From the NCBI RefSeq assembly GCF_963921235.1, contig NW_026948140.1:558001-622000 (forward strand): a DNA stretch of 64,000 bases, read 5' to 3'. The DNA comes from Mobula hypostoma. Its lineage: Eukaryota. Under the pieces are notes generated by a model. That model did not search any database and had not been told where the DNA came from. It saw nothing but the letters and a program-made list of their open reading frames with translations. A program made the translations under genes and the position numbers. This document shows, piece by piece, positions 1 to 64,000 of the stretch; positions within the stretch are counted from its first letter, which is position 1, and the number at the start of each line of letters is the position of its first letter.

Positions 1-45
1 ACAATGAAAGAGGACTGCGTGTCCTCATAATCTAATCTAATCTAA

Positions 46-1440
46 TCTTATCAAATGCCTTGCTGAAATCCATATACACTACATTTATTGCTCTACCTTC
101 ATCAACGTGTTTAGTCACATCCTCAAAAATTTCGGTCAGGCTTGTAAGGCACAACCTGCCTTTGATAAAGCCATGCTGACTATTCCTAGTTATATTATGC
201 CTCTCCAGATGTCATAAATCCCGCCTCTCAGGATCTTCTCCATCAATTTATCAACCACTGAAGTAAGACTCACTGGTCTATAATTTCCTGGGCTGTCTCT
301 ACTCCCTTTCTTGAATAGGGAAACAACATCTGCAACCCTCCAATCCTCCGGAACCTCTCCCATCCCCATTGATGATGCAAAGATCATTGCCAAAGGCTCA
401 GCAATCTCTCCCCTCGCCTCCTACAGTAGCCTGGGGTACATCTCATCCAGTTCTGGAGACTTATCCAACTTAATGCTTTCCAAAAGCTCTCGCACATCCT
501 CTTTCTTAATGTCTATATGCTCAAGCCTTTCAATCGGCTGTAAGGGTCATCCCTGCAATCACCAAGATTCTTTTCCGTAGTGAATACTGAAGCAGAGTAT
601 TCATTAAGTACCTCTGCTATCTCCTCCGGTTCCATACACAGTTTTCCACTGTCACACTTAATTGGGTCCATTCTCTTGCGTCTTATCCTCTTGCTCTTCA
701 CATACTTATAGAATGCCTTGCGGTTTTTCTTAATCCTGCTCGCCAAGACCTTTTCATGGCTCCTTTTGGCTCTCCTAATTTCATTCTTAAGCTCCTTCCT
801 GCTAGCCTTATAATCTTCTAGATCTCTATCATTACCTATTTTTTCAAACATTTTGTAAGCTTTTCTTTTCTTTTTGACTCAATTTTCAACAGCCTTTGTA
901 CACCTCGGTTCCTGTACCCTACCATCCTTTCCCTGTCTCATTGGAAATTACCTATGGAGAACACCACACAAATATCCCCACATTTGCCACATTCCTGCCA
1001 TAATTTCCCTGAGAATATCTGTTCCCAATTTGTGCTTCCAAGTTCCTGCTTGATAGCTTCATATCTCACTCTCTCCAATTAAACGCTTTCCAAACTTGTC
1101 TGTTCCTACCTCTCTCCAAATCTATGGTAAAGGAGATAGAATTGTGATCACCATCTCCCAAATGCTCTCCCACTGAGAGACCTGACACCTGACAAGGTTC
1201 ATTTCCCAATACCAGATCAAGTACAGCCTCTCCTCTTGTAGGCTTATCTACATATTGTCAGGAAACCTTCCTGGACACACCTAACAAACTCCATGCCATC
1301 TAAACCCCTCGCTCTAGGGAGATGCCAATCAATATTTGGGAAGTTAAAATCTCTCACAACCAACATGCTATTATTATACCTTTCCAGAATCTGTCTCCCT
1401 ATCTGCTCCTCGATGTCCCTGTTACTCTTGGGTGGTCCTT
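46..1440 (-). mobile_element. CR1 LINE ORF2 fragment (endonuclease to start of RT), degenerate
   Basis: ORFs 190-393 (PEDWRVADVVSLFKKGSRDSPGNYRPVSLTSVV) and 513-851 (FYKYVKSK...EIAEVLNEYSASVFT) are CR1 ORF2 motifs. GDFNFPNIDW-like endonuclease coding lies near 1320-1360. Confidence 0.9.
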
Positions 1441-1700
1441 CCCGTTACAGCAATGCCCTTGAATGGAAAATCTTACAAAAAGGAGTGGATATGGTCCAGT
1501 CCATCACGGGTAAAGCCCTCAGCGCCACTGGTCACATCTACATGAAGCATTGCTACAGGAATACAGCAACGATCATCTGGGATGCCTGCCACCCAGGGCA
1601 TGCTCTTTTCTCACTACTGCCATCAGAAGGTTCAGGAGCCTCAGGACTCACATTACCAGGGCCAGCAACAGTTATTATCCCCCAAACCTCATACTCTTGA
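1441..1700 (+). mobile_element. Rex1/Babar-type LINE 3' coding fragment
   Basis: LQKGVDMVQSITG...HPGHALFSLLPS then RRFRSLRTH..NSYYP across frames, a typical C-terminus of this LINE group. Confidence 0.65.
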
Positions 1701-2129
1701 GCCAAAGAAGATCCAGAGATGAGGGTAGTGGGAAGGAGGAGATCCAGAGACAAGGATAGGGGCAAGGTGGAGATCCAGAATTGCGAGTAGGGGGAAGGAT
1801 ATCCAGGGTCGAGGGTAGAGGGAGATCCAAAGATGACAGTAGAGGGGAGGGAATGGGGAAGGAGCTCCAGAGACTACGGGAAGGAGGCAACCCACTGGCA
1901 GGGGAGGGAGAGCAATAGGAGACCTGGAGAGATGAATGCGTGGGGAAGAGGGTGACCCAGAGATGGGGTAAGGGTGGTGGTAAGCAGAGGAGGTGGAAAG
2001 GGGCGACATAGAAATGGGCTGAGGGAGATGGGGCAGGGGTAACCCAGAGACGGGGTGGGGGGTAATTGAGGATATAGAAGGGGGCAAGGTTGACCTGGTG
2101 ATGGAAGCTGTGAAGCTGAGGGAAGTGGG

Positions 2130-3142
2130 TGACCTGATTGAATTTTTTGAGGATGTGACTAAACACATTGATAAAGGTAGAGCAGTAGATGTAATGTATA
2201 TGGATTTCAGCCATGCAAGGCTTATTGAGAAAGTAAGGAAGCATGGTATCCAAGGGGACATTGTTTTGTGGATCCAGAACTGGCTTGCCCACAGAAGGCA
2301 AAGAGTGGTTGTAGACAGGTCATATTCTGCATGGAAGTCAGTGACCAGTGGTCTGCCTCAGGATTCTGTTCTGGGACCCCTACTCTTTGTGATTTTTATA
2401 AATGACCTGGATGAAGAAGTGGAGGGATGGGTTAGTAAATTTGCTGATGACACAAAGGTTGGAGGTGTTGATGGTAGTGTGGAGGACTGTCAGAGGTTAC
2501 AGCTGGACATTGATAGGATGCAAAACTGGGTAGAGAAATGGTAGATTGAGTTCAACCCAGTTAAGTGTGAGGCGGTCAAATGGGATGGCAGAATATAGTA
2601 TTAATAGTAAGACTCTTGGCAGTGTGGAAGATCGGAGGAATCTTGGGGTCCGAGTCCATAAGACAGTCAAAGCTGCTGCCCTGGTCAGACCCAACTTGGA
2701 GTACTGTGCTCAGTTCTGATCACCTCACTACAGGAAGGATGTGGAAACCATAGAGTGAACTCCACCTTTCTTCCTTGGAGCGACAGAGGATGAGAGGTCA
2801 TTTGATAAAGATGTATAAGATGATGAGAGGCATTGATCACGTGGATAGTCAGAGGTTTTTTCCCAGGGCTGAAAAGGCTAGCACGAGAGGGCACAGTTTT
2901 AAGGTGCTTGGAAGTGGGTACAGAGGGGGCCGTCAGGGGTAAGTTTTTTACGCAGAGTGGTGAGTATGTGGAATGGGCTGCCAGCCACAGTGGTGGAGGC
3001 GGATACAATAGGATCTTTTAAGAGACTCTTGAACAGTTATACGGAGCTCAGAAAAATAGGGGGCTAATTTCTCAGGTAAGGACGTGTTTGGCACACCTTT
3101 GTGGGCCGAAGGGCCTGTATTGTGCTGTAGGTTTTCTATGTT
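2130..3142 (+). mobile_element. CR1 LINE 3' part (RT to tail), 5'-truncated
   Basis: YMDFS, PQDSVLGPLLF and KFADDTK motifs. Ends in the CR1 tail gggccgaagggcctgtattgtgctgtaggttttctatg. Confidence 0.92.
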
Positions 3143-3899
3143 AAAGCTGGAGGGGGTGGGGAGAGAAAGTGTGAGACCCAAACTGAGCAGGGGAATGAGT
3201 CACCCAATAGATAGGGGAGGGCAGAAGGGAGTGATATAGTGAAGGAGGAAGTGGGTAAAGAGGCGACAGACATTGGGAGAATGGGAGCAGCCCAGAGATG
3301 ATGGTTGAGGGAGGCATCCCAGAGACATGTTTGAGAAAACTGAGCAACCCAGACAAGGGACAGAGGAGAGGGGTGTGAAACCACCTAGAGACTGTTGAGA
3401 GGGGAGACCCAGAGAAGGGGGCAATCGTGAGATGGGGAGAGCAGATGGGGATTAGGGGAGGCGTGGGGAATAGCAAGACCTAGTGTGAATGATGAAGGGT
3501 CTCGACCTGTAATGTCAACAATTTATTCTGAAGAAGTGGTGTCAAGATGCATAATTTCAATTCATCAATACCCATAATAATTTGACAATTCTGAGCAGAA
3601 GTTTCAGAGAAATTCAGAGACAAGGTTGGACTGTTGCCCTTGTGCACAAGTTAATTAAGTTTGAAGGAAGAATGAGTGTAACTTATCAGAGACTAGTTGA
3701 TCAGTGACGTCACTTCATCCAGAGAGTGGTGACCATTCAGAAATCATCACAATAGGGAAAGTTGGAGATGAACAGCAAGGATGAATTTAAAGGAAGCTGA
3801 GTGAACAGGGATAGAGAAAAGAAGGGACCAGAGGGCAAGAATGGCCACTCTACAGTACAATGAATGTGTGCACAGGCAGCAAGGACAAGGGACACAAGA

Positions 3900-4710
3900 T
3901 TTAAAATAGAACTGATTTATTTATGACATGTCTACAGTATTTAACAACAACCCAATTAAAAGCTAATGTCATCAAAACGAACCCCTCCTGTGTCAAGTGA
4001 CCAGGGTTCAGCTCCAGGTGTGATGATCAGCAGAAATAACTGCATAATCCGACACCAACATTCACTGTTAAATTTTCAACTGGGCTCACCAAATGTGATG
4101 TTAAAAAATTCAACATAGAGTTATTTAAACTACCTCCCCTGTGTGAACATTGGTAAACCACTTTGCAGCCTCAGTGTGAAATCACTATTGCCTCACAAGT
4201 TGGGATAACTGAATGAATCCTTTTCCAGTCTGAGCAGATAAATGGCCTTTTTAGTGCAAACTAGAAAACTTCATTTTAGACACAAAACAAATGAACAATT
4301 CAAGCTGGGATGAGATATGCCTTATTTTCCAAGGCAACAACTGATATATACTGCTGTTATGCACACTTCAAGCAGTTGAGCGTCTGATCTCTAGTGATGA
4401 TATGTTGGAATATTCTCAGGACCTAGTGTTCACTTCTTCAATAACTTGAAGATAATTTACAAGGTTTAGCTACAGGTTGCTTCATCCAAATCTGACAGGT
4501 GGCCGGGTTCTCCTTACTATGACTGGTGTGGTATCTATCTAGAATGCTATTTAATATCTGCAATGGCACATTCAAAGATCAATGGTATTCAAGTGCTCAT
4601 GATCTGACATTCACAGAACTCATGAGTTGTATTTGATATTGCTGTACACAAATCCTTTGCCTTTTCTGTCCTGTAAAAGTTTTCAAAAGACATCAATGGG
4701 TGAAAGGCTA
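3900..4710 (-). pseudogene. Decayed paralog of the zinc-finger gene terminal exon
   Basis: Shares the polyA region (tttaaaatagaactgatttattt, ~3900 vs ~5966), an internal block (agctgggatgagata, ~4303 vs ~7519) and the acceptor region (ctgtaaaa...catcaatgggtgaa, 4671 vs 7681) with 5966-7720. One relict finger lies at ~4200-4260. Confidence 0.7.
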
Positions 4711-4714
4711 TAAA

Positions 4715-4832
4715 TACCACTGGACTGGACATGCCCAGGCATCATCCCTGAAGAAGATGGGAGAGTTTGTCATTGAAACATCGTTATAATTCACAACTGT
4801 GCCCAGCTGGAAGCCAGAGAAGAGTTTATTTA
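4715..4832 (+). mobile_element. Penelope-type 3' tail with degenerate hammerhead ribozyme motif
   Basis: ccCTGAAGAagatgg...cattGAAAcatcg core followed by a PLE-like tail. Confidence 0.5.
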
Positions 4833-4880
4833 TCCAACTAATGGTTCCCTATTCTGCTTTCAGATTTTAGAGGACAGTGG

Positions 4881-5473
4881 TGTAACGCACTGTAATGTTT
4901 CACTGCTAAGGCGAATGAAGTGGCTTCTCTGTAATGTTCACTGCTGAGGTAATGGTTTCTCTATAGCAGTAATGTTTGGGTTATGGCTGGAGATAACAGA
5001 CTGTGGCATGCATGTTAGCCAATCAGGATTTTGTTGCTCTGTCTTGTGAATCTGGAAGTAGATTTTTTGCTGGCTTTTGCTGGGGAAAGATGAGGAGAGA
5101 AGACGCCAATGAAGAGACAGGGTGGACTCGGAGCGAGGCTCCGAAGGGCAGCGATGATCCGAGGTCGATGGTGAACGATTGACTTATCAGTGAGCTCCAA
5201 CTTTGCGCAACAGACTGCTTAATAAGATTGGGCCCTTTTTTCCTTTTATTTCAAAAAAAACTTCAAAAAAAAATTCTTTTCTCTACTAACCATAAAGTCA
5301 AAGTAAGAATTATAAAGTTTAATTGCATATTGTGTACTGTTTGTTATTTCAGGGTACTGATTTGTAACAGGGGACACATCTCGCAGCATCCACCCAAACA
5401 AGATTTCTTAAGTTTGGCCGGGCCGGGGGCTATCACCCTATTTATTAAGCCGTTACCCGAAGCCAGAGTTACA
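4881..5473. mobile_element. Solo LTR with 4-bp target-site duplication
   Basis: TGTAAC...GTTACA inverted termini. GTGG lies at both 4877-4880 and 5474-5477. A related LTR is at 27511-28038. Confidence 0.88.
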
Positions 5474-6183
5474 GTGGTATATTCTAACAAGCCAGTTGTG
5501 TGAGACACAGCGCTTTAAAAGCAGTGAGAATGACCTATAACGTTGAAAGGAGCAGGAATAAGGAGATTAACTACCAATGTCCTTCTTTCTCAGCCCAGAA
5601 ATTTGAGGCACAAAGAAAACATTACACATAACTGCAATCATCTCATCTTGTGAGGCTAAGGAGAAGGAAAAAGGATCAGCCATGATTGAACAGCGAAGCA
5701 GACTCAATGGGCTAAATGGCCTAATTCTGCTCCTTTGTCTTATGGTCTTCTTCAGCCTGCAGAAAGTCATGCAAGAAATTCAAGGGAAACCTATTCACCC
5801 ACAGAGAGGTGACTGTTTGGATCCCATCACACAGGAAGATCAAGCAGTGAACAGCACGGATGGATTCAAAAGGACTGTTTTGGAATAGAAATACTGGTAG
5901 GCACCAGCTGGGCTGAGTTGACTTCACTGGGTGTGTTGTAAATTCACTAAGTACCTGAGACATCGTTTAAAATAGAACTGATTTATTTGACACAGATCCT
6001 AAATATTAAACTCCTGTGCCACTAAAGGTGAATATCAGCAGAAGAAGCTCCTCCCATGCCCAGGGTCAGAAATGGTTGAGATAAGCAGCAGCAATAATTG
6101 CAGAGCTCAACACCAACAGCCACTTTTGAACTTGCCTCTGCTTTCAGCAACCGCAATGGTGAAATATCCAGCGTGCCACTTAT

Positions 6184-6927
6184 TTAAACTTTTTCCCTAG
6201 TGTGAGTTCGCCGATGCGTCACAAGGTTGGATGACTGAGTAAACGCTTTCCCACATTCAGAGCATGTGAACGGCCTCTCCCCAGTGTGAACTCGCTGATG
6301 TAACTTCAGTTCAGATGACCGAGGAAATCCCTTCCCACAGTCAGAGCAGGTAAATGGCATTTCGCCAGTGTGAACTGACTGGTGTGCCAGTAGCTGAGAT
6401 GACCGAGTGAATCCCTTCCCACAGTCTGAGCAGGTGAATGGCCTCTCTTCAGTGTGAACCGACTGGTGTGTCTGTAGGTGGGATGACTGAGTGAATCCCT
6501 TCCCACATTCAGAGCAGATGTACGGCCTCTTCCCAGTGTGAACGGACTGGTGTGTCTGAAGGTTGCTTAACTGAGTGAATCCCTTCCCACACACAGAACA
6601 GGTGAATGGCCTCTCTCCTGTGTGAACTCGCTGGTGTCTCTGTAGGTTTGATGACCGAGCAAATGCCTTTCCACAGTCTGAGCAGGTGAATGGCCTCTCC
6701 CCAGTGTGAATTCGCCGGTGTATCATTAAGTGACATAAATGAGTGAATCCCTTCCCACAATCTGAGCAGGTGAACGGCATCTCCCCAGTGTGAACTGACT
6801 GGTATGCCATTAGGTCAGATGATCGAAGCAATCCCTTCCCACTGTCTGAGCTGGTGAACAGCCTCTCTCCAGTGAAACTAACTGATGTGCATGTACGTGG
6901 GATGACCAAGTGAATCCCTTCCCACAT
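6184..6927 (-). CDS. C2H2 zinc-finger protein (7 intact tandem fingers, TGERPF linkers, no KRAB seen)
   Basis: Repeated CxxC-GKGF-x5-L-xxH-xxx-H units. AATAAA on the minus strand at ~5982-5987. The true start is uncertain because the N-terminal MWEGIH is an out-of-frame finger. Confidence 0.85.
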
Positions 6928-7480
6928 TCAGAGCAGATCTATGGCCTCTTCCCAGTGCGTCAGCCGATCAGATGACTGAGTGCATCTCCTCCCATACATG
7001 GAACAGTTAACGCTCTCCCCCATAACAAATCACTGGTGTGTCTATAGGTGGGATGAGCGAGTGAATCTCTTCCCACATACAGAGCAAATGAACAGCCTCT
7101 CACTGCTGTGAATTTTCTAATGTATTTTAAGCTTGAATAACAGAACGAATCACTTCCTGCAGTGAGAGCAAGTGAACTTTTTCACAATGGTGTGAACTTG
7201 CTGATGTATCTTCAGGCTGGATGACTGCGTAGATGCCCTCCCATGCACAGAACAGGTAAATGGCCTCTACCCATTCTGAACTCACTGGTGCAGGTCAGCA
7301 TTACTGCACTGAGACCAGGTGAATGACACCTCCCCGCTATCAATTCCTTGGCAATTCATCAAGTCAGACATCAGACATAGTGAATCCCTCACACAATCAA
7401 TGCAGTTGAAGAACTGATCTCCAGTGAACAAATGCTGGTCTGTTCTCAGCACCTCCGTTCCAATGGAATTCACTGAGTTA
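6928..7480 (-). pseudogene. Degenerate upstream zinc fingers of the same exon
   Basis: Finger-like sequence (FTCSVHGRASTQSSSLKIHQQVHT..FTCSHCRK*) with stops and frameshifts. Confidence 0.75.
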
Positions 7481-7879
7481 CAACAGAAAACTTCATTTCA
7501 GATACAAAGCATGTTTCCAGCTGGGATGAGATACTTCTTTATCTCCGAGGATCAACAACAGATATAGTGGTATTACAAAGGAGACATCTGGTCACTCCTT
7601 AAATATCTGGACAGGGGCAGCAAAATTAACTTCTTGTTGTGTTTGAGATTCCAGTACACGAATTCTTTGCTGTTTCTAACCTGTAAAAAGATTTACAAAA
7701 GTCATCAATGGGTGAAGGACAATAGTTCATATGAGGTAATTTTAGTCTCTATGGTAAGCTCTGATTTGACATTATTACAGCAAGGTTCAACCCAAGTTGG
7801 AGAAACTTATCTTCTAACTGGACACAGTGCAGGCACCCAGACTGATTTCAAGTTCTCTGTTTTTGTCTGTATCACAATT

Positions 7880-8390
7880 CTGCCCACCTTCAATAGGCCC
7901 GTCCTCGACTATCGTGATGAGGCCATGCTCATGTTGGAGGAACACCTTATATTCCGTCTGGGTAGCCTCAACCCTGATGACATGAAAATTGATTTCTCGA
8001 ACTTTTGGTAATGGCCCCATTCCCCCACCCTCTCCTTGACCAGTTCCCATCCTTTTTTCACTCTTATCTCCTTGCCTGCCCATCACCTCCCTCTGGTGCT
8101 CCTCCCCCTTTTCTTTCTTCATGGCCTTCTATCCCTACTTATCAGACTCCCCCTTCTCCAGTCTGTATCTCTTTCACCAATCAACTTCCCAGCTATTTAC
8201 TTCATCCCTCCTCCTCCCGGTTTCACCTATCACCTTGTTTTTCTCTCTGCCCTCCCCAACCTTTTAAATCTACTCTCTTTTTTTCCTCCAGTCCTGCCGA
8301 AGAGTCTCCGCCCAAAACATCGACTGTACTTTTTTCCACAGATGTTGCCTCTTCTGCTGAGTTCCTCCAGTATTTTGCGTGTGTTACATA
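7880..8390 (+). mobile_element. PLE-A 3' fragment (GIY-YIG end, pyrimidine-rich UTR, degenerate HHR)
   Basis: LEEHLIFRLGSLNPDDMKIDFSNF. HHR-like gtcctgccgaagagtctccgcccaaaacatcgac at ~8291. Confidence 0.8.
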
Positions 8391-8527
8391 AAGGGGGGGG
8401 GGCACTAGTTTTTCTCATTGGAGTGTGGCAATTTTGTGATGTGAGAGCTATAGGTCACTTGTTACCCTGGTCAACGGACACAACCAGTTCCCCCACATCA
8501 CTAGTTTCCTCTGTCTGGCAGAACTGA

Positions 8528-10035
8528 TCCTCGTATGGGTCCCAGCTATGCCCGCCTTTTTGTTGGATACATGGAACAATTCATGTTTCAAGCCTACACC
8601 AGCATCGCTTCACAACTCTTCCTACACTGCATTGTCATAGTCATACTTTATTGTTGCTGCTTCTTACACACATGCTCAGCTTGTCAATTTCATTAACTTT
8701 GCCTCCAACTTCCACCTTACCCTCAAATTTACTTGGTCCATTTCTGACACCTCTCTCCCCTTTCTCGATTTCTATGTCTCCATCTCTGGGGCCAATTTAT
8801 CTGATATCTTTTATAAACCCACTGACTCTCAAAAATATCTTAACACCCTGTCACTTGTAAAAATGCCATTCCCTTTTCCAGTTTGTCTATCTCTGGCAGA
8901 CCTGCTCACTGGATGAGGCTTTTCATTCCGAAACAACTGAAACGTCATCCTACTTCAAAGAAATGGGCTTCCCTTCCTCCATCATCAACACTGCCCTTAC
9001 CCGCATCTCTTCCTTTCCGTGCACATCTGCCCTCATCCAATCTTCCTGCTGCCACGCCAGGGACCGAGTTTCTTTTGTCCTGACCTACCACTCCACAAGC
9101 CTCTGCTTCCAGCACATAAATCGCCATAACCTCTGCCATCTCCAACCGGATCCCACTACAAAGCACATCTTTCCCTTCCACCGATTCCCCACAGCCATCG
9201 CACCCTGAGCAAAACCCTTGTCCAATCATCCCTCCCCACTGATCTCCCTTCTGGCACTTATCCTTGCAAGCGGAACACGTGCCACACCTGTCTCTATACC
9301 TCCTCCCTTACTATCATTCGGGAGACCAAACAGTTCTTTCAGGTGAAGCGACACTTTACCTGTGAACCTGTTTGGGTCATCTACTGTACCCAGTGCTCCC
9401 GATGTGGCACCCTCTTTATCAGTGAGACCTCACATAGACTGAAAGACCACTTCATCAAGCACTGTTACTTTGTCTGCCTCAAAAGGCAGTATTTCCCAGT
9501 GGCCACCTATTTCAATTCTACTTCCCATTCTGACATGTCAGTCCACGGCCCTCTCTACTGTCACAATGAGCATACACTTAGGTTGGAAGAACAACACCTT
9601 ATGTTCCATCTGGATAGCCTCCAAACCGATGGCACGAACATGGATTTCTTTAACTTCCAGAAACAACCCCCTCCTTCATCATTCCCCATTCTTGTTTCCC
9701 TCTCATACCTTCTCTTCTTACCTGCCCATCACCTCCCTCTGGTGCTCCCTCCCCTTCCTTTTCTTCCATGATCTCTGTCCTCTCCTATCAGGTATTCCTT
9801 TCTCCAGCCCTTCCTCTTTCACCAATCATATTTCCAGTTCTTTACTTCACGACTCCTCCTCTCCCGTTTCACTTTTCACCTGCCACCTTGTACTTCTTCC
9901 TCTCCTCCCCCAACTTTTTATTCTGACTCCCCCCCCCCACCTTTCCAGTCCTGATGAAGGTCTCGAACGAAAACATCCACTATTTACTCTTTTCCATAGA
10001 TGCCGAGCTCCTCCAGCATTTTGTGTGTATTGTTT
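8528..10035 (+). mobile_element. PLE-A (Neptune-like Penelope) degenerate copy, RT end to tail
   Basis: MGPSYA-like RT block, RDRVSFVLTYH, WVIYCTQCSRCGTLFISET GIY-YIG. HHR core cagtcctgatgaagg at ~9946. Confidence 0.85.
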
Positions 10036-10224
10036 GACATTTTCATTGACTGGAAGGTAGACTCTTCATTCACGATTAACTCAGAACTGTAATTTTGTTC
10101 CGAGTTCTTAATCCTTGGATTTAGATAGCTGGAGCTCGGCAAAGTTTGGCACATCCATTCCCTCCATCTGCGCTTCCAAACAAGCTGTACAGATTGGCGT
10201 GCTGGGTAAAGGGACGAAATGTCA

Positions 10225-10560
10225 CCCATGGCCGCCTCAAAACCCAGAAAACTACCATTTATCCGTCATGGACCCAGTGATGCGCATGCGCCGACAAATG
10301 ACGCCAACACCTTTGCTCATCAGCAGAAAGCTCTCCGAGGGCCGAGTCGGATCGTAGGGCTGAGAGAGAAGGAAAAAAATCGGGACTGTCCCGGTTTTGC
10401 GGGGCCATAGTATTGCGGTGCGGACGCAGACGAAACCCTTCCCTTCCCGGAACCCACACCCACCTGCTACCGACCATCCAGAGCCTTTCGTCCACTAAGC
10501 GCATGCGCGATTTCCAAAATTATCTCCGACCTTTACGCCTGCGCGTTTGACCGCTGGGTC
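10225..10560 (-). promoter_or_regulatory. CpG-rich promoter / first exon, probably of the zinc-finger gene
   Basis: Local CpG enrichment. NRF1-type palindromes TGCGCATGCGC (10281-10291) and GCGCATGCGC (10499-10508). Minus-strand donor CAG|GTGGGT at 10464/10463 and candidate acceptor ttttacAG| at 7681/7680. Confidence 0.6.
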
Positions 10561-10599
10561 GTTAACATTGCTGCAGCAGCAGGTTAATGCAATACATAA

Positions 10600-10797
10600 A
10601 TAAATATAGAAAAACTGAATTACAATAAATATGTGTGTGTTTGTGTATGTGTTTTAAATACATAAATTAAGAACTAGGGCAACAACAGATTTTTTTTAAA
10701 TAGGTAGTGTTCATAGGTTCAATGTCCATTTAGAAATCGGATGGCAGAGGGGAAGAAGCTGTTGTTGAATCGCTGAGTGTGTGCCTTCAGGCTTCCA
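10600..10797 (-). mobile_element. Rex1/Babar-type LINE 3' end
   Basis: Reverse strand reads SLKAHTQRFNNSFFPSAIRFLNG followed by an AT-rich tail. Confidence 0.6.
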
Positions 10798-10842
10798 GAC
10801 ATGTCACCCAGCAAAAACTCATTTCAGGGAGGTCTCAACCGG

Positions 10843-12515
10843 AAACACAAAATACTCTGCAGATGCTGGGGGCAAAGCAACACTCACAACACGCTGGAGG
10901 AACTCAGCAGGTCGGGCAGCATCCATCGAAAAGATTGGTCGACGTTTCGGGCTGGAACCCTTCGTCAGGACTGTAGGGGGAAGGGGCAAAGGCCCTATAA
11001 AGAAGGTGGAAGGAGGATGGGAAAGAGAAGACTGGCAGGTGCTAGGTGAAAAACCAGTAAGGGGAAAGATAAAGGGGTGGGAGAGGGGAGGCAGGGAGGT
11101 GATAGGCAGGAAAGGTGAAGAAAGAATAGGGGAAAACACAATGGGAAGTAGAAGGAGGCAGAACCATGAGGGAGGTGATAGGCAGCTGGGGGAGGGGGCA
11201 GAGTGACATAGGGATAGGGGAAGGGAGGGGGAGGGAATTACCAGAAGTTGGAGAATTCTGTGTTCATGCCAAGTGGCTGGAGACTACCTAGACGGTATAT
11301 GAGGTGTTGCTCCTCCAACCTGAGTTTAGCCTCATCATGGCAGTAGAGGAGGCCATATATGGATATAACTGAATGGGAGTGGGACAGCAGAGTTGAAGTA
11401 GGTGGCTACTGGGAGATCCTGTCTGTTGCTGCGGACGCATCTTTCCCTCTCCGCTTTCCACAGGGATCAGTCCCTCTGCGACTCCCTGATCCACACGTCC
11501 CTCCCCACGGATCTCCCACCCAGCACTTATCCCTGTAAGCACGAGTGCTACACCTGCCCCTATACCTCCTCTCTTACCACCATTCAGGGCTCCAAACAGT
11601 CCTTCCAGGTGATGGCAACACTTCACTTGTGAGTCTGTTGGGGTCATCTATTGCATCCGGTGCTCCCGGTGCGGCCTCCTCTACATCGGTGAAACCTGAC
11701 GCAGATTGGGGGACCGCTTCGTCGAGCACCTCCGCTCCGTCTGCCACAACAGACAGGATCTCCCAGTAGCCACCCACTTCAACTCTGCTTCCCACTCTCA
11801 TTCAGATATGTCCATACATGGCCTCCTCTCCCGATGTGGCCTTCCATATATTGGCGAGACTGAACACCTACGCTCTGTCCGCCAGAGTAAGCAGGATCTC
11901 CCAGTAGCCACACATTTTAATTCCACGTCCCATTCCCATTCTGATATGTCTATCCATGGCCTTCTCTACTGTAAAGATGAAGCCACACTCAGGTTGGAGG
12001 AACACCACCTTATATTCCGTCTGGATAGCCTCCAACCTGATGGCATGAACATTGACTTCTCTAACTTGCGCTAATGCCCCACCTCCCCCTCGTACCCCAT
12101 CTGTTATTTATTTATATACACACATTCTTTTTCTCTCCCTCCTTTTTCTCCCTCTGTCCCTCTCACTATACCCCTTGCCCATCCTCTGGGCTTTTGCCCC
12201 TCTCCCCCTTTTCTTTTTCGCTAGGCCTCCTGTCCCATGATCCTCTCATATCCCTTTTGCCAATCAACTGTCCAGCTCTTAGCTCCATCCCTCCCCCTCC
12301 TGTCTTCTCCTATCATTTTGGATCTCCCCCTCCTCCTCCGACTTTCAAATCTCTTATTAGCTCTTCTTTCAGTTAGTCCTGACGAAGGGTCTCGGCCGGA
12401 AAAGTCGACTGTACCTCTTCCTAGAGATGCTGCCTGGCCTGCTGCGTTCACCAGCAACTTTTATGTGTGTTGCTTGAAATTCCAGCATCTGCAGATTTCC
12501 TCGTGTTTGCGTTTT
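10843..12515. mobile_element. PLE-A composite with inverted 3' segments (minus tail 10843-11435, plus pieces 11436-12515)
   Basis: GIY-YIG pieces (LPVATHFNS..HSDMSIHGLL..LEEHHLIFRL) in both orientations. HHRs at ~10938-10973 (-) and ~12375-12411 (+). Confidence 0.85.
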
Positions 12516-13695
12516 TAAAAATACGAACTGGTCTGTTTTGGTTTCCTCTTGTGATATTACTGAGGTGTCCCGTGACTCTGGTTGTCAAGCTGTTGCCCGT
12601 CTCCCCTATGTATATAATATGGCATTGTTTGCCCTGGATTGCATATACTACATTCTTTTGTTCGCACCTTATCCTCTGGTCTATCTCAGCCCACTTTCTT
12701 GTAGCTCTGTTGTATATGCTTTTTGAAATTCTTATGTATATGCATGCCCTGCAGTTTTCCACCTCGCAGTTTGGCATTGCTCGTACTTTGGTACTGACTA
12801 GTATGTCTTTTAAGTTTCTACCCCTTTTGAAGGCTGAAACTGTGGTGTATTGTCCCAGTGTCCCCCCTTCTGCTTTTAGTTCTTCAAAGTGTGTTTTGAC
12901 TGTCCTGTGGATATCCACTGCCATCCCACTGTATCCAGTTATCAAGGGTAGTTTCTGTGTTGTCCTGTGGTGGGGGATTTGTGATACTTTTTAAAAAGTC
13001 AGATTTGATGTGTCTGAGTCCAGAGAAGAGGATAAGAGTGGCTTGGTGGAAGTCCTCTGCCCTGGTGCAAATGTGGTGAAACCAGGTCAGCTGTCCTTTG
13101 ACAATGCCTCTGAAAGTGTGTTTGGGATGGTGGCTCCCTGTGTGTAGGAGGGCGTGTGTGTCTGTGGTTTTAAAGAATACTTTGGTGCCTAGTTTCTGGC
13201 TGTCATTTTCTGGTGCTAGTTTAAATACCGTAGTGTCCAGGAAGTCAATTTTCTCCCTATTTGTTGCGGCCTTAACCTTAATCGATGGATGATGGGTGTT
13301 TAGGATTTGAATAAACTCCTCTAATTCTACCTCCGAGTGTGTCCACACTCCCCAGATGTCATCCAGGTATGTGTAGAGACACATGGGATCTTTGGGGCAC
13401 TTTGGATAAACTGTTTCCTCCCACTTTGTCATGTATATATTGGCATAGGCTGGAAAAAACGTCTTTCCCATTGCTGCGCCCTTGACTTGTAAGTAGAATT
13501 CATCATTGAATTCAAAGTCATTTTCAGTCAGGCTGAGGTGAAGGCGTTCTATCAAGGCCTCATCTGGTCTCTGTAGCTGAGGGTTGTTCTGTAGGATATC
13601 CCTCACTGCTTCTATACCCCTGTCCCTTTCTATATTGGTGTACAGGCTTTCACTGTCCATGGTGAAGAGTATGGCCTCAGGGGACACTGACATGG
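12516..13695 (-). mobile_element. PLE-B internal fragment (RT and GIY-YIG), frameshifted
   Basis: ORFs 12884-13693 (YLDD, QVKGAAMG) and 12448-12945 (CEVENCRAC, IIYIGETG) closely match 57036-59282. Confidence 0.92.
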
Positions 13696-14818
13696 GTTAG
13701 GATTTCATCCTATTTTGCCTTTTAGGATTACATTGTTTAATTGTGACTTTAGTGTTCAACCTGTTGGTTCACTGCTCTGTGGGTATAAAGTGGTAGAAGC
13801 TTGCGGTTAATTTATGTTGGGGTTGGGGCCTAACCACAGTAGTCTGTGCTAGTTTTCCCAGCTTCTTGGATTTACTTTGGCTTTTGAGGACCAGGATGAT
13901 GAGAGACGTGTCACTTCTGGTTAGGATGCGAGTATGCGGGCAGTGGGCAAAATATCCCTCTCGGGTTTGTGGATCTCGTACTGGAGATGCAGTATCACTT
14001 CACCCTGCCACTTTGTTTTTGGCCCACGTTGTCATCCTCTCAGTCCCCAGCTTGCCTTTATTAGGATCTTCCTCCTTGTTAACTCCATTCTGGAGTTTAA
14101 GTCAAAATGGTGGAGTTATTGCTTATGGATAGTATTTTGGGGTTGGGAGTTTTTTTAGGGACTAAGTGGGGTGATCTGGGATTGTGCAGTGACTGGGAGA
14201 GTCTCCAGTTTCACCACTCCTGTGGCTTCCTCAAGGGAATGTGCTGTAAAAACTCAGGTGCTCTCTGTTTAAACCTGGGTTTGTGTATCTCCCCCATCTG
14301 GAATGTTCCACCCTACCCCCCCCCACCCATTCTCGGCATTGCTTTACCAAACCTGTTTGTCGAGTTCCGCTGCAGCCCCTGACTGTTGCTAAAATATCGG
14401 CCTGCCCTGTTTGTTTAAACTGTTAAAGGTAAATTGTCCGCTAATCTCACTTCTCCTTTTTATTTCCTGACCTTCTCCATTCCTTGAGCCCCGAATTTTT
14501 CATTTCTATTCCTTTAATATCTAGCTAGAGTTAAGATTAGAGTTCATCCTATTTCTCCTTTTAGGATTACATTGTTTAATTGTGACTTTAGTGTTCAATC
14601 TTTTGGTTCATTGCTGTATGGGTATAAAGTGGTAGAAGCTTGTGGTTAATTTATGATGGGGTTGGGGCCTAACCACAGTAGTCTGTGCTAGTTTTCCTAG
14701 CTTCTTGGATTTACTTTGGCTTTTGAAGGACCAGGGTGATGAGAGACGTGTCACTTCTGGTTAAGATGCGAGTATGCGGGCAGTGGTCAAAATATCCCTC
14801 TAGTGTTTGTGGATCCCG
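13696..14818 (-). repeat. PLE-B 3' UTR/pseudo-LTR derived repeat array with HHR
   Basis: Blocks match 55430-55700 and 61140-61745. HHR remnant at 14191-14240. Confidence 0.85.
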
Positions 14819-15960
14819 AATAGTGAGTTAAAAGTTCTTAACAAAAGCATACAAAGCAAAAAAAACAAGTAATTCATATATGTAGCAAACAGAAAGAAAT
14901 TCTAAATGGTTTAAAATTTCTACAGTCTTCCAACAGATCCCATAAAATATCTTCTAATATGAAAACCATCCAAACCAGTCTATTTCAAAGGTAAAGGTAC
15001 TTTTTTAATACCAAAACTTTATGTATTTCTCAATTCTTCCGATCTCATCATTCCTTATAATGCGAAACGATCGAATAATTGTAAGTCTTTTTAACTTCAG
15101 GCTTCAGGCTCATCCGGGAGAGAATTAATAAAACACAATGCATCCTCAAAGATACGAACCCCAGAATCTTTAGCGAAAAGCCTTGATTTAGCCGGGTAGA
15201 GAAGAGAGGGATACATGTGTTTTTGAAAGGCCGCTCGCATTACGGTCGCGAATCCAGAACATTTCTGAACAACTTCACATGGAAAATCTTGAAAGAAACG
15301 AATCTCAGAGCCTTGAAATTTACACAGTCTTTGTTTTCTTGCCAGTTTAATAATACGGTCTTTGTCTCGAATACGAAGGAAACGCACAATGACACGTCTG
15401 TTTTTACCTTGTCTCAGTGTTCCAACTCTTATGGGCTATTTCGATGTCGGGGAATTGTGAAAATGCCTCAGGAAAAAGAGATTGAAACATTTTAGCAAAA
15501 TAGTCCAATATGTCGGCAGATTCTGATTTCTCTTTCAATCCAACAACTCAAATATTATTCCGATGAGAACGATCTTCCAAATCAACAATTCGACGTTGTG
15601 CTTTTTCCAAACGAGAAGAAATATCAGCCACATTCCACGTTACTTCTTTAAGATCCAAGCTCAAAGAATCAATTTTTTCCTCCAAAGAAAGAAGATTTTC
15701 TTTTAGTTGAGTTAATTCAGCGACGACCGAGCTCATTTGAGTCTCTAATCTATTAACCCATGCTGGCTCTTCAGAAGCTTCGTCAGTCTTTTTTAGATTT
15801 ACCATTACCTGTGTCGGGATTCCTTTTAGTGCATCTCAAGGTAGCTATAGTTGTAATTATCACTTTGAAAGATCCGAGTGAATAAAATTAAAATTTCAAA
15901 GGAAAGGGAGAAATTAAAGGCAGACAGAAAGACACTGTGTCTTACATGTCCACAGGCGGA
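14819..15960 (-). mobile_element. L1-clade ORF1 region (inverted relative to the adjacent ORF2)
   Basis: Coiled coil ending DLEDRSHRNNI (15548-15805). RFLRIRDKDRII..GSEIRFFQDF..LLYPAK (15097-15387) is the L1 ORF1p RRM/CTD pattern. Confidence 0.8.
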
Positions 15961-17250
15961 GAGGGAGACAGGTTACCTTTTTTTATCTGTACCTTTTACT
16001 TAGGGCTTGCGTCGATTAATATTGACTTATTCCTGGGCTTTGTAGGTTGGGTGGGTTTTTTTCTTTTTTTATTTCTATTTTTTATTCCCATTATGGAATT
16101 CCAGAGCATACGCAAATTGTTATCATTGTTGCTTATTAATGCCATTCAAAATTACCTTATCCTGACATGTGTTTAATTGTTTTCTTTAGATATAAAGTTT
16201 TATGATGTTAGTTAAACAGTTAAGTGTTTTAAGTTGGAATGTCCGTAGTTGGAATCATTCTATTAAGCGTAAGAAAACATTTAAAATTATTAATCGATTC
16301 CAACCTGATATAATCTTTGCACAGGAGACACATGTCAGGTTATGTGCTAACAATCGATTTTTTAAATTTTGGAAGGCCCCTCAGATTCACGCAAATGCTC
16401 AAAGTAAAATTAGGGGTATTTCCATTTTTATTGATTCTAATATTCCCTTTAATCAGGAGGATATTATTTCTGATATTAATGCTAGATTATTGATTGTTAA
16501 AGGAACAATTTACAATAAGAAAATGGTTTTGGTTAATATATATGGACCAAATGTTGATAATCCTTGATTTTTTAAAGATATTTTCACTGTATTACCTGAT
16601 TTAAATGAATATATGTTATTATTGGGTGGAGATTTTAATACTTGCTTAAATCCCTTATCAGATAAATCATCATCTAGACATCAACTCCCTAATCATTCTG
16701 CATCACTTATTAATTTATTTTTAATTGATTATGGTTTAATTGAAGTCTGGGGACATATGAATCCTACTGATAGAGAATATTCCTTTTTTTCACATGTTCA
16801 TAATAAATATTCGAGAATTGACTATTTTATATCTGAACCTCGACTTTTACTTAATGTTCAGAAATGTGAATATGATGCATTTGTTATTTCTGATCATGCT
16901 CCTTTAAATTTAATATTTGATTTGAAAGAGGTTGTTTCTACAAAACCACCTTGGCGTTTTCCAGAACATTTGTTACAAAGTTCAGATTTTGTTGAGTTGA
17001 TTGAAACTCAGATAAAAGAGTTTTTTCTCTTTAATAATACAGGAAACATCTCAAAGTTAGTAATTTGGGATACGTTAAAAGCTTCTTTACTGGTCAGATT
17101 ATTTCTTATTTAGCTAAATTGAAGAAACAGACAAGAATAGAATTACATAAAATTGCTAAACAAATTAAAGAATTAGATAATATCAATGCAATCTTTCCAA
17201 ATGTTGATTTGTTTAGAAGAAGAGTGGATTTACAATCACAATATTACAAT
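15961..17250 (+). mobile_element. L1-clade ORF2 endonuclease fragment
   Basis: SWNVR, QETH, NIYGPN, GGDFN, YSRIDYF, ISDHAP motifs of the APE endonuclease. Confidence 0.9.
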
Positions 17251-18930
17251 CACGATGTATCGGAAGGATAGGAAGGTAGGCAGAGGGGCAGGCGTGGCTT
17301 TATTGGTAAGAAATGATATTAAATCATTAGAAAGAGGTGATATAGGATCGGAAGGTGCAGAATCTTTAATGGGTTGAGCTAAGAAATTGCAGGGGTAAAA
17401 GGACCCTGATGGCAGTTATTTATAGGCCTCCAAACAGCTGCAGGGCTGTGGACTACCAATTACAAAAGGAAATAGAAAAGGCTTGTCAGAAGGGCAGTGT
17501 GATGATAATTGTGGGGGATTTTAACATGTGAGCGGATTGGGAAAATCAGGTCGGCACTGGATCTCAAGAGAGAGAATTTGTAGAATGTCTGTGAGATGGG
17601 TTTTTAGAACAGCTTGTTGTTGAGCCCACTAGGGGATCAGCTGTACTGGATTGGGTATTGTGTAATGAATCGGAGGTGATTAGAGAGATTGAGATGAAGG
17701 AACCCTGAGGAGGCAGTGATCATAACATGATTGAGTTCACTATGAAATTAGAAAAGGAGAAGCTGAAATCCGATGTGTCGGTATTTCAGTGGAGTAAAGG
17801 AAATTACAGTGGCATGAGAGAGGAACTGGCCAAAGTTGACTGGAAAGGGACACTGGCGGGAAAGATGCAGAGCAGCAGTGGCAGGAGTTTATGCGAGAAG
17901 TGAGGAAGGTGCAAGGCAGGTACATTTCAAAAAAGAAGATATTTTCGAATGGAAAAAGGATGCAACTGTGGTTGACAAGAGAAGTCAAAGCCGAAGTTAA
18001 AGCAAAGGAGAGGGCATACAAGGAAGCAAAAATTAGTGGGAAGACAGAGGATTGGGAAGTTTTTAAAAGCTTACAAAAGGAAACTAAGAAGGTCATTAAG
18101 AGGGAAAAGATTAACTATGAAAGGAAGCTAGCTAATAATATCAAAGAGGATACTAAAAGCTTTTTCAACTATATAAAGAGTAAAAAGCAGGTGAGAGTAG
18201 ATGTAGGACTGATAGAAAATGATGCTGGAGAAATTGTAATGGGAGATAAGGAGATGGCGGAGGAACTGAACGAGTATTTTGCATCAGTCTTCACTGAGGA
18301 AGATATCAGCAGTATACTAGACACTAGGGTGGTAGGGAAGAGAAGTGAGAGCAGTCACAATTACAACAGAGAAAGCACTCAGAAAGCTGAATAGTCTAAA
18401 AGGTAGATAAATCTCCTGGACCAGATGGAATGCACCCTCGTGTTCTGAAGGAAGTAGCTGTGGAGATTGCAATGTCATTAGCGATGATCTTTCAAAAGTC
18501 GATAGACTGTGGCATGGTTCTGGAGGACTGGAAGATTGCAAATGTCACTCCGCTATTTAAGAAGGGGGCAAGGAAGCAAAAAGGAAATTATAGACCTGTT
18601 AGCTTGACATTGGTAGTTGGGAAGTTGTTGGAGTCGATTGTCAAGGATGAGGTTACAGAGTACCTGGAGGCATATGACAAGATAGGCAGAACTCAGCATG
18701 GATTCCTTAAACGAAAATCCTGCCTGACAAACCTATTACAATTTTTTGAGGAAATTACAAGTAGGCTAGACAAGGGAGATGCAGTGGATGTTGTATATTT
18801 GGATTTTCAGAAGGCCTTTGACGAGGTGCCATACATGAGGCTACTTAACAAGATAAGAGCCCATGGAATTATGGGAAAGTTACATACGTGGATAGGGCGT
18901 TGGCTGATTGGCAGGAAACAGAGTGGGAAT
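17240..18930 (+). mobile_element. CR1 ORF2 fragment (EN to RT start) nested in L1
   Basis: YRKDR..GAGVALLVR, GNYRPVSLT, QHGF..KSCLTNL and VYLDFQKAFD. Confidence 0.9.
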
Positions 18931-21900
18931 AAGAACATAGAACATAGAATAGTACAGCACAGTATAGGCCCTTCGGCCCACAATGTTGTGCCGACCCTCA
19001 AACCCTGCCTCCCATATAAGCCCCCACCTTAAATTCCTCCATATACCTATCTAGTAGTCTCTTAAACTTCACAAGTGTATCTGCTTCCACCACTGACTCA
19101 GGCAGTGCATTCCATGCACCAACCACTCTCTGAGTAAAAAACCTTCCTCTAATATCCCCCTTAAACTTCCCACCCCTTACCTTAAAGCCATGTCCTCTTG
19201 TATTGAGCAGTGGTGCCCTGGGGAAGAGGCGCTGGCTATCCACTCTATCTATTCCTCTTATTATCTTGTACACCTCTATCATGTCTCCTCTCATCCTCCT
19301 TCTCTCCAAAGAGTAAAGCCCTAGCTCCCTTAATCTCTGATCATAATGCATACTTTCTAAACCAGGCAGCATCCTGGTAAATCTCCTCTGTACCCTTTCC
19401 AATGCTTCCACATCCTTCTTATAGTGAGGTGACCAGAACTGGACACAGTACTCCAAGTGCGGCCTAACCAGAGTTTTATAGAGCTGCATCATTACATCGC
19501 GACTCTTAAACTCTATCCCTCGACTTATGAAAGCTAACCCCATAAGCTTTCTTAACTACCCTATCCACCTGTGAGGCAACTTTCAGGGATCTGTGGACAT
19601 GTACCCCGAGGTCCCTCTGCTCCTCCACACTACCAAGTATCCTGCCATTTACTTTGTACTCTGCCTTGGAGTTTGTCCTTCCAAAGTGTACCACCTCAAA
19701 CTTCTCCGGGTTGAACTCCATCTGCCACTTCTCAGCCCACTTCTGCATCCTATCAGTGTCTCTCTGCAATCTTTGACAATCCTCTACACTATCTACAACA
19801 CCACCAACCTTTGTGTCGTCTGCAAACTTGCCAACCCACCCTTCTACCCCCACATCCAGGTCGTTAATAAAAATCATGAAAAGTAAAGGTCCCAGAACAG
19901 ATCCTTGTGGGACACCACCAGTCACAATCCTCCAGTCTGAATGTACTCCCTCCACCACCACCCTCTGCCTTCTGCAGGCAAGCCAATTCTGAATCCACCT
20001 GGCCAAACTTCCCTGGATCCCATGCCTTCTGACTTTCTGAATAAGCCTACCGTGTGGAACCTTGTCAAATGCCTTACTAAAATCCATATAGTTCACATCC
20101 ACTGCACTATCCTCATCTATATGCCTGGTCACCTCCTCAAAGAACTCTATCAGGCTTGTTAGACATGATCTGCCCTTCACAAAGCCATGCTGACTGTCCC
20201 TGATCAGACCATGATTCTCTAAATCCCTATAGATCCTATCTCTAAGAATCTTTTCCAACAGCTTTCCCACCACAGACGTAGGGCTCACTGGTCTATAATT
20301 ACCCAGACTATCCCTACTACCTTTTTTGAACAAGGGGACAACATTCGCCTCCCTCCAATCCTCTGGTACCATTCCCGTGGACAACGAGGACATAAAGATC
20401 CTAGCCAGAGGCTCAGCAATCTCTTCTCTCGCCTCGTGGAGCAGCCTGGGGAATATTCCGTCAGGGCCCTGGGACTTATCTGTCCTAATGTATTTTAACA
20501 ACTCCAACACCTCCTCTCCCTTAATATCAGCATGCTCCAGAACATCAACCTCACTCATATTGTCCTCGCCATCATCAAGTTCCCTCTCATTGGTGAATAC
20601 TGAACAGAAGTATTCATTGAGGGCCTCGCTCACTTCCACAGCCTCCAGGCACATCTTCTCACCTTTATTGCTAATCAGTCCTACCTTCACTCCTGTCATC
20701 CTTTTTTTCTTCACATAATTGAACAATGCCTTGGGGTTTTCCTTTACCCTACTCGCCAAGGCCTTCTCATGCCCCCTTCTTGCTCTTCTCAGCCCCTTCT
20801 TAAGCTCCTTTCTTGCTTCCCTATATTCCTCAATAGACCCAGCTGATCCTTGCTTCCTAAACCTCATGTATGCTGCCTTCTTCCTCCTGACTAGATTTTC
20901 CACCTCACTTGTCACCCATGGTTCCTTCACCCTACCATTCTTTATCTTCCTCATGGGACAACTTTATCCCTAACATCCTGCAAAAGATTTCTAAACATCG
21001 ACCACATGTCCATAGTACATTTCCCTGCAAAAACATCATCCCGATTCACACCCGCAAGTTCTAGCCTTATAGCCTCATAATTTGCCTTTCCCCAATTAAA
21101 AATTTTCCTGTCCTCTTTGATTCTATCCTTTTCCATGATAATTATAAAGGCCAAGGAGCGGTGGTCACTGTCCCCCAGATGCTCACCCACTGAGAGATCT
21201 GTGACCTGACCCGGTTCATTACCTAGTACTAGATCTAGTATGGCATTCCCCCTGATCGGTCTGTCCACATACTGTGACAGGAATCCGTCCTGGACACACT
21301 TAACAAATTCTTCCCCATCTAAACCCTTGGAACTAATCAGGTGCCAATCAATATTAGGGAAGTTAAAGTCACCCATGATAACAACCCTGTTATTTTTGCA
21401 CCTTTCCAAAATCTGCCTCCCAATCTGCTCCTCTGTATCTCTGCTGCTACCAGGGGGCCTATAGAATATCCGCAGTAGAGTAACTGCTCCCTTCCTGTTC
21501 CTGACTTCCACCCATATTGACTCAAAAGAGGATCCTGCTACATTACCCACCCTTTCTGTAGCTGTAATAGTATCCCTGACCAGTAATGCCACCCCTCCTC
21601 CCCTTTTTCCACCCTCTCTATCCCTTTTAAAGCACTGAAATCCAGGAATATTGAGAATCCATTCCTGCCCTGGTGCCAGCCAAGTCTCTGTAATGGCCAC
21701 TACATCATAATTCCATGTATGTATCCAAGCTCTCAGTTCATCACCTTTGTTCCTGATGCTTCTTGCATTGAGGTACACACATTTCAGCCCTTCTACCTTA
21801 CTGTCTTCACACCGTTTATTCTGCTTCTCTTTCCTCAAAGCCTCTCTGTATGTTAGATCTGGCTTTACTCCATGCACTTCTTTCACTGCTCGATCGCTCT

Positions 21901-22158
21901 GGGTCCCATCCCCCTCGCAAATTAGTTTAAACCCTCCCGAACCATGCTAGCAAACCTACCTGCAAGGATATTGCTCCCCCTCGCGTTCAGGTGCAACCCA
22001 TCCAATCTGTACAGGTCCATCTTCCCCAGAAGAGATCCCAATGATCTAAAAATCTAAAACCCTGCTCCCTGCACCAACTCCTCAGCCACGCATTCAACTG
22101 CCATCTCCTCCAATTCTTACCATCACTGTCACGTAGCACTGGCAGCAATCCTGAGAAT
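18931..22158 (-). mobile_element. CR1 LINE with ORF1 3' end, near-complete ORF2 (two frameshifts) and tail
   Basis: ORFs 20951-21886 (EN), 19506-20954 (RT, FADD) and 18998-19543 (C-term). (TTCTATG)n-type tail at ~18931-18950. ORF1 esterase end LDGLHLN...EGLN* at ~21922-22015. Confidence 0.95.
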
Positions 22159-23155
22159 GTCAGGGATCCATTAGTAGAATTTATAATTTATTTTTACTGC
22201 AGAAAGATAACCTCTCACTAAAGATTAAACAAAATTGGGAGAGAGAACTTAATATGACTTTTGTTAATGAAGGTTGGTTGCAGGTTCTGAAAATGGTTAA
22301 TTCTTCTTCGATATGTGCCAATCATTGTTTACTTCAGTTTACAAACGTATGTAAAATTGTTAACTGTTATTATTTAACAAAGGAGAGGCTAACCAAAATA
22401 TTTCCTAATATAGATAATTATTGTGATAGGTGCAAAAATGAAGTAGCTACTTTGTCACGTATGTTCTGGTCATGTCCCTCATTGAAATCTTTTTGGAAAT
22501 CTTTATTTTCTACAATTTCTAAAGCTCTGAAAATTAATTTACAACCTAATACATTTACTGTTCTATTTGGAATAGTTCTGCGTCATATTCAGGGTATTTA
22601 ATTTTCAAACCAACATGTAATTGCATTCATTACATTGTTGGCAAGAAGGGCTATTTTATTGAAGTGGAAAGATACCTCTGCTCCTACACTAGTTCAGTGG
22701 TTTTCCCAAGTAATATTATGTCTTAGTTTAGAAAAAATTAGAAGTAGAACTTTTGATCCCCGATTTGATTTTGAGAGAAGGTGAGGCTCTTTTGCTAAAT
22801 ATTATCATTTAATTTTAATTAATTTACATGGTTTCCTTACAATTTTATATTATATAAATGTGATTTGGTGGTTCTTGTTTTCTTTTTCTTATATCTATAC
22901 GATTGTAAGACGTATTGCTCCGGGAGTTGGTTCCTAATGGGTTTTTTTTCTCTCTTTTTTTTCGTTTTGTAGTTAGTGGGTTTTTTTTAGTTAGTTGGCG
23001 TTCTCTTTCTTCCTTCTCTTTCTTTTATAAATTTTTTTCCATTAACATATATAAGTTCTTTTCTTCAGCTTTATTAATTATATATATACTAATTTGTTGA
23101 ACTTCTGTATTTTATAGCTGTAGAAGATTATATATCAATAAAAAAAATTTTTAAA
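22159..23155 (+). mobile_element. L1-clade ORF2 C-terminus and 3' UTR with polyA
   Basis: WEREL, CDRC..ATLSRMFWSCP zinc-knuckle region. T-rich UTR ending aataaaaaaaa. Confidence 0.88.
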
Positions 23156-23164
23156 TGTAAATGA

Positions 23165-23915
23165 GACTGGGTGCTGTGTTCTGTGGGTTGTGCAGTGACT
23201 GGGAGAGTCTCCAGTTTCGCCTCTCCTGTGGATTCCTCAAGGGAAAGTGCTGTAAAAACTCAGGTGCTCTCTGTTTAGTGACCTTCTCCATTTCTTGAGC
23301 CCCTAATTTTTCATTTCTATTCCTTTAATATCTAGTTAGAGATAAGGTTAGATTTCATCCTATTTCTCCTTTTAGGATTACATTGTTTAATTGTGACTTC
23401 AGTGTTCAATCTGTTGGTTCACTGCTCTGTGGGTATAAAGTGGTAGAAGCATGGGGTTAATTTATGTTGGGGTTGGGGCCTAACTGCAGTAGTCTGTGCT
23501 AGTTTTCCTAGCTTCTTGGATTTACTTTGGCTTTTGAGGACCAGGATGATGAGAGACGTGTCACTTCTGGTTAGGATGCCCCATGTTGTCATCATCTCAT
23601 TCCCCGACTTGCCTTTATTAGGATCTTCCTCCTCATTCATCGCCATTCTGGAGTTTAAGTTAAAATGGTGGAGTTATTTCTTATGTAAAGTGTTTTGGGG
23701 TTGGGTGTCTTTTTCAGGGACTGGGTGCTGTGATCTGGGGGTTGTGCAGTAGCTCATTGAGGGGTGTTAATGGGGGGGAAGGCCCCGGGGTAGAGTTAAG
23801 TAGAGTTAGAGTTAAGGCCCGAGGGTGGAGGATTCACGGCAGAGGGAGGTGAGGTGGGGTGGCAACTGGCAAAATGGTGGTGTTATTGCTTATGGATAGT
23901 GTTTTGGGGTTGGGT
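23165..23915 (-). repeat. PLE-B 3' UTR derived repeat with HHR
   Basis: Same blocks as 13696-14818. HHR remnant at 23197-23245. Confidence 0.85.
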
Positions 23916-24039
23916 GCTTTGGAAGATCGGAATGGTAGTCCATGCATGGATGGGCGTAACCACAACTGATATTTTGTATCTGTATTTATTCAAGAGATTG
24001 ACAAAGAGTCCATAGAAGTGAGGCAAAGTGGCATCAACT

Positions 24040-24625
24040 TCAGGACCACATACAGATTACAAAGGAGGAGGTATTTGCTCTCATGAGGCAAGTCAGGTAA
24101 ATCCCCAGGGCCTGACAATATGTTCCCTCACACTCTGTAGAACGCAAGTGCATAAATTGCCCGGGCCCTAGCAGAGATATTTAAATCACCCTTAGCAACA
24201 CATGAGGTACCATAGGATTGGAGAATCGCCTGTGTTGTTCCACTGATTAAGAAAGGCTTTAAACAAACCAGGAAATTATAGACTGGTGAGTCTGTCATCA
24301 GTTGTGGGAAAGTTATTGGAAGGCATTCTAAGGGACCAGATATATGAGTATTTGGATAGACATGGACTGATTAAGGAAAGTCAGCATGGGGTCATGTGTG
24401 GTATGTCGCATCTAACTAATCTTATAGAATTTTTTCGAGGAAGCTACCAGAAAAGAGGATAAAGGCAAGGCAGTGAATGTTGTCTTCATGGACTTTAGCA
24501 AGGCCTTTATATGATCCTACATGGGATATGAAGAAGGTACAGTTGTTTGGCATTCAATATGAGGTAGTAAACAGAGGTCATGGATTAAGGGTGAAAGGTG
24601 AAAGGTTGAAGGGGAACATGGGACA
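24040..24625 (+). mobile_element. CR1 RT fragments, degenerate
   Basis: ccaggaaattatagactggtgagtctg (PGNYRLVSL), cagcatgg and atggactttagcaaggccttt (MDFSKAF). Confidence 0.8.
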
Positions 24626-24629
24626 ATTG

Positions 24630-27049
24630 CCTCCGAGAATGCCATAGAGAAACAACCGGTCCTCCACCAGCTTTGACCAGTCCTTGGCACTCATTACTGC
24701 CTCCCGCCAGAACAAGCCTCTCTCCTCCTCCTGCTCCTAGAGTAGCTCCCAGCCCTGCCGTTTCCACCGCCCTGGGAGAGGAACCCATGCAGCTGGGACG
24801 GAACCACCTTTCTCCCATAGAAAGACCCCAGAGATTGAGAGCGGGTGAGTGTCTATATTGCGGCCAGTCCGGCCACTTCCTTGCTACCTCTCCCCTTCAG
24901 CCAAAAGGGAAGGCTCACCAGTAGAAAGGGGGACCCTGGTGAGCCAGACAACATTCCCTTCTGTCCCCCGACCCCAGATGCAGCTTCAAGCCATTTTGTG
25001 TTACAACCAACAGTCCCTGCCTCTGTTAGCACGAGTGGACTCCGGCACTGAGGGAAACTTTCTGAATGAAAACTTAGCCTTCCAAGCCAGAATTCCTCGT
25101 GAGCCATTGAGTACCTCCCTGGAAGCCCGGGCATTGGATGGTAGACTACTGGCCTGAGTCACACACTGCACAGAACCCCTGCCTCTCCTTCTCTCTGGGT
25201 AACATCGGGCACCTTGGAAGAGTGAAGGGAGCTGAACATCCATTCATCGTCTGGATGGACCATAAATACCTGGCATACATCCAAACCGCTAAATGCCTTA
25301 ATTTCTGCCAAGCCAGTTGGGCATTATTTTTTGGCTGTTTCAAATTCACCCACTCCTATCGTCTGGGGTCCAAGAACGGGAAGCCCGATGCTCTCTCCCA
25401 TCAATACATCTCCAAGGAGGGCCTTCCCAACACCGATACCATCCTTCCACCATCCTGTGTTGTGGCTGCCCTCACCTGGGAGATCGAATTCATAGTCAAA
25501 GAGGCCCAATGGACTCAACCTGACCCAAGCAATGGACCTCCCAATCGTCTCTTCATGCCTGACTCTGTCCAGTCTCAGGTTCTCCAATGGGGACACACTT
25601 CTCGTTTCGCCTGCCATCCTGGAATCAATCGAACTCTGCCCTTTACGAAGCGACATTTCTGGTGGCCCACCATGGATGCTGACACTTGCTCCTTCATCTC
25701 TGCCTGTTCTGTGTGTGCCCGTGGAAAAGCCCCCCACCGACCACCTGCTGGGTTGCTTCGTCCCCGACCTGCCCTTGGCCACCCTTGGTCCCACATTGCT
25801 CTGGATTTCGTTACTGGACTACCCCCTTCACATGGTAACACTGCCGTACCCACCATGGTGGACCATTTCTCCAAAGACATGCACTTCATAGCCCTTCCCA
25901 AACTCCACACAGCCCATGAAACAGCCGACCTCCTTGTCCATCACGTCTTCCGCCTTCATGGAATTCCATAGAAACCATAGAAACTACAGCACAGAAGCAG
26001 GCTCTTTGGCCCTTCTTGGCTGTGCCGAACCATTTTCTGCCTAGTCCCACTGACCTGCACACAGACCATATCCCTCCATTCACCTCCCATCCATGTACCT
26101 GTCCAATTTATTCTTAAGTGTTAAAAAAGAACCCGCATTTACCACCTCGTCTGGCATTGTTTCTGACCGAGGCCCCCAATTCATCTCTCAAGTCTGGAGA
26201 TCCTTCTGTCAAACCCTTGGAGCCTCAGTAAGTCTGTCTTCTGGTTTCCATCCACAGACTAACGGTCAAACGGAACGTGCAAACCAGGATTTGGAAGCAG
26301 CACTGCGCTGCATATCTGCCAACAACCCGTCATCCTGGAGCACCCATCTTACTTGGGTGGAGTACAACTCCCTGGTCAGCACCGCCACCAGAATGTCTCC
26401 CTTTGAATGCTCCCTCAGTTATCAACCCCCTCTGTTTCCTGCCCATGAAGACGACATTGCTGTGCCTTCAGTTCAGGCCCATAGCTGCCGGTGCCACAAG
26501 GTCTGGAAGGATGCACGCGCGGCCCTGTTCCGCTCAGCTAACCGCAACCAGAAGATTGCCGATCGCCATCGAATTCCTGTGCCCAACTATCGGCCTGGTC
26601 AGAGGGTTTGGTTCTCTTCAAAAGACATCCCCCTCAAGAATGAACCCAAGAAACTTGCCCCTCGTTACCTCGGACCATTCGAACTTGAGAGCATCATCAA
26701 CTCCTCGGTGGTTAAACTCAAACTGCCCAGATCCATGCACATTCATCCTACATTCCACGTCTCCCAACTGAAACCTGTGTCTGTCAGCCCTTTGTTCTCT
26801 CCTGCTGAACCTCCTCCACCTGCTTGGATCATTGACGACTAGCCAGTTTACACCGTCTGGTGAATACTGGATGTGCGTTGCCAAGGCAGGGGTCTCCAGT
26901 ACCTGGTCGATTGGGAGGGATACGGTCCTGAGGAGTGCACCTGGATTCCCCGCTCCTTCATTTTGGACCCTTTCCTCATCCGAGATTTCCATCGAGACAA
27001 TCCGGCCAAGCCTTGTGGTTCTCCTGGAGGCTCCCGTTGAGGGGTATAC
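24630..27049 (+). mobile_element. Ty3/Gypsy chromovirus-type LTR retrotransposon internal region, RT deleted
   Basis: Gag knuckle CLYCGQSGH, protease VDSG, integrase H-H-C-C ([14 protein letters not shown]), [26 protein letters not shown] module and chromodomain [15 protein letters not shown]. Polypurine tract just before 27050. Confidence 0.92.
25968..26156 (-). mobile_element. CR1 3' tail inserted in Gypsy integrase
   Basis: Nearly identical to 51768-51956. Interrupts the integrase between HGIP and IVSDRGPQ. Confidence 0.88.
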
Positions 27050-27510
27050 TGTCACGGTCCTGACTGTTAATTCCCTATTTTCTCCTAATTCCCTTTGATT
27101 GTGCCATGGTTCCGACCATTAATTCCCCATTTTCTTCTAATTCCTTTGATGGCGGCACACCTGGTTTTCATCAAGACCTGCAGCATAAGAACCCCGGCCT
27201 TGCACCCACTAGTTACCAGATCGTTGGTTTTGCCAGTGTGGTAGTTAACATTTCCCGGCCGCTTAGGATTGTGTGTTCTAGGTTTTGCTTCAGTACTGAG
27301 ATTTACCTGTGTAACTCCGTCTCTCCGTGCTAAGAAAAGTTTTGTCTGCCGCTTTCCTTTCTGCGCACCGCGTCAAGATAAATTCTGACTGCCTCCGGCT
27401 TTCCTACATTCCCTCCTGTTTGCTGTTCAACGCTCACGCTGGCGTCTGCGTCCTAACTCAATCTCCGTGCCTGTGTCCTGCGTTTGGGTTCACCTCATTT
27501 GTTGCAACAC
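27050..27510 (+). mobile_element. Gypsy 3' LTR (3' terminus lost)
   Basis: Starts TGTCAC immediately after the purine tract gaggggtatac. Confidence 0.75.
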
Positions 27511-28038
27511 TGTAATGCTCTGTAAGGTTTCACTGCTAATGTAATTGTTTCTCTGTAGTAGCAGTGTTTGGGTTATAACTAGAGATAATGGGGGCTTTGG
27601 AATGTGTTGTTTCTTTCTTGTGTGCCTGAGAGAAGGGATTTGCGGACTTTTGTTGGTGAGACTAATGCGAGGGGGAAAACGTAAGTGGAGAGAGTCGGTA
27701 GACTGCTGGACGGAGTGGACTTGGAGCGAGGGTCCATGAGTCAACGACGCTCGGAGGTGGTCAATAGAGAATGGAAGGACGGAACCCTGAGCTCAATGTG
27801 CACTTTAGACTGATTCATTGAAATGGGCCCTTTTTCTTTTTGTTTTCTTTACTAACCCTATAGTCAGATTAAGAATTATAAAGCTGAATTGTTTGATTGC
27901 ATACAGGGTACTGCCTGATATTTTGCGGTTCAGATTTGTAACTGGGCAACACATCATGTAGCATCCGCACAAACGAGATTTCCCAGTTTGGCTGTCTTCC
28001 CCTAGACAAATGCGCGTTGGCTGAATCTAAGGATTACA
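27511..28038. mobile_element. LTR of the same family as 4881-5473
   Basis: TGTAAT...ATTACA termini. Shared blocks include tttcactgctaa, gtttgggttat, gggccctttt and aagaattataaag. No TSD seen. Confidence 0.8.
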
Positions 28039-28355
28039 CTTCTATATTATGTATTGTATTGAACTGCTGCTGCTAAGTTAACAATTTCATGACACATGCT
28101 GATGATAATAAACCTGATTCCGATTCTGATTCATCAGCACTGGGGAAAAAAAGATGAGGAGTCAGAGTAAGGAAGTGGGGGGAGGGGAGGAAGAACACAA
28201 GATACCTCTACAGATTTGTTCCTCTAAATCCCTAGGACTATTGGGTGCTCTGTAATTAGCCCCATTAATGTGGTCATACTTTTCTTATTACTCAGTTCCA
28301 ACCATAATGGCTCACTAGATGAGTTCTCCAGTCTCTCCTGACTGAGAACTGATGT

Positions 28356-28642
28356 TAAAAACACAAACAACAGGAATTCTGCAGATGCTGGAAATTCAAG
28401 CAACACACATAAAAGTTGCTGGTGAATGTAGCAGGCCAGGCAGCATCTCTAGGAAGAGGTGCAGTCGACGCTTCAGGCCGAGACCCTTCGTCAGGACTTA
28501 CTGAAGGAAGAGTAAGTAAGGGATTTGAAAGTTGGAGGGGGAGGGGGAAGATCCAAAATGATAGGAGAAGACAGGAGGGGGAGGGATGGAGCCAAGAGCT
28601 GGATAGGTGATAGGTAAAAGGGATACGAGAGGATCATGGGAC
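28356..28642 (-). mobile_element. PLE-A tail with HHR, inserted in a CR1 endonuclease fragment (28200-28890)
   Basis: Reverse complement of 12230-12515. HHR at ~28463-28498. Confidence 0.85.
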
Positions 28643-28999
28643 CTCTCCTTCTTTAATCCCTCCAAGTCTATCATGTTAAAAACAATGGAGCCCCAGAATA
28701 TTGAGTGGCCAGTCTTGCCCCTCTGGCAAGCAAGTCTCACTAATGGCTAAAATATCATTATTCTATGTGTGATCCATGCCCTGAGCTCATCTGCCTTTTC
28801 TACGATACTTCTTGCATTGACTAATACATAGCCCAGGATATCAGTCACATCATACTCAACCTTTTGGTCCTATATTTTGTATAAGGTCTTAACAACATCT
28901 GACTTTGCAGCCACTCCACCATCTGTTCTGGCACCCTGGTTCCCATCCCTCTCCTAATGATCCAAAAATCTTACACCCTCCCTCCTACATCAACTCCTT

Positions 29000-29905
29000 G
29001 GTCACATGTATGTCTACAGGACCAGTGTTTTGTTCCGGATGCCAGATGTGGGATTTCGGGCAGACTACCAGTCTCCCTGATGGCCACATCTGCACCATGC
29101 ATCGAGATGCAGCTCAGGAACTGTGTTCAGGAACTGGAGCTGCAGCTCAATGACTTTGGCTTGTTAGGGACAGTTAGAGGTGATAGACAGGAGCTGCAGG
29201 GAGGTAGTCAACCCCAAAGGTACAGATGACAGATAAATGGGTGACTGCCTGGAGAGGAAAGGGAATTGTCAGATAGTGGACAGCAACCCTGTGGCTGTCC
29301 CCCTCAACAATAAGTACTCCATTTGGACTACTGTTGGGGGGGGAGGTGGGGATCTACCTAGGGGGAAGCAACAAAGGCCGTGCCTCTGGCACTGAGTCTA
29401 TCCCCATGGCTCAGAAGGACAGGAAACTGAAGAGGATGAAAGCAGTAATAGGGGATCCTATAGTTAGGGGGACAGATAGGTGACTCTGTGGATGCGAAAA
29501 AGAAACATGGATGGTAGTTTGCCTCCCAGTTGTCAGGGTCCTCAATGTTGCGTCCACAATATCTTGAAAAGGGAGGGTCCGCCGCCAGAAGTTGTGGTAC
29601 AAATTGGTACCAATAGCATAGGTAGAAAAGGGGAGCAGGTCCTGAAAACAGAATACAGGGAGCTAGAAAGGCATTGAGAAGCAGGACCTCATTGGTAGTA
29701 ATCTTGGGATTTCTGCCTGTCTCACGTGACAGTGAGGATAAGAATGGAATGAGGTGGCAGATAAATGCATGGATGAAGAATTGGAGCAGGGGGCAGGGAT
29801 TCAGACCTCCTCTGGAGCAGGTGTGATCTGTACAAAAGTGACAGGTTGCACTTGAAAGTGAGGACCACCACTATTCTTGTGGAATTTACTAGAGCTATTG
29901 GAAGT
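29000..29905 (+). mobile_element. CR1 ORF1 fragment (zinc finger, coiled coil, SGNH esterase), degenerate
   Basis: CSGCQMW...CT, VIGDPIVRG (GDS block), VVVQIGTNSIG and DRLHL. Confidence 0.8.
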
Positions 29906-31375
29906 GTACAACCCCCAGATCACAGCACCCAGTCCCTAAAAAACCTCCAACCCCAGAAGCAATAACTCCACCATTTTGCCAGTTGTCACCCCACCTTGCT
30001 TCGCCATGAATCCTCCACCCCCATTACTTAGCTCTACCCCCGGGAAATCCCCCCCCATAACACCCCTCAATGACTACTGCCCCACCCCAAGATCACAGCA
30101 CTCAGTCCCCGAAACCCCCCTCCCGACCCCAAAACACTATCCATAAGCAATGACTCCATCATTTTAACTTAAACTCCAGAATGGAGGTTAACGAGGAGGA
30201 AGATTCTAATAAAGCGAAGTCGGGGACTGAGATGATGACAACGTGGGCCAAAAACAATGTGGCAGGGTGAAGTGATACTGCACCAGTACGAGATCCACAA
30301 ACACAAGAGGGATACTTTGCCCATTGGAGAAGTGAGATTGGCAGACAATTTACCTTTAACAGTTTAAACAAACAAGGCAGGCTGGTATCCCAGCAAAAGT
30401 CAGAGGCTGCAGCGGAACTGGTCAAACGGGTTTGGTCAAGCAATGCCGAGAATGGATGGGGTGGGTACAGTGGAACATTCCACGGGGGGGGGGGGGTGGC
30501 ACAGAAACCTACCTTTAAACAGAGAGCACCTGAGTTTTTACCGCACATTCCCTTGAGGAAGCCACAGGAGAGGCGAAACTGGAGACTCTCCCAGTTACTG
30601 CACAACCCACAGATCACAGCACCCAGTCCCTAAAAAAAACCCCAACCCCAAAAACACTATCCATAAGCAATGACTCCATCATTTTAATTTAAACTCCAGA
30701 ATGGAGGTTAACGAGGAGGAAGATTCTAATAAAGCGAAGTCGGGGACTGAGATGATGACAACGTGGGCCAAAAACAATGTGGCAGGGTGAAGTGATACTG
30801 CACCAGTACGAGATCCACAAACACAAGAGGGATACTTTGCCCACTGGAGAAGTGAGATTAGCAGACAATTTACCTTTAACAGTTTAAACAAACAAGGCAG
30901 GCTGGTATCCCAGCAAAAGTCAGAGGCTGCAGCGGAACTGGTCAAACGGGTTTGGTCAAGCAATGCCGAGAATGGATGGGGTGGGTACAGTGGAACATTC
31001 CACGGGGGGGGGGTGGCACAGAAACCTACCTTTAAACAGAGAGCACCTGAGTTTTTACCGCACATTCCCTTGAGGAAGCCACAGGAGAGGCGAAACTGGA
31101 GACTCTCCCAGTTACTGCACAACCCACAGATCACAGCACCCAGTCCCTAAAAAAAACCCCAACCCCAAAAACACTATCCATAAGCAATAACTCCACCATT
31201 TTGCCAGTTGCCACCCCACCCTACCTCCCTTTGCCGTGAATCCCCCACCCCCAACACTTAAACCTACCCCCGGGCCTTTCCCCCCACAACACTCCTCAGT
31301 GAGCTATTGCCCCACCCCAAGATCACAGCACACAGTCCCTAAAAAAAAACAACCCCAAAACACATGGGCAATAAC
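29906..31375 (+). repeat. PLE-B derived tandem array (~520-bp units) with HHRs
   Basis: 30130-30650 and 30650-31170 are near-identical. HHR remnants at 30548-30596 and 31064-31113. Confidence 0.9.
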
Positions 31376-33985
31376 TCAAACACGAGGAATTCTGCAGACG
31401 CTGGAAATTCAAGCTACACACATCAAAGTTGCTGGTGAACTCAGCAGGCCAGGCAGCATCTCTAGGAGGAGGTACAGTCGATGTTTTGGGCCGAGACCCT
31501 TCGTCAGGACTAACTGAAGGAAGAGTGAGTAAGGGATTTGAAGCAACACTCACAACATGCTGGAGGAACTCAGCAGGTCAGCATCCGTGGAAAAGATCAG
31601 TCGACGTTTCGGGCCGGGACACTTCGCCGGGACTGGGTTTGAAAGTGGGAGGGGAAGGGGGAAATCCAAAATGATAGGACAAGACAGGAGGGGGAGGGAT
31701 GAAGCCAAGTGCTGGACAGGTGATTGGCAAAAGGGATATGAGAGGATCATGGGACAGGAGGCCCAGGGAGAAGGAAAAGGGGGAGGGGGGAAAACCCAGA
31801 GAATGGGCAAGGGGTATAGTCAGAGTGACAGAGGGAGAAAAAGGAGAGTGAGAGAAAGAATGTGTGTATATAAATAAATAACGGATGGGGTACGAGGGGG
31901 AGGTGGGGCATTAGCGCAAGTTAGAGAAGTCAATGTTCATGCCATCAGGTTGGAGGCTACCCAGACGGAATATAAGGTGTTGTTCCTCCAACCTGACTGT
32001 TGCTTCATCTTTACAGTAGAGGAGGCCGTGAATAGACATATCAGAATGGGAATGGGACGTGGAATTAAAATGTGTGGCCACTGGGAGATCCTGCTTTCTC
32101 TGGCGGACAGAGCGTAGCTGTTCAGCAAAATGATCTCCCAGTCTGCGTCAGGTCTCGCCAATATATAGAAGGCCACATTGGGAGTACCGGTCGCAGTATA
32201 TCACCCCAGCCGACTCACAGGTGAAGTGTCGCCTCAGCTGGAAGGACTGTCTGGGGCCCTGAATGGTGGTAAGGGAGGAAGTGTAAGGGCATGTGTAGCA
32301 CTTGTTCTGCCTTCAAGGATAAGTGCCAGAGGGAGATCAGTGGGGAGGGATGGGGGAAATGAATGGACAAGGGAGTTGTGTAGGGAGTGATCCCTGCGGA
32401 AAGCCGGGGGGGGGGGGGGAGGGAAAGATGTGCTTAGTGGTGGGATCCCGTTGGAGGTAGTGTAAGTTACGGAGAATAATATGTTGGACCCGGAGGCTGG
32501 TGGGGTGGTAGGTGAGGACCAGGGGAACCCTATTCCTAGTGGGGTGGCGGGAGGATGGGGTGAGAGCAGATGTGCATGAAATGGGGGAGATTCGTTTGAG
32601 AGCAGAGTTGATGGTGGAGGAAGGGAAGCCCCTTTCTTTAAAAAAGGACATCTCCCTCATCCTGGAATGAAAAGCCTCATCCTGAGAGCAGATGCGGCGG
32701 AGACGGAGGAATTGTGAGAAGGGGATGGCATTTTTGCAAGAGACAGGGTGAGAAGAGGAATAGCCCAGATAGCTGTGAGAGTCAGTCGGCTTATAGTAGA
32801 CATCAGTAGATAAGCTGTCTGCAGAGATAGAGACAGAAAGATCTAGAAGGGGGAGGGAGCTGTCGGAAATGGACCAGGTAAACTTGAGGGCAGGGTGAAA
32901 GTTAGAGGTAAAGTTAATGAAGTCAACGAGCTCAGCATGCGTGCAGGAAGCAGCGCCAATGCAGTGGTCGATGTAGTGAAGGAAAAGTGGGGACAGGTAC
33001 TAGAATAGGTTTGGAACATAGATTGTTTCACAAAGCCAACAAAAAGGCTAGCATAGCTCGGACCCATACGGGTGTCCATAGCTACACCTTTAGTTTGGAG
33101 GAAGTGGGAGGAGTCAAAGGAGAAATCATTAAGAGTAAGGACTAATTCTGTTAGACGGAGCAGAGTGATAGTAGAGGGGAACTGATTAGGTCTGGAATCC
33201 AAAAAGAAGCAGAGAGCTTTGAGACTTTCCTGATGAGGGATGGAAGTATATAGGGACTGGACATCCATGGTGAAAATAAAGCAGTGGGAGCCAGGGAACT
33301 TAAAATCATCCAAAACTTTAAGAGCGTGAGAAATGTCAGAAGTGACCCGATGCAGACTGGGAGATCGTTTTGCTGAACACCTACGCTCTGTCCGCCAGAG
33401 AAAGCAGGATCTCCCAGTGGCCACACATTTTAATTCCACATCCCATTCCCATTCTGATATGTCTATCCACGGCCTCCTGTACGGTAAAGAGGAAGCCACA
33501 CTCAGGTTGGAGGAACAACACCTTATCTTCCGTTTGGGTTGCCTTCAACCTGATGGCATGAACATTGACTTCTCTAACTTCCACTAGTGCCCCACCTCCC
33601 ATTCGTACCCCATCCATTATTTATTTATATACACACATTCTTTCTCTCAATCGATCTTTTCTCCCTCTGTCCCTCGGACTATACCCCTTGCCCATTCTTG
33701 GGGTTTTTTCCCCCTCTCACCCTTTGCCTTCTCCCTGGGCCTCCTATCCCATGATCCTCTCATATCCCTTTTGCCAATCACCTGTCCAGCTCTTGGCTCC
33801 ATCCCTCCCCCTCCTGTCTTCTCCTATCATTTTGGATCTCCCCCTCCCCTTCCCACTTTCAAATCTCTTACTAGCGCTTCCTTCAGTTAGTCCTGATGAA
33901 GGGTCTCGGCCCGAAACGTCGACTGTACCTCTTCCTAGAGATGCTGCCTGGCCTGCTGTGTTCACCAGCAACCTTGACGTCTGTG
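31376..33985 (-). mobile_element. PLE-A copy with inverted 3' segment (33340-33985)
   Basis: FTMDVQSLYTSIP, QTKGVAM and GIY-YIG on the minus strand. The plus-strand copy of the GIY-YIG end and tail mirrors 31430-32155. Confidence 0.92.
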
Positions 33986-33999
33986 GGCAATAACTCCAC

Positions 34000-34305
34000 C
34001 ATCCAGAACGAGGGGTCCCAGTTTGAGGATAGAGGGGAAGCCTTTTAGGACCTAGATTAGGAAAAACTTCTTCACATAGAGAGTGGTGAATCTGTGGAAT
34101 TCTCTGCCACAGGAAACAGTTGAGGCCAGTTCATTGGCTATATTTAAGAGGGAGTTAGATACGGCCCTTGTGGCTCAAGGCATCAGGGGGTATGGAGGGA
34201 AGGCTGGTACAGGGTTCAGAGTTGGATGATCAGCAATGATCATACTGAATGGCGGTGCAGGCTCGAAGGGCCAAATGGCCTACTGCTGCACCTATTTTCT
34301 ATGTT
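34000..34305 (+). mobile_element. CR1 3' end
   Basis: RKNFFT-RVVNLWNSLP coding followed by the tail ending cctattttctatg. Copies at 41404-41705 (-), 44205-44525 (+) and 51040-51355 (-). Confidence 0.88.
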
Positions 34306-37300
34306 TTAACTTGAACTCCAGAATGGCAGTTAACGAGGAGGAAGGCCAAATAAAGACAAGTCAGTAACTGAGATGATGAGAATGTGGGCCAAAAGCAAGT
34401 TGGCAGGGTGAAGTGATACTGCATCTCCAGTACGAGATCCACTAACACTAGAGGGATATTTTCCCTACTGACTGCATACTCGTATCCTAACCAGAAGTGA
34501 CACATCCCTCATCATCCTGGTCCTCAAAAGCCAAAGTAAATCCATGAAGCTAGGAAAACGAGCACAGTTTACTGTGGTTAGGCCCCAACCCACACATCAA
34601 TTAACCACAAGCTGCTACCACTTTCTACCCACAGAGCAGTGAACCAACAGGTTGAACACTAAAGTCACAATTAAAAATGTAATCGTAAACGGAGAAATTG
34701 GATGAAATCTAATCTTAACTCTAGCTAGATATTAAAGGAATAGAAATAAAAAATTAGGGGCTCAAGGAATGGAGAAGATCAGGAAATAAATAGGAAAGTG
34801 AGATTAGCGGACCATTTACCTTTAACATTTTAAACACACAAGGCAGGCCTGTATCCCAGTAACAGTCAGGGGCTGCAGCGGAACTGGACAAACAGGTTTG
34901 GTAAAGCAATGCCGAGAATGGGTGGGGTGGGGGATAGGGTGGAACATTCCAGAGAGGGGAGACACAGAAACCCACATTTAAACAGAGCAACACAAATATA
35001 AAATGCTGGTGAATGCAGCAGGTCAGGCAGCATCTATAAGAAGAGGTACAGTCGACGTTTCGGGCTGAGACCCTTCGTCAGGACTAGAGAGCACCTGAGT
35101 TTTTACAGCACATTTCCTTGAAGAAGCCACAGGAGAGGCGAAACTGTAGACTCTCCCAGTCACTGCACAACCCACAGATCACAGCACCCAATCCATAAAA
35201 AAAACCCCAACCCCAAAACACTATCCATAAGCAATAACATAACCATTTTGCCAGTTGCCACCCCACCCCACAACCCTTTGCTGTGAATCCTCCACTCCCA
35301 TTACTTAATTCTACCCTCGGGCCTTCCCCCGTCCCATAACACCCCTCAGTTAGCGACAGCACAACCCCCAGGTCGCAGCACCCAGTCCCTGAAAAAGACT
35401 TACATAAGAAATAACTCCACCATTTTAACTTAAACTCCAGAACGGAGGTTAACGAGGAGGAAGATCCTGGTAAAGGGAAGTCGGGAACTGAGATGATGAC
35501 AACGTGGGCCAAAAACAAAGTGGTAGGGTGCAGTGATACTGCATCTTCAGTACGAGATCCACAAGAGGAATACTTTGCCAACTGGAGAAGTGAGATTAGC
35601 GGACAATTTACCTTTAACGGTTTAAACACACAAGGCAGGCCGGTATCCCAGCAACAGTCAGGGGCTGCAGCAGAACTCGACAAACAGGTTTGGTAAAGCA
35701 ATGCCGAGAATGTGTGTGTGTTGGGGGGGGGAATAGGGTGGAACATTCCAGAGGGGGGAGACAGACAAACCCACGTTTAAACAGTGAGCACCTGAGTTTT
35801 TACCGCACATTCCCTTGAGGAAGCCACTGGAGAGGCAGAACTGGAGACTCTCCCAGTCACTCAACAACACCCAGTCCCTAAAAAAACCCCAACCCCAAAA
35901 ACACTATCCATAAGCAATAACTCCATCACTTTGTCAGTTGCCACCCCACCCCACCTCCCTTTGCCGTGAATCCTCCACCCCCATTACTTAACTCTATGCC
36001 CGGACCTTCGCCCCCCCCCCAATAACACCCCTCAATAAGCTACTGCACAACCCCCAGATCAGAGCATCCAGCCCCTGAAAAAGACTCCCAACCCCAAAAC
36101 ACTCTACATAAGAAATAACTCCACCATTTTAACTTAAACTCTGGAACGCAGGTTAACGAGGAGGAGGATCCTAATAAAGGGAAGTCAGTAACTGAGGTGA
36201 TGAGAATGTGGTGGCAGGGTGAAGTGATACTGCATCTCCAGTACGAGATCCACAAACACTAGAGGGATATTTTGCCCATTGCCTGCATACTCGCATCCTA
36301 AGCAGAAGTGACACGTCCCTCATCATCCTGGTCCTTAAAAGCCAAAGTAAATCCTTCTTCTTCTTTTAAATCTTTTTATTGAGTAAGTATACAAAAAAGG
36401 TAAGCCATATAAACATTAATACAATGTTAAAGTATAATAAAATTCCAAAAGGTAACAATACCAAAAGGAAAATACTACAAACAATGTAATTTAAGCATAA
36501 GAAACCAAGATAACATAATAGTATACTAAATTTTATATATATCAATGGAAAAAAAAAGAAAAAAAAACCCCCCAAAAAAAAACCCACCGTGCAGCTAACT
36601 AAAAGCAAGGCAAAGCAATGGGCTAACTTGAAACCAAACAGAGTTAAACTTAAAATCACGTCCTCAATCCCGACCTCCATTAAAAACAGTGAAAAAAAAA
36701 ACAAGAAGGGTAAATATTACATTAAATGAAAATATCGAATAAAAGGTCCCCAAATCTGTTCAAATTTAAATGAAGAATCATAAAGGTTACTTCTAATTTT
36801 CTCCAAATTCAAACATAAAATCGTCTGAGAAAACCAAAAAAAGGTAGTTGGAGCATTAAGCTCTTTCCAATGTTGTAAAATACATCTTTTCGCCATTAAA
36901 GTAAGAAATGCAATCATTCTACGGGCTGAAGGGGAAAGATTACTAGAAATTTTAGGTAGTCCAAAGATAGCAGTAATAGGGTGAGGAGAGATATCTATAT
37001 TTAATACCTTAGAAATAATATTGAAAATATCTCTCCAAAAAGTTTCCAAAGTAGGGCAAGACCAAAACATATGAGTTAAAGAGGCTATCTGCCCCGAACA
37101 TCTATCACAGAAAGGATTAATATGCGAGTAAAAACGCGCTAACTTATCTTTGGACATATGTGCTCTATGAACCACTTTAAATTGAATTAGGGAATGTTTA
37201 GCACAAATAGAGGAAGTATCAAAGTAAATCCAAGAAGCTAGGAGAACTATCACAGACTACTGCGGTTAGGCCCCAACCTGAACATAAATTAACCACAAGC

Positions 37301-38335
37301 TTCGACCACTTTCTACCCACAGAGCAGTAAACCAACAGGTTGAACACTAAAATCACAATTAAACAATGTAATCCTAAATGGAGAAATAGGATGAAATCTA
37401 ATCTTAACTCTAACTAAATATTAAAGGAATAGAAATGAAAAATTAGGGGCTCAAGGAATGGAGAAGGTCACTAAACAGAGAGCACCTGAGTTTTTACAGC
37501 ACTTTCCCTTGAGGAAGCCACAGGAGAGGCGAAACTGGAGACTCTCCCAGTCACTGCACAACCCACAGATCACATCAACCAGTCTCTGAAAAAAACCCCA
37601 ACCCCAAAACACTATCCATAAGCAATAACACAACCATTTTAACTTAAACACCAGAACGGAGGTTAACGAGGAGGAAGATCCTGGAAAAGGGAAGTCGCGG
37701 ACTGAGATGATGACAACGTGGGCCAAAAACAATGTGGCAAGGTGAGGTGATACTGCATCTCCAGTACGAGATCCACAAACACAAGAGGGATACTTTGCCC
37801 ACTGGAGAAGTGAGATTAGTGGACAATTTACCTTTAACAGTTTAAACAAACAAGGCAGGCCGGTATCCCAGCAAAAGTCAGGGGCTGCAGCGGAACTGGT
37901 CAAACGGGTTTGGTCAAGCAATGCCGAGAATGGATGGGGTGGGTACAGTGGAACATTCCACGGGGGGGGGTGACACAGAAACCTACCTTTAAACAGAGAG
38001 CACCTGAGTTTTTACCGCACATTCCCTTGAGGAAGCCACAGGAGAGGCGAAACTGGGGGACTCTTCCAGTTACTGCACAACCCACAGATCACAGCACCCA
38101 GTCCCTAAAAAAAACCCCAACCCCAAAAACACTATCCATAAGCAATAACACAACCATTTTGCCAGTTGCCATCCCACCCTACCTCCCTTTGCCGTGAATC
38201 CTCCACCCCCAACTCTTAACTGTACCCCCGGGCCTTTCCCCCCACAACACTCCTCAGTGAGCTATTGCCCCACCCCAAGATCACAGTACACAGTCCCTAA
38301 AAAAAAAATCAACCCCAAAACACATAGGCAATAAC
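34306..38335 (+). repeat. PLE-B derived mosaic array (interrupted by L1 at 36355-37219)
   Basis: Permuted UTR blocks with HHR remnants at ~35113, 35809, 37503 and 38021. Confidence 0.88.
36355..37219 (-). mobile_element. 5'-truncated L1 insertion with 12-bp TSD
   Basis: Open ORF2 C-terminus (CDRC..SLTHMFWSCP). AATAAA and an A/GAA tail. CAAAGTAAATCC at both 36343-36354 and 37220-37231. Confidence 0.92.
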
Positions 38336-39575
38336 TCAAACACGAGGAATTCTGCAGATGCTGGAAATTCAAGCTACACACATCAAAATTGCTGGTGAAT
38401 GCAGCAGGCCAGGCGGCATCTCTAGGAAGAGGTACAGTCGACGTTTCGAGCCGAGCCCCTTCATCAGGACAAACTGAAGGAAGAGCTAGTAAGAGATTTG
38501 AAGCAACACTCACAACACGCTGGAGGAACTCAGCAGGTCAGCATCCGTGGAAAAGATCAGTCGATGTTTCAGGCCGGGACACTTCGTCAGGACTGGGTTT
38601 GAAAGTGGGAGGGGGAGAGGGAAATCCAAAATGATAGGACAAGACAGGAGGGGGAGGGATGAAGCCAAGAGCTGGACAGGTGATTGGCAAAAGTGATATG
38701 AGAGGATCATGGGACAGGAGGCCCAGGGAGAAGGAGAAGGGGGAGGGGCGAAAAACCCCGAGGATGGGCAAGGGGTATAATCAGAGGGACAGAGGGAGAA
38801 AAGAGAGAGAGAGAGAAAGAATGTGTGTATATAAACAAATAATGGATGAGGTACGAGGGGGAGGTGGGGCTTTAGCGGAAGTTAGAGAAGTCAATGTTCA
38901 TGCCATCAGGTTGGAGGCTACCCAGACGGAATATAAGGTGTTGTTCCTCCAACCTGACTGTGGCTTCATCTTTACAGTAGAGGATGCCGTGAACAGACAT
39001 ATCAGAATGGGAATAGGACGGGGAATTAAAATGTGTGGCCACTGGGAGATCCTGCTTTCTCTGGCGGACAGAGCGTAGCTGTTCAGCAAAATGATCTCCC
39101 AGTCTGCGTCAGGTCTCACCAATATATAGAAGGCCACATCAGGAGCACCGGATGCAGTATATCACCCCAGCCGGCTCAAAGGTGAAGTGTCACCTCAGCT
39201 GGAAGGACTGTCTGGGGCCCTGAATCACCTGTCCAGCTCTTGGCTCCATCCCTCCCCCTCCCATCTTCTCCTATCATTTTGGATCTCCCCCTCCCCCACA
39301 CACTTTCAAACCCAGTCCTGACGAAGCGTTCTGGCCCGAAACGTCAACCGATCTTTTCCACGGATGCTGCCCGACCTGCTGAGTTCCTCCAGCGTGTTGT
39401 GAGTGTTGCTTCAAATCTCTTACTAGCTCTTCCTTCAGTTTGTCCTGATGAAGGGGCTTGGCTCGAAACGTTGACTGTACCTCTTCCTAGAGATGCCGCC
39501 TGGCCTGCTGCGTTCACCAGCAATTTTGATGTGTGTAGCTTGAATTTCCAGCATCTGCAGAATTCCTCGTGTTTG
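38336..39575. mobile_element. Short PLE-A copy with inverted tail
   Basis: Minus-strand GIY-YIG and tail at 38336-39225. 39226-39575 is the inverted copy of 38336-38683. Confidence 0.88.
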
Positions 39576-41403
39576 AGTTATTGCCTATGTGTTTTGGGGT
39601 TGTTTTTTTTTAGGGACTGTGTGCTGTGATCTTGGGGTGCGGCAATAGCTCACTGAGGAGTGTTGTGGGGGGAAGGACTGGGGGTAGAGTTAAGTGTTGG
39701 GGGTGGAGGATTCACGGCAAAGGGAGGTAGGGCGGGGTGGCAACTGGCAAAATGGTTGTGTTATTGCTTATGGATAGTGTTTTTGGGGTTGGGGTTTTTT
39801 TTAGGGACTGGGTGCTGTGATCTGTGGGTTGTGCAGTAACTGGGAGAGTCTCCAGTTTCGCCTCTCCTGTGGCTTCCTCAAGGGAATGTGCGGTAAAAAC
39901 TCAGGTGCTCTCTGTTTAAAGGTAGGTTTCTGTGTCACCCCCCCCCCCGTGGAATGTTCCACCGTACCCACCCCACCCATTCTCGGCACTGCTTGACCAA
40001 ACCCGTTTGACCAGTTCTGCTGCAGCCCCTGACTTTTGCTGGGATACCGGCCTGCCTTGTTTGTTTAAACTGTTAAAGGTAAATTGTCCGCTAATCTCAC
40101 TTCTCCAGTGGGCAAAGTATCCTTCTTGTGTTTGTGGATCTCGTACTGGAGATGCAGTATCACTTCACCCTGCCACTTTGTTTTTGGCCCACATTGTCAT
40201 CATCTCAGTCCGCGACTTCCCTTTTCCAGGATCTTCCTCCTCGTTAACCTCCGTTCTGGAGTTTCTGTTAAAATGGTGGAGTTATTGTTTATGGATAGTG
40301 TTTTGGAGTTGGAGGTCCCTTTTTGGGACTGGGTACAGTGAACTGGGGGTTGTGCAGTAGCCCATTGAGGTGTATTATTGCGGGGGAGTGCCCGGGGGTA
40401 GAGTTAAGTAATGGGGGTGGAGGATTCATGTCGAAGGGAGGGGTGTGGGGTGGCAACCCGCAAAATGGTTATGTTATTGCTTATGGATAGTGTTTTGGGG
40501 TTGGGGTTTTTTTAGGGATGGGTGCTGTGATCTGGGGGTTTTAAAGGTGAATGTGAGAGTCTCCAATTTCACCTCTCCTGTGGCTTCCTCAAGGGAATGT
40601 GCTGTAAAAACTCAGGTGCTCTCTAGTCCTGACAAAGGGTCCCAGCCCGAAACGTCAACTGTACCTCTTCTTATAGATGCTGCCTGGCCTGCTGCATTCA
40701 CCAGCAATTTATATTTGTGTTGCTCTGTTTAAACATGGGTTTCTGTGTCTCCCCTCTCTGGAATGATCCACCCTATCCCCACCCCACCCATTCTCGGCAT
40801 TGCTTTACCAAACCTGTTTGTCCAGTTCCGCTGCAGCCCCTGACTGTTACTGGGATACAGGCCTGCCTTGTGTGTTTAAAATGTTAAAGGTAAATGGTCC
40901 GCTAATCTCACTTTCCTATTTATTTCCTGATCTTCTCCATTCCTTGAGCCCCTAATTTTTCATTTCTATTCCTTTAATATCTAGCTAGAGTTAAGATTAG
41001 ATTTCATCCTATTTCTCCGTTTACGATTACATTTTTAATTGTGACTTTAGTGTTCAACCTGTTGGTTCATTGCTCTGTGGGTATAAAGTGGTAGCAGCTT
41101 GTGGTTAATTGATGTTCGGGTTGGGGCCTAACCACAGTAAACTGTGCTCGTTTTCCTAGCTTCTTGGATTTACTTTGGCTTTTGAGGACCATGATGATGA
41201 GGGATGTGTCACTTCTGGTTAGGATACGAGTATGCAGTCAGTGGGGAAAATATCCCTCTAGTGTTTGTGGATCTCGTACTGGAGATGCAGTATCACTTCA
41301 CCCTGCCAACTTGCTTTTGGCCCACATTCTCATCATCTCAGTTACCGACTTGTCTTTATTTGGCCTTCCTCCTCGTTAACTGCCATTCTGGAGTTTAAGT
41401 TAA
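39576..41403 (-). repeat. PLE-B derived array, inverted orientation
   Basis: Reverse complement of the blocks at 37635-38335 and 44526-46550. Confidence 0.88.
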
Positions 41404-41724
41404 AACATAGAAAATAGGTGCAGGAGTAGGCCATTCGGCCCTTCGAGCCGGCACCGCCATTCAGTATGATCATGGCTGATCATCCAACTCTGAACCCTGT
41501 ACCAGCCTTCCCTCCATACCCCCTGATCCCTTTAGCCACAAGGGTCATATCTAACTCCCTCTAAAATATAGCCAATGAACTGGCCTCAACTGTTTCCTGT
41601 GGCAGAGAATTCCACAGATTCACCACTCTCTGTGTGAAGAAGTTTTTCCTAATCTCGGTCCTAAAAGGCTTCCCCTATATCCTCAAACTGTGACCCCTCA
41701 TTCTGGATGGTGGAGTTATTGCCT

Positions 41725-44185
41725 ACACACGTCAAGGTTGCTGGTGAATGCAGCAGGCCAGGCAGCATCTCTAGGAAGAGGTTCAGTTGACGTTTCGGGC
41801 CGAGACCCTTCGTCAGGACTAACTGAAGGAAGAGTGAGTAAGGGATTTGAAAGTGGGAGGGGGAGGGGGAGATCCAAAATGATAGGAGAAGACAGGAGGG
41901 GGAGGGATGGAGCCAAGAGCTGGACAGGTGATTGGCAAAAGGGATATGAGAGGATCACGGGACAGGAGGCCCAGGGAGAAGGAAAAGGGGGAGGGGGGAA
42001 ACCCCAAGAATGGGCAAGGGGTATAGTCAGAGGGACAGAGGGAGAAAAGAGAGAGAGTGAGAAAGAATGTGTGTATATAAATAAATAACGGATGGGTTAC
42101 GAGTGGGAGGTGGGGCATTCGCGGAAGTTAGAGAAGTCAATGTTCATGCCATCAGGTTGGAGGCAACCCAGACGGAATATAAGGTGTTGTTCCTCCAACC
42201 TGAGTGTGGCTTCATCTTTACAGTAGAGGAGGCCGTGGATAGACATATCAGAATGGAAATGGAATGTGGAATTAAAATGCGTGACCATTGGGAGATCCTG
42301 CTTTCTCTGGTGGACAGAGCGTAGCTGTTCAGAAAAATGATCTCCCAGTCTGCATCAGGTCTCGCCAATATATAGAAGGCCACATCGGGAGCACCGGACG
42401 CAGTATATCACCCCAGACGACTCACAGGTGAAGTGTCGCCTCAGCTGGAAGGACTGTCTGGGGCCCTGAATGGTGGAAAGGGAGGAAGTGTAAGGGCATG
42501 TGTAGCACTTGTTCCGCTTACAAGGATAAGTGCCAGGAGGGAGAACAGTGGAGAGGGATGGGGGGAACGAATGGACAAGGGAGTCGCGTAGGGAGCGATC
42601 CCTGTGGAAAGCGGGGATGGGGGACGGAAAGATGTGCTTAGTGGTGCGATCCCATTGGAGGTGGCGGAAGTTACGGAGAATAATATGTTGGACCCGGAGG
42701 CTGGTGGGGTGGTAGGTGAGGACCAGGGGAACCCTATTCCTAGTGGGGTGGCGGGAGGATGGAGTGAGAGCAGATGTGCGTGAAATGAGGGAGATGCGTT
42801 TGAGAGCAGAGTTGATGGTGGAGGAAGGGTAGCCCCTTTCTTTAAAAAAGGAGGACATCTCCCTCATCCTGGAATGAAAAGATTCATCCTGAGAGCAGAT
42901 GCGGCAGAGACGGAGGAATTGCGAGAAGGGGATGGCATTTTTGCAAGAGACAGGGTGAGAAGAGGAATAGCGTAGATAGCTGTGAGAGTCAGTAGGCTTA
43001 TAGTAGACATCAGTAGATAAGCTGTCTCCAGAGATAGAGACAGAAAGATCTAGAAAGGGGAGGGCGGTGTCAGAAATAGACCAGGTAAACTAGAGGGCAG
43101 GGTGAAAGTTAGAGGTAAATTTAATGAAGTCAACGAGCTCAGCATGCGTGCAGGAAGCAGCGCCAATGCAGTCGTCGATGCAGCGAAGGAAAACTGGGGG
43201 ACAGGTACCAGAATAGGTTTGGAACATAGATTGTTTCACAAAGCCAACAAAAAGGCTAGCATAGCTCGGACCCATACGGATGTCCATAGCTACACCTTTA
43301 GTTTGGAGGAAGTGGGAGGAGCCAAAGGAGAAATCATTAAGAGTAAGGACTAATTCCGCTAGACGGAGCAGAGTGGTGGTAGAGGGGAACTGATTAGGTC
43401 TGGAATCCAAAAAGAAGCGGAGAACTTTGAGACCTTCTTGATGGGGGATGGAAGTATATTGGGACTGGACATCCATGGTGAAAATAAAGCAGTGGGGGCC
43501 AGGGAACTTAAAATCATCGAAAAGTTTAAGAGCGTGTGAAGTGTCAGAAGCAACCTGATGCAGACTGGGAGATCGTTTTGCTGAACACTCACACTCTGTC
43601 CGCCAGAGAAAGCAGGATTTCCCATTGTCTATACATTTTAATTCCACATCCCATTCCCATTCTGATATGTCTATCCACAGCCTCCTCTACTGTAAAGATG
43701 AAGCCACACTCAGGTTGGAGGAACAACACCCTATCTTCCGTTTGGGTTGCCTCCAACCTGATGGCATGAACATTGACTTCTCTAATTTCTGCTAATGCCC
43801 CACCTCCCACTCGTACCCCATCCGTTATTTATTTATATACACACATTCTTTCTCTCAATCGATCTTTTCTCCCTCTGTCCCTCTGACTATACCCCTTGCC
43901 ATCCTCGGGGCTTTTTCCCCCCTCCCTCTTTTCCTTCTCCCTGGGTCTCCTGTCCCATGATCCTCTCTTATCCCTTTTGCCAATCACCCGTCCAGATCTT
44001 GGCTCCATCCCTCCCCCTCCTGTCTTCTCCTATCATTTTGGATCTCCCCCTCCCACTTTAAAATCTCTTACTAGTGCTTCCTTCAGTTAGTCCTGATGAA
44101 GGGTCTGGGCCCAAAACGTCGACTGTACCTCTTCCTAGAGATGCTGCCTGGCCTGCTGTGTTCACCAGCAACCTTGACGTGTGTA
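41725..44185 (-). mobile_element. PLE-A copy with inverted 3' segment, duplicate of 31430-33985
   Basis: ORFs 43090-43647 (RT) and 42355-42867 (CKRNKCYTC linker, VIYCVRCSRCGLLYIGET). Same inversion junction as ~33340. Confidence 0.92.
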
Positions 44186-44525
44186 GGCAATAACTCCACC
44201 ATCCAGAACGAGGGGTCACAGTACCAGAACGAGGGCTCATAGTTTGAGGATAAAGGGGAAGCCTTTTAGGACCGAGATTAGGAAAAACTTCTTCACACAG
44301 AGAGTGGTGAATCTGTGGAATTCTCTGCCACAGGAAACAGTTGAGGCCAGTTCATTGGCTATATTTTAGAGGGAGTTAGATATGACCCTTGTGGCTAAAG
44401 GGATCAGGGGGTATGGAGGGAAGGCTGGTACTGGGTTCAGAATTGGATGATCAGCCATGATCATACTGAATGGCGGTGCCACCTCGAAGGGCCGAATAGC
44501 CTACTGCTGCACCTATTTTCTATGT

Positions 44526-47500
44526 TTTAACTTAAACTCCAGAATGGCAGTTAACGAGGAGGAAGGCCAAATAAAGACAAGTCGGTAACTGAGATGATGA
44601 GAATGTGGGCCAAAAGCAAATTGGCAGGGTGAAGTGATACTGCATCTCCAGTACGAGATCCACAAAGACTAGATGGATATTTTGCCCACTGGAGAAGTGA
44701 GATTAGCAGGCAATTTACCTTTAACAGTTTAAACAAACAAGGCAGCCCGATTTCCCAGCAAAAGTCTCCAGTACGAGATCCACAAACACTGGAGGGATAT
44801 TTTCCCCACTGACTGCATACTCGTATCCTAGCCAGAAGTGACACGTCTCTCATCATCCTGGTCCTCAAAAGCCAAAGTAAATCCAAGAAGCTAGGAAAAC
44901 GAGCACAGTTTACTGTGGTTAGGCCCCAACCCGAACATCAATTAACCACAAGCTGCTACCACTTTATACCCACAGAGCAGTGAACCAACAGGTTGAACAC
45001 TAAAGTCACAATTAAAAATGTAATCGTAAATGGAGAAATAGGATGAAATCTAATTTTAACTCTAGCTAGATATTAAAGGAATAGAAATGAAAAATTAGGG
45101 GCTCAAGGAATGGAGAAGATCAGGAAATAAATAGGAAAGTGAGATTAGCGGACCATTTACCTTTAACATTTTAAACACACAAGGCAGGCCTGTATCCCAG
45201 CAACAGTCAGGGACTGCAGCGGAACTGGACAAACAGGTTTGGTAAAGCAATGCCGAGAATGGGTGAGGAGGGTAGGGTGGAACATTCCAGAGGGGGGAGA
45301 CAGACAAACCCATGTTTAACAGAGAGCATCTGAGTTTTTCCAGCACATTCCCTTGAGGAAGCCACAGGAGTCGCGAAACTGGAGACTCTCCCAGTCACTG
45401 CACAACCCCCAGATCACAGCACCCAGTCCCTAAAAATACCGCCAACTCCAGAACACTATCCATAAGCAATAACTCCACCATTTTAACTTAAACTCCAGAA
45501 TGGAGGTCAACAAGGAGGAAGATGCCTTTAAAGGCAAGTCGGGGACTGAGATGTGGGCCAAAAATAAAGTAGCAGGGTGAAGTGATACTGCATCTCCAGT
45601 ACGAGATCCACAAAGACTAGATGGACATTTTGCCCACTGGAGAAGTGAGATTAGCAGGCAATTTACCTTTAACAGTTTAAACAAACAAGGCAGCCCGATT
45701 TTCAGCAAAAGTCAGGGGCTGCTGCGGAACTGGACAAACAGGTTTGGTAAAGCAATGTCGAGAATGGGTGGGGTGGGGGATATGGTGGAACATTCCAGAG
45801 AGGGGAGACACAGAAACCCACGTTTAAACAGAGCAACACAAATATAAATTGTTGGTGAATGCAGAAGGCCAGGCAGCATCTATAAGATGAGGTACAGTTG
45901 ACGTTTCAGGCTGAGACCCTTCGTCAGGACTAGAGAGCACCTGAGTTTAAACAGAGAGCACCTGAGTTTTTATAGCACATTCCCTTGAGGAAGCCACAGG
46001 AGAGGCAAAATTGGAGACTCTCGCAGTCTCTTTTAAAACCCCCAGATCACAGCACTCAGTCCCTAAAAAAATCCCAACCCCAAAACACTATCCATAAGCA
46101 ATAAATCCACCATTTTGCAGGTTGCCACCCCACACCCCTCCCTTCGCCGTGAATCCTCCACCCCCATTACTTAACTCTACCCCTGGGCACTCCCCCCCAT
46201 AACACACCTCAATGGGCTACTGCACAACCCCCAGATCACTGTACCCAGTCCTAAAAAAGGACCTCCAACTCCAAAACACTATCCATAAACAATAACTCCA
46301 CCATTTTAACTTAAACTCCAGAATGGAGGTTAATGAGGAGGAAGATCCTGGTAAAGGGAAGTCGGGAACTGAGATGATGACAACGTGGGCCAAAAACAAA
46401 GTGGTAGGGTGCAGTGATACTGCATCTTCAGTACGAGATCCACAAGAGGAATATTTTGCCCACTGGAGAAGTGAGATTAGCAGACAATTTACCTTTAACG
46501 GTTTAAACACACAAGGCAGGCCGGTATCCCAGCAACAGTCAGGGACTGCAGCGGAACTCGACAAACAGGTTTGGTAAAGCAATGCTGAGAATGTGTGTGT
46601 GTGCGGGGCGGGACAGGGTGGAACATTCCAGAGGGGGGAGACAGACAAACTCACGTTTAAACAGAGAGCACCTGAGTTTTTACCGCACATTCCCTTGAGG
46701 AAGCCACTGGAGAGGCAGAACTGGAGACTCTCCCAGTCACTCAACAACACCCAGTCCCTAAAAAAACCCCAACCCCAAAAACACTATCCATAAGCAATAA
46801 CTCCATCATTTTGTCAGTTGCCACCCCACCTCCCTTTGCCATGAATCCTCCACCCCCATTACTTAACTCTATCCCCAAACCTTCCCCCCAATAACACCCC
46901 TCAATAAGCTACTGTACAAACCCCAGATCAGAGCACCCAGTCCCTGAAAAAAATCCCAACCCCAAAATATTATCCATAAGCAATAACTCCACCATTTTAA
47001 CTTAAACTCCAGAACGAGGGTGAACGAGGAGGAAGCTCCTAATAAAGGCAAGCTGGGGACCGAGATGATGACAACGTGGGCCAAAAACAAAGTGGCAGGG
47101 TGAAGTGGTACTGCATCTCCAGTACGAGATCCACAAACACTGGAGGGATATTTTGCACACTGACCACATACTCGCATCCTAACCAGAAGTGACACATCTC
47201 TCATCATCCTGGTCCTCAAAAGCCAAAGTAAATCCAAGAAGCTAAGAAAACTAGCACAGACTACTGCGATTAGGCCCCAACCTGAACATAAATTAACCAC
47301 ATGCATCTACCACTTTATAGCCACAGAGCAGTGAACCAACAAGTTAAACACTAAAGTCACAATTAAACAATGTAATCCTGAAAGGAGAAATAGGATGAAG
47401 TCTAATCTTAACTCTAACTAGATATTAAAGGAATACAAATGAAAAAAATCGTGGCTGAAGGAATGGAGAAGGTTACTAAACAGGGAGTACCTGAGATTTT

Positions 47501-48108
47501 ACAGCACATTCCCTTGAGGAAGCCACTGGAGATGCGAAAATGGAGACTCTCCCAGTCACTGCACAACCCCCAGATCACAGCAGTCAGTCCCTAAAAAAAC
47601 TCCCAACTATCCATAAGCAATAACTCCACCATTTTAACTTAAACACCAGAATGGAGGTTAACGAGGAGGAAGATCCTAATAAAGGCAAGTCGGGGACTGA
47701 GATGATGACAATGTGGGCCAAAAACAAAGTGGCAGGATGAAGTGATACTGCATCTCCAGTACGAGATCCACAAACACTAGATGGATATTTTGCCCACTAG
47801 TGAAGTGAGATTAGCGGACAATTTACCTCTAACAATTTAAACAACCAAGGCAGGCCTGTATCCCAGCAACAGTCAGGGGCTGCAGCGGAACTCGACAAAC
47901 AGGTTTGGTAAAGCAATGATGAGAATGTGTTGTGGGGGTAGGGTGGAACATTCCAGAGGGGGGAGACACACAAACCCATGTTTAAACAGAGAACCCCTGA
48001 GTTTTTACAGCATATTCCCTTGAAGAAGCCACAGGAGAGGCGAAACTGGAGATGCTCCCAGTCACTGCACAACCCCCAGATCACAGCACTCAGTCCCTAA
48101 AAAAACTT
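44526..48108 (+). repeat. PLE-B derived mosaic array with HHRs
   Basis: HHR remnants at ~45347, 45978, 46688, 47508 and 48014. Partly duplicates 34306-36354. Confidence 0.88.
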
Positions 48109-48134
48109 CATCCTTAACAATTGACTCTAACATT

Positions 48135-49604
48135 TTAGAAAACATGGAAAACATACAGCACAATATAGGCCCATCAGCCCACAAAACTGTGCCGAACATG
48201 TCCCTACCTTAGAACGACAAAGGCTTTACTCATAGTCTTCTATTTTTCTAAGCTCCATGTAGCCATCCAGGAGTCTCTTAAAAGACCCTATCATTTCCAC
48301 CTCCACTGCCGCCACTGGCAGCCCATTCCACGTACTCACCTCTCTCTGTGTAAAAAACTTACCCCTGATATCTCCTCTGTACCTGCTTCCGAGCACCTCT
48401 CTTGCTAGCCATTTGAGTCCTGGGGAAAAGCCTCTGACTATCCACATGATCAATGTCTCTTATTATCTTATACATCTCTATCAAGTCACCTCTCATCCTC
48501 CATCGCTCCAAGGAGAAAAGTTTCACTCAACCTATTCTCATTAGACATGCTCCCCAATCCAGGCAACATCCTTGCAAATATCCTCTGCACCCTGTCTATG
48601 GTTTCCACGTCCTTCCTACAGTGAGGTGACCAGAAATGAGCACAGTACTCCAAGTGTGGTCTGACCAGGGTCCTATATAGCTGCAACATTACCTCTCAGC
48701 TCTTAAAACTCAATCTTATGGTTGATGAAAGCCAATGCACCGTATGCCTTCTTAACCACAGAGTCAACCTGCGCAGCTGCTTTGAGTCTCTTATGGACTT
48801 GGACCCCAAGATCCCTCTGATCCTCCACACTGCCAAGAGTCTTACCATTAATACTATATTCTGCCATCATATTTGACCTACCAAAATGAACCACCTCACA
48901 CTTATCTGGGTCGAACTCCATCTGCCACTTCTCAACCCAGTTTTGCATCCTATCAATGTCCCACTGTAACCTCTGACAGCCCTCCACACTATCCACAGCA
49001 CCCCCAAGCTTAGTGGCATCAGCAAATTCACTAACCCATCCCTCCACTTCCACATCCAGGTAATTTATAAAAATCACAAAGAGTAGGGGTCCTAGAACAG
49101 ATCCCTGAGGCACACCACTGGTCACTGACCTCCATGCAGAATATGATCTGTCTACAACCCCTCTTTGCCTTCTGTGGGCAAGCCAGTTCTGGATCCACAA
49201 AGCAATATCCCCTTGTATCCCATGCCTCCTTACTTTCTCATTAAGCCTTGCATAGGGTACCTTATCAAATGCCTTGCTAAAATCCATATACAGTACATTT
49301 ACAGCTCTACCTTCATCAAAGTGCTTAGTCACATCCTCAAAAAATTCAATCAGGCTCGTAAAGTATGACCTGCCTTTGACAAAGCTATGCTGACTATTCC
49401 TAATCAAATTTTGCCTCTCCAAATATCCATAAATCCTGCCTCTCACGATCTTCTCCATCAACTTACCAACCACTGAGGTAGGACTCACTGGCCTATAATT
49501 TACTGGGATATCTCTACTCCCTTTCTTGAATAAGGGAACAACATCCACAACCCTCCAATCCTCCGGAATCTCTCCTGTCCTCACTGATGATGCAAAGATC
49601 ATTT
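48135..49604 (-). mobile_element. CR1 RT to tail
   Basis: ORF 48703-49608 RT motifs, LVRPHLEYC, and tail near 48135-48200. Confidence 0.92.
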
Positions 49605-49967
49605 TCATTTTTAAATCTTTTTATTAGTTATTATTGAAAATTGACAACAAAAATACATTAAAATAATCAAGTCAATATATCAATATGTATAATAAGAGTC
49701 AAACTATTAACCAAGCTAAACAGTATATCAGTAATAAATAAAAAAAACAAAATGTTAAAGCTATTTTTTTGAAAAAAGAATGAAAAAAGAATCCCTACTA
49801 ATTAAAACAACAACCCCCAACCAGCTAACAAACAAAAAAAAACAAGAAAAAAAAACCTATTTGGAGAATAAACCCAGAGCTATACGCTATACAAGCCTCT
49901 ATAAAAAAAAGACATCAATCTGCCAACCAAATCCATTTACCCAAGAATCAGAAAGGAACCATCTTAA
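49605..49967 (-). mobile_element. Probable L1 3' UTR
   Basis: T-rich on the minus strand, ending aataaaaagatttaaaaa as at 36365. Confidence 0.6.
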
Positions 49968-50990
49968 TAGAGGGAGTGCATTCAGATTGGAGGATTGTGA
50001 CTAGTGGTGTCCCACAAGGATCTGTTCTGGGACCTCTACTTTTTGTGATTTTTGTTAACGACCTGGATGTGGGGGTAGAAAGGTGGGTTGGCAAGTTTGC
50101 AGATGACACAAAGGTTGGTGGTGTTGTAGATAGTGTAGAGGATTGTCAAAGATTGCAGAGAAACATTGATAGGATGCAGAAGTGGGCTGCGAATTGGCAG
50201 ATGGAGTTCAATCTGGAGAAGTGTGAGGTGGTACACTTTGGAAGAACAAACTCCAAGGCAGGCTACAAAGTAAATGGCAGGATACTTGGTAGTGTGGAGG
50301 AGCAGAGGGATCTGGGGGTACACGTCCACAGATCCCTGAAAGTTCCCTCACAGGTAGATAGAGTAGTTAAGAAAGCTTATGAGGTGTTAGCTTTCATAAG
50401 TCGAGGGATAGAGTTTAAGAGTCGTGAGGTAATGATGCAGCTCTATAAAACTCTGGTTAGGCCCCACTGGGAGTACTGTGTCCAGTTCTGGTTGCCTCGC
50501 TATAGGAAGGATGTGGAAGTATTGGAAAGGGTACAGAGGAGATTTACCAGGATGCTGCCTGGTTTAGAGAGTATGCATTATGATCAGAGATTAAGGGAGC
50601 TAGGGCTTTACTCTTTGGAGAGAAGGAGGATGAGAGGAGACATGATAGAGGTGTACAAGATAATAAGAGGAATAGATAGAGTGGACAGCCAGCACCTCTT
50701 CCCCAGGGCACCACTGCTCAATACAAGAGGACATGGCTTTAAGGTAATGGGTGAGAAGTTCAAGGGGGATATTAGAGGAAGGTTTTTCACTCAGAGTGGT
50801 TTGTGCGTGGAATGCACTGCCTGAGTCAGTGGTGGAGGCAGACACACTTGTGAAGTTTAAGAGACTACTAGACAGGTATATGGAGGAATTTAAGGTGGGG
50901 GATTATATGGGAGGCAGGGTTTGAGGGTCAGAACAACATTGTGGGCCGAAGTGCCTGTATTGTGCTGTACTATTCTATGTTCTACGTTAA
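49968..50990 (+). mobile_element. CR1 3' part, same subfamily as 18931-19950
   Basis: ORF 49976-50824 (GVPQGSVLGP, FADD) and tail tattctatgttct. Confidence 0.93.
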
Positions 50991-51039
50991 TCAACTCAAA
51001 TCAAATGATAGTAGCAGGCAAAAAAGCCCCACCTCTTCT

Positions 51040-54000
51040 CATAGAAACATAGAAACATAGAAACATAGAAAATAGGTGCAGGAGTAGGCCATTCGGCCCT
51101 TCGAGCCTGCACCGCCATTTATTATGATCATGGCTGATCATCCAACTCAGAACCCAGCCTTCCCTCCATACCCCCTGACCCCTGTAGCCACAAGGGCCAT
51201 ATCTAACTTCCTTTTAAACATAGCTAATGAACTGGCCTCAACAGTTTGCTGTGGCAGAGAATTCCACAGATTCACCACTCTCTGTGTGAAGAAGTTTTTC
51301 CTAACCTCGGTCCTAAAAGGCTTCCCCTCTATCCTCAAACTGTGACCCCTCGTTCTAGACCTCCCCAACATCGGGAACAATCTTCCTGCATCTAGCCTGT
51401 CCAATCCCTTTAGGATCTTATACGTTTCAATCAGATCCCCCCTCAATCTTCTATCTTCTAAGTCAAAGTCAAATCTCAAAAATTGACTTCTCAAAGTCAA
51501 ATCGAGGATCAAAAGTTCGACTTCTGATTTTTTCACTATTGTATCAAAGTGGGAGCAGAAGCGCTCTTTCCATTTTAATAAAATAGCCCTTCTAGCCAAT
51601 AATGTTACAAATGCAATTACATATTGGTCTGATATAGAAATACCATGAATATATTGAGGAATTATACCTAACAAAACTGTCAATTTATTAGGTTGTAAAT
51701 TAATTTTTAAAACTTTAGAAATTCTAGAGAAAATAGATTTCCAAAACTGTTTCAGTACAGAACACCAAGAAACCATAGAAAAACTACAGCACAGAAACAG
51801 GCCTTTTGGCCCTTCTTGGCTGTGCCGAACCATTTTCTGCCTAGTCCCACTGACCTGCACACAGACCATATCCCTCCATACACCTCCCATCCATGTATCT
51901 GTCCAATTTATTCTTAAATGTTAAAAAAGAAACCGCATTTACCACCTCGTCTGGCAGCTCATTCCATACTCCCACCACTCTCTGTGTGAAGAAGCCCCCC
52001 CTAATGTTCCCTTTAAACTTTTCTCCCCTCACCTTTAACCCATGTCCTCTGGTTTTTTTCTCCCCTTGCCTCAGTGGAAAAAGCCTGCTTGCATTCACTC
52101 TATACCCATCATAATTTTATATACCTCTATCAAATCTCCCCTCATTCTTCTACACTCCAGGGAATAAAGTCCTAACCTATTCAACCTTTCTCTGTAACTG
52201 AGTTTCTCAAGTCCCGGCAACATCCTTGTAAACCTTCTCTGCACTCTTTCAATCTTATTTATATCCTTCCTGTAATTTGGTGACCAAAACTGAACACAAT
52301 ACTCCAGATTCGGCCTCACCAATGCCTTATACAACCTCATCATAACACTCCAGCTCTTATACTCAATACTTTGATTAATTAGGACCTATGTACTAAAAGC
52401 TCTCTTTATGACCCTATCTACCTGTGACGCCACTTTTAGGGAATTTTGTATCTGTATTCCCAGATCCCTCTGTTCTACTGCACTCCTCAGTGCCTTACCA
52501 TTAACCCTGTGTATTCTACCTTGGTTTGTCCTTCCAATGTGCAATACCTCACACTTGTCTGTATTAAACTCCATCTGCCATTTTTCAGCCCATTTTTCCA
52601 GCTGGTCCAAGTCCCTCTGCAGGCTCTGAAAACCTTCCTCAGTGTCTACTGCACCTCCAATCTTTGTATCATCAGCAAATTTGCTGATCCAATTTACCAC
52701 ATTACCATCCAGATCATTGATATAGATGACAAATAACAATGGACCCAGCACTGATCCCTGTGGCACACCACTAGTCACAGGCCTCCACTCGGAGAAGCAA
52801 TTCTCTACTACCACTCTTTGGCTTCTTCCATTGAGCCAATGTCTAATCCAATTTACCACCTCTCCATGTATACCTAGCGACTGAATTTTCCTAACTAACC
52901 TCCCATGCGGGACCTTGTCAAAGGCCTTACTGAAGTCCATGTAGACAATATCCACTGCCTTCCCTTCATCCATTTTCCTGGTAACCTCCTCGAAAAACTC
53001 CAATAGATTGGTCAAACATGACCTACCATGCACAAAGCCATGTTGACTCTCCCTAATAAGTCCCTGTCTATCCAAATGCTTGTAGGTTCTGTCTCTTAGT
53101 ACTCCCTCCAATAACTTACCTACGACCGACGTTAAACTTACCGGCCTATAATTTCCCAGATTACTTTTCGATCCTTTTTTAAACAACGGAACAACATGAG
53201 CCACTCTCCAATTCTCCGGCACCTCACCTGTAGACAGCGACATTTTTGAATATTTCTGCCAGGGCCCCTGCAATTTCAACACTAGTCTCCTTCAAGGTCC
53301 AAGGGAACACCCTGTCAGATCCCGGGGATTTATCCACTTTAATTTTCCTCAAGACAGCAAGCACCTCCGCCTTTTCATGACCAAAACATATGTGTCAATG
53401 TAGCTATCTCAGTTTTACATCTATCACACTGACTATTAACATTTGGAAATGTTTTAGACAGTCTCTCCTTTGTCAAATAATAACGATGTACAATTTTAAA
53501 TTAAATCAAAGAATGACTGGCGCAAATCGAAGAAGAGTTAACCAACTTCAAAATTTGCAACCAATCCTCTGTTATCAAGGTCATGATAAGTCCTCTTTCC
53601 CTAATGCAAAGATCATTGCTGGAGTCCAGCAATCTCCTCCCTCACTTCCCACAGTAGCCTGGGGTACATCCGATCCGGTCCCAGTGACTTATCCAACTTG
53701 ATGCTTTCCAAAAGCTCCAGCACATCCTCTTTCTTAATATCTATATTCTCAAGGTTTTTCAGTCTACTGCAAGTCATCCCTACAATCGCCAAGATCCTTT
53801 TCCATAGTGAATACTGAAGCAAAGTATTCATGAAGTACCTCCACGATTTCCTCCGGTTCCATACACACATTTCAATTGTCACACTTGATTGGTTCTATTC
53901 TCTTACGTCTTATCCTCTTGCTCTTCACATACTAGTAGAATGCCTTGGGGTTTTTCTTAATCCTGTCGGCCAAGGCATTCCCATGGCCCCTTCTGGCTCT

Positions 54001-54105
54001 CCTAATTTCATTCTTAAGCTCCCTCCTGCTAGCCTAATAATCTTCTAGATTCATATCATTACCTAGTTTTTTGAACCTTTCGTAAGCTCTTCTTCTTGAT
54101 TAGAT
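51040..54105 (-). mobile_element. Cluster of CR1 fragments (51040-51452, 51766-53378, 53590-54105) with an L1 C-terminal piece (51453-51765)
   Basis: (catagaaa)n tails, RT ORF 52386-53282, and L1-like FWKSIFSRISKVLKINLQPN..LLARRAILLKWK. Confidence 0.88.
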
Positions 54106-54678
54106 TTTCGTCGAGCACCTCCGCTCTATCTGTCATAACAGACAGGATCTCCCAGTAGCCACCCACCAATTCTGCTTCCCATTCCCATTCAGATATGTCC
54201 ATACATGGCCTCCTGTACTGCCATGATGAGGCTAAACTCAGATTGGAGGAGCAACACCTCATATACCGTCTAGGTAGTCTCCAGCCCTTTGGTATGAACA
54301 TAGAATTCTCCAACTTCCGGTAATTCCCTCCCCCTCCCTTCCCCTATCCCTATTTCACTCTGCCCCCTCCCCCAGCTGCCTATCACCTCCCTCATGGTTC
54401 CGCTTCCTTCTACGACCCATTGTGTTTCCCCTATTCCTTCTTCACCTTTCCTGCCTATCACCTCTCTGCTCCCCCTCCCCCACCCCTTTATCTTTCCCCT
54501 TACTGGTCTTTCACCTGGAACCTACCAGCCTTCTCCTTCCCACCCTCCCTCCACCTTCTTTATAGGGCCTCTGCCCCTTCCCTCTTCAGTCCTGACGAAG
54601 GGTTCCAGCCCAAAATGTTGACCGATCTTTTCCACGGATGCTGCCCGACCTGCTGAGTTCCTCCAGTATGTTGTGAGT
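54106..54678 (+). mobile_element. PLE-A 3' fragment with HHR
   Basis: Reverse complement of 10880-11430. HHR at ~54587-54623. Confidence 0.85.
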
Positions 54679-55401
54679 TGTTTATTCCAAAGGAAAGGAT
54701 AACCTTCTTAGTTTCCAGTTGTGGTTCTAACTTTGTCAGGATAGCAGTGGCATGGGTGAATTTGGCTCCCGGAAAGCTGTCCAACTGAACATCCTTATTA
54801 GGGCATCTTTTGATCCTGTAAATGTTCGAGTCCCCTATAACTAGTATAGGTTTAAGGGGCCTTAGTTCCCAAGTTACATTTTTCTGTTTAGAGTGAGGAT
54901 GCCTCGTTATTTGACCCTCCTGGTTGTTGCAAATAGAGGTTACCTGTCCTCTTGTTTCTCCCATGTCCTCCGACTCTCAGGCTGTGTGGTTCCCTGGGGT
55001 GGAAGACTTGCTCGGTCTTCGTGTACTGGCTCCCCTTGTCTGTATGCCCATCCGCACTGGTGTGGGGTGGGGTGCTGATTCCTCAGAGTCTAGGGTCGGA
55101 GAGGCCGTGGGGGCGGCGGGCTGGGGCTCCCCTGCTCCTAGGTTGGATTGCGTCTTCTCCGAGGGGCTCATGGGTGGGGAGGGGCTCACCTGGCGTCTTC
55201 TCTGTTCCTGTGATTGGGGCAGTGGGGCCGCATCGGCGTCGAGTGGGTTAACTAGCTCCGGCGCCCTCCCGTGGACGGCGCCGGAACTCCCACTGCACGT
55301 GCTGTTCTCAGGACCTGTTGGTCTGAGACAGTCCCGCAGCAGAACTACCGGACTCAAGTTCGTTTTACTCGTCGCCGACGGACGGGGTACAGCTTGAGCG
55401 G
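54679..55401 (-). mobile_element. PLE-B ORF1 internal fragment (linker plus SGNH N-half)
   Basis: Matches 59510-60304 apart from an internal indel. Confidence 0.92.
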
Positions 55402-55430
55402 TTAGGGTTAGGGTTAGGGTTAGGGTTAGG
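55402..55430 (+). repeat. Interstitial vertebrate telomeric repeat (TTAGGG)4-TTAGG at a PLE-B junction
   Basis: Direct read: ttagggttagggttagggttagggttagg. Confidence 0.95.
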
Positions 55431-55869
55431 ATGCGGGCAGTGGGCAAAATATCCTTCTAGTGTTTGTGGATCTCGTACTGGAGATGCAGTATCACTTTAC
55501 CCTGCCACTTTGTTTTTTGCCCACGTCAGCATCATCTCGCTCCCCACCTTTCCTTTACTGGGATCTTCCTCCTCTTCAACCTTCATTCTGGAGTTTAAGT
55601 TACAATAGTGGAGATATTGGCTATGGATAGTGTTTCGGATTTGGGGTCTTTTTTATAGGGATTGTGTGCTGTGAACTGGGGGTTGTGCGGTAGCTAATTG
55701 ACGGGTGTTGTGGGGAGGGACATGCCCGGGGGTAGAGTTAGGTAATGGAGGTTGAGGATTCACGGTGAAGGGAGGTGAGGTGGGGGTGTCCCCTGCAGTT
55801 GGGGGGAGGGCTGAAATAGGAGCCTAGCTGCTGGTGATATTGGGCGAGTTTGGCTCCTTGATGGGGTAA

Positions 55870-56492
55870 GGGCTTGGGTTTATGGGGGTGTGTAGCAGGG
55901 TTGGAGATGTTAGATTTAGGGGTAGGGCAAAGGACTATTATATAAGCCCTTTAGTGTGGTGTGATTTGGGTTATTTGGGGTGCTGTCCGGTTCAGTTGGC
56001 GTGCGCAGTCCCTTGGAAATTAGGATTAGGGTTAGTGTCAGGGCTGGGGTTAGGATGCGAGTATGCGGGCAGTGGGAATTTGGCCCCCTGCTGGGGTGAG
56101 GGTTTGGGTTTATGGGGGTGTGTAGCACGGTTGGAGGTGTTAGGTTTAGTGGTATGGCAAAGGACTATTATTGAAGCCCTTTAGTGTGGAGTGGTTTGGG
56201 TTATTTGGGGTGCTGTCCAGTTTAGTTGGGGTGCACAGTCCATTGGAAATTAGGGTTAGGATTAGTGTCAGGGCTGGGGTTAGGATGCAAGTATGCGGGC
56301 AGTGGGAATTTGGCCCCTTGCTGGGGTGAGGGTTTGGGTTTATGGGGGTGTGTAGCACGGTTGGAGGTGTTAGGTTTAGTGGTAGGGCAAAGGACTATTA
56401 TGTAAGCCCTTTAGTGTGGTGTGGTTTGGGTTATTTGGGGTGCTGTCTGGTTTAGTTGGGGTGCCCGGTCCATTGGAAATTAGGGTTAGGGT
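55870..56492. repeat. 230-bp tandem repeat (~2.7 units) within the PLE-B 3' UTR
   Basis: tatgggggtgtgtagca at 55881, 56111 and 56341. Single-copy in the 62271-63457 UTR. Confidence 0.9.
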
Positions 56493-57035
56493 TTAGTTGG
56501 GGTGTGTGGTCCTCCGGATGTTAGGATTAGGTTGGGGGGGTAGGGTTGAGGGGGGCCCGCTGGGCAGTGGGAGGTATAACTGGTGATGTGGGGTGAGTTT
56601 GCCCCTCTGGCGAGAAGAGGATCTGTGTTTATGGGGTGTGAAGATATCAGGTTTCAGGGCAGGGTCATGTGCTGGGGATGTATTCTTCCCCATGGGGGAA
56701 GCGGGGAAGTTGGGGCAAGTGCTGTGTCTGGATTAAACCGGTCGTTATGTGTCTGTTCTTCCTAGTGGTTATCTCCTGTAGCGTTATAATTCCTAGTTTT
56801 ACTCCTCTCTACTTGGGGAATTAGGTTCCGTTCTGGGGCCTAGTTGTTAGGCTCTATTTCCAAAGTAAGACGAACCTTTCCTATTTAATGGTCCCCTGTC
56901 TTAATTTGTTTCAGGGTGGGTGACTGAAGGGGATCTTCCCCTTCTTCCCTACTCTAATTTTCTCAATTTTTTTAAAATTACAGGGTGCAGTGTTGGCCCT
57001 TCGGTGAGTACATTTTATGTTGCTGGCCTGGTTTT

Positions 57036-59282
57036 TTAGCCCTCGTTCAGGCCGTTTGGGGAATGCGTCTGTAGTCTTTCAATCCATCTCCTCTCTGTTC
57101 TTTTTCTTTGGAGGTTTGACCAGTTTATGTTGGTTTCCAGGCCCAGGATTGCTAAGGAGTACATTCCATGCTCCAGGAAGTGCCTACTAACTGGTCTGTT
57201 TTGGTTTCCTCTTGTGATATTACTGAGGTGTCCTGTGAGTGTGGTTCTCAGGCTGTTGCCTGTCTCCCCTATGTATATGATATGGCATTGTTTTGCATAT
57301 ACTACATTCCGTTGTTCACAAGTTATCCCCTGCTCTATCTCAGCCCACTTTCCTGTAGCTCTGTTGTGTATGCTTTTTGAAATTCTGATGTATATGCACG
57401 CCCTGCAGTTTCCCACCTCGCAGTTTGGCGCTGTTCGTACTTTGGTACTGACTAGTATGTCTTTTAAGTTTCTACCCCTTTTGAAGGCTGAAACTATGGT
57501 GTATTGTCCCAGTGTCCCCCCTTCCTCCTTTAGATTTTCAAAGTGTGTTTTGACTGTCTTGTGGATATTCACTGCCATCCCACTGTATCCTGTTATCAAG
57601 GGTAGTTTCTGTGTTGTGTTGTCCCGTGGTCGGGGATTTGTGATACTTTTTAAAAAGTCAGATTTGATGTGTCTGAGTCTCCGTCTGCTGTAGCCCCTGT
57701 GTCTAAGTGCAGAGAAGAGGATAAGAGTGGCTTGGTGGAAGTCCTCTGCCCTGGTGCAAATGTGATGAAACCGGGTCAGCTGTCCTTTGACAATGCCTCT
57801 GAAGGTGTGTTTGGGATGGTGGCTCCCGGTGTGTAGGAGGGTGTGTGTGTCTGTGGTTTTAAAGAATACTTTGGTGGCTAGTTTCTGGCTGCCATTTTTT
57901 GGTGCTTGTTTAAATACCGTAGTGTCCAGGAAGTCAATTTTCTCCCTATCTGTTGCGGCCTTAACCTTAATGGATGGATGATGAGTGTTTAGGATTTGAA
58001 TAAATTCCTCTAATTCTACCTCTGAGTGTGTCCACACTCCCCAGATGTCATCTAGGTATCTATAGAGACACATGGGTTTCTTGGGGCACTTTGGATAAAC
58101 AGTTTCCTCCCATTTTGCCATGTGTATATTGGCATAGGCTGGAGCAAACTTCTTTCCCATCGCTGTGCCCTTGACTTGTAAGTAGAATTCATTATTGAAT
58201 TCAAAGTCATTTTTAGTTAGGCTGAGGGGAAGGAGTTCTAACAAGGCCTCGTCTGGTCTCTCTAGCTGAGGGTTCTCCCGAAGGATATCCCTCACTGCCT
58301 CTATACCCCTGTCCGTTTCTACATTGGTGTACAGGCTTTCAATGTCCATGGTGAAGAGTATGGCCTCAGGGGGCACTGACATGGAATTGACTATCCCGAC
58401 AAAGTGGTACGTGTCCTTGATGTAGCTGGAGTGTTTCTGCGATAGTGGGTTAAGGAAGGCATCAATGTATTCTGCTATCCTGTATGACTCACTGCCGCAG
58501 TCCGACACGATGGGTCTGCCGGGTGGTATTTCTCCCGGAACAGTCCATGAGTCTGGGTTCTTGTGTATTTTGGGGAGGATATAGAACTTTCTTGCTTGTG
58601 GCTGTATCCCTGTCAGGTACTCCACCTGCTTCTTCCCGAGGTATCTAGTTCTTTCTAGTTCTCGCAGAATGTTCCTGATTTCTGTGTGTGTTTCCCAGTA
58701 TATGGGTTCCTTTAGTTTAGTGTAGTGCTCCATGTTATTTAATTGCCTGCGTGCCTCAAATAGATATTGCTGTTTATCCATGATCACTATGCTGCTCCCT
58801 TTACCTGCTGGTTTGATAACAATATCCATATTTTCTCTCAACTCCTTCCGGGCTGCTCTCTCCTTCCTAGTTAGATTGGGTTTATCCTGTACCTTTGTCT
58901 CCCTCTCCATTATCTCATCCAGTGTGCTCTCAAATGGCAGGACCGCTTCTGACCTGTACCTCCTCTTGGACATCCAGTCTGAGGGTGGGGTGAAAGGGGT
59001 CTTTCTATGTTCTGTCTCCCCAAAAAAGTCAACCAGTACCACTCTCCTGTAGAACTTATCCATGCCCCCCTCAGTCTGCTCCTTATGGAGTTCTGGAGTC
59101 AGTACAAAAGTGAGGCCCCTGTTCAGAACTTTTTGCTGGGTTTCTGTAGGGATGAATGTATGGGAGAGGTTCACGACTGTCTCTCCCAGTCGTGGACCCT
59201 GCCTCTCTCGGCTTTGTCTCCACTCTAGTTTAAAGACTGCATCCACCTCTTGACTATGGTCAGGGATGTGTTCTCTGTCCAA
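57036..59282 (-). CDS. Penelope-like reverse transcriptase + GIY-YIG endonuclease (748-codon open frame, non-ATG 5' end)
   Basis: VVNLS..LNRGLTF, FYILPKIHK, GRPIVS, TMDIESLYTN, QVKGTAMG, RYLDD, CEVGNCRAC linker, NVVYA..YIGETG and NGLNE. Confidence 0.95.
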   Translation of the reverse strand: MDREHIPDHSQEVDAVFKLEWRQSRERQGPRLGETVVNLSHTFIPTETQQKVLNRGLTFVLTPELHKEQTEGGMDKFYRRVVLVDFFGETEHRKTPFTPPSDWMSKRRYRSEAVLPFESTLDEIMERETKVQDKPNLTRKERAARKELRENMDIVIKPAGKGSSIVIMDKQQYLFEARRQLNNMEHYTKLKEPIYWETHTEIRNILRELERTRYLGKKQVEYLTGIQPQARKFYILPKIHKNPDSWTVPGEIPPGRPIVSDCGSESYRIAEYIDAFLNPLSQKHSSYIKDTYHFVGIVNSMSVPPEAILFTMDIESLYTNVETDRGIEAVRDILRENPQLERPDEALLELLPLSLTKNDFEFNNEFYLQVKGTAMGKKFAPAYANIHMAKWEETVYPKCPKKPMCLYRYLDDIWGVWTHSEVELEEFIQILNTHHPSIKVKAATDREKIDFLDTTVFKQAPKNGSQKLATKVFFKTTDTHTLLHTGSHHPKHTFRGIVKGQLTRFHHICTRAEDFHQATLILFSALRHRGYSRRRLRHIKSDFLKSITNPRPRDNTTQKLPLITGYSGMAVNIHKTVKTHFENLKEEGGTLGQYTIVSAFKRGRNLKDILVSTKVRTAPNCEVGNCRACIYIRISKSIHNRATGKWAEIEQGITCEQRNVVYAKQCHIIYIGETGNSLRTTLTGHLSNITRGNQNRPVSRHFLEHGMYSLAILGLETNINWSNLQRKRTERRWIERLQTHSPNGLNEG

Positions 59283-59797
59283 TGGATGTGGTCTGTGTCT
59301 ACCTTAAACTGCCTCGTCGGGATTGCAGGGATATAATTCTTAGTTTTAATAACCTCATTTAGTTGGCCCAGGGTTGCTTGTTCTGCCTCTGTCAAACAGT
59401 GGCTAAAGTTCAGCTCTGGCACCCGGATACTGGCATTGGGAAATTTTATATGGGCCATTCTTAATAATTGCTGAAGCTGTTTAGTCGCTGTTGCTGGTTG
59501 ATGTGACCTATTGTTTATTCCAAAGGAAAGGATAACCTTCTTAGTTTCCAGTTGTGGTTCTAGCTTTGTCAGGATAGCAGTGGCATGGGTGAATTTGGCT
59601 CGCTGAAAGCTGTCCAATTGAACATCCTTATTAGGGCATCTTTTGATCCTGTAAATGTTCGAGTCCCCTATAACTAGTATAGGTTTAAGGGGCCTTAGTT
59701 CCCAAGTTACATTTTTCTGTTTAGAGTGAGGATGCCTGGTTATTTGACCCTCCTGGTTGTTGCAAATAGAGGTTACCTGTCCTCTTGTTTGTCCCAT
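59225..59797 (-). CDS. SGNH/GDSL-type esterase domain (C-terminal part of PLE-B ORF1)
   Basis: LVIGDSN (block I), SF(P/Q)(G/R)A (II), LSFGINN (III) and DHIH (V, DxxH). Confidence 0.85.
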   Translation of the reverse strand: MGQTRGQVTSICNNQEGQITRHPHSKQKNVTWELRPLKPILVIGDSNIYRIKRCPNKDVQLDSFQRAKFTHATAILTKLEPQLETKKVILSFGINNRSHQPATATKQLQQLLRMAHIKFPNASIRVPELNFSHCLTEAEQATLGQLNEVIKTKNYIPAIPTRQFKVDTDHIHWTENTSLTIVKRWMQSLN

Positions 59798-59809
59798 GTC
59801 CTCCGACTC

Positions 59810-60988
59810 TCAGGCTGTGTGGTTCCCTGGAGTGGAAGACTTGCTCGGTCTTCGTGTACTGGCTCCCCTTGTCTGTGTGCCCATCCGCACTGGTGTGGGG
59901 TGGGGTGCTGATCCCTCGGAGTCTTGAGTCGGGGAGGCCATGGGGGCGGCGGGCTGGGGCTCCCCTGCTCCTAGGTTGGATTGCATCTTCTCCGAGGGGC
60001 TCATGGGTGGGGAGGGGCTCACCTGGCGTCTTCTCTGTTCCTGTAACTGGGGCAGTGGGGCCGCATCGGCGTCGAGTGGGTTAACTTGCTCCAGCGCCCT
60101 TCCGTGCACAGTGCCGGAACTCCCACTGTAAGTGTCGGCGCTGGGAGGACTAACTAGCTCCAGCGCCCTCTCGTTGACGGTGCCGGAACTCCCACTACAC
60201 GTGTTGTTCTCAGGACCTGTTGGTCTGAGACAGTCCCGCAGCACAATTACCGGACTCAAGTTCGCTTTACTCGTCGCCGATGGACGGGGTGCAGCCTAAG
60301 CGGTCTTTTTCCGGGGCTCGGGTGTGATACGGGTCCGGTCACGTTTGACCCAGAAGCCGTCCCTGGAGGTGGAGGGTCTGTTCCCCTCTTCCTCTTGGGA
60401 TGCGGTTTCCATTGTCCGTGGGTTCATTGTGGCCGCATCCGAATTGTGGGGCCCCTCGTGGGCCCGGTCTGCCGCGGCCTGCCGTTCTGGCACAGGTCTT
60501 GAGACCAGATCAAAAATATGCTTTTGGACGTCCTCCAATTTGATTTGAAATTTTTCCTTTAAATTTCGTTTGTTCCAGATTGCGGCTTTGCTGATTGCTT
60601 CTGGTAAGCGATCAGTCAGATCCGATTCACTAAATTTTAGTTCCAATTCTTGCAGGCTGTTTTGGTAATGATCAATGAAAATGTGACGTGTTTGTTTACC
60701 CCAAGCGTCCGCATTGGCAGCAATTTTGCGAAGCGTTTCTTGGGAGTGGTTCCCCGGCTTTGTGAATTTGGTCAGTCTGTATGCCTGGGTGGTGATCCCC
60801 TTCGGTGGCCTGATCATTTGTTCCAAAACTCTTAGGTGGTGCAGAGTCTGGATTATTTTATATATTAATCTAACCGTGGTGGAAAACGAATCCCTGGGAA
60901 ACCCGGGGTTTCTGCCGGTACCACGGTAGTCTGATGCGCCATGTGCTGGCAGGCCCCCGGTCCTCTCTCTCGAATTTCTCATCCACAT
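59810..60988 (-). CDS. PLE-B ORF1 N-terminal helical domain plus Pro/Ser-rich linker (interrupted by TAG at 60296-60298)
   Basis: ORFs 60296-60988 and 59810-60259 are in frame. Sister fragments carry CAG (62256-62258) and CAA (55394-55396) at the TAG position. Confidence 0.75.
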
Positions 60989-61131
60989 CGTTAAAGTAAG
61001 ACAATAATCAGAAAACTACAGATGAAGTCCACTTAATTAATGTCCTTAGCGCTTGTTCTTCGTTTTGGGTTCCGTGATTTCGACTCCTGCGAATTGCCTT
61101 TAACGAAGCGTATTGCCTTCCATAAAGCGTA

Positions 61132-61190
61132 TTTCCCGACTGGGAGAGTCACCAGTTTCGCCTGTCTCTTTGGCTTCCTCATGGGGAATT
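61132..61190 (-). ncRNA. Type I hammerhead ribozyme motif of PLE-B
   Basis: Minus strand: uuccc-c-AUGAGGA-A-GCC(aaagagaca)GGC-GAAA-CUGG(ugacucuc)CCAG-UC|gggaa. Stems I, II and III all pair and there is a GUC cleavage triplet. The core deviates from CUGANGA. Confidence 0.75.
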
Positions 61191-61747
61191 CTGTAAAGAC
61201 TGAGGTGGTCTTCCTTTAAAATGTTCCACTCCACTCCCCGCAGCCCCCCCCACCCAAAACCGCCCACCTCCCACCTCTGTATTGTTTAACCAAACATGTT
61301 TGTCCATTCCTGCTGCAGCACCTGGCTGTTGCCGGCCCGCCCTATTTGTTAAGACTCTTAAAGGTAAATTATCCACTAATCGCGCTGCTCCTTTATATTA
61401 TTTGACCCTCCCCATTCTTTTCGCCCCTAATTTTTTATTTCTATTCCTTTAATACCTAGTTAGAGTTGAGATTAAATTGCATCCTATTTCTCCTTTTAGA
61501 ATTACGTTGTTTAATTGTGACTTAAGTGTTCAAACTGTGAATTTACTGTTCTGTGGGTAAAACGTGGCGGAAGCTTGTGCCAAATGTATGTTGGGGTTGG
61601 GGTTTAAACTCAGTAGTCTGTGCCAGTTTTCCTAGCTTCTTCGATTTACTTTGGCTTTTGAGGACCAGGATGATGAGAGACGTGTCACTTCTGGTTAGGA
61701 TGCGAGTATGCGGGCAGTGGGCAAAATATCCCTGTAGTGTTTGTGGA

Positions 61748-62263
61748 CTTGCTCGGTTCTCGTGTGCTGGCTCCCCTTGTCTGTGTGCCCATCCGCACTG
61801 GTGTGGGGTGGGGTGCTGATCCCTCAGAGTCTTGGGTCGGGGAGGCCATGGGGGCGGCGGGCTGGGGCTCCCCTGCTCCTAGGTTGGATTGCGTCTTCTC
61901 CGAGCGGCTCATGGGTGGGGAGGGGCTCACCTGGCGTCTTCTCTGTTCCTGTGGCTGGGGCAGTGGGGACACATCGGCGTCGAGTGGACGGGGCCGGAAC
62001 TCCCACTGCGGGAACTCCCTCTCGTGGACGGTGGCGGAACTCCCACTGCGCGTGTCTGCGCTGGGAGGACTAACTAGCTCCAGCGCCCTCTCGTGGACGG
62101 TGCCGGAACTCCCACTGCGGGAACTCCCTCTCGTGGACGGTGCCGGAACTCCCACTGCACGTGCTGTTCTCAGGACCTGTTGGTCTGAGACAGTCCCGCA
62201 GCACAATTACCGGACTCAAGTTCGTTTTACTCGTCGCCGATGGACGGGGTGCAGCCTGAGCGG
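61748..62263 (-). mobile_element. PLE-B ORF1 linker fragment with internal micro-duplications
   Basis: Matches 59836-60304 and ends at the same AGCGGT point as the 54679-55401 fragment. Confidence 0.9.
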
Positions 62264-62270
62264 TTAGGGG

Positions 62271-64000
62271 TTAGGATGCGAGTATGCGGGCAGTAGGCAA
62301 AATATCCCTCTAGTGTTTGTGGATCTCGTACTGGAGATGCAGTATCACTTTACCCTGCCACTTTGTTTTTTGCCCACGTCATTATCATCTCGGTCCCCAA
62401 CTTTCCTTTACTGGGATCTTCCTCCTCTTCAACCTCCATTCTGGAATTTAAGTTACAATAGTGGAGTTATTGTCTATGGATAGTGTTTTGTATTTTGGGT
62501 CTCCTTTATAGGGACTGTGTGCTGTGATCTGGGGGTTGTGCGGTAGCTAATTGAGGGGTGTTGTGGGGAGGGACATGCCCGGGGGTAGAGTTAGGTAATG
62601 GGGGTTGAGGATTCACGGCGAAGGGAGGTGGGGTGGGGTGGCAATTGGCATTGCGGGGATGGGTGTGTCCCCTGCAGTAGCCGGGAGGGCTGAAATGGGA
62701 GCCTAGCTACTGTTGATATTGGGCGAGTTTGGCCCCTTGATGGGGTAAGGGCTTGGGTTTATGGGGGTGTGTAGCAGGGTTGGAGATATTAGGTTTAGGG
62801 GTAGGGTAATGCACTGTTATATAAGCCCTTTAGTGTGGTGTGGTTTGGGTTCTTTGGGGTGCTGTCCGGTTTAGTTGGGTTGCGCGATCCCTTGGAAATT
62901 AGGGTTATGGTTTAGTTGGGGTGTGTGGTCCTCCGGATGTTAGGATTAGGTTGAGGGGGTTAGGGTTGAGGGGGGCCCGCTGGGCGGCGGGAGGTATAAC
63001 TGGTGATGTGGGGTGAGTTTGCCCCTCTGGCGAGAAGAGGTTTTGTGTTTATGGGGTGTGAAGATGTTAGGTTTCAGGGCAGGGTCATGTGCTGGGGATG
63101 TATTCTTCCACATAGGGGAAGCTGGGAAGTTGGGGCAAGTGCTGTGTCTGGATTAAACCGGTCGTTACGCGTCTGTTCTTCCTAGTGGTTAACTCCTGTA
63201 GCGTTCTAATTTCTAGTTTTACTCCTCTCTACTTGGGGAATTAGGTTCCGTTCTGGGGCCCAGTTGTTAGGCTCTATTTCCAAAGTAAGACGAACCTTTC
63301 CTATTTAATGGTCCCCTGTCTTAATTTGTTTCAGGGTGGGTGACTGAAGGGGATCTTCCCCTTGTTCCCTACTCTAATTTTCTCAATTTTTAAAAAAATT
63401 ACGGGGTGTAGTGTTGGCCCTTCGGTGAGTACATTTTATGTTGCTGGCCTGGTTTTTTAGGCCTCGTTTAGGCCGTTTGGGGAATGCGTCTGTCGTCTTT
63501 CAATCCATCTCCTCTCTGCTCTTTTTCTTTGGAGGTTTGACCAGTTTATGTTGGTTTCCAGGCCCAGGATTGCTAAGGAGTACATTCCATGCTCCAGGAA
63601 GTGCCTACTAACTGGTTTGTTTTGGTTTCCTCCTGTGATATTACTGAGGTGTCCTGTGAGTCTTGTTCTCAGGCTGTTGCCTGTCTCCCCTATGTATATG
63701 ATATGGCATTGTTTACACTGGATTGCATATACTACATTCTTTTGTTCGCAAGTTATCCTCTGCTCTATCTCAGCCCACTTCCCTGTAGCTCTGTTGCGTA
63801 TGCTTTTTGAAATTCTGATGTATATGCACGCCCTGCAGTTTCCCACCTCGCAGTTTGGCACTGTTCGTACTTTGGTACTGCTTGGTATGCCTTTTAAGTA
63901 TCTACGCCTTTTGAAGGCTGAAACTATGGTGTATTGTCCCAGTGTCCCCCCCCTTCCTCCTTTAGATTTTCAAAGTGTGTTTTGACTGTCTTGTGGATAT
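62271..64000 (-). mobile_element. Next tandem PLE-B copy: 3' UTR and GIY-YIG end, runs off the window
   Basis: ORF 63457-63861 (NVVYAIQCKQCHIIYIGETG..NGLNE). The UTR matches 55426-57036 and is preceded by TTAGGGG-TTAGG at 62264-62275. Confidence 0.93.

Follow-up and report, generated by a model that had tools for sequence, protein, structure and literature searches.

A candidate −1 frameshift site at the ORF1/ORF2 junction of an esterase-bearing CR1 retroelement, and a similar site in a Penelope-like element

The CR1 retroelement described here probably makes its ORF2 enzymes as an ORF1-ORF2 fusion, through programmed −1 frameshifting on the slippery heptamer U_UUA_AAC at the end of ORF1. CR1-type elements are plentiful in birds, reptiles and cartilaginous fish. 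The copy in question lies in a 64,000-nucleotide stretch of Mobula hypostoma DNA (hereafter the window), which also carries a Penelope-like element whose ORF1 ends on the same heptamer. The translation of ORF2 in two-ORF LINEs is an open question (PMC3894237), and a literature search, with the original CR1 descriptions outside its reach, found no report of frameshifting between CR1 ORF1 and ORF2.

Results

The CR1 copy and its ORF1/ORF2 junction

The window copy displays the features of CR1-clade LINEs, namely an esterase-coding ORF1, an ORF2 in which an APE endonuclease is followed by a reverse transcriptase (RT), and a 3′ repeat tail. It is 5′-truncated and dead. Its parts are as follows.

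18932..18950, minus strand: CR1 3′ tail of ATTCTATG-type short repeats (from the sequence itself)
18998..19555, minus strand: C-terminal part of ORF2, past a second frame break (ORF translation)
19506..20963, minus strand: RT part of ORF2, past a frame break (PF00078, 20963-19509, E 1.5e-31)
20951..21931, minus strand: 5′ part of ORF2 in the −1 frame, a 52-codon linker and the APE endonuclease (ORF translation and Pfam)
21910..21914, minus strand: run of five G residues starting 11 nt past the heptamer (10-nt spacer), candidate stimulator (GGGGG at +11 in six of nine junctions)
21922..21924, minus strand: ORF1 stop codon TAA abutting the 3′ side of the heptamer, candidate pause site or stimulator (sequence)
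21925..21931, minus strand: slippery heptamer U_UUA_AAC (TTTAAAC) in the phase of ORF1 (sequence and conservation)
about 22163-21922, minus strand: 3′ remnant of ORF1, SGNH esterase from block V (DGLHL) to the terminal Leu-Asn-stop (tblastn of relatives, two frames)

The tail repeats at 18950-18932 are of the ATTCTRTG type, which we take to be the usual CR1 tail. Two more decayed CR1 ORF1 pieces lie elsewhere in the window (29025-29902, plus strand, and 28998-28754, minus strand), both without the junction.

Because only a 3′ remnant of ORF1 is left, with a frame break near 22017-22020, the phase of the window ORF1 rests on homology. An extra base was present near 22016 in other CR1 copies in four of four runs. 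The remnant is 62-87% identical to 18 proteins, all of which match PF13472, and Leu-Asn is the C-terminal end in 15 of these 18 close relatives. The minus strand spells GAG GGT TTA AAC TAA at the ORF1 end, which bears out the first-pass annotation of this DNA in placing an in-phase heptamer at 21931-21925. The same annotation had described the −1 frame as open into ORF2, with no ATG until deep within the endonuclease. Indeed, the frame is stop-free from 21946 to 20951 and matches the APE endonuclease family on 21931-20954 (PF03372, E 2.7e-19, and PF14529). The first endonuclease motif is at codon 53 and the first Met follows 133 codons later, at codon 186 (ATG 21376-21374, within VIMGDFN).

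TTTAAAC itself has 57 matches on the two strands of the window, mostly within one repeat, and a stop directly follows in three of them. The string TTTAAACTAA was found once in the window and occurred at least once in 20 of 100 shuffles. One copy therefore proves nothing, and the case rests on conservation. Given Leu-Asn, and using the codon usage of the window CR1 ORF2, the chance of this particular spelling is about 0.6% per lineage. The string TTTAAACTAG at 13225 was rejected as a chance match, lying out of frame within a decayed RT.

Conservation of the CR1 junction

Twenty metagenome loci comprised ten CR1 elements and ten chance pattern matches. The junction is kept in eight of the ten CR1 loci (L019 and L030 are without it), and these eight together with the window form a set of nine DNA junctions. 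One locus, L016, matches a protein named from sturgeon at 97% identity, and the closest proteins to the other CR1 loci are named from swallow and snake. The heptamer is intact in five of the nine junctions, which amount to about three independent lineages because seven of the nine are decayed copies from one data set. The stop lies directly 3′ of the heptamer in five junctions, the other four being decayed copies; heptamer and stop have each been lost in four. The terminal Leu codon is TTA in seven of nine junctions, as against 2 of 31 other Leu codons in the same tails, and the remaining two read TTC and TCA, never CTN or TTG. The base ahead of this codon is T in eight of nine. The question raised at first pass, whether the heptamer is conserved or varies synonymously among CR1 elements, is thus answered in favour of conservation, with no synonymous change at the Leu codon. 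The G run is present in six of the nine junctions, in L023 only after a 6-nt deletion.

The −1 frame is intact in three junctions (the window, L016 and L023). In all three it is free of Met up to the endonuclease motif, across linkers of 52, 33 and 93 codons, respectively, and none has a SART1-type AUG overlapping or adjoining the ORF1 stop in the ORF2 frame. Contigs of diverged subfamilies match the junction and not the DGLH-coding stretch at 21942-22021, and no variants at 21917-21937 were seen among the matches listed.

The ends of CR1-like ORF1 proteins were compared in 75 distinct tails, obtained by collapsing and after exclusion of 60 of 164 proteins that had no usable tail. Thirty-four tails end in xLN and seven in QGN, as slippery heptamers predict; U_UUA_AAC, G_GGA_AAC and A_AAA_AAC are among the most shift-prone heptamers (PMC5009743). 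A further 29, the fish ZfL2-1-type group among them, end in none of LN, GN, KN, SN or EN. The tail past DGxH varies from 25 to 39 residues and LN is still terminal, which suggests that LN tracks the stop and not the fold. Residues whose codons cannot end in U (Q, E, K, M and W) precede LN in 1 of 34 tails, compared with 29 of 136 at positions −4 to −7 (Fisher p 0.011, a value that overstates independence since the QGN rows of the tree fall in one clade). Conversely, Q precedes GN in all seven GN ends, as G_GGA_AAC requires. The QGN spelling is known as protein only, and scans of viral contigs did not find it at the DNA level.

RNA structure downstream of the CR1 site

Six CR1 junctions, folded over 50-70 nt as local, pseudoknot-free structures, showed neither a significant nor a conserved 3′ hairpin (z −0.8 to +2.3). 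The region downstream of the site in L016 is nearly unstructured. The 100-nt fold of the window CR1 has a z of −2.9 and includes a distal hairpin approximately 57-89 nt from the site.

The Penelope-like element

The Penelope-like element of the window comprises the following features.

57036..59234, minus strand: ORF2 in the −1 frame, with RT, CX4CxxC linker and GIY-YIG-like end (translation and Pfam)
59160..59222, minus strand: predicted 3′ stem structure, from about 6 nt past the heptamer (70 nt, −27.4 kcal/mol, z about −3.8)
59225..61015, minus strand: ORF1 with two internal stops and a C-terminal SGNH esterase at 59698-59225 (ORF translation, Pfam and relatives)
59228..59234, minus strand: slippery heptamer U_UUA_AAC, then TAG at 59227-59225 (sequence TCT TTA AAC TAG)

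The −1 frame of this element runs without a stop for 732 codons, and the first Met, at codon 58, lies past a conserved N-terminal motif at codon 22. Pfam matched only the RT, below its cut-off. The combination of RT, CX2-5CxxC linker and C-terminal GIY-YIG in one ORF is a feature of Neptune and Nematis elements (PMC8557442), and the CX4CxxC and YIGETG motifs seen here fit that layout.

The RT lies in the −1 frame in five of five distinct Penelope-like junctions, and the heptamers vary. The L002 junction uses CTA AAT for Leu-Asn, and one codon further on it has a new heptamer, A_AAU_UUC. Two of the five, L001 and L004, have imperfect heptamers together with an in-frame AUG at the ORF1 stop, just ahead of it in L001 and overlapping it as UGAUG in L004. 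A C/G stem at +7 is predicted in L003 and L004 (z about −1.8, 50 nt) and none in L001 or L002. At the protein level, F or L follows in three of four proteins that carry Q, E, K, M or W before LN, and FL is present in 9 of 11 Penelope-like ends without Asn. The spacing between this LN and the catalytic His does not vary, and the LN closes a likely helix. No new Penelope-like loci were found in 47 and 301 further genomes searched.

Taken together, a slip of this type is likely in the esterase-bearing Penelope-like family as well, accompanied in some members by a predicted 3′ stem of the conventional sort. The statement that both SGNH ORF1s of the window end in Leu-Asn-stop on U_UUA_AAC is correct as it stands. 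The stronger wording, that the two share the same module, goes too far: the Penelope-like heptamers are several, the tail is often longer, and a predicted stem stands in some junctions where CR1 has its G run.

Discussion

How CR1 ORF2 may be made

The fixed phase, a Leu codon without synonymous change, the covariation of the protein ends and the lack of an early AUG in three junctions all point, as comparative evidence, to programmed −1 frameshifting, as first proposed; CR1 does not display the 3′ structure usual at such sites. The shift would occur at the last two sense codons of ORF1, U_UUA_AAC. The majority of ribosomes would stop there and release the ORF1 protein, and a minority would slip back by one base, with tRNA-Leu moving from UUA to UUU and tRNA-Asn from AAC to AAA. 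Slipped ribosomes would bypass the stop, resume with CUA and read through the variable linker into the endonuclease and RT, the outcome being much ORF1 protein and little enzyme, in a gag-pol-like manner. More speculatively, and because CR1 has no conserved 3′ fold, the pause might be due to the abutting stop, to a factor that binds the G run beyond its 10-nt spacer, or to the two combined.

Several aspects of this arrangement have precedents in viral systems (PMC5009743). In the IBV coronavirus and in shifts of the retroviral gag-pol type, an in-phase U_UUA_AAC likewise closes a structural ORF, and the polymerase ORF follows in the −1 frame without an early AUG. Those viral sites, however, have a stem-loop or pseudoknot 5-9 nt away, where CR1 combines an abutting stop with a G run at 10 nt and has no conserved fold, and the CR1 site sits in a non-LTR element. 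A nearby stop is found in pea enation mosaic virus, where it lies 3 nt behind G_GAU_UUU and is needed for the slip. Longer spacers (11-14 nt) occur at arterivirus and cardiovirus sites, and the arterivirus site is stimulated by bound proteins, a role that for the CR1 G run is only inferred. The heptamers and motifs of these three viruses differ from those of CR1.

Among retroelements, the esterase ORF1 of CR1-clade, RTEX and Penelope-like elements has already been described (ZfL2-1, PDB 4C1B; PMC3905857), and profiles match 4C1B with E 7e-45 for CR1 and E 0.008 for the Penelope-like element. The main text of PMC3905857 does not contain the word 'frameshift', and ZfL2-1-type ORF1s do not end in Leu-Asn. 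Some Penelope-like elements are drawn with a frameshift and pseudoknot that set off their ORF1 (PMC8557442, Fig. 1 legend); the text of that paper neither gives a slippery sequence nor connects the arrangement with the esterase or with CR1. PMC5006619 mentions a possible +1 shift in DIRS-1. SART1 and mammalian L1 face the same problem as CR1, that of making little ORF2 protein from a two-ORF LINE RNA (PMC3894237; PMC5009743), but they make a separate ORF2 protein, from an overlapping UAAUG or after a spacer, whereas in CR1 the two frames overlap, an AUG is missing and a heptamer is present.

In human L1, initiation at ORF2 is believed not to depend on its AUG (PMC5009743), so a missing AUG alone need not imply frameshifting. 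Ribosomes could instead terminate and restart near the ORF1 stop at a non-AUG codon to give a separate ORF2 protein, with heptamer and G run holding or repositioning them. This reading would accommodate the lack of a CR1 3′ fold, the near-cognate GTG and CTG codons in the linker of the window copy, and the AUGs at the stops of L001 and L004, and it has a relative in the UAAUG coupling of SART1 (PMC3894237). We nevertheless regard it as quite unlikely, as it predicts neither the XXX_YYY_Z rule seen in the xLN and QGN ends nor the displacement of the L002 site by one codon, and in the window, L016 and L023 the CR1 stop has no in-frame AUG overlapping it or behind it.

Still less probable is that the Leu-Asn end reflects the needs of the esterase structure or common descent, with incidental codons, and that ORF2 is reached through an internal start or a separate or spliced RNA. 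The fixed distance between LN and the catalytic His in Penelope-like proteins, the sharing of codons among kin and the abundance of TTTAAAC in the window would all fit. LN is nonetheless terminal over CR1-like tails of differing length, TTA is concentrated at the terminal Leu codon, and esterases of the ZfL2-1 type attain their fold with no LN. A splice acceptor at the CR1 junction was rejected as unlikely: the window reads TAA in place of YAG, and the sequence upstream is rich in purines and has no pyrimidine tract.

Origin of the esterase and shift site

The esterase and shift site may have been exchanged between the two elements or have arisen convergently. On balance we favour separate origins of the two signals. 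Convergence is cheap, because the choice of efficient heptamers is small and Leu-Asn is encoded wherever UUA AAC is used as the site. A recent esterase swap between CR1 and Penelope-like elements is very unlikely, as the Penelope-like esterases form one deep clade with 18% identity to CR1 esterases by profile. A recent swap within the present host was rejected: the Penelope-like esterase of the window shares 32-58% identity with members of its own family and scores below 25 BLAST bits against any CR1-like row.

An ancient cassette, in which esterase and shift site moved jointly between CR1-type LINEs and Penelope-like elements, is a plausible but less probable account. It would explain why an SGNH esterase ends in Leu-Asn on U_UUA_AAC in both, and the sharing of esterase ORFs between retroelement classes has been published (PMC5408684). 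LINE-type esterases also outscore bacterial ones on the Penelope-like profile (medians 27, 11.5 and 9.7 versus 0.4 bits). However, the 3′ elements of the two junctions differ, and in both free trees of the esterases the Penelope-like clade falls neither in the vertebrate CR1 clade (100/97) nor in a 35-row LN/GN clade. In free trees and by profile score the Penelope-like esterases are nearer to the fish ZfL2-1 type, which does not end in Leu-Asn. The suggestion that they nest within CR1 ORF1s therefore finds no place in the free trees, yet a tree that joins them to vertebrate CR1 is not rejected by the AU test, either with bacterial rows (p 0.40) or without them (p 0.57, the constrained tree being 1.99 log units better). 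The trees cannot tell ancient exchange from convergence. No CR1 ORF1 was found in three host-contaminated genomes, six scans of viral contigs found nothing, and an Atlas look-up returned generic SGNH clusters only.

Implications

The boldest picture is that esterase-bearing CR1 elements, from rays to birds, normally make a Gag-Pol-like fusion by a structure-free −1 slip, driven by the stop that abuts the site and by proteins bound to the G run at its fixed 10-nt spacing, and that the esterase and shift site are an old, portable cassette also present in Penelope-like elements. As a whole we consider this speculative and rather unlikely.

The described routes to ORF2 in two-ORF LINEs yield a separate ORF2 protein. 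If a conserved −1 slip operates in CR1, then the endonuclease and RT would instead be made fused to the RNA-binding, esterase-bearing ORF1 protein, and the slip would set the ratio of ORF1 to ORF2 protein. A fixed G run without a 3′ fold would be an unusual stimulator. The annotation of CR1 ORF2 starts, and of which copies count as 'intact', would change, and the fusion might account for the retention of the enzyme on the RNA that encodes it.

The CR1 ORF1/ORF2 junction

The ORF1 remnant of the minus-strand CR1 copy, which encodes an SGNH esterase, ends GAG GGT TTA AAC TAA, and the minus-strand sequence places the heptamer (21931-21925) in phase, as the first-pass annotation had read it. Starting five codons ahead of the heptamer, the -1 frame stays open through the APE endonuclease. 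Its first endonuclease motif lies at codon 53 and its first Met at codon 186, which agrees with the earlier statement that ORF2 has no ATG until deep inside the endonuclease. The copy is dead: it is 5'-truncated near 22163, and its frame is broken once in ORF1 and twice in ORF2. The closest named relatives of its ORF1 come from rays and skates, which makes a cartilaginous fish the probable host. Because the window contains 57 TTTAAAC heptamers, this single copy is not significant alone. Most of these matches belong to a dispersed repeat with two TTTAAAC heptamers in each copy, which frequently take the form of the palindrome GTTTAAAC.

Repeats and other features of the window
29025-29902, plus: decayed CR1 ORF1 or ORF1/ORF2 piece, junction not kept
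28754-28998, minus: decayed CR1 ORF1 or ORF1/ORF2 piece, junction not kept
14268-14419, 30363-31031, 34829-35781, 37841-37988, 39920-40880, 44728-47986: dispersed TTTAAAC repeat
25111-26842, plus: LTR retrotransposon-like remnant with broken integrase-like frames, recognized by eye
6184-6927, minus: open frame encoding C2H2 zinc fingers in tandem, probably an exon of a host gene

Conservation of the junction

A terminal Leu-Asn (LN) is present in 15/18 close CR1 ORF1 relatives, in which the preceding residues are variable. The set was enlarged by a profile search, from which the best 150 representatives were added to give 164 proteins; 60 were left out as truncated, shifted or fused, and the 104 usable tails fell to 75 once near-copies were collapsed. 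These end in LN (34), GN (7), SN (2), EN (2), KN (1) or otherwise (29), and LN remains C-terminal across tails of 25 to 39 residues past the DGxH motif. Named sources of LN-ending members are rays and skates, sturgeon, snake and swallow. U_UUA_AAC excludes Q, E, K, M or W immediately ahead of LN, and these residues occur there in 1/34 tails versus 29/136 at positions -4 to -7 (p 0.011). Similarly, G_GGA_AAC requires the codon ahead of GN to end in G, and Q precedes GN in 7/7 tails; these rows are not independent, since all those in the esterase tree share a single clade, interspersed with FLN, FFR, EN and KN ends. In the fish ZfL2-1-type group a Leu-Asn end was never seen, and one ORF1 of this type (P0133) continues in frame into endonuclease-like sequence, so that this group may use readthrough or another route to its downstream ORF.

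To collect CR1 junctions in DNA, metagenomes were scanned for a pattern that lies upstream of the junction, the heptamer forming no part of the query. Twenty loci yielded ten CR1 copies, eight of which keep the junction. One of these, L016, is an intact copy that shares 97% identity with a sturgeon-named protein; its junction reads CAT TTA AAC TAG, and its -1 frame enters the endonuclease, with the first Met beyond the endonuclease motif. The remaining seven, all from a single data set, have decayed; their closest proteins are named from swallow or snake. Across the nine junctions including that of the window, which represent approximately three independent lineages, each with a chance of about 0.6% of spelling Leu-Asn as in the heptamer, the heptamer is intact in 5/9, AAC is kept in 7/9 and the stop in 5/9; the Leu codon is TTA in 7/9, versus 2/31 for other Leu codons. 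Together with the 34/75 LN ends, these counts support conservation of the site. CR1 family contigs from four public runs (11,286, 11,377, 7,038 and 6 aligned) show no variant at 21917-21937 among those listed. Several align on either side of 21942-22021 and not inside it, indicating that in those subfamilies the junction DNA is closer than the stretch coding for the catalytic motif.

The Penelope-like element and its relatives

The Penelope-like esterase ORF of the window ends TCT TTA AAC TAG (59234-59225, minus strand), and its reverse transcriptase (RT) ORF begins in the -1 frame, with the earliest Met at codon 58. Some Penelope-like elements have been drawn with a frameshifted ORF1 and a pseudoknot (PMC8557442). 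Of 84 ORF1 relatives, 79 could be used, and collapsing reduced these to 57; LN stands at a fixed place in 38, and VN, AN or IN in 8. Nine of the 11 tails lacking Asn have FL, which, judged from protein, would fit U_UUU_UUA. The RT lies in the -1 frame at all four distinct DNA loci, which are found inside bacterial genome records and are likely host DNA.

Penelope-like junctions at the DNA loci
L003 (duplicate: L005): U_UUA_AAC; first Met at codon 371
L002: A_AAU_UUC one codon later, Leu-Asn respelt CTA AAT; no Met within the available part
L001: G_GAU_UUA; in-frame AUG at the stop
L004: A_UUA_AAC, broken; in-frame AUG at the stop

The in-frame AUG of L001 and L004 disfavours a single mechanism for the family. 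It accompanies their imperfect heptamers and is absent where the heptamer is canonical; a switch between frameshifting and stop-start coupling is possible, on five cases only. A stem is predicted approximately 6 nt past the heptamer in the window element, L003 and L004, and none in L001 or L002.

Esterase-bearing Penelope-like elements (L001-L005, L006-L012) occur in three bacterial genome records, likely as host-animal DNA, and one contig among these holds two identical copies. The precomputed domain PF08719, of the NADAR family, accompanies the esterase in 4/83 ORF1 relatives (P0236, P0240, P0241, P0256). Further Penelope-like pieces lie in the window.

Penelope-like pieces in the window
54915-55456, 61677-62267, 63457-63985, 12448-13696: partial copies of the main family, several of them tandemly arranged about the main element
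32337-33544 and 42355-43686, minus: broken RT/GIY-YIG pieces of a second family

Exchange or convergence

Esterases of CR1, RTEX and Penelope-like ORF1s have been described (PMC3905857; PMC5408684). Profile-profile identity between the CR1 and Penelope-like esterases is 18% (probability 65%). Trees were built from esterase domains with the terminal residues removed, one of 73 rows, 13 of them bacterial outgroups after exclusion of a single over-long bacterial sequence, and one of 60 rows without bacteria. The Penelope-like esterases form a single clade on a stem of >2 changes per site, placed outside vertebrate CR1 and beside the fish ZfL2-1-type rows, and median profile scores concur (27 bits for ZfL2-1-type versus 9.7 bits). 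A nesting inside vertebrate CR1 is not recovered in the free trees, but a grouping of Penelope-like with vertebrate CR1 esterases is not rejected (AU p 0.40, and 0.57 in a second test, where the constrained tree was marginally better). A recent swap is unlikely, and an ancient exchange may have occurred. The heptamer-esterase module proposed as common to the two classes is real as a layout; the AU tests do not separate exchange from convergence as its origin. The Leu-Asn match itself needs no shared descent, since any UUA AAC ahead of a stop encodes Leu-Asn.

A model for CR1 ORF2 expression

How ORF2 of LINEs is translated is regarded as an open question (PMC3894237). Probably, CR1 ORF2 is produced as a fusion protein by -1 frameshifting on U_UUA_AAC: ribosomes reading ORF1 would mostly terminate at its stop, and a minority would slip back by one base on the heptamer to make an ORF1-linker-endonuclease-RT fusion. 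What the sequences show is the layout of the junction and its conservation; that ribosomes slip, how often they do so and what stimulates them are inferences. No fold common to CR1 junctions was found 3' of the heptamer (z -0.8 to +2.3, six junctions), so that a defining feature of a canonical frameshift cassette is absent. The main rival, reinitiation without an AUG, appears improbable.

For the frameshift, candidate stimulators are the stop directly 3' of the heptamer, a shared feature, or a GGGGG run from +11 in 6/9 junctions (in one only given a deletion), beyond which the linker varies from 33 to 93 codons. Precedents exist for a frameshift site that needs a stop 3 nt behind it, and for spacers of 11-14 nt in arteriviruses and cardioviruses; the arterivirus site is protein-stimulated (PMC5009743). 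CR1 resembles these in its nearby stop and longer-spaced element, although their action in CR1 would be by analogy. The accessible part of PMC5009743 makes no mention of CR1 or Penelope, and PMC3849965 and PMC5006619 contribute nothing further, and no report of CR1 frameshifting was found in the mostly non-subscription literature searched; the CR1 papers of 1997 on chicken and turtle may raise it.

Overall, the CR1 junction is real and conserved. It makes a good candidate for a mechanism that is already known, here in a new setting and with a stimulator of a non-standard kind.

Follow-up and report, generated by a model that had tools for sequence, protein, structure and literature searches.

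Recurrent breaks at the predicted hammerhead cut site of a Neptune-like Penelope element from Mobula hypostoma

Introduction

The reverse transcriptases (RTs) of Penelope elements form the sister group of telomerase, and attachment to telomeres has been described for those Penelope clades that have no endonuclease. Endonuclease-bearing Penelope-like elements include the Neptune clade (PMC8557442, PMC3846280), which has a CX2-5CxxC linker in common with Nematis (PMC8557442); an esterase is known in Neptune-like elements of fish and mollusc (PMC5408684). The function of the hammerhead ribozyme in Penelope elements was termed unclear by Craig et al. (PMC8557442). In Poseidon of the anole, the sole element of this kind to be reconstituted, cleavage was dispensable and in vivo ends were not found: no RNA-seq reads start or stop at the cut site, and insertion in vitro persisted in ribozyme mutants (PMC11167929).

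Here we analyze a stretch of 64,000 nucleotides from Mobula hypostoma (contig NW_026948140.1, positions 558,001 to 622,000), referred to as the window. At 29906..48108 it holds a local array, on both strands, of non-coding units that consist of a 3'UTR block, a spacer and the 5' part of a hammerhead. The array alone is an ordinary dead repeat. Its units break at the predicted scissile position, and this break, together with three others in the genome, may be a DNA record of a ribozyme working in an animal.

The parent element and its hammerhead motif

The parent of the array is a two-ORF Neptune-like Penelope element with an endonuclease. ORF1 (59225..60988, minus strand) ends in a C-terminal SGNH/GDSL esterase-like domain (PF13472, E 5e-4, under the curated cut-off). 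The window copy has premature stops at 60296 and 59810, where most other copies have sense codons; the idea that ORF1 conserves an in-frame TGA was rejected, as six of the ten rows listed, some of them for loci that overlap, have CGA there. Immediately ahead of the ORF1 stop lies TTTAAAC (59228..59234, minus strand), which we take to be a slippery heptamer motif and which is a candidate -1 frameshift site linking ORF1 to the RT frame. ORF2 (57036..59303, minus strand) comprises a Penelope-type RT, a C-x4-C-x2-C linker, seen as CEVGNCRAC in three window copies, one as CEVENCRAC, and a GIY-YIG endonuclease. Homologs carry both PF00078 and PF01541. We call the element Neptune-like, an assignment drawn from these motifs and from fish homologs at 45-49% identity, not from a reference tree.

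The long 3'UTR (55418..57035, minus strand) contains 230-nt internal repeats, holds an ACCGCAC/ACTGCAC site at 55691 that recurs below as a junction partner, and ends at CATCCTAACC. A (CCCTAA)n run (55400..55430, minus strand) separates the 3' terminus of one copy from the 5'-truncated next copy. On the other side, an upstream tandem copy (62262..64000, minus strand), made of the endonuclease end and the 3'UTR, ends in CCTAACC (62269) plus an extra CCTAACC and is followed by a 5'-truncated ORF1 fragment. The element has its main 3' terminus at CCUAACC, which precedes the cut site by 555 nt. The ribozyme site is a minor 3' terminus only, the main one being tied to telomeric repeats. The 555-nt spacer from the CCTAACC terminus to the cut site (61138..61692, minus strand) is part of the pseudo-LTR and may act as a promoter. 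A relative at locus L110, 44% identical to the P0002 query, shares this layout and has a hammerhead core of different sequence in the matching place, and CCCTAA runs follow the ORF in relatives from other animals (L110, L111, L112, L114).

The hammerhead itself is seen as a read-through motif at 61131..61190 (minus strand), with a predicted cut between 61138 and 61137. Judged from its sequence, the parent motif is of type I, and self-cleavage after H17 is predicted. The core elements CUGANGA, GAAA and NUH occur in this order in L011 and L018, two copies outside the window that are fully canonical (CUGAGGA-A, CGAAA, GUC). Stem I is 7 bp long in L011, L017 and L018, and the other stems, read from the alignment, are GCC/GGC and ACUGG/CCAGU. 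In minimum-energy folds stem I appears and the full three-way junction does not, and an Rfam search gave no hammerhead match in the window, in two short stretches or in the L110 motif; the hammerhead call rests on the core motif and on stems judged by eye. Core position 3 is A in the 61138 copy and in ten others, and the window hammerhead is therefore probably impaired. The original prediction had called this copy (at 61132) intact. The array family has U, not C, at the same position.

Junctions at the cut site

Two ribozyme sequences taken from the window served as BLAST queries, with the window itself and 30 loci of the genome as targets, and 16 ribozyme-bearing copies were found in the window. 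The sole read-through copy is the one at 61138 on the minus strand (...CCCAGTC|GGGAAAT), while the other 15 break after hammerhead position 17 (GUC/GUU) and share one 3'UTR site as their partner. Their junctions lie at 14191, 23197, 39838 and 40549 on the minus strand and, on the plus side, at 30596, 31113, 35161, 35858, 37552, 38071, 45396, 46028, 46738, 47557 and 48063. In the original listing of these copies, some coordinates mark the junction itself and the rest lie about 48 nt before it.

After the junction the sequence continues as ACTGCACAA(C/T)CC in 11 of the 15 copies, as ACTCAACAAC with a small deletion in two, and in a diverged form, (A/T)C(C/T)TTTAAAACC, in two; this continuation maps to the parent 3'UTR at 55691/62544. 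Paired with their own downstream sequence, all 15 copies have a stem I of 0 bp, and with GGGAAAT, the strand of the read-through copy, they form 5-6 bp, which identifies ACTGCAC as the derived state. The same pairing test rules out a new stem I formed with ACTGCAC. The four long copies placed in a tree form a clade of their own (support 100/100), and the 15 copies are therefore scored as one event. Much of the original prediction thus holds: it had described the switch at the scissile position in 13 copies (missing 40549 and 46028), the loss of the 3' strand of stem I and a single founding junction, and the ancestral state that it had allowed for ACTGCAC is not borne out by the pairing.

Outside the array, three of 20 ribozyme-bearing copies break at position 17 (L028, L029 and L030), each time with a different partner. 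Together with the window event there are four junctions with four partners, two in the 3'UTR and two in the RT. They are independent and fall into more than one clade, L028 being placed with the read-through copies L011 and L018 (support 92/90). All four breaks occur in lineages whose stem I is in register. Position-17 breaks are found in three of seven copies with a 7-bp in-register stem I and in none of 13 shifted copies (Fisher p = 0.03), the latter having a shifted stem with A, G or U at position 3 and, being related (nine in one clade), not counting as independent trials.

The cut site accounts for three of ten 3'-side breaks counted by hand in the 705 nt after CCTAACC, with the discovery event excluded. 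This count is based on the rows listed, with the stretch ref 61692-61656 seen only in part, and leaves out foreign-insertion breaks after which the element resumes, diverged sister-family rows whose alignment ends near ref 61650, and a 5'UTR duplication at 60967. Two apparent ends near the cut were rejected: the 'tail' 24 nt beyond it in L013 and L014 is an insertion of another abundant Penelope family, after which the element resumes, and the 152-nt 5'UTR duplication is not an RNA 5' end at cut+1, since its restart lies about 14-19 nt further on. Among the rows listed for contigs of uncertain RNA status from four runs, no cut-site joint or loose end was found, and two contigs cross the site, an outcome that weighs neither way.

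Association with telomeres

Fifteen of 30 element clusters lie no more than 100 kb from a scaffold end, an enrichment that carries a caveat because assemblies also break at scaffold ends, and 13 of these 15 have their 5' end outward. At the 199-Mb C12 end, a terminal TTAGGG array of about 480 nt adjoins an element copy truncated inside the RT and caps it. Truncated copies at L012, L015 and L030 are likewise capped by telomeric runs, and polarized terminal arrays of 5'-truncated copies with telomeric caps are present. Telomeric repeats occupy the last 100 bases in just three of 20 contig ends inspected. Earlier descriptions of telomere-associated Neptune families of this kind may exist in Arkhipova 2006 or in Repbase reports.

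Explaining the breaks

We consider it probable that the Penelope RT sometimes jumps onto ribozyme-cut RNA ends and thereby leaves position-17 junctions, and that the array goes back to one such retrotransposition accident of a telomere-associated Neptune-like element. In the normal cycle that we envisage, tandem element copies would be transcribed, and a telomeric G-strand, provided by a chromosome end or by an endonuclease nick in TTAGGG repeats, would prime the RT by pairing with the internal CCUAACC at the 3'UTR end. The RT would proceed toward the 5' end with frequent early stops, and an early-stopped end would gain a telomeric-repeat cap before a further copy joins it. Where the RNA is uncut or re-ligated, the RT would cross the ribozyme into the upstream spacer and produce read-through copies. 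Part of the transcripts would be cleaved by the hammerhead after GUC; a stalled cDNA end, or the free end of a truncated copy, could then anneal by 0-4 nt to the cut 3' end, and continuation of the RT on the cut RNA would yield DNA that reads spacer, ribozyme and GUC, directly followed by internal element sequence. One junction of this kind, GUC|ACTGCAC, would later have been multiplied to the 15 copies. Recurrent breaks with different partners are what the capture of ribozyme-cut 3' ends predicts, and this prediction is supported, if by four events, which leaves us inclined toward capture with moderate confidence.

It is less likely, though by no means negligible, that cleavage played no part and that the breaks arose by template switching or DNA repair, guided either by AGT(C) microhomology or by the foot of the stem III hairpin on its 3' side, whose position at the cut site would be fortuitous; the array would then be a duplicated deletion product. 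A second recurrent break site at about ref 61318, after AGT/AGTC, carries two independent breaks (L029 and window 44765) with no ribozyme core visible there. Because these two breaks likewise follow AGT, the switch could be driven by sequence, and the excess at the cut site, with p = 4e-5 for +/-2 nt against a uniform null, weakens to p = 0.005-0.10 once the null is conditioned on the AGT(C) preference. Microhomology of 1-4 nt is present at three of the four cut-site junctions, six of nine bases match at L030, and cut-site ends were not found in another element (PMC11167929). Against this stand the window junction, where strict microhomology is absent (the native context being AGCT|), and the 13 shifted-core copies, which have the same stem III and AGTC and never break at the cut site. 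Moreover, all four overlaps stop at position 17. At L028, the AATC of the partner replaces AGTC up to exactly this position, as expected if a primer had annealed to an RNA end over 4 nt.

A still less probable course is that cleavage is real and the joint was made on RNA, with the cut end, which bears a cyclic phosphate, ligated to a broken transcript of the element at its 5'-OH. Such ligation would produce either a chimeric RNA or an RNA mini-circle (about 830 nt); reverse transcription from CCUAACC would turn it into the first tandem units, and the retrozyme would be stillborn. The long units of the window (14818-13702 and 44765-45639) are head-to-tail permutations that retain CCTAACC, as expected from more-than-unit copying of a small circle, and circle intermediates have been proposed (PMC4209133, PMC7229834). 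The L028 overlap, however, is better explained by annealing of a DNA primer than by end-to-end ligation, only one of the four junctions is tandem, and later amplification carried foreign insertions along.

Amplification of the array

The units of the array are tandem, non-coding derivatives of the Penelope pseudo-LTR. About 9.4 of the 18.2 kb derive from the parent element (29908-31359, 34304-34942, 35088-36353, 37220-38337, 39575-40622, 40793-41405, 44525-45756 and 45946-48105), and the units are interleaved with foreign retroelements. A short unit of about 520 nt (30326..30846, plus strand) consists of a spacer remnant, the hammerhead 5' part (to 30596) and the ACTGCAC 3'UTR block, its CCTAACC site having been lost by an internal deletion (ref 62291>61391). 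A long unit of about 830-880 nt (44765..45639, plus strand, junction 45396) keeps a CCTAACC-like site and the whole 555-nt spacer. Two units on the minus strand lie outside the array: a long one at 13702..14818 (junction 14191), which joins a 5'-truncated RT-EN fragment (13695-12522) via CCTAAC at 13702, and one at 23165..23914 (junction 23197).

The array copies lie within direct and inverted duplications of 1.3-2.9 kb, which include nested foreign retroelements at 86-94% identity. Genome copy counts are lower bounds; among the 40 candidates scored, out of 330, the 520-nt unit has its ribozyme half nowhere but in this window, apart from one 64-nt match on C2. Local duplication together with foreign elements, at the one locus found among these candidates, means that the array is not a retrozyme family; it is made of dead, locally duplicated descendants of one junction, shaped by duplication, inversion and deletion at the DNA level. 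That the units belong to a non-autonomous, retrozyme-like family with present or recent activity, mobilized as RNA, is highly improbable and largely refuted: tandem pseudo-LTR units of 520-880 nt do fall within the size range of animal retrozymes (10.64898/2026.07.22.740005), but none of the consecutive array units, in pairs or longer runs, has a complete hammerhead, stem I being absent from 15 of 15 copies, the priming site is missing from the short unit, foreign elements are nested in the duplicated blocks, and spread of units to new loci through RNA was not found among the candidates scored. The original prediction of a fossil of ribozyme-cut ends therefore survives in one half, the recurrence at three further loci matching the expectation of capture, and fails in the other, the retrozyme-like amplification.

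Implications

Tentatively, the telomeric and cleavage evidence can be joined: a vertebrate Neptune-type element that keeps its GIY-YIG endonuclease might transpose onto telomeres, its hammerhead might cut in the germline and the ends be captured. The RT would then be primed by TTAGGG on the internal CCUAACC, the junctions would record cleavage in vivo, and the clade would link endonuclease-bearing elements with telomeric, telomerase-like ones, a combination that we hold to be possible, somewhat short of probable. If it is true, the four junctions are a genomic record of in vivo cleavage by a Penelope hammerhead, and an endonuclease-bearing family under a vertebrate telomere offers a tractable model between two modes of transposition. 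Junctions at the scissile position that are limited to lineages with an in-register stem I also provide a cheap genome-mining test for any assembly.

Comparison with known systems

Neptune elements resemble the parent in their RT, C-x4-C-x2-C linker and C-terminal GIY-YIG domain, in their SGNH/GDSL esterase-like domain, in partial tandems that act as pseudo-LTRs, and in a type I hammerhead with an extra base between positions 9 and 10.1 (PMC4209133). In the descriptions consulted, endonuclease-bearing elements insert inside chromosomes with a (TA)n or microsatellite bias; the parent, in contrast, is polarized at scaffold ends, terminates in CCTAACC and has telomeric-repeat caps.

These latter features are shared with Athena, Terminon and Coprina, which have a reverse-complement telomeric stretch at their 3' terminus (PMC6431247, PMC8557442), 5'-truncated copies with telomeric caps in head-to-tail subterminal chains, a hammerhead, and an ORF1 set off by a frameshift. 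They have no endonuclease, whereas the parent has GIY-YIG motifs. Their telomeric stretch lies directly downstream of the hammerhead, whereas the CCUAACC of the parent lies 555 nt upstream of the cut, and the parent has a vertebrate host. Animal non-LTR retrozymes, like the array, consist of non-coding tandem pseudo-LTR units with a hammerhead (PMC7229834; 10.64898/2026.07.22.740005). They need complete ribozymes in consecutive units and yield circular RNAs, whereas the array units have no 3' strand of stem I and were amplified locally at the DNA level.

Poseidon of the green anole has, like the parent, a main 3' terminus that is internal and not the ribozyme cut, and an RT able to cross the ribozyme (PMC11167929). 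Initiation takes place downstream of the ribozyme in Poseidon, whereas in the parent it would take place upstream, at a site complementary to the telomere. Finally, in vivo ends at the cut site were not found for Poseidon, whereas the parent has left four junctions there in the genome.

The array and its founding junction

Within the window, 15 of the 16 ribozyme-bearing copies end after position 17, the hammerhead cut-site nucleotide, which confirms the predicted break at the cut site. All 15 run on into one site in the 3' UTR of the parent element (ACTGCAC), or into a degraded form of it. Their stem I 5' strand forms 5-6 bp with GGGAAAT, the continuation of read-through copies, and 0 bp with their own; ACTGCAC is therefore not the ancestral state, an alternative that had been raised with the original prediction and can be ruled out. 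From the same pairing, array units would be incapable of cutting themselves.

Descent of many copies from one founding junction is likewise borne out. In a tree with 15 other copies, the four long window copies that were tested group together as a separate clade (100/100). The ribozyme-containing half of the 520-nt unit matches in the window only, apart from one 64-nt match on scaffold C2, a distribution that is a lower bound because 40 of 330 candidates were scored. CCTAACC, the usual 3' terminal motif of the parent, is gone from the short unit. Array copies sit within duplicated blocks of 1.3-2.9 kb, some direct and others inverted, with 86-94% identity, which carried nested foreign retroelements along (e.g. 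31574-34470 versus 41759-44691). We conclude that the array is a single event and an ordinary dead repeat. A single insertion of a second, abundant Penelope family lies just 5' of the array's ribozyme and was later duplicated (about 34988-35088, 40625-40725 and 45833-45932); the family is also inserted at an identical base, 24 nt past the cut, at two loci elsewhere, L013 and L014. The window further holds a minus-strand C2H2 zinc-finger gene exon (6184-6957; 7 fingers scored) and a gypsy-type integrase remnant (25111-26842).

The parent element and its ribozyme

The parent lies on the minus strand of the window, on a 729-kb scaffold (C46) of a 3.48-Gb genome; judging by its repeats and zinc-finger content, this is probably a cartilaginous fish. 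From the predicted cut site it comprises a 150-nt leader directly after the cut, ORF1 with an esterase-like end (PF13472 match at E 5e-4, below cut-off), TTTAAAC (59228-59234) immediately before the ORF1 stop, in a register that would allow a -1 frameshift into the RT frame, then RT with a C-x4-C-x2-C linker and GIY-YIG motifs, a 1.6-kb 3' UTR terminating in CATCCTAACC, and a 555-nt spacer followed by the hammerhead. Its linker and esterase-like end point to a Neptune element (PMC8557442, PMC3846280, PMC5408684). A protein search with 8000 candidates scored gave at least 1512 relatives at E <= 1e-20; among the 120 matches listed, the four named are from bony fish (45-49% identity). Many copies (L002, L003, L006, L008, L010, L012, L014) share a tandemly duplicated stretch of 152 nt in the 5' leader.

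The parent motif has a hammerhead core and, like the Penelope ribozymes of PMC4209133, one additional base between positions 9 and 10.1; Rfam did not score it as a hammerhead. The window read-through copy carries A at core position 3, and the canonical hammerheads are those of L011 and L018. The commonest subfamily (61181-61190 and ten other copies) combines this A with a shifted stem I, so its ribozyme may already have been impaired when it spread.

A telomeric 3' end

Contexts of the CCTAACC site comprise 27 distinct cases: 15 lead into spacer, six into telomere-like repeats and six into other DNA (one pattern). The main 3' end of the parent is telomeric, away from the ribozyme cut site. Genome-wide, 125 matches to the terminal motif were counted, and the 100 listed form 37 clusters. 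Seven of these clusters, on scaffolds that are small or of unmeasured length, were excluded. Of the remaining 30, on scaffolds of known length of at least 47 Mb, 15 are no more than 100 kb from a scaffold end, against an expected fraction of 0.0014, and 13 of the 15 have the 5' end outward (p = 0.004). As a caveat, only 3 of the 20 inspected contig ends carry telomeric repeats in the last 100 bases, and many finish in satellite sequence. At the right end of C12 (199 Mb; L115), a terminal TTAGGG array adjoins a copy truncated inside RT and 95% identical to the window element, and spacer-truncated copies at L012 and L015 read across the ribozyme and are capped by telomeric runs. One locus (L030:2544-3091) starts with about eight copies of the 55-nt stretch that precedes CCTAACC, spaced by 2-4 CCCTAA units; either initiation was aborted and capped again and again, or a minisatellite arose later. 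Of five distant relatives examined, four have CCCTAA runs 3' of the ORF; one, L110, also shows the two-ORF layout and, some 400 nt past the runs, a hammerhead core.

A subtelomeric tandem array (L116, C18:6000-15000) consists of internally deleted parent copies of about 2.5 kb, each terminating in CCTAACC and CCCTAA repeats. Among interstitial clusters, 10 of 15 lie at 0.40-0.61 of scaffold length (C1, C2, C5, C9, C12, C18, C21, C36); such mid-scaffold clusters may lie at centromeric regions or at the sites of ancient end-to-end fusions.

Recurrent junctions and their origin

Outside the array, genome searches found at least 20 ribozyme-bearing copies, of which three break at position 17 and the others, 17 in number, read through. 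The partners are two different places within RT (L029, L030) and a 3'UTR-type repeat (L028). Overlap with the partner is 0 nt in the window, 0-1 at L030, 2-3 at L029 and 4 with one substitution at L028, and terminates at position 17 in every junction. Junction-bearing copies are not a single clade, L028 grouping with the read-through L011 and L018 (92/90). The three outside junctions belong to mid-scaffold interstitial clusters.

Template jumping onto RNA 3' ends is a known activity, and ends with cyclic phosphates can be ligated. We consider it probable that telomere-primed initiation, partial ribozyme cleavage, capture of cut ends and later DNA duplication together produced these junctions. 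Normally, initiation would be internal and telomere-primed at CCUAACC; part of the transcripts would be cleaved by the ribozyme, a stalled cDNA would occasionally capture a cut RNA 3' end, and one captured product would later have multiplied by DNA duplication. Counting by hand the breaks on the 3' side over the 705 nt that follow CCTAACC, with the discovery event excluded, gave ten, three of them at the cut site (p = 4e-5 under a uniform null). Position-17 breaks occur in 3/7 copies with a 7-bp in-register stem I versus 0/13 shifted-stem copies, whose position 3 is A, G or U (p = 0.03), although these 13 are related to one another.

The main rival, template switching driven by sequence or hairpin without cleavage, appears unlikely. 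Two other independent breaks share one spacer site near 61318, after CAGCAA(C/A)AGT and ~180 nt upstream of the cut (L029:594-616 and window 44749-44765, after AGT(C)); an AGT(C)-biased null gives p = 0.005-0.10 for the cut-site breaks; and in the anole element, in vivo ends at the cut site were absent and cleavage proved unnecessary in vitro (PMC11167929). These points weaken the cut-capture reading, and in the hand-counted breakpoints the excess at the cut site stands against uniform breakage but softens under AGT(C) bias. A mini-circle formed by RNA-level ligation, with the cut end joined before copying, is more doubtful still. An active retrozyme is highly improbable: a retrozyme by definition has complete ribozymes in successive units (bioRxiv 10.64898/2026.07.22.740005; PMC7229834), so the array, which lacks these and whose copies lie in local duplications with foreign retroelements nested inside, is not one, and the proposed retrozyme-like amplification is not supported.

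Comparison with known systems

In the literature covered, with key subscription papers and Repbase outside it, we found neither a report of genomic breaks falling on the cut site of a Penelope hammerhead nor an endonuclease-bearing Neptune family under vertebrate telomeres. Craig et al. mention a Neptune-like shrimp element without endonuclease (PMC8557442), and a study of sturgeon remarks in passing on decayed Penelope elements with GIY-YIG that have telomere-like repeats at their borders (PMC12031113). The GIY-YIG-bearing parent family, polarised at scaffold ends and TTAGGG-capped, may outweigh the array in importance. According to PMC6431247 and PMC8557442, the endonuclease-less Athena, Terminon and Coprina also attach to telomeres and form capped, 5'-truncated arrays, with their telomeric stretch just downstream of the ribozyme.

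Follow-up and report, generated by a model that had tools for sequence, protein, structure and literature searches.

In the 64,000-nucleotide stretch of Mobula hypostoma DNA analysed here (the window), a short run of TTAGGG repeats joins two pieces of a Neptune-like Penelope element (PLE) that carries an endonuclease (EN+). We put at about one half the probability that this junction records the start of a cDNA that was primed by telomeric repeats at a conserved CCUAACC motif inside the element's RNA. By itself, the junction in the window is weak evidence, being a dead and duplicated relic. The weight of the argument lies instead on a clade-wide, endonuclease-linked motif and on two further junctions. 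In the sections of the literature that were available, telomeric-repeat starts have so far been described for nuclease-less relatives only.

The element that carries the junctions

The junctions belong to a dead EN+ Penelope element of Neptune-like type, whose site appears to be non-telomeric. That the element has an endonuclease, as the first-pass annotation had stated, was confirmed by ORF2 (57036..59303, minus strand), which encodes 755 aa with an RVT_1 match, a CX4CXXC linker and, in the same ORF, a C-terminal GIY-YIG endonuclease domain. PF01541 was found in most homologues at E<1e-190 among the matches listed. A CX2-5CxxC linker between RT and EN belongs to the definition of such PLEs (PMC8557442, available sections), and here it reads CEVGNCRAC. 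The endonuclease of copy 2 contains VVYAIQCKQCHIIYIGET as well as the CCHH motif, the latter as CKQC and two His; in the central copy, the first Cys of the inner CxxC is lost. ORF1 (59225..61015, minus strand) overlaps ORF2 in another frame and is broken by two in-frame stops. Its C-terminal GDSL/SGNH esterase-like domain gave a weak match (Lipase_GDSL_2, E=5e-4, below the curated cut-off). A hammerhead-like core (61141..61189, minus strand) was found by pattern match, with its first base changed, ~500 nt downstream (sense) of the CCTAACC motif. U or A replaces the first C in 9/9 pattern matches, and the Rfam search returned no hammerhead match, only matches at chance level.

Partial tandems suggest a pseudo-LTR layout of the element in the window, and its 3′ UTR is 1.2-1.6 kb long. 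In the central copy the 3′ UTR spans 55424..57035 (minus strand) and its sense strand is rich in CCTAA(C). To its left lies an ORF1 fragment (54678..55402, minus strand) that equals 59511-60304 minus one 70-nt internal repeat. On its own left side this fragment abuts, without TTAGGG, the 3′ end of a different repeat of Penelope/SINE type. Further on, a native motif with 55 nt of pseudo-LTR (61693..61747, minus strand) ends by a microhomology jump to ORF1, also without TTAGGG. A second ORF1 fragment follows (61746..62264, minus strand; equal to ~59841-60304), and then the 3′ UTR and part of the endonuclease of the next copy (62269..64000, minus strand), which runs off the window and has an intact inner CxxC. 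Both ORF1 pieces to the left of the junctions are short and begin at non-telomeric joins. From 54678 onward the PLE-B pieces are all oriented alike, in agreement with what had been noted for the copies from 54.7 kb, and the copies are 4-6% apart and all dead. A quick tree of 37 locus rows, 7 proteins and 2 window rows placed the element beside unnamed and fish proteins, and the named protein matches are fish RT-domain proteins (identity range of the list, 44-49%).

Non-autonomous tandem arrays with units of 0.5-0.9 kb were also observed, at 13702-14818, 23163-23906, 29908-31359, 34304-38337, 39575-41405 and 44525-48105. These are built from the element's UTR and the hammerhead-like core, which has TTGAGGA for CTGAGGA in 8/8 matched array copies, and are retrozyme-like. 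At 36354-37219 one array is split by an insertion with a (GAA)n tail and an 11-nt target-site duplication, GATTTACTTTG. A ~2.1 kb array and its flanks are present as inverted copies in 33708-42001 (arms up to 1225 nt, 96%), and a C2H2 zinc-finger exon at 6184-6957 shows an 84-bp repeat in 8.7 copies.

Two junctions with the same breakpoints

Junction J1 (55400..55430, plus strand) consists of (GGTTAG)5G, with AGC before it and ATGCG after it. Direct reading of 55397-55435 gave AGCGG, four TTAGGG units and TTAGGATGCG, whereas intact ORF1 passes at the same point from AGCGGT into CTTTTT at 60305. The description of a 5′-truncated ORF1 fragment followed by four TTAGGG units and the native motif was therefore correct. 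The native motif of the element makes up the last 7 nt of J1 (55424-55430), and the GGT with which J1 begins is shared by ORF1. Junction J2 (62262..62275, plus strand), where 62259-62280 reads AGCGG-TTAGGGG-TTAGGATGCG, has exactly the same breakpoints, in the context AGC-GGTTAGG-GGTTAGG-ATGCG. The earlier claim that the repeat junction recurs at 62261-62280 thus holds for the breakpoints, but at the second junction the native 7-nt GGTTAGG is exactly doubled and no perfect hexamer is added. With the ORFs on the minus strand, the first cDNA strand would be the G-rich one, as had been proposed.

The array in J1 is beyond chance, with 6 TTAGGGTTAGG matches against 0.01 expected and none of 100 shuffles reaching it; TRF reported a period of 6, 5.2 copies and a score of 62. 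Elsewhere in the 64-kb window no perfect tandem array exceeded 2 TTAGGG units, and TTAGGG was absent from the other insertion ends examined there. Telomeric repeats are touched by 2 of the 38 breakpoint classes in the window (several of the 38 being seams of the reference used), and these two are the two sides of one junction. Healing of a truncated cDNA with TTAGGG, as had been proposed, is not supported for this site, nor is healing supported as a routine process here: one junction in the 38 classes is telomeric and the left end of the insertion is not. Because J1 and J2 share both breakpoints, they represent one event copied twice, as the first-pass annotation had considered, and their origin as independent events is ruled out. 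The three ORF1 pieces have 9, 14 and 9 private differences in 395 sites, which indicates copies of similar age and a junction copied twice at about the time of insertion. A late segmental duplication was rejected, since the J1 and J2 fragments are at least as distant from each other as from intact ORF1.

The ORF1 end AGCGGT and the CCTAACC/GGTTAGG motif share GGT. Given this 3-nt microhomology, telomeric priming and slippage cannot be told apart from the window by itself, and slippage would there be the more economical interpretation. Without any telomere, a deletion or an RT template jump of 1.39 kb, the length that the junction removes relative to a normal tandem, may have joined GGT to GGTTAGG by microhomology and doubled the motif (J2), and slippage may then have expanded it (J1). 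The clade-wide motif would in that case be a promoter element or a protein-binding site in the pseudo-LTR. The exact 7-nt doubling in J2, the shared GGT and a slippage-type 8-nt deletion in the J1 copy at ~55431, 5 nt from the junction, all fit such a course, as do the junction at 13695, which also restarts at native GGTTAG with one extra G, and the microhomology junctions described for EN+ Penelope (PMC3846280, available sections). A promoter role would agree with the copy ends at 61747, 14818 and 44765, a possible sign that transcripts start a short way upstream of the motif. For a hexamer dimer to reach five units while each copy diverges by ~3% would, however, be unusual. With the contigs described below taken into account, we regard this origin as possible but somewhat improbable.

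The junction could also be a passive short ITS, for which telomerase would have patched a double-strand break or deletion inside a tandem element, in register with the exposed GGT, with the element itself as a bystander. For short ITSs inserted by telomerase in mammals, in-register microhomology at the break is a hallmark and the flanks are often deleted (PMC2246262, available sections); here 3 nt are in register. The far side of the junction, on the other hand, falls exactly on the conserved motif of the element and J2 is not a perfect hexamer, and a strand-specific motif in 14/15 families (from the best 80 of 123 matches) would be unaccounted for. We therefore consider a passive origin improbable.

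The native motif in the window

Eight of the 12 copies of GGTTAGGATGCGAG in the window run on natively into ~0.5 kb more UTR, the hammerhead-like core and ORF1. GGTTAGGATGCG is likewise native, and the remaining copies of the 12 are two in a 230-bp repeat and those at J1 and J2. The CCTAACC motif is thus internal to the 3′ UTR and is not the 3′ end of the element. The observation that the telomeric repeat runs into the element's own 3′ UTR motif was right in that the motif is native, but this motif is followed in eight of the 12 copies by more UTR.

The 230-bp repeat (55849..56490, no strand assigned) is present in 2.8 copies, and a motif copy of 29 nt occurs in two of them. Six degenerate GTTAGG-like units stand ahead of this motif copy and may be the trace of an earlier junction of this type; as proof of a telomeric junction the hexamer-like linker was dropped as ambiguous. 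At 13690-13705 a truncation of ORF2 joins the UTR at native GGTTAG, and the junction was not accepted as a second telomeric addition since its GGTTAG is mostly native. The three copies that end at 61747, 14818 and 44765 do so 55-70 nt from the motif and on the same side.

For reads of 4 runs over 54600-55780 (X21 yielding 0 reads), with the junction stretch 55391-55439 excluded, summed contig depth at 55440-55519 was well above that of most of the remaining UTR; the comparison covers reads of related organisms and does not measure copy number. In run X1 depth was 66,000-122,000 at 55440-55519 and 700-2,600 at 55560-55780, and in run X9 it was 730-980 and 110-130, respectively, again not to be read as copy number. 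All loose ends among those listed came from the flanking repeat. No sequencing run contained above 0.33 of the words sought. Metagenome contigs gave 0 exact matches to the 28-nt motif, and no relative was found in viral contigs.

The motif in relatives and its link to the endonuclease

An alignment-guided scan for relatives gave 78 loci in 49 families (best 80 of 123 matches). Families for the enrichment tests were hand-picked, with L058 and L063 added as frameshifted EN+ loci and element D of contig L042 as a fragment, and the group tests leave out loci with too little 3′ flank or unclear EN status. Within the best 80 of 123, the sense strand of the 3′ UTR showed an enrichment of CCTAAC over 300 dinucleotide shuffles in 14/15 canonical families with a C-terminal EN, compared to 1/14 EN-minus families and 0/7 loci with the EN in the thumb. 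The 3′ UTR of the window copy was likewise enriched over dinucleotide shuffles, and the other PLE family in the window served as a control, with enrichment in 0/3 copies. Further controls from the best 80 of 123 gave 0-1/15 EN+ families for seven other C/A/T hexamers, 0/15 for antisense CCTAAC and 0/14 for ORF2 of EN+ families. Exact (CCCTAA)2 occurs on the sense strand in 17/49 families and on the antisense strand in 1/49, while nine hexamer classes of the same composition score 0-1 in this type of count (best 80 of 123). The motif is followed by an RCCWGTRCC-like box in 5/16 segments against 10/1600 shuffles (from the best 80 of 123), and the native site in the window has a looser version of this box. 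The single EN+ family without enrichment is that of the native UTR of L042 itself (via L044). Where a relative shows both features, the motif is upstream and 0.4-1.7 kb separate it from the hammerhead; in the window the distance is ~500 nt.

As EN+ families are kin, 14/15 does not mean 15 independent events. Judged from these sequences, the motif tracks the endonuclease and is mostly missing where the endonuclease is missing. The expectation that EN-minus relatives would carry more CCCTAA was contradicted (1/14, from the best 80 of 123). In the quick tree with its 37 locus rows, EN-minus families nest among EN+ ones, which suggests that the endonuclease may have been lost repeatedly.

The EN-minus two-ORF families (L019, L021, L022, L023 at 3429-5474, L027, L028, L031, L035, L036, L040, L041, L048 and L053) are nested in this way, have minimal hammerheads in most cases and mostly end in a common short acidic-then-hydrophobic C-terminal segment. 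In L009-L014 and L016, GIY-YIG lies ahead of the last thumb segment (RT, EN, then an RNxNxKDxLV-like tail); six of these loci form one clade (SH-aLRT 92) with no CCTAAC enrichment. A long degenerate CCTAAC run at L001:1923-2163 lies inside ORF1 coding sequence (Pro-Asn-type repeats) and was left out of the counts.

Analogous junctions in two unrelated contigs

The unrelated contigs L042 and L023 have the same layout, namely a 3′ UTR, 8-10 perfect CCCTAA units and an EN+ element from a different family that is 5′-truncated. The L042 contig has a full EN+ element C, which is connected at its native AACCCTAACCTA motif by 8 perfect units to the 5′-truncated EN+ element D; C and D belong to different families with 43% aa identity. 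In L023, 10 perfect units lie between the 5′-truncated EN+ element B and an EN-minus element A; at that point the native UTR of A offers no more than TAGG. Native continuations for both contigs were seen in the same contigs and in L044. For the truncation point of D and B, no full-length twin was found among the 78 loci (best 80 of 123). Both joins come from public assembly contigs in which the repeat may have led to a misjoin, even if support would still have to exist for each half-adjacency.

Joining by microhomology followed by slippage leaves these perfect arrays of 8-10 units between different families unexplained, and offers no reason why the join in L042 should fall on the same motif. 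The contigs also bear on whether the element's own RT made the repeats by stuttering. After a template jump it would have re-read CCUAACC in the manner of telomerase, adding 6-nt (J1) or 7-nt (J2) units by realignment. The 7-nt motif can yield either unit, with an overlap of 1 nt or 0 nt, and PLE RTs have a common ancestor with TERT (PMC8557442, available sections). A 2-nt realignment, giving TTAGG units, would however pair better and is absent. Moreover, the element attached to the L023 array offers no template of this type: the UTR of element A has only TAGG there, and A's own RNA thus cannot have yielded this array by stuttering. It is, in our view, improbable that stuttering produced the repeats. 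Priming of a new copy through CCUAAC on TTAGGG, which had been proposed from the window alone, gains support from the clade-wide motif and from the arrays in L042 and L023.

A model for telomeric-repeat priming

According to the reading that we prefer, a new cDNA would start on a short TTAGGG tract abutting a 5′-truncated copy, with the tract pairing to the telomere-complementary CCUAACC inside the 3′ UTR RNA. The junction would have formed once, in a source locus. There the tract may have come from a telomeric array nicked by the GIY-YIG endonuclease, as the remnant of an array that two elements entered through their endonuclease, or from a DNA end extended by telomerase. Telomerase healing is one of three possible sources for the repeat. 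That the motif goes together with the endonuclease agrees with EN targeting of TTAGGG at least as well as with an Athena-like route by healing, and slightly favours the array remnant over a telomerase cap. The composite would then have been copied twice into an internal site by means of read-through RNA, an RT start inside ORF1 and a template jump, or else by an equally old duplication, and the number of repeats may have drifted later by slippage. A primed start is supported by the join falling exactly on the motif boundary. Against it stand the single independent junction in the window, the GGT microhomology that alone explains the join, the lack of an added perfect hexamer in J2, the slippage-type deletion beside J1, and the distance of 0.4-1.7 kb between motif and hammerhead, unlike in Athena/Terminons. 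Taken together, the data suggest that EN+ Neptune-like PLEs are likely able to start copying on telomere repeats.

A broader version, which we regard as possible but somewhat improbable, is that canonical EN+ Neptune-like PLEs target telomeric repeats. Their GIY-YIG EN would nick TTAGGG tracts in telomeres, interstitial arrays or their own UTR, the internal CCCUAA would pair with the freed G-rich end like a telomerase template, and the motif would decay when the EN is lost or moves. If this is true, animal genomes would have a PLE equivalent of SART/TRAS, and in it an extant intermediate step from TPRT to priming in the manner of telomerase. SART/TRAS are endonuclease-bearing insect LINEs inserted in telomeric arrays, with short repeats left between neighbours; they are APE-type non-LTR elements and not PLEs.

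Reviews divide PLEs into nuclease-bearing ones inside chromosomes and nuclease-less ones that reach telomeres via telomere-complementary RNA. A motif in 14/15 nuclease-bearing families (from the best 80 of 123), together with junctions on that motif, blurs this split. The question bears on the relation between telomerase-like priming and PLE integration and on why EN-minus lineages arise recurrently inside Neptune.

Comparison with known systems

With Neptune-like EN+ PLEs of fish the element has in common the RT, the CX2-5CxxC linker and the C-terminal GIY-YIG with an inner CxxC (PMC8557442), the esterase-like upstream ORF (PMC5408684), and probably the pseudo-LTR tandem layout with a hammerhead-like core, as far as the available sections describe them. 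It differs in that a (TA)n or microsatellite bias is given for those elements (PMC8557442, PMC5408684), and the available sections of both papers make no mention of reverse-complement telomeric UTR repeats or telomeric junctions in EN+ clades. Reverse-complement telomeric repeats are assigned to EN-minus PLEs only (PMC8557442, PMC6431247), a telomere-complementary 3′ structure is given for telomere-associated PLEs only (PMC6431247), and EN loss inside Neptune is reported (PMC8557442). The available parts of PMC4209133, PMC12602865, PMC7998251, PMC3846280 and bioRxiv 10.64898/2026.07.22.740005 hold nothing further on telomeric repeats by EN status. Our literature search, covering sources available in part, did not find telomeric repeats in EN+ Neptune elements; earlier PLE papers or Repbase notes may already mention the motif.

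PAc (Poseidon of Anolis) resembles the element in that its RT starts inside the RNA at an AC-rich site and tandem RNA produced by read-through leaves ORF tails that resemble the ORF1 pieces to the left of J1 and J2, and its EN can nick the element's own pseudo-LTR (PMC11167929, available sections). It nicks AT-rich DNA, however, and its start site is not homologous to the target, whereas the model proposed here needs primer-template pairing (PMC11167929).

The first-pass annotation had likened the tandem to the EN-minus Athena/Coprina elements, and this comparison stands in part. As in Athena, Coprina and Terminon, the RNA would contain a C-rich telomere-complementary stretch (PMC8557442, PMC6431247, PMC3846280, available sections). 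The head-to-tail chains of 5′-truncated copies with short telomeric repeats between them, described for these elements, may have a counterpart here in one duplicated junction in the window and one each in L042 and L023. In contrast to Athena/Coprina, the element has a GIY-YIG endonuclease, the window copies appear to lie at internal, non-telomeric sites, and the EN-minus relatives in our set (from the best 80 of 123) are mostly without the motif. In the available descriptions of Athena/Coprina/Terminon, moreover, the motif lies immediately downstream of the hammerhead, and here it lies 0.4-1.7 kb upstream. The element thus works partly like Athena/Coprina but is not a member of that group, as an endonuclease is present and the motif is not beside the hammerhead.

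Follow-up and report, generated by a model that had tools for sequence, protein, structure and literature searches.

The window analyzed here is a 64-kb stretch (64,000 nucleotides) of Mobula hypostoma DNA, and positions 60988–59225 of its minus strand are ORF1 of a decayed Neptune-type, endonuclease-bearing Penelope-like element with a two-ORF, Gag-Pol-like layout. ORF1, in which a helical N-domain is followed by a flexible linker and then an SGNH esterase, genuinely belongs to the element and is conserved across a large family. It ends in U UUA AAC UAG, and the frame encoding reverse transcriptase and endonuclease (RT-EN) overlaps it in the −1 register. ORF1 is likely joined to RT-EN by a Gag-Pol-like programmed −1 frameshift. 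Ribosomes would then probably have to pass through ORF1 to reach RT, and we therefore regard ORF1 as Gag-like rather than LINE-like in its expression.

The initial annotation had already recognized a Penelope-like element, and this assignment is borne out. Pfam detects an RT (RVT_1, E = 5e-6) in ORF2 and a GIY-YIG endonuclease (E = 1e-7) in a tandem copy upstream, and two homologues, P0155 and P0156, each carry both a Penelope-type RT and GIY-YIG. ORF2 (57036–59234; minus strand, as are all features below) lies in the −1 frame and encodes RT, a CX4CxxC linker (CEVGNCRAC, 57422–57396), and GIY-YIG; it has 732 codons counted from the heptamer, the first Met being codon 58. A CX2-5CxxC motif between RT and endonuclease is given as a Neptune feature, common to Nematis, in two studies (PMC8557442, PMC3846280). 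The pattern is patchy in the group, occurring in 3 of 120 listed RT homologues, one of these apparently being the endonuclease's own CxxC. By eye, the endonuclease of the upstream copy has a CxxC plus two His, candidates for the CCHH motif of Neptune endonucleases, and the main copy lacks one Cys; near 57290, three residues of ORF2 are missing, among them one Cys of the endonuclease CxxC. The 3′ UTR (55418–57035) contains a 230-bp tandem repeat and CCTAAC-rich tracts, and five telomere-type CCCTAA repeats (55400–55430) mark its boundary with sister fragment B of ORF1 (54678–55402), which is cut after GINN.

The window also contains a partial tandem (pseudo-LTR) arrangement and, as a motif only, a hammerhead. 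Upstream of the main copy lies the 3′ end of a tandem copy (GIY-YIG, 63457–64000), cut by the window end, with its 3′ UTR (62270–63456) full of sense-strand CCTAAC/CCCTAA words; 63457–64000 plus its UTR is 94% identical to 56306–57568. Sister fragment A, a piece of the ORF1 linker (61729–62264), is flanked by a 55-bp duplication (61693–61747 = 62269–62323). Sequence comparison within the window defines the 5′ leader, or pseudo-LTR part, at 60989–61747, and a pattern search, with stems assigned by eye, places a predicted type I hammerhead ribozyme motif at 61131–61189. The predicted cut falls after GUC at 61138. The window contains many short non-coding copies of the segment 61138–61747, and 13 short copies end at the predicted cut; position 3 of the hammerhead core is A in the main copy and U in the short copies. 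Rfam at its gathering score returned 0 matches in the window, the hammerhead motif included. Hammerheads are also described from Penelope pseudo-LTRs and from non-LTR retrozymes (PMC4209133; bioRxiv 10.64898/2026.07.22.740005). The leader hammerhead, in which a base bulges out 5′ of helix II, and the short tandem non-coding derivatives both resemble those systems. In contrast to them, the short copies in the window reach only as far as the cut, without the 3′ strand of stem I.

ORF1 (59225–60988) runs from the ATG at 60988 to the TAG at 59227–59225. As initially proposed, three consecutive ORFs share this one minus-strand frame of 588 codons, stop included, and the TAG at codon 231 (60296–60298) is a private nonsense mutation: among the three copies in the window, sister fragments A and B read CAG and CAA, respectively. 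This position lies outside the 40 of 369 listed difference rows of the related runs. Only that one nonsense mutation had been discussed, and a second internal stop, TGA at codon 393 (59810–59812), had been missed. Although sister fragment B shares it (54979–54977), the TGA is still a nonsense mutation, because related runs read CGA and protein P0004 has Arg at this position. The underlying A>G difference at 59812 is found in 170/220 in X1, 1099/1102 in X6, and 18/18 in X10; X5 has no cover there. Selenocysteine insertion or readthrough at the shared TGA was rejected, since relatives read CGA. In-window pN/pS is 0.28 for the esterase part (three changes of each class, synonymous and non-synonymous), 0.39 for the linker, 0.51 for the RT copy, and 0.97 for the endonuclease copy, all on counts too small to weigh. 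The copy is judged decayed because of its two nonsense codons, the lost block II Gly of the esterase (see below), and the endonuclease deletion; this particular element copy is dead.

A profile search retrieves 549 clusters at E ≤ 1e-30, and 145 of the 149 top hits contain both the N-domain and the esterase. In four other loci (L002, L003, L004, and L005) the esterase lies directly upstream of RT, L003 being an intact tandem unit of N-domain, esterase, heptamer, and RT-EN. In L001 the N-domain is present and the frame ends without an esterase; L006–L009 comprise RT only, the junction not being included. Thus, given the two-domain hits and the four loci, ORF1 is no chance neighbor of RT, and the initial concern that it might be absent upstream of RT in other copies is settled in its favor. 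These data also bear on the idea that ORF1 and RT once formed a single frame that a decay mutation has offset, or that their juxtaposition is accidental. Endonuclease-bearing Penelope-like elements are described as single-ORF in canonical form (PMC8557442), and the main copy is indeed decayed, with its two stops, lost Gly, and endonuclease deletion. However, the same −1 offset recurs in four unrelated loci, the intact L003 among them, all 149 new top hits terminate at the esterase with RT in none, and the rows listed for four related runs include no indel at the junction. Over the protein lengths covered by the RT search (up to 1322 aa), we consider this explanation largely refuted and its truth highly improbable.

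The conserved N-domain spans approximately residues 35–163 (60500–60886) and has near-invariant HH, P, KP, N, W, HY, and W. An AlphaFold model of this ∼130-aa region (pLDDT 95) consists of five helices, one of 39 residues, and no Pfam family scores above cut-off, in agreement with the original description of a helical N-terminal domain of unrecognized family. The further suggestion that the N-terminal ∼200 aa form an undescribed domain stands as far as the lack of a family or fold match is concerned, with the conserved extent corrected from 1–200 to ∼35–163. Foldseek gave 0 matches to the model at E ≤ 0.001 in the PDB and viral libraries, and VIA-align over 48161 chains reached a best Z of 7.5 at an rmsd of 6.0, which is the range of common helical arrangements. 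When the N-domain of P0003 served as query in a word-based search, the sole match among 39 candidates was the query itself; the ESM Atlas yielded no usable match, which says nothing on absence or novelty. A homodimer prediction scored 0.00 in a run without an alignment and is evidence neither way. Given the 549 clusters retrieved by the profile, the N-domain is a common accessory domain for which no family model was found, the fold searches falling short of proof of a new fold. The N-terminal extensions of 120 homologues contain 17% Arg. The low-complexity Pro/Ser linker reported after the N-domain is also present (59744–60499, Pro/Ser/Thr); its median length in 145 homologues is 228 aa (range 96–844).

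The SGNH esterase domain (59228–59743) has S443 (59662–59660), N492 (59515–59513), D566 (59293–59291), and H569 (59284–59282). Its fold and its GDS, GxN, and DxxH motifs are as initially reported, but the domain is not wholly intact, the Gly of block II being lost. Block II reads SFQRA here (59605–59600, Gln-Arg for Pro-Gly) versus SFPGA in sister fragment B, and aligned homologues have Pro in 151/151 and Gly in 148/151. By this sequence comparison, Gly→Arg is a defect of the main copy and not of the family. All five catalytic positions are kept in 133 of 151 homologues, and where related runs differ in the codons for Ser and His, the change is silent. The esterase model (pLDDT 96.5) has 138 PDB matches at E ≤ 0.001 in Foldseek, the best being PAF-AH (E = 1.4e-7). 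At the sequence level, the profile has a sole, weak PDB match, 4C1B (ZfL2-1 ORF1, E = 0.0057), and a single-sequence PDB search gave 0 matches. Pfam Lipase_GDSL_2 is detected in 23 of 68 members, the window's own protein falling below the curated cut-off. No LINE esterase was found in the 64-kb window, and viral contigs contained no relative of the esterase or of RT.

The case for frameshifting lies in the junction itself. The initial annotation correctly placed ORF1 upstream of RT and missed both the −1 overlap and the slippery heptamer U UUA AAC (59234–59228), which is in frame with ORF1 and is followed at once by its UAG stop. An in-frame heptamer occurs 2–6 codons before the ORF1 stop in all five DNA junctions (the window and L002–L005): U UUA AAC in the window and L003, G UUA AAU in L002, A AAU UUC in L004, and G GAU UUA in L005. 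Under a relaxed rule, needed by two of the five junctions and set after their heptamers had been seen, the background among the other ORF1 codons is 3 in 1843; under the strict rule, 3 of 5 junctions compare with 2 in 1843. In every junction the −1 frame stays open for 598–761 codons, and neither the 0 nor the +1 frame exceeds 65. The tails of 149 ORF1 proteins have LN at a fixed place in 111 cases and end 0–7 residues past that place in 141. On the RT side, we selected 47 homologues whose called start maps to the ORF1 His-Trp codons read in −1, leaving out 73 of 120, by a rule written after the ORF1-tail result had been seen. At the slip site, 42 of the 47 have K and 40 have [FVIL]K, against ∼0.23 expected from Leu codon use, these proteins being kin to each other (median identity 51%) and hence not independent trials.

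Human L1 ORF2 is made as a separate protein by reinitiation or from a non-AUG start. Under the LINE-like reading of the initial annotation, ORF1 and ORF2 would likewise be made separately, by termination-reinitiation or a non-AUG start, with the ORF1 stop lying, as it does, just where the conserved part of RT begins. This reading could also accommodate the lack of a strong stimulator in 3/5 junctions, the in-frame AUG of L005, two codons beyond the heptamer, and the occurrence of the esterase in 0 of 120 listed RT homologues (415–1322 aa). However, reinitiation predicts neither a fixed −1 register nor four different X XXY YYZ heptamers at the same place, and it does not predict [FVIL]K in 40 of 47 RT starts. 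Moreover, four of the five ORF2s have no AUG before the first conserved motifs; past the ORF1 stop, Met first appears at codon 56, 365, 182, 392, and 32 in the five junctions. We thus judge separate synthesis improbable. As for a stimulator of the favored −1 frameshift, a predicted stem-loop (59163–59221) starts 6 nt after the window's heptamer, with folding z-scores of −3.86, −2.26, and −2.23 for three window choices; a common variant in related runs, 59178 T>G, breaks one pair of its main hairpin. Compared across junctions, downstream folding z is −3.7 in the window, +0.9 in L002, −0.65 in L003, and +0.38 in L005; in L004 the predicted fold has an energy of only −2.6 kcal/mol. By folding, a stimulatory stem is plausible in the window and L003, and not in L002, L004, or L005.

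A further possibility is that splicing, or slippage at the RNA level, gives access to ORF2. Published work records introns in Penelope-like elements (PMC8557442), and L001 has, by eye, an apparent leader intron. Two contigs bridge the junction without a gap, X10 record 8 (59038–59314) and X5 record 16 (59083–59243); the latter, which is RNA only by guess, is weak evidence against splicing, as is the lack of a joint at the junction among the joints listed. The heptamers also appear too short for polymerase slippage runs. All told, such a route is very unlikely, and we retain ribosomal frameshifting.

Probably, then, most ribosomes would halt at UAG and release free ORF1p, and a minority would slip back one base at U UUA AAC to give an ORF1-RT-EN fusion of ∼1300 aa. 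The slippage frequency would set the ratio of structural protein to enzyme. By analogy, we give roughly even chances to a role in which ORF1p uses its N-domain and the basic tail at its N terminus to package element RNA, the esterase tethers the particle to membranes, as in ZfL2-1 ORF1p, and the fusion brings RT into the ORF1p particle; the hammerhead would set the RNA 3′ end. A tentative and rather doubtful generalization is that a large group of fish Neptune elements makes RT and endonuclease only as a frameshift fusion, with an undescribed His-rich helical N-domain assembling the particle and the esterase as membrane anchor. If true, these elements would form particles by a strategy akin to Gag-Pol, and would do so within the class of retroelements nearest to telomerase. 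Should the frameshift prove real, the RT starts of such elements are mis-annotated, and Neptune retrotransposition assays need ORF1 and the slip site. The N-domain would allow a direct test of RNA packaging by Penelope-like elements.

It is useful to compare this layout with known systems. The ORF1 frameshift layout of Penelope-like elements is reportedly that of the endonuclease-less Athena group. In the Fig. 1 legend of PMC8557442, some two-ORF elements have an ORF1 “separated by a frameshift with a pseudoknot”; they resemble ours in having ORF1 upstream of RT and frameshift-joined, and the legend names no clade and may include Neptune. By comparison with that description, here an endonuclease is present, ORF1 ends in an esterase, and there is no demonstrated pseudoknot. 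Esterases in Neptune elements are already in print, for Neptune1_Ren (PMC3905857 supplement) and for fish and mollusc Neptunes (PMC5408684), which leaves the initial claim, made with partial novelty since such domains had been noted in a few Penelope-like elements, weaker than stated. Like the element here, those Neptunes combine a Penelope-type RT with a Cys-rich linker and GIY-YIG at the C terminus, and their long upstream protein has an SGNH esterase toward its end (S383–S538 in Neptune1_Ren); the accessible descriptions, on which this comparison rests, name neither an N-terminal domain (coiled coil “n.d.” for Neptune1_Ren) nor a frameshift. Our literature search met no description of a slippery site or N-domain in Neptune elements, and the layout may stand in sources outside it (e.g., Repbase, Dfam). 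In a 2025 study of killifish, a Neptune ORF2 was taken to begin at its first ATG, and the ORF preceding it gave no match (PMC12602865).

Among LINEs, the ORF1p of ZfL2-1 (CR1/L2) and RTEX likewise have a C-terminal SGNH esterase with a conserved triad (PDB 4C1B, PMC3905857). The host here, in contrast, has a Penelope-type RT and GIY-YIG, and its N-terminal region is modeled as five helices, carrying invariant His and Trp, rather than an annotated coiled coil. PMC5408684 infers independent capture, since LINE esterases do not cluster with those of rotifer LTR elements and Athena. Thus, of the “LINE-like ORF1p” initially proposed, the esterase-bearing ORF1 is real and the likeness to LINEs is a functional analogy only.

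Retroviruses and LTR elements make Gag-Pol by −1 frameshifting, and U UUA AAC and G UUA AAC serve as frameshift heptamers in coronaviruses and arteriviruses, respectively. Unlike Gag-Pol systems, the element here has no capsid, zinc knuckle, or protease that we could see, and by folding its stimulator is not conserved across the five junctions. What it shares with them is a first ORF that has an X XXY YYZ heptamer at its end, an enzyme ORF in the −1 frame, and a candidate stem ∼6 nt downstream.

ORF1 (59225..60988, minus strand) ends in TCT TTA AAC TAG, and ORF2 (57036..59234, minus strand), read one base back, passes through the same bases as GTC TTT AAA CTA GAG. The heptamer at 59234-59228 is thus U UUA AAC; U UUA AAC, G UUA AAC and GGA-type slippery sites are used by viruses. 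On this reading of the sequence, ORF1p would be the product in excess, with an ORF1-RT-EN fusion arising when the ribosome slips by −1, a scheme that we consider probable. Reinitiation in place of the slip we regard as improbable. The first methionine of ORF2 is codon 58 counted from the heptamer, downstream of the VVNLS and LNRGL motifs, and in the intact 5441-bp tandem unit at locus L003 it is codon 371. An AUG near the junction of locus L005 does count against the frameshift reading.

Conservation of the junction is seen from both sides. ORF1 tails were aligned on a readable DxxHW anchor (149 tails; 2 without the anchor were left out). LN stands at a fixed place in 111 of the 149, with LK, VN, GN or VK in most of the rest, and 141 stop 0-7 residues past that place. 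Among the best 120 of 1715 RT homologues, the called starts are often ORF1 His-Trp codons in the −1 frame, 4 or 16 residues ahead of the site, matching the 12-codon spacing between the two Trp residues. In the 47 RT starts kept (73 that began elsewhere or lacked the anchor were excluded), the site holds Lys in 42 and [FVIL]K in 40, where a fraction of ∼0.23 is expected from Leu codon use; the binomial tail overstates the case because the selection rule was set post hoc, after the data were seen, and the homologues are mutually related (median identity 51%). The RT starts of three homologues (P0240, P0246 and P0159) show FF or CK close to the junction. Heptamers of another kind, with a run of U or with ORF1 ending in Val-Lys, would account for these residues, such that the slip sequence may vary while its place is kept.

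Host-derived contigs within prokaryote assemblies supplied eight loci, of which four yielded a further junction. An in-frame heptamer lies 2-6 codons ahead of the stop at all five junctions, in four different sequences, against a background of 3 per 1843 other codons; under a strict heptamer rule the figures are 3/5 junctions versus 2 in 1843 codons. With this recurrence, decay as the source of the frame change is very hard to credit, even though the window copy is itself dead. Penelope-like elements at loci L002-L009 sit within GTDB prokaryote assemblies (Brevinema, Epulonipiscioides, Enterovibrio, Streptomyces and others); they are probably of animal host origin, their presence there being likely contamination.

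Any stimulatory RNA structure is a candidate, and the uneven folding across junctions counts against the frameshift reading. RNA of the window downstream of the heptamer folds well (z of −2.2 to −3.9, depending on window choice), and L003 has a predicted stem after a 6-nt spacer. The downstream-fold z-scores of L002, L003 and L005 are nonsignificant, L004 barely folds, and one common variant in related runs disrupts a pair of the window's predicted hairpin. Splicing or RNA-level slippage could also join the two frames; to these we assign only a slight chance beside the −1 slip. The legend to Fig. 1 of PMC8557442 states that ORF1 can be set apart by a frameshift with pseudoknot, with the clade unnamed, and the supplement has nothing further on this. 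Our literature search, which ran outside Repbase/Dfam, some key papers and that figure, found no description of a Neptune slippery site or of the N-domain. What this analysis adds is a −1 junction under strong conservation, together with an N-domain absent from the catalogues searched.

As the initial annotation held, the three ORFs share one frame: minus-strand translation gives 588 codons from the ATG at 60988 to the TAG at 59227-59225. Two internal stops interrupt it, TAG at codon 231 and TGA at codon 393. The former was rightly called private, reading CAG and CAA in the sister fragments at 61729-62264 and 54678-55402, respectively; the latter is common to the second sister. A programmed TGA is ruled out, since related-run contigs carry CGA (depth 170/220 in X1, 1099/1102 in X6 and 18/18 in X10; X5 has no cover) and protein P0004 has Arg. 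The supposedly intact esterase does keep its catalytic Ser, Asn, Asp and His, but in this copy only, Pro-Gly of block II has become Gln-Arg. The endonuclease lacks three residues, one a Cys, that the upstream tandem copy has. The window copy of the element is dead.

ORF1 is nevertheless a real protein family. The named proteins nearest to it belong to Hemitrygon (61%, query coverage 62%) and Mobula (88%, coverage 13%), which points to a ray or some other cartilaginous fish as the probable host. P0003 is an intact 592-aa homologue with 40% identity across 96% of the length. A three-sequence profile run on 50%-identity representatives retrieved 1813 proteins at E≤0.001, of which 549 reached E≤1e-30. 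The best 150 included 149 new proteins: 145 with N-domain and esterase, 4 with esterase only and none with RT. All five catalytic positions are present in 133/151 aligned homologues. Names were found for 3 of 10 homologues looked up; each is a teleost protein labelled "uncharacterized" or "hypothetical". In structure, the esterase model (pLDDT 96.5) finds its matches among SGNH enzymes, PAF-acetylhydrolase included, and the profile's sole PDB sequence match is the ZfL2-1 ORF1 esterase 4C1B (E 0.0057). An esterase-bearing ORF1 in a Penelope-like element is genuine, but its novelty largely falls away, as PMC3905857 (Neptune1_Ren) and PMC5408684 (fish and mollusc Neptunes) already report such esterases. 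By analogy with the ZfL2-1 work (PMC3905857), ORF1p might act in packaging and at membranes, a role whose prospects we judge evenly balanced.

The suspected undescribed N-terminal domain held up in the searches made, with its conserved span narrowed to about residues 35-163. No Pfam or NCBIfam model scored above its cut-off, and Foldseek gave no match at E≤0.001 against PDB and viral models. AlphaFold on 134 sequences predicts five helices (pLDDT 95); H50, H51, P62, P78, N92, W96, H107, Y108 and W138 are invariant or nearly so. A wide structural search peaked at Z 7.5 with rmsd 6.0. We take the N-domain to be genuine and uncatalogued; whether its fold is also new is a separate and unproven matter. 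The clustered His could form a metal site. In 120 homologues Arg makes up 17% of the N-terminal extensions, a composition that fits RNA binding; the window copy's own extension is short.

ORF2 comprises RT, a CX4CxxC linker and GIY-YIG, a set that points to Neptune or Nematis according to PMC8557442 and PMC3846280. The linker pattern occurs in only 3 of the best 120 of 1715 RT homologues. The surrounding DNA is vertebrate and rich in repeats. A 5′-truncated RT-EN copy of the same family (12522-13695, 90% identical) is followed directly by a short leader/UTR unit; a second, distant Penelope-like family (43548-42142 and 33340-31935) has an RT 24-30% identical to the main element's. CR1-type LINE reverse transcriptase fragments, named by eye, adjoin the element at 49829-53291. 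An 84-bp tandem repeat of 8.7 copies occupies 6194-6957 and resembles a C2H2 zinc-finger array.

A motif search places a hammerhead motif at 61189-61131 (minus strand) with a predicted cut. Thirteen short noncoding copies elsewhere in the window stop exactly at the predicted cut (GUC/GUU triplet), the pattern that self-cleavage would leave were it to define the 3′ end of the RNA. The same UTR-derived word is joined in 11 of these, and a shortened form in the other two. The short derivatives, partly tandem (13702-14813, 23197-23871, 29987-31345, 34304-41405 and 44525-48103), are composed of element leader (61138-61747) and 3′ UTR (62269-62650). A different hammerhead motif family occurs at 10967, 33894, 35080, 38466, 39319, 39446 and 41815. 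Outside the window, L001:1805-3004 has a hammerhead, an apparent leader intron and an N-domain; its frame stops without an esterase, with a possible splice donor at its end.

Both window 3′ UTRs meet ORF1 at one internal point (∼60304), through joins at 62264-62270 and 55400-55430 that carry telomere-like CCTAACC words and a short common ACCGCT; this suggests a single template switch, copied later in tandem.

Two features recall known systems. The short noncoding derivatives are retrozyme-like; fish Neptune hammerheads are described in PMC4209133, and retrozymes as nonautonomous derivatives in bioRxiv 10.64898/2026.07.22.740005. Sense-strand CCTAAC words number 11 and 6 in the window 3′ UTRs (55418-57035 and 62270-63456), 3 in L001:1-1270, 8 in L003:4111-5130 and 7 in L005:3301-4250, where about one is expected and the opposite strand has none. 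These 3′ UTRs are reminiscent of the telomere-complementary tracts in endonuclease-less Athena and Coprina elements.

Follow-up and report, generated by a model that had tools for sequence, protein, structure and literature searches.

A type I hammerhead motif with an altered core in a telomere-associated EN+ Penelope-like element of Mobula hypostoma

The window, by which we mean the whole 64,000-nt stretch of DNA analyzed, carries on its minus strand a two-ORF, endonuclease-encoding (EN+) Penelope-like element (PLE) with a hammerhead motif (61131..61190) upstream of its first reading frame. The placement of a type I motif of a PLE at the border between 3′-UTR-derived sequence and leader, proposed in an earlier note on this DNA, was upheld. 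A 5′ leader, delimited by comparison of copies, runs from the predicted cut to the ATG of ORF1 at 60988; it measures 149 nt here (60989..61137), in agreement with the roughly 150 nt given earlier. In many other copies the leader carries a 153-nt duplication. This duplication begins beside the spot, window position 61113 and 25 nt downstream of the hammerhead cut, at which two copies (L010 and L011) bear independent insertions of an abundant second PLE family; the two insertions differ in length and show duplications of about 14 nt. ORF1 (59225..60988, minus strand, 587 codons) has two internal stops in the window copy and a C-terminal SGNH/GDSL-like domain (Pfam Lipase_GDSL_2, E 5e-4, short of the cut-off). 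Just before its stop lies a slippery heptamer, T TTA AAC (59228..59234, minus strand), with ORF2 in the −1 frame.

By domain search and alignment, ORF2 (57036..59303, minus strand) encodes a PLE RT (RVT_1, E 5e-6, just short of the cut-off), a CX4CX2C linker and, at the C terminus, a GIY-YIG endonuclease with a CCHH motif, the order that characterizes EN+ PLEs. The ORF2 of the window is open, yet it has lost three residues of the endonuclease zinc motif and carries two motif substitutions. The zinc motif is intact in the GIY-YIG domain of the upstream tandem copy (63460..63969, minus strand; 32.5 bits in Pfam against a cut-off of 22.6). ORF2 has 1805 homologues at E ≤1e-20. Its linker agrees with the CX2-5CxxC pattern of Neptune, a linker type common to Nematis, and inspection by eye of 20 aligned homologues showed it in 2, the closest pair; by this linker, the element appears to be an EN+ PLE of Neptune type. 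Relatives were drawn from metagenomes as 78 loci with related RTs, from the best 80 of 465, and ORF1 gave tblastn matches in 36 of these 78; viral contigs searched for relatives of the element yielded none. The element is low-copy in the genome (at least 27 matches to the motif and 69 to the RT), and its tandem or partial-tandem copies form a pseudo-LTR with the hammerhead, which at the window locus is present on the 5′ side only. Elsewhere in the window, the abundant second PLE family contributes minimal hammerheads at 33885-33928 (+) and 35046-35089 (−) and about a dozen weaker copies, and decayed, putatively CR1-like RT fragments and an 84-bp tandem repeat lie at 18400-21946, 48253-53291 and 6192-7290.

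The motif itself was delimited with a descriptor, resampled windows and a covariance model. As had been claimed, it has three-stem geometry and a GUC triplet with a predicted cut between 61138 and 61137: all on the minus strand, we found stem II (GCC/GGC, 3 bp; 61174-72/61162-60), stem III (ACUGG/CCAGU, 5 bp with an 8-nt loop; 61156-52/61143-39), the GAAA of the core (61159-61156) and the 3′ strand of stem I, GGGAAAU (61137-31). In hammerhead numbering, U4 falls at 61181, G10.1 at 61174, G12 at 61159, A15.1 at 61156, U16.1 at 61139 and C17 at 61138, and cleavage is predicted at C17/G1.1 (61137..61138). The three helices open at helix I, the topology of type I. The core deviates from the textbook form in two ways: A9 and G10.1 are separated by an extra A (61175), a hallmark of PLE hammerheads that the earlier note did not list, and an A stands beside U4 in place of the C3 expected of a type I hammerhead (61182). 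The latter, placed by copy comparison, folding and a tree, can be read as the core residue at position 3 or as bulged between C3 and U4. The 5-bp stem I described earlier is consistent with the bulged register (−11.7 kcal/mol), and a second register with A3 and a C-A mismatch is nearly equal to it (−11.4 kcal/mol). Together with the extra nucleotide, the copy has the G10.1-C11.1 pair of PLE hammerheads; absent is the vestigial palindromic helix III of the minimal metazoan forms.

Upon searching the 64-kb window with the descriptor, this motif was the sole three-stem match, and none of 60 Markov-resampled windows contained an equally good one. A covariance model trained only on 18 hammerheads from related elements of other organisms matched 61146-61190 (17.4 bits, rough E 0.009), with the long stem III outside the match. 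The search with hammerhead models that the earlier note had suggested as a check was less informative: Rfam gave no match at the gathering score, and no hammerhead family up to E 10 within 44000-64000, a weak test since the two minimal hammerheads of the second family located above were missed as well. Free folding of the window motif did not yield the hammerhead (z −0.5 to +0.2). The constrained hammerhead fold lay about 6-7 kcal/mol above the predicted minimum for the window copy and about 6-8 kcal/mol above it for canonical copies, and in the latter the predicted pairing probability of stems II and III was at most 0.04. In 12 family copies, 93% of the cells in hammerhead stems were paired. 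The proposed check on stem covariation says little here, as the 12 copies contain no two-sided changes in stems that scarcely vary; 7 of 8 stem pairs covary in 18 relatives, which had themselves been chosen by a pairing rule. A small hairpin appears in the predicted fold just upstream of the hammerhead (61192-61210, minus strand); by eye, the same hairpin also looks possible in the diverged array copies described below, and an extended stem I would face competition from it.

To follow the motif across the genome, we searched 3.48 Gb in 200 contigs and obtained at least 27 matches, made up of 20 dispersed copies (the window copy included) and 7 in a local array. Position 3 is A in 11 of the dispersed copies, C in 7, U in 1 and G in 1. 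Seventeen of the 20 continue past the cut, and among these L012 and L015 are fully canonical, with CUGAGGA, all three stems and a 7-bp stem I. Because L012 and L015 have the complete core and the window copy does not, we classed the family motif as a hammerhead and the window copy as a core-mutant derivative. In a tree built from the 205 nt that precede the motif (31 rows, without L006, L014, L016 and L017, which had no homologous flank), the ten A3 rows formed one clade with support of 100/96, sister to the U3 copy, and the C3 copies fell outside. This nesting among C3 copies implies that A3 is the derived state of a young clade. The ancestral core is the canonical C3, and position 3 changed later in separate lineages. 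The variant core reported earlier is thus present in the window copy as A at position 3, but is not family-wide.

Comparison of the groups indicated where change has accumulated. Between A3 and C3 copies, core plus stems differed at 2/34 versus 47/194 in loops and upstream DNA (p 0.013), and between A3 copies and the array at 3/33 versus 62/191 elsewhere (p 0.006); between C3 copies and the array the figures were 2/33 versus 28/189, which is not significant (p 0.27). In each of the three comparisons, the sole core difference was position 3. Within the A3 clade, core plus stems were somewhat more conserved than the flanks (5/451; p 0.005-0.06) and not different from the loops, a weak contrast that fits continued function. 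Judged from the aligned copies, the ancestral hammerhead (CUGAGGA, 7-bp stem I, 5-bp stem III) has been conserved against its flanks.

The local array (14191..48063), identified by comparison of genome and window, contains 15 3′-end fragments of a diverged subfamily with U at position 3. All 15 stop at position 17 and then run into 3′-UTR sequence; lacking the 3′ strand of stem I (GGGAAA), they are 3′-end fragments unable to fold as hammerheads. The UUGAGGA of these copies, which had been taken as a ribozyme consensus, therefore cannot serve as one. We also considered the array as a non-LTR retrozyme, defined by complete hammerheads in at least two consecutive tandem units (bioRxiv 10.64898/2026.07.22.740005), and rejected this since complete hammerheads are absent from its consecutive units, again for want of the stem I 3′ strand.

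Ends at C17 are nonetheless not confined to the array. Three of the 20 dispersed copies (L018, L019 and L020) stop there, giving with the array, whose 15 copies count as one event at best, four independent junctions that end exactly at C17. In each, the C17 end is joined to another copy at an internal position that differs from junction to junction, with partial microhomology; a further tail breakpoint in L018 falls away from C17. None of the 11 A3 copies ends at C17 compared with 4 of 10 others (p 0.035, or 0.07 without the array), a small and non-independent sample. Among 51 genome matches to 60700-61400, none starts at G1.1. The proposal that the hammerhead defines both RNA ends is unsupported, because no copy begins at the cut, and most dispersed copies read through the site. 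In the genomic copies, the hammerhead marks one class of 3′ ends, at C17, and these ends suggest that the ancestral ribozyme cut the RNA 3′ end.

To place these features, we ran the descriptor on the 78 related loci and found 38 matches in 34 loci, some from the same element, with 37 on the sense strand; shuffled sequences gave 0, 1 and 1. Position 3 was C in 36 of the 38 matches and U in 2 (one locus), with A in none, and the extra A was invariant in 29 aligned relative hammerheads. None of the 37 sense matches had a long stem III, all having a loop III of 2-4 nt, which bears out the earlier remark that the 5-bp stem and 8-nt loop of the window copy far exceed the usual vestigial form. In the literature, the extra base between 9 and 10.1 is described as a conserved feature of PLE hammerheads, metazoan motifs are minimal, and telomere-associated fungal and protist PLEs have a large helix III with monomer activity (PMC4209133). 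The hammerhead of an Anolis PLE is reported to be abolished by C3G and to need protein (PMC11167929), and insertions near C3 to impair hammerhead cleavage (PMC3088659). In light of the relatives and these accounts, the extra A is unremarkable, a stem III of this length is atypical of animal PLEs, and A3 is likelier a loss or damping of function than a new core. The flagged motif is a real copy of a PLE hammerhead, and its cutting is probably weakened.

The C17 class is not the commoner type of 3′ end. More often, a copy ends 555 nt upstream of the cut, at an internal CCTAACC that leads directly into telomere repeats, a link missing from the earlier note; the telomeres of the host are TTAGGG. 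In the window copy, this putative priming site, identified by junction comparison, lies at 61693..61699 and is separated from the cut by a 555-nt tail (61138..61692), both on the minus strand. The downstream copy lacks this tail at its 3′ end, where CCTAACC leads into about five telomere repeats and then into the 5′-truncated next copy (55400..55430, minus strand). A like junction with about two repeats ends the upstream copy (62262..62275, minus strand). Loose contig ends at 61692-61695 occurred in 4 of 4 public sequencing runs from two studies, one of them being telomere repeats; these runs consist of contigs only, with RNA a guess, and permit no reading of starts, ends or expression. None of their contigs covers position 3.

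Genome-wide, a 30-base pattern of motif plus repeat, which demands about two repeats, gave 106 junctions versus 0 for the reversed pattern. We entered 100 of the 106 in the mapping and dropped 15 as an internal UTR repeat, and of the remaining 85, 73 lie on contigs longer than 5 Mb. Among the junctions listed, 38 of these 73 fall within 100 kb of a contig end (about 0.15% expected), on 13 contig ends, and all 38 face inward; the other 35 are internal. The 69 RT matches form 34 clusters, and of the 26 clusters on contigs longer than 5 Mb, 14 lie no more than 100 kb from an end, with 34 of 37 near-end matches inward and 3 outward. Telomere repeats terminate 5 of the 13 junction-bearing contig ends; satellite terminates several others, as well as the contig from which the window comes. 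A satellite common to many contig ends, its units about 20 bp long, caps the ends of C46, C5, C2, C52 and C37 and the starts of C75, C91, C71, C63 and C67, in several cases just beyond clusters of the PLE. On C18, about 2.6 kb of terminal telomere repeats directly adjoin a truncated copy, beyond which come tandem units that repeat one junction. The copies are non-independent, as many arose by tandem or subtelomeric duplication; the same junction occurs three times on C18 and on C1. At 20 sampled junctions the telomere tracts comprise about 2-12 repeats, and beyond the tract, 8 of these junctions continue with a same-sense copy and 12 with other DNA. As read from the assembly, copies are stacked head-to-tail with the 5′ end toward the chromosome end and capped by short telomere tracts, the polar arrangement of Athena, Coprina and Terminon. 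In L019 (C1 near 113.57 Mb), the first 500 nt in the element sense form an array of about 80-nt units, each made of about 60 nt from upstream of the CCTAACC motif and 3-4 telomere repeats. This array looks like repeated short rounds of RT or a local duplication at an internal site.

Some of these tracts carry a signature of host telomerase. We located the telomerase RNA gene (L188) at G000:C9:30128925-30129411 (RF00024, 186.9 bits), in which the sequence right after the template is UGUGAGGGCA. Telomere repeats followed by this flank were found at 80 sites versus 0 for a permuted control; many sites lie inside terminal arrays and many are internal, and two forms differ by C/T. These 80 sites may be viewed as a genome-wide record of telomerase misalignment or healing. 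Upon comparison of 42 of the 80 sites, three PLE junctions lay within 120 nt of one, and at two junctions the match to the flank extends over 9 and 10 nt, with one C for T relative to the assembled gene. Some tracts open with the flank directly on a truncated copy or on unique DNA. At mouse interstitial sites, flank bases copied with the first repeat are described as the mark of repeats added at a break (PMC2246262). The flank therefore suggests that host telomerase made at least some of the tracts, on which the element would prime afterwards.

Taken together, we consider it probable that the motif is the hammerhead of a telomere-joining EN+ PLE, that A3 has weakened it, and that insertion proceeds via the internal CCUAACC. 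Host telomerase would place a small number of repeats on the end of a chromosome, on a broken end or on a truncated cDNA. Element RNA would then pair its CCUAACC with the G-rich 3′ end, and the RT would start there, the hammerhead cutting the RNA 555 nt further 3′. The free cut end would be copied only occasionally, when the RT jumps onto it, and a whole hammerhead before ORF1 would result from reading across an uncut or re-ligated junction. A3 in the window copy most likely reduces cutting or stops it altogether, an effect the element could tolerate because insertion would not need the cut; insertion of the Anolis PLE in vitro is reported to be independent of hammerhead cleavage (PMC11167929).

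Other explanations were weighed against this one. We doubt that, as the earlier note proposed, the A3 form is an active variant ribozyme working as a monomer, although a slip of stem I by one base, with C61183 acting as C3 and the A bulged, would preserve the C3-G8 pair. The U-to-C change in stem I that permits the slip came with the change at position 3, and the slipped register is slightly favored in energy and in pairing probability (0.09-0.43 vs 0.01). The same reading would accommodate the different fixation of position 3, alone among core positions, across the three groups, the single core change in 165 cells of the A3 copies, and the monomer activity conferred on a fungal PLE hammerhead by a long helix III (PMC4209133). 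It is at odds with the lack of A3 among relatives and of C17 ends among A3 copies, with the sharp reduction in activity described for a natural two-base insertion beside C3 (PMC3088659), and with one public contig that runs uncut across the site, a contig of depth 4 that stops short of position 3 and may be DNA. Chance resemblance to a hammerhead, for which one could cite the missing Rfam match and folding z-scores near zero, has a negligible probability and is refuted by the resampled windows, the canonical copies in the genome and the same motif in the same place in relatives.

For the junctions, it is possible, if unlikely, that the GIY-YIG endonuclease nicks the G strand of existing telomere repeats, as opposed to priming on fresh telomerase-extended ends, with the hammerhead read as before. 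Nicking would produce identical polarity, some copies retain intact endonuclease motifs, roughly half of the junctions lie internally, and EN+ PLEs are described as favoring microsatellites (PMC8557442). Existing repeats are harder to reconcile with the shortness of all 20 sampled tracts, the pattern itself demanding about two repeats, and with some tracts that begin with the telomerase-RNA flank, given the mouse precedent (PMC2246262). A mixed route, from endonuclease break to telomerase to RT, may also operate. Quite improbable, in our estimate, is that the C17 ends reflect a second internal RT start or a structural hot spot for template switching, the motif being kept as a protein-binding fold. 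The Anolis element offers a parallel, in that the cut coincides with neither the start nor the end of any RNA read and the RT starts internally at two start sites (PMC11167929); the microhomology at C17 junctions and the absence of starts at G1.1 would fit as well. What speaks against it is that four independent junctions fall on the exact base predicted by hammerhead chemistry in a tail of about 555 nt.

On the preferred explanation, a vertebrate EN+ PLE would move by pairing an internal 7-base site with telomerase-fresh repeats and build subtelomeric arrays, and position 3 of its long-stem-III hammerhead would have been damped more than once; this full statement we hold to be evenly balanced between right and wrong. 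PLE hammerheads are already well known, and the telomere attachment of the EN+ host element is the part worth following. Attachment to telomeric overhangs has been described as unique to EN− PLEs (PMC8557442, PMC6431247), and a vertebrate EN+ element that primes on telomerase products would, if confirmed, blur this split and offer a model of chromosome-end use by the closest mobile relatives of telomerase. C-strand telomere-like runs occur anywhere in 29 of the 78 related loci and downstream of the RT in 24 (L085, L087, L137, L147 and others, from other organisms), with G-strand runs in none. The C-strand runs are only a hint, since part of them is coding, as with the Pro-Asn repeats in L084, and shuffled sequences yield 2.6 loci. 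If the explanation holds, they hint at a wider clade as an extant bridge from EN+ PLEs to telomeric EN− PLEs and telomerase. The role of the hammerhead is directly testable, as the predicted cut coincides with 3′ ends in the genome and C3, A3 and U3 versions co-occur naturally, among them a canonical C3 copy at G000:C5:14903-15026 and a U3 copy at G000:C71:55267113-55267236. In the literature covered, we found no telomere-attached EN+ PLE of a vertebrate; Repbase, subscription journals and supplements lay outside this scope, and an earlier description is possible.

MjPLE01 of the kuruma shrimp is associated with telomeres. It has lost its endonuclease, unlike the ray element (PMC8557442). With minimal metazoan PLE hammerheads, including that of fish Neptune, as described, the motif shares type I topology, the extra base, G10.1-C11.1 and its pseudo-LTR position, and it differs in the 5-bp stem III, the non-palindromic 8-nt loop, the 3-bp stem II and A3 (PMC4209133). 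The long helix III and the telomere-associated host element recall the hammerheads of fungal and protist EN− PLEs in the same account, from which it is set apart by a vertebrate host element that encodes GIY-YIG (PMC4209133). As in PAc (Poseidon) of Anolis carolinensis, the RT start is internal, the tail optional and the hammerhead read through; PAc is described with start sites lacking homology to its AT-rich targets and a tail of 30-40 bp, whereas the start of the ray element matches the telomere repeat and its tail is 555 nt (PMC11167929). Neptune-type EN+ PLEs likewise have the CX2-5CxxC linker, a CCHH endonuclease and an optional frameshifted ORF1, but their described preferred targets are (TA)n (PMC8557442). 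In behavior the element resembles Athena, Coprina and Terminon, with which, by the published descriptions, it shares a short stretch complementary to G-rich telomere repeats, head-to-tail chains, 5′ truncation by short telomere tracts and a GDSL-like accessory domain (PMC8557442, PMC6431247). It differs from them in its endonuclease and vertebrate host, and in the position of the complementary stretch, which in EN− PLEs is described just downstream of the hammerhead and here lies 555 nt upstream of the cut (PMC8557442, PMC6431247). As judged from its genomic copies, this is Athena-like behavior in an EN+ vertebrate element: it works like Athena, Coprina and Terminon, yet it is not one of them.
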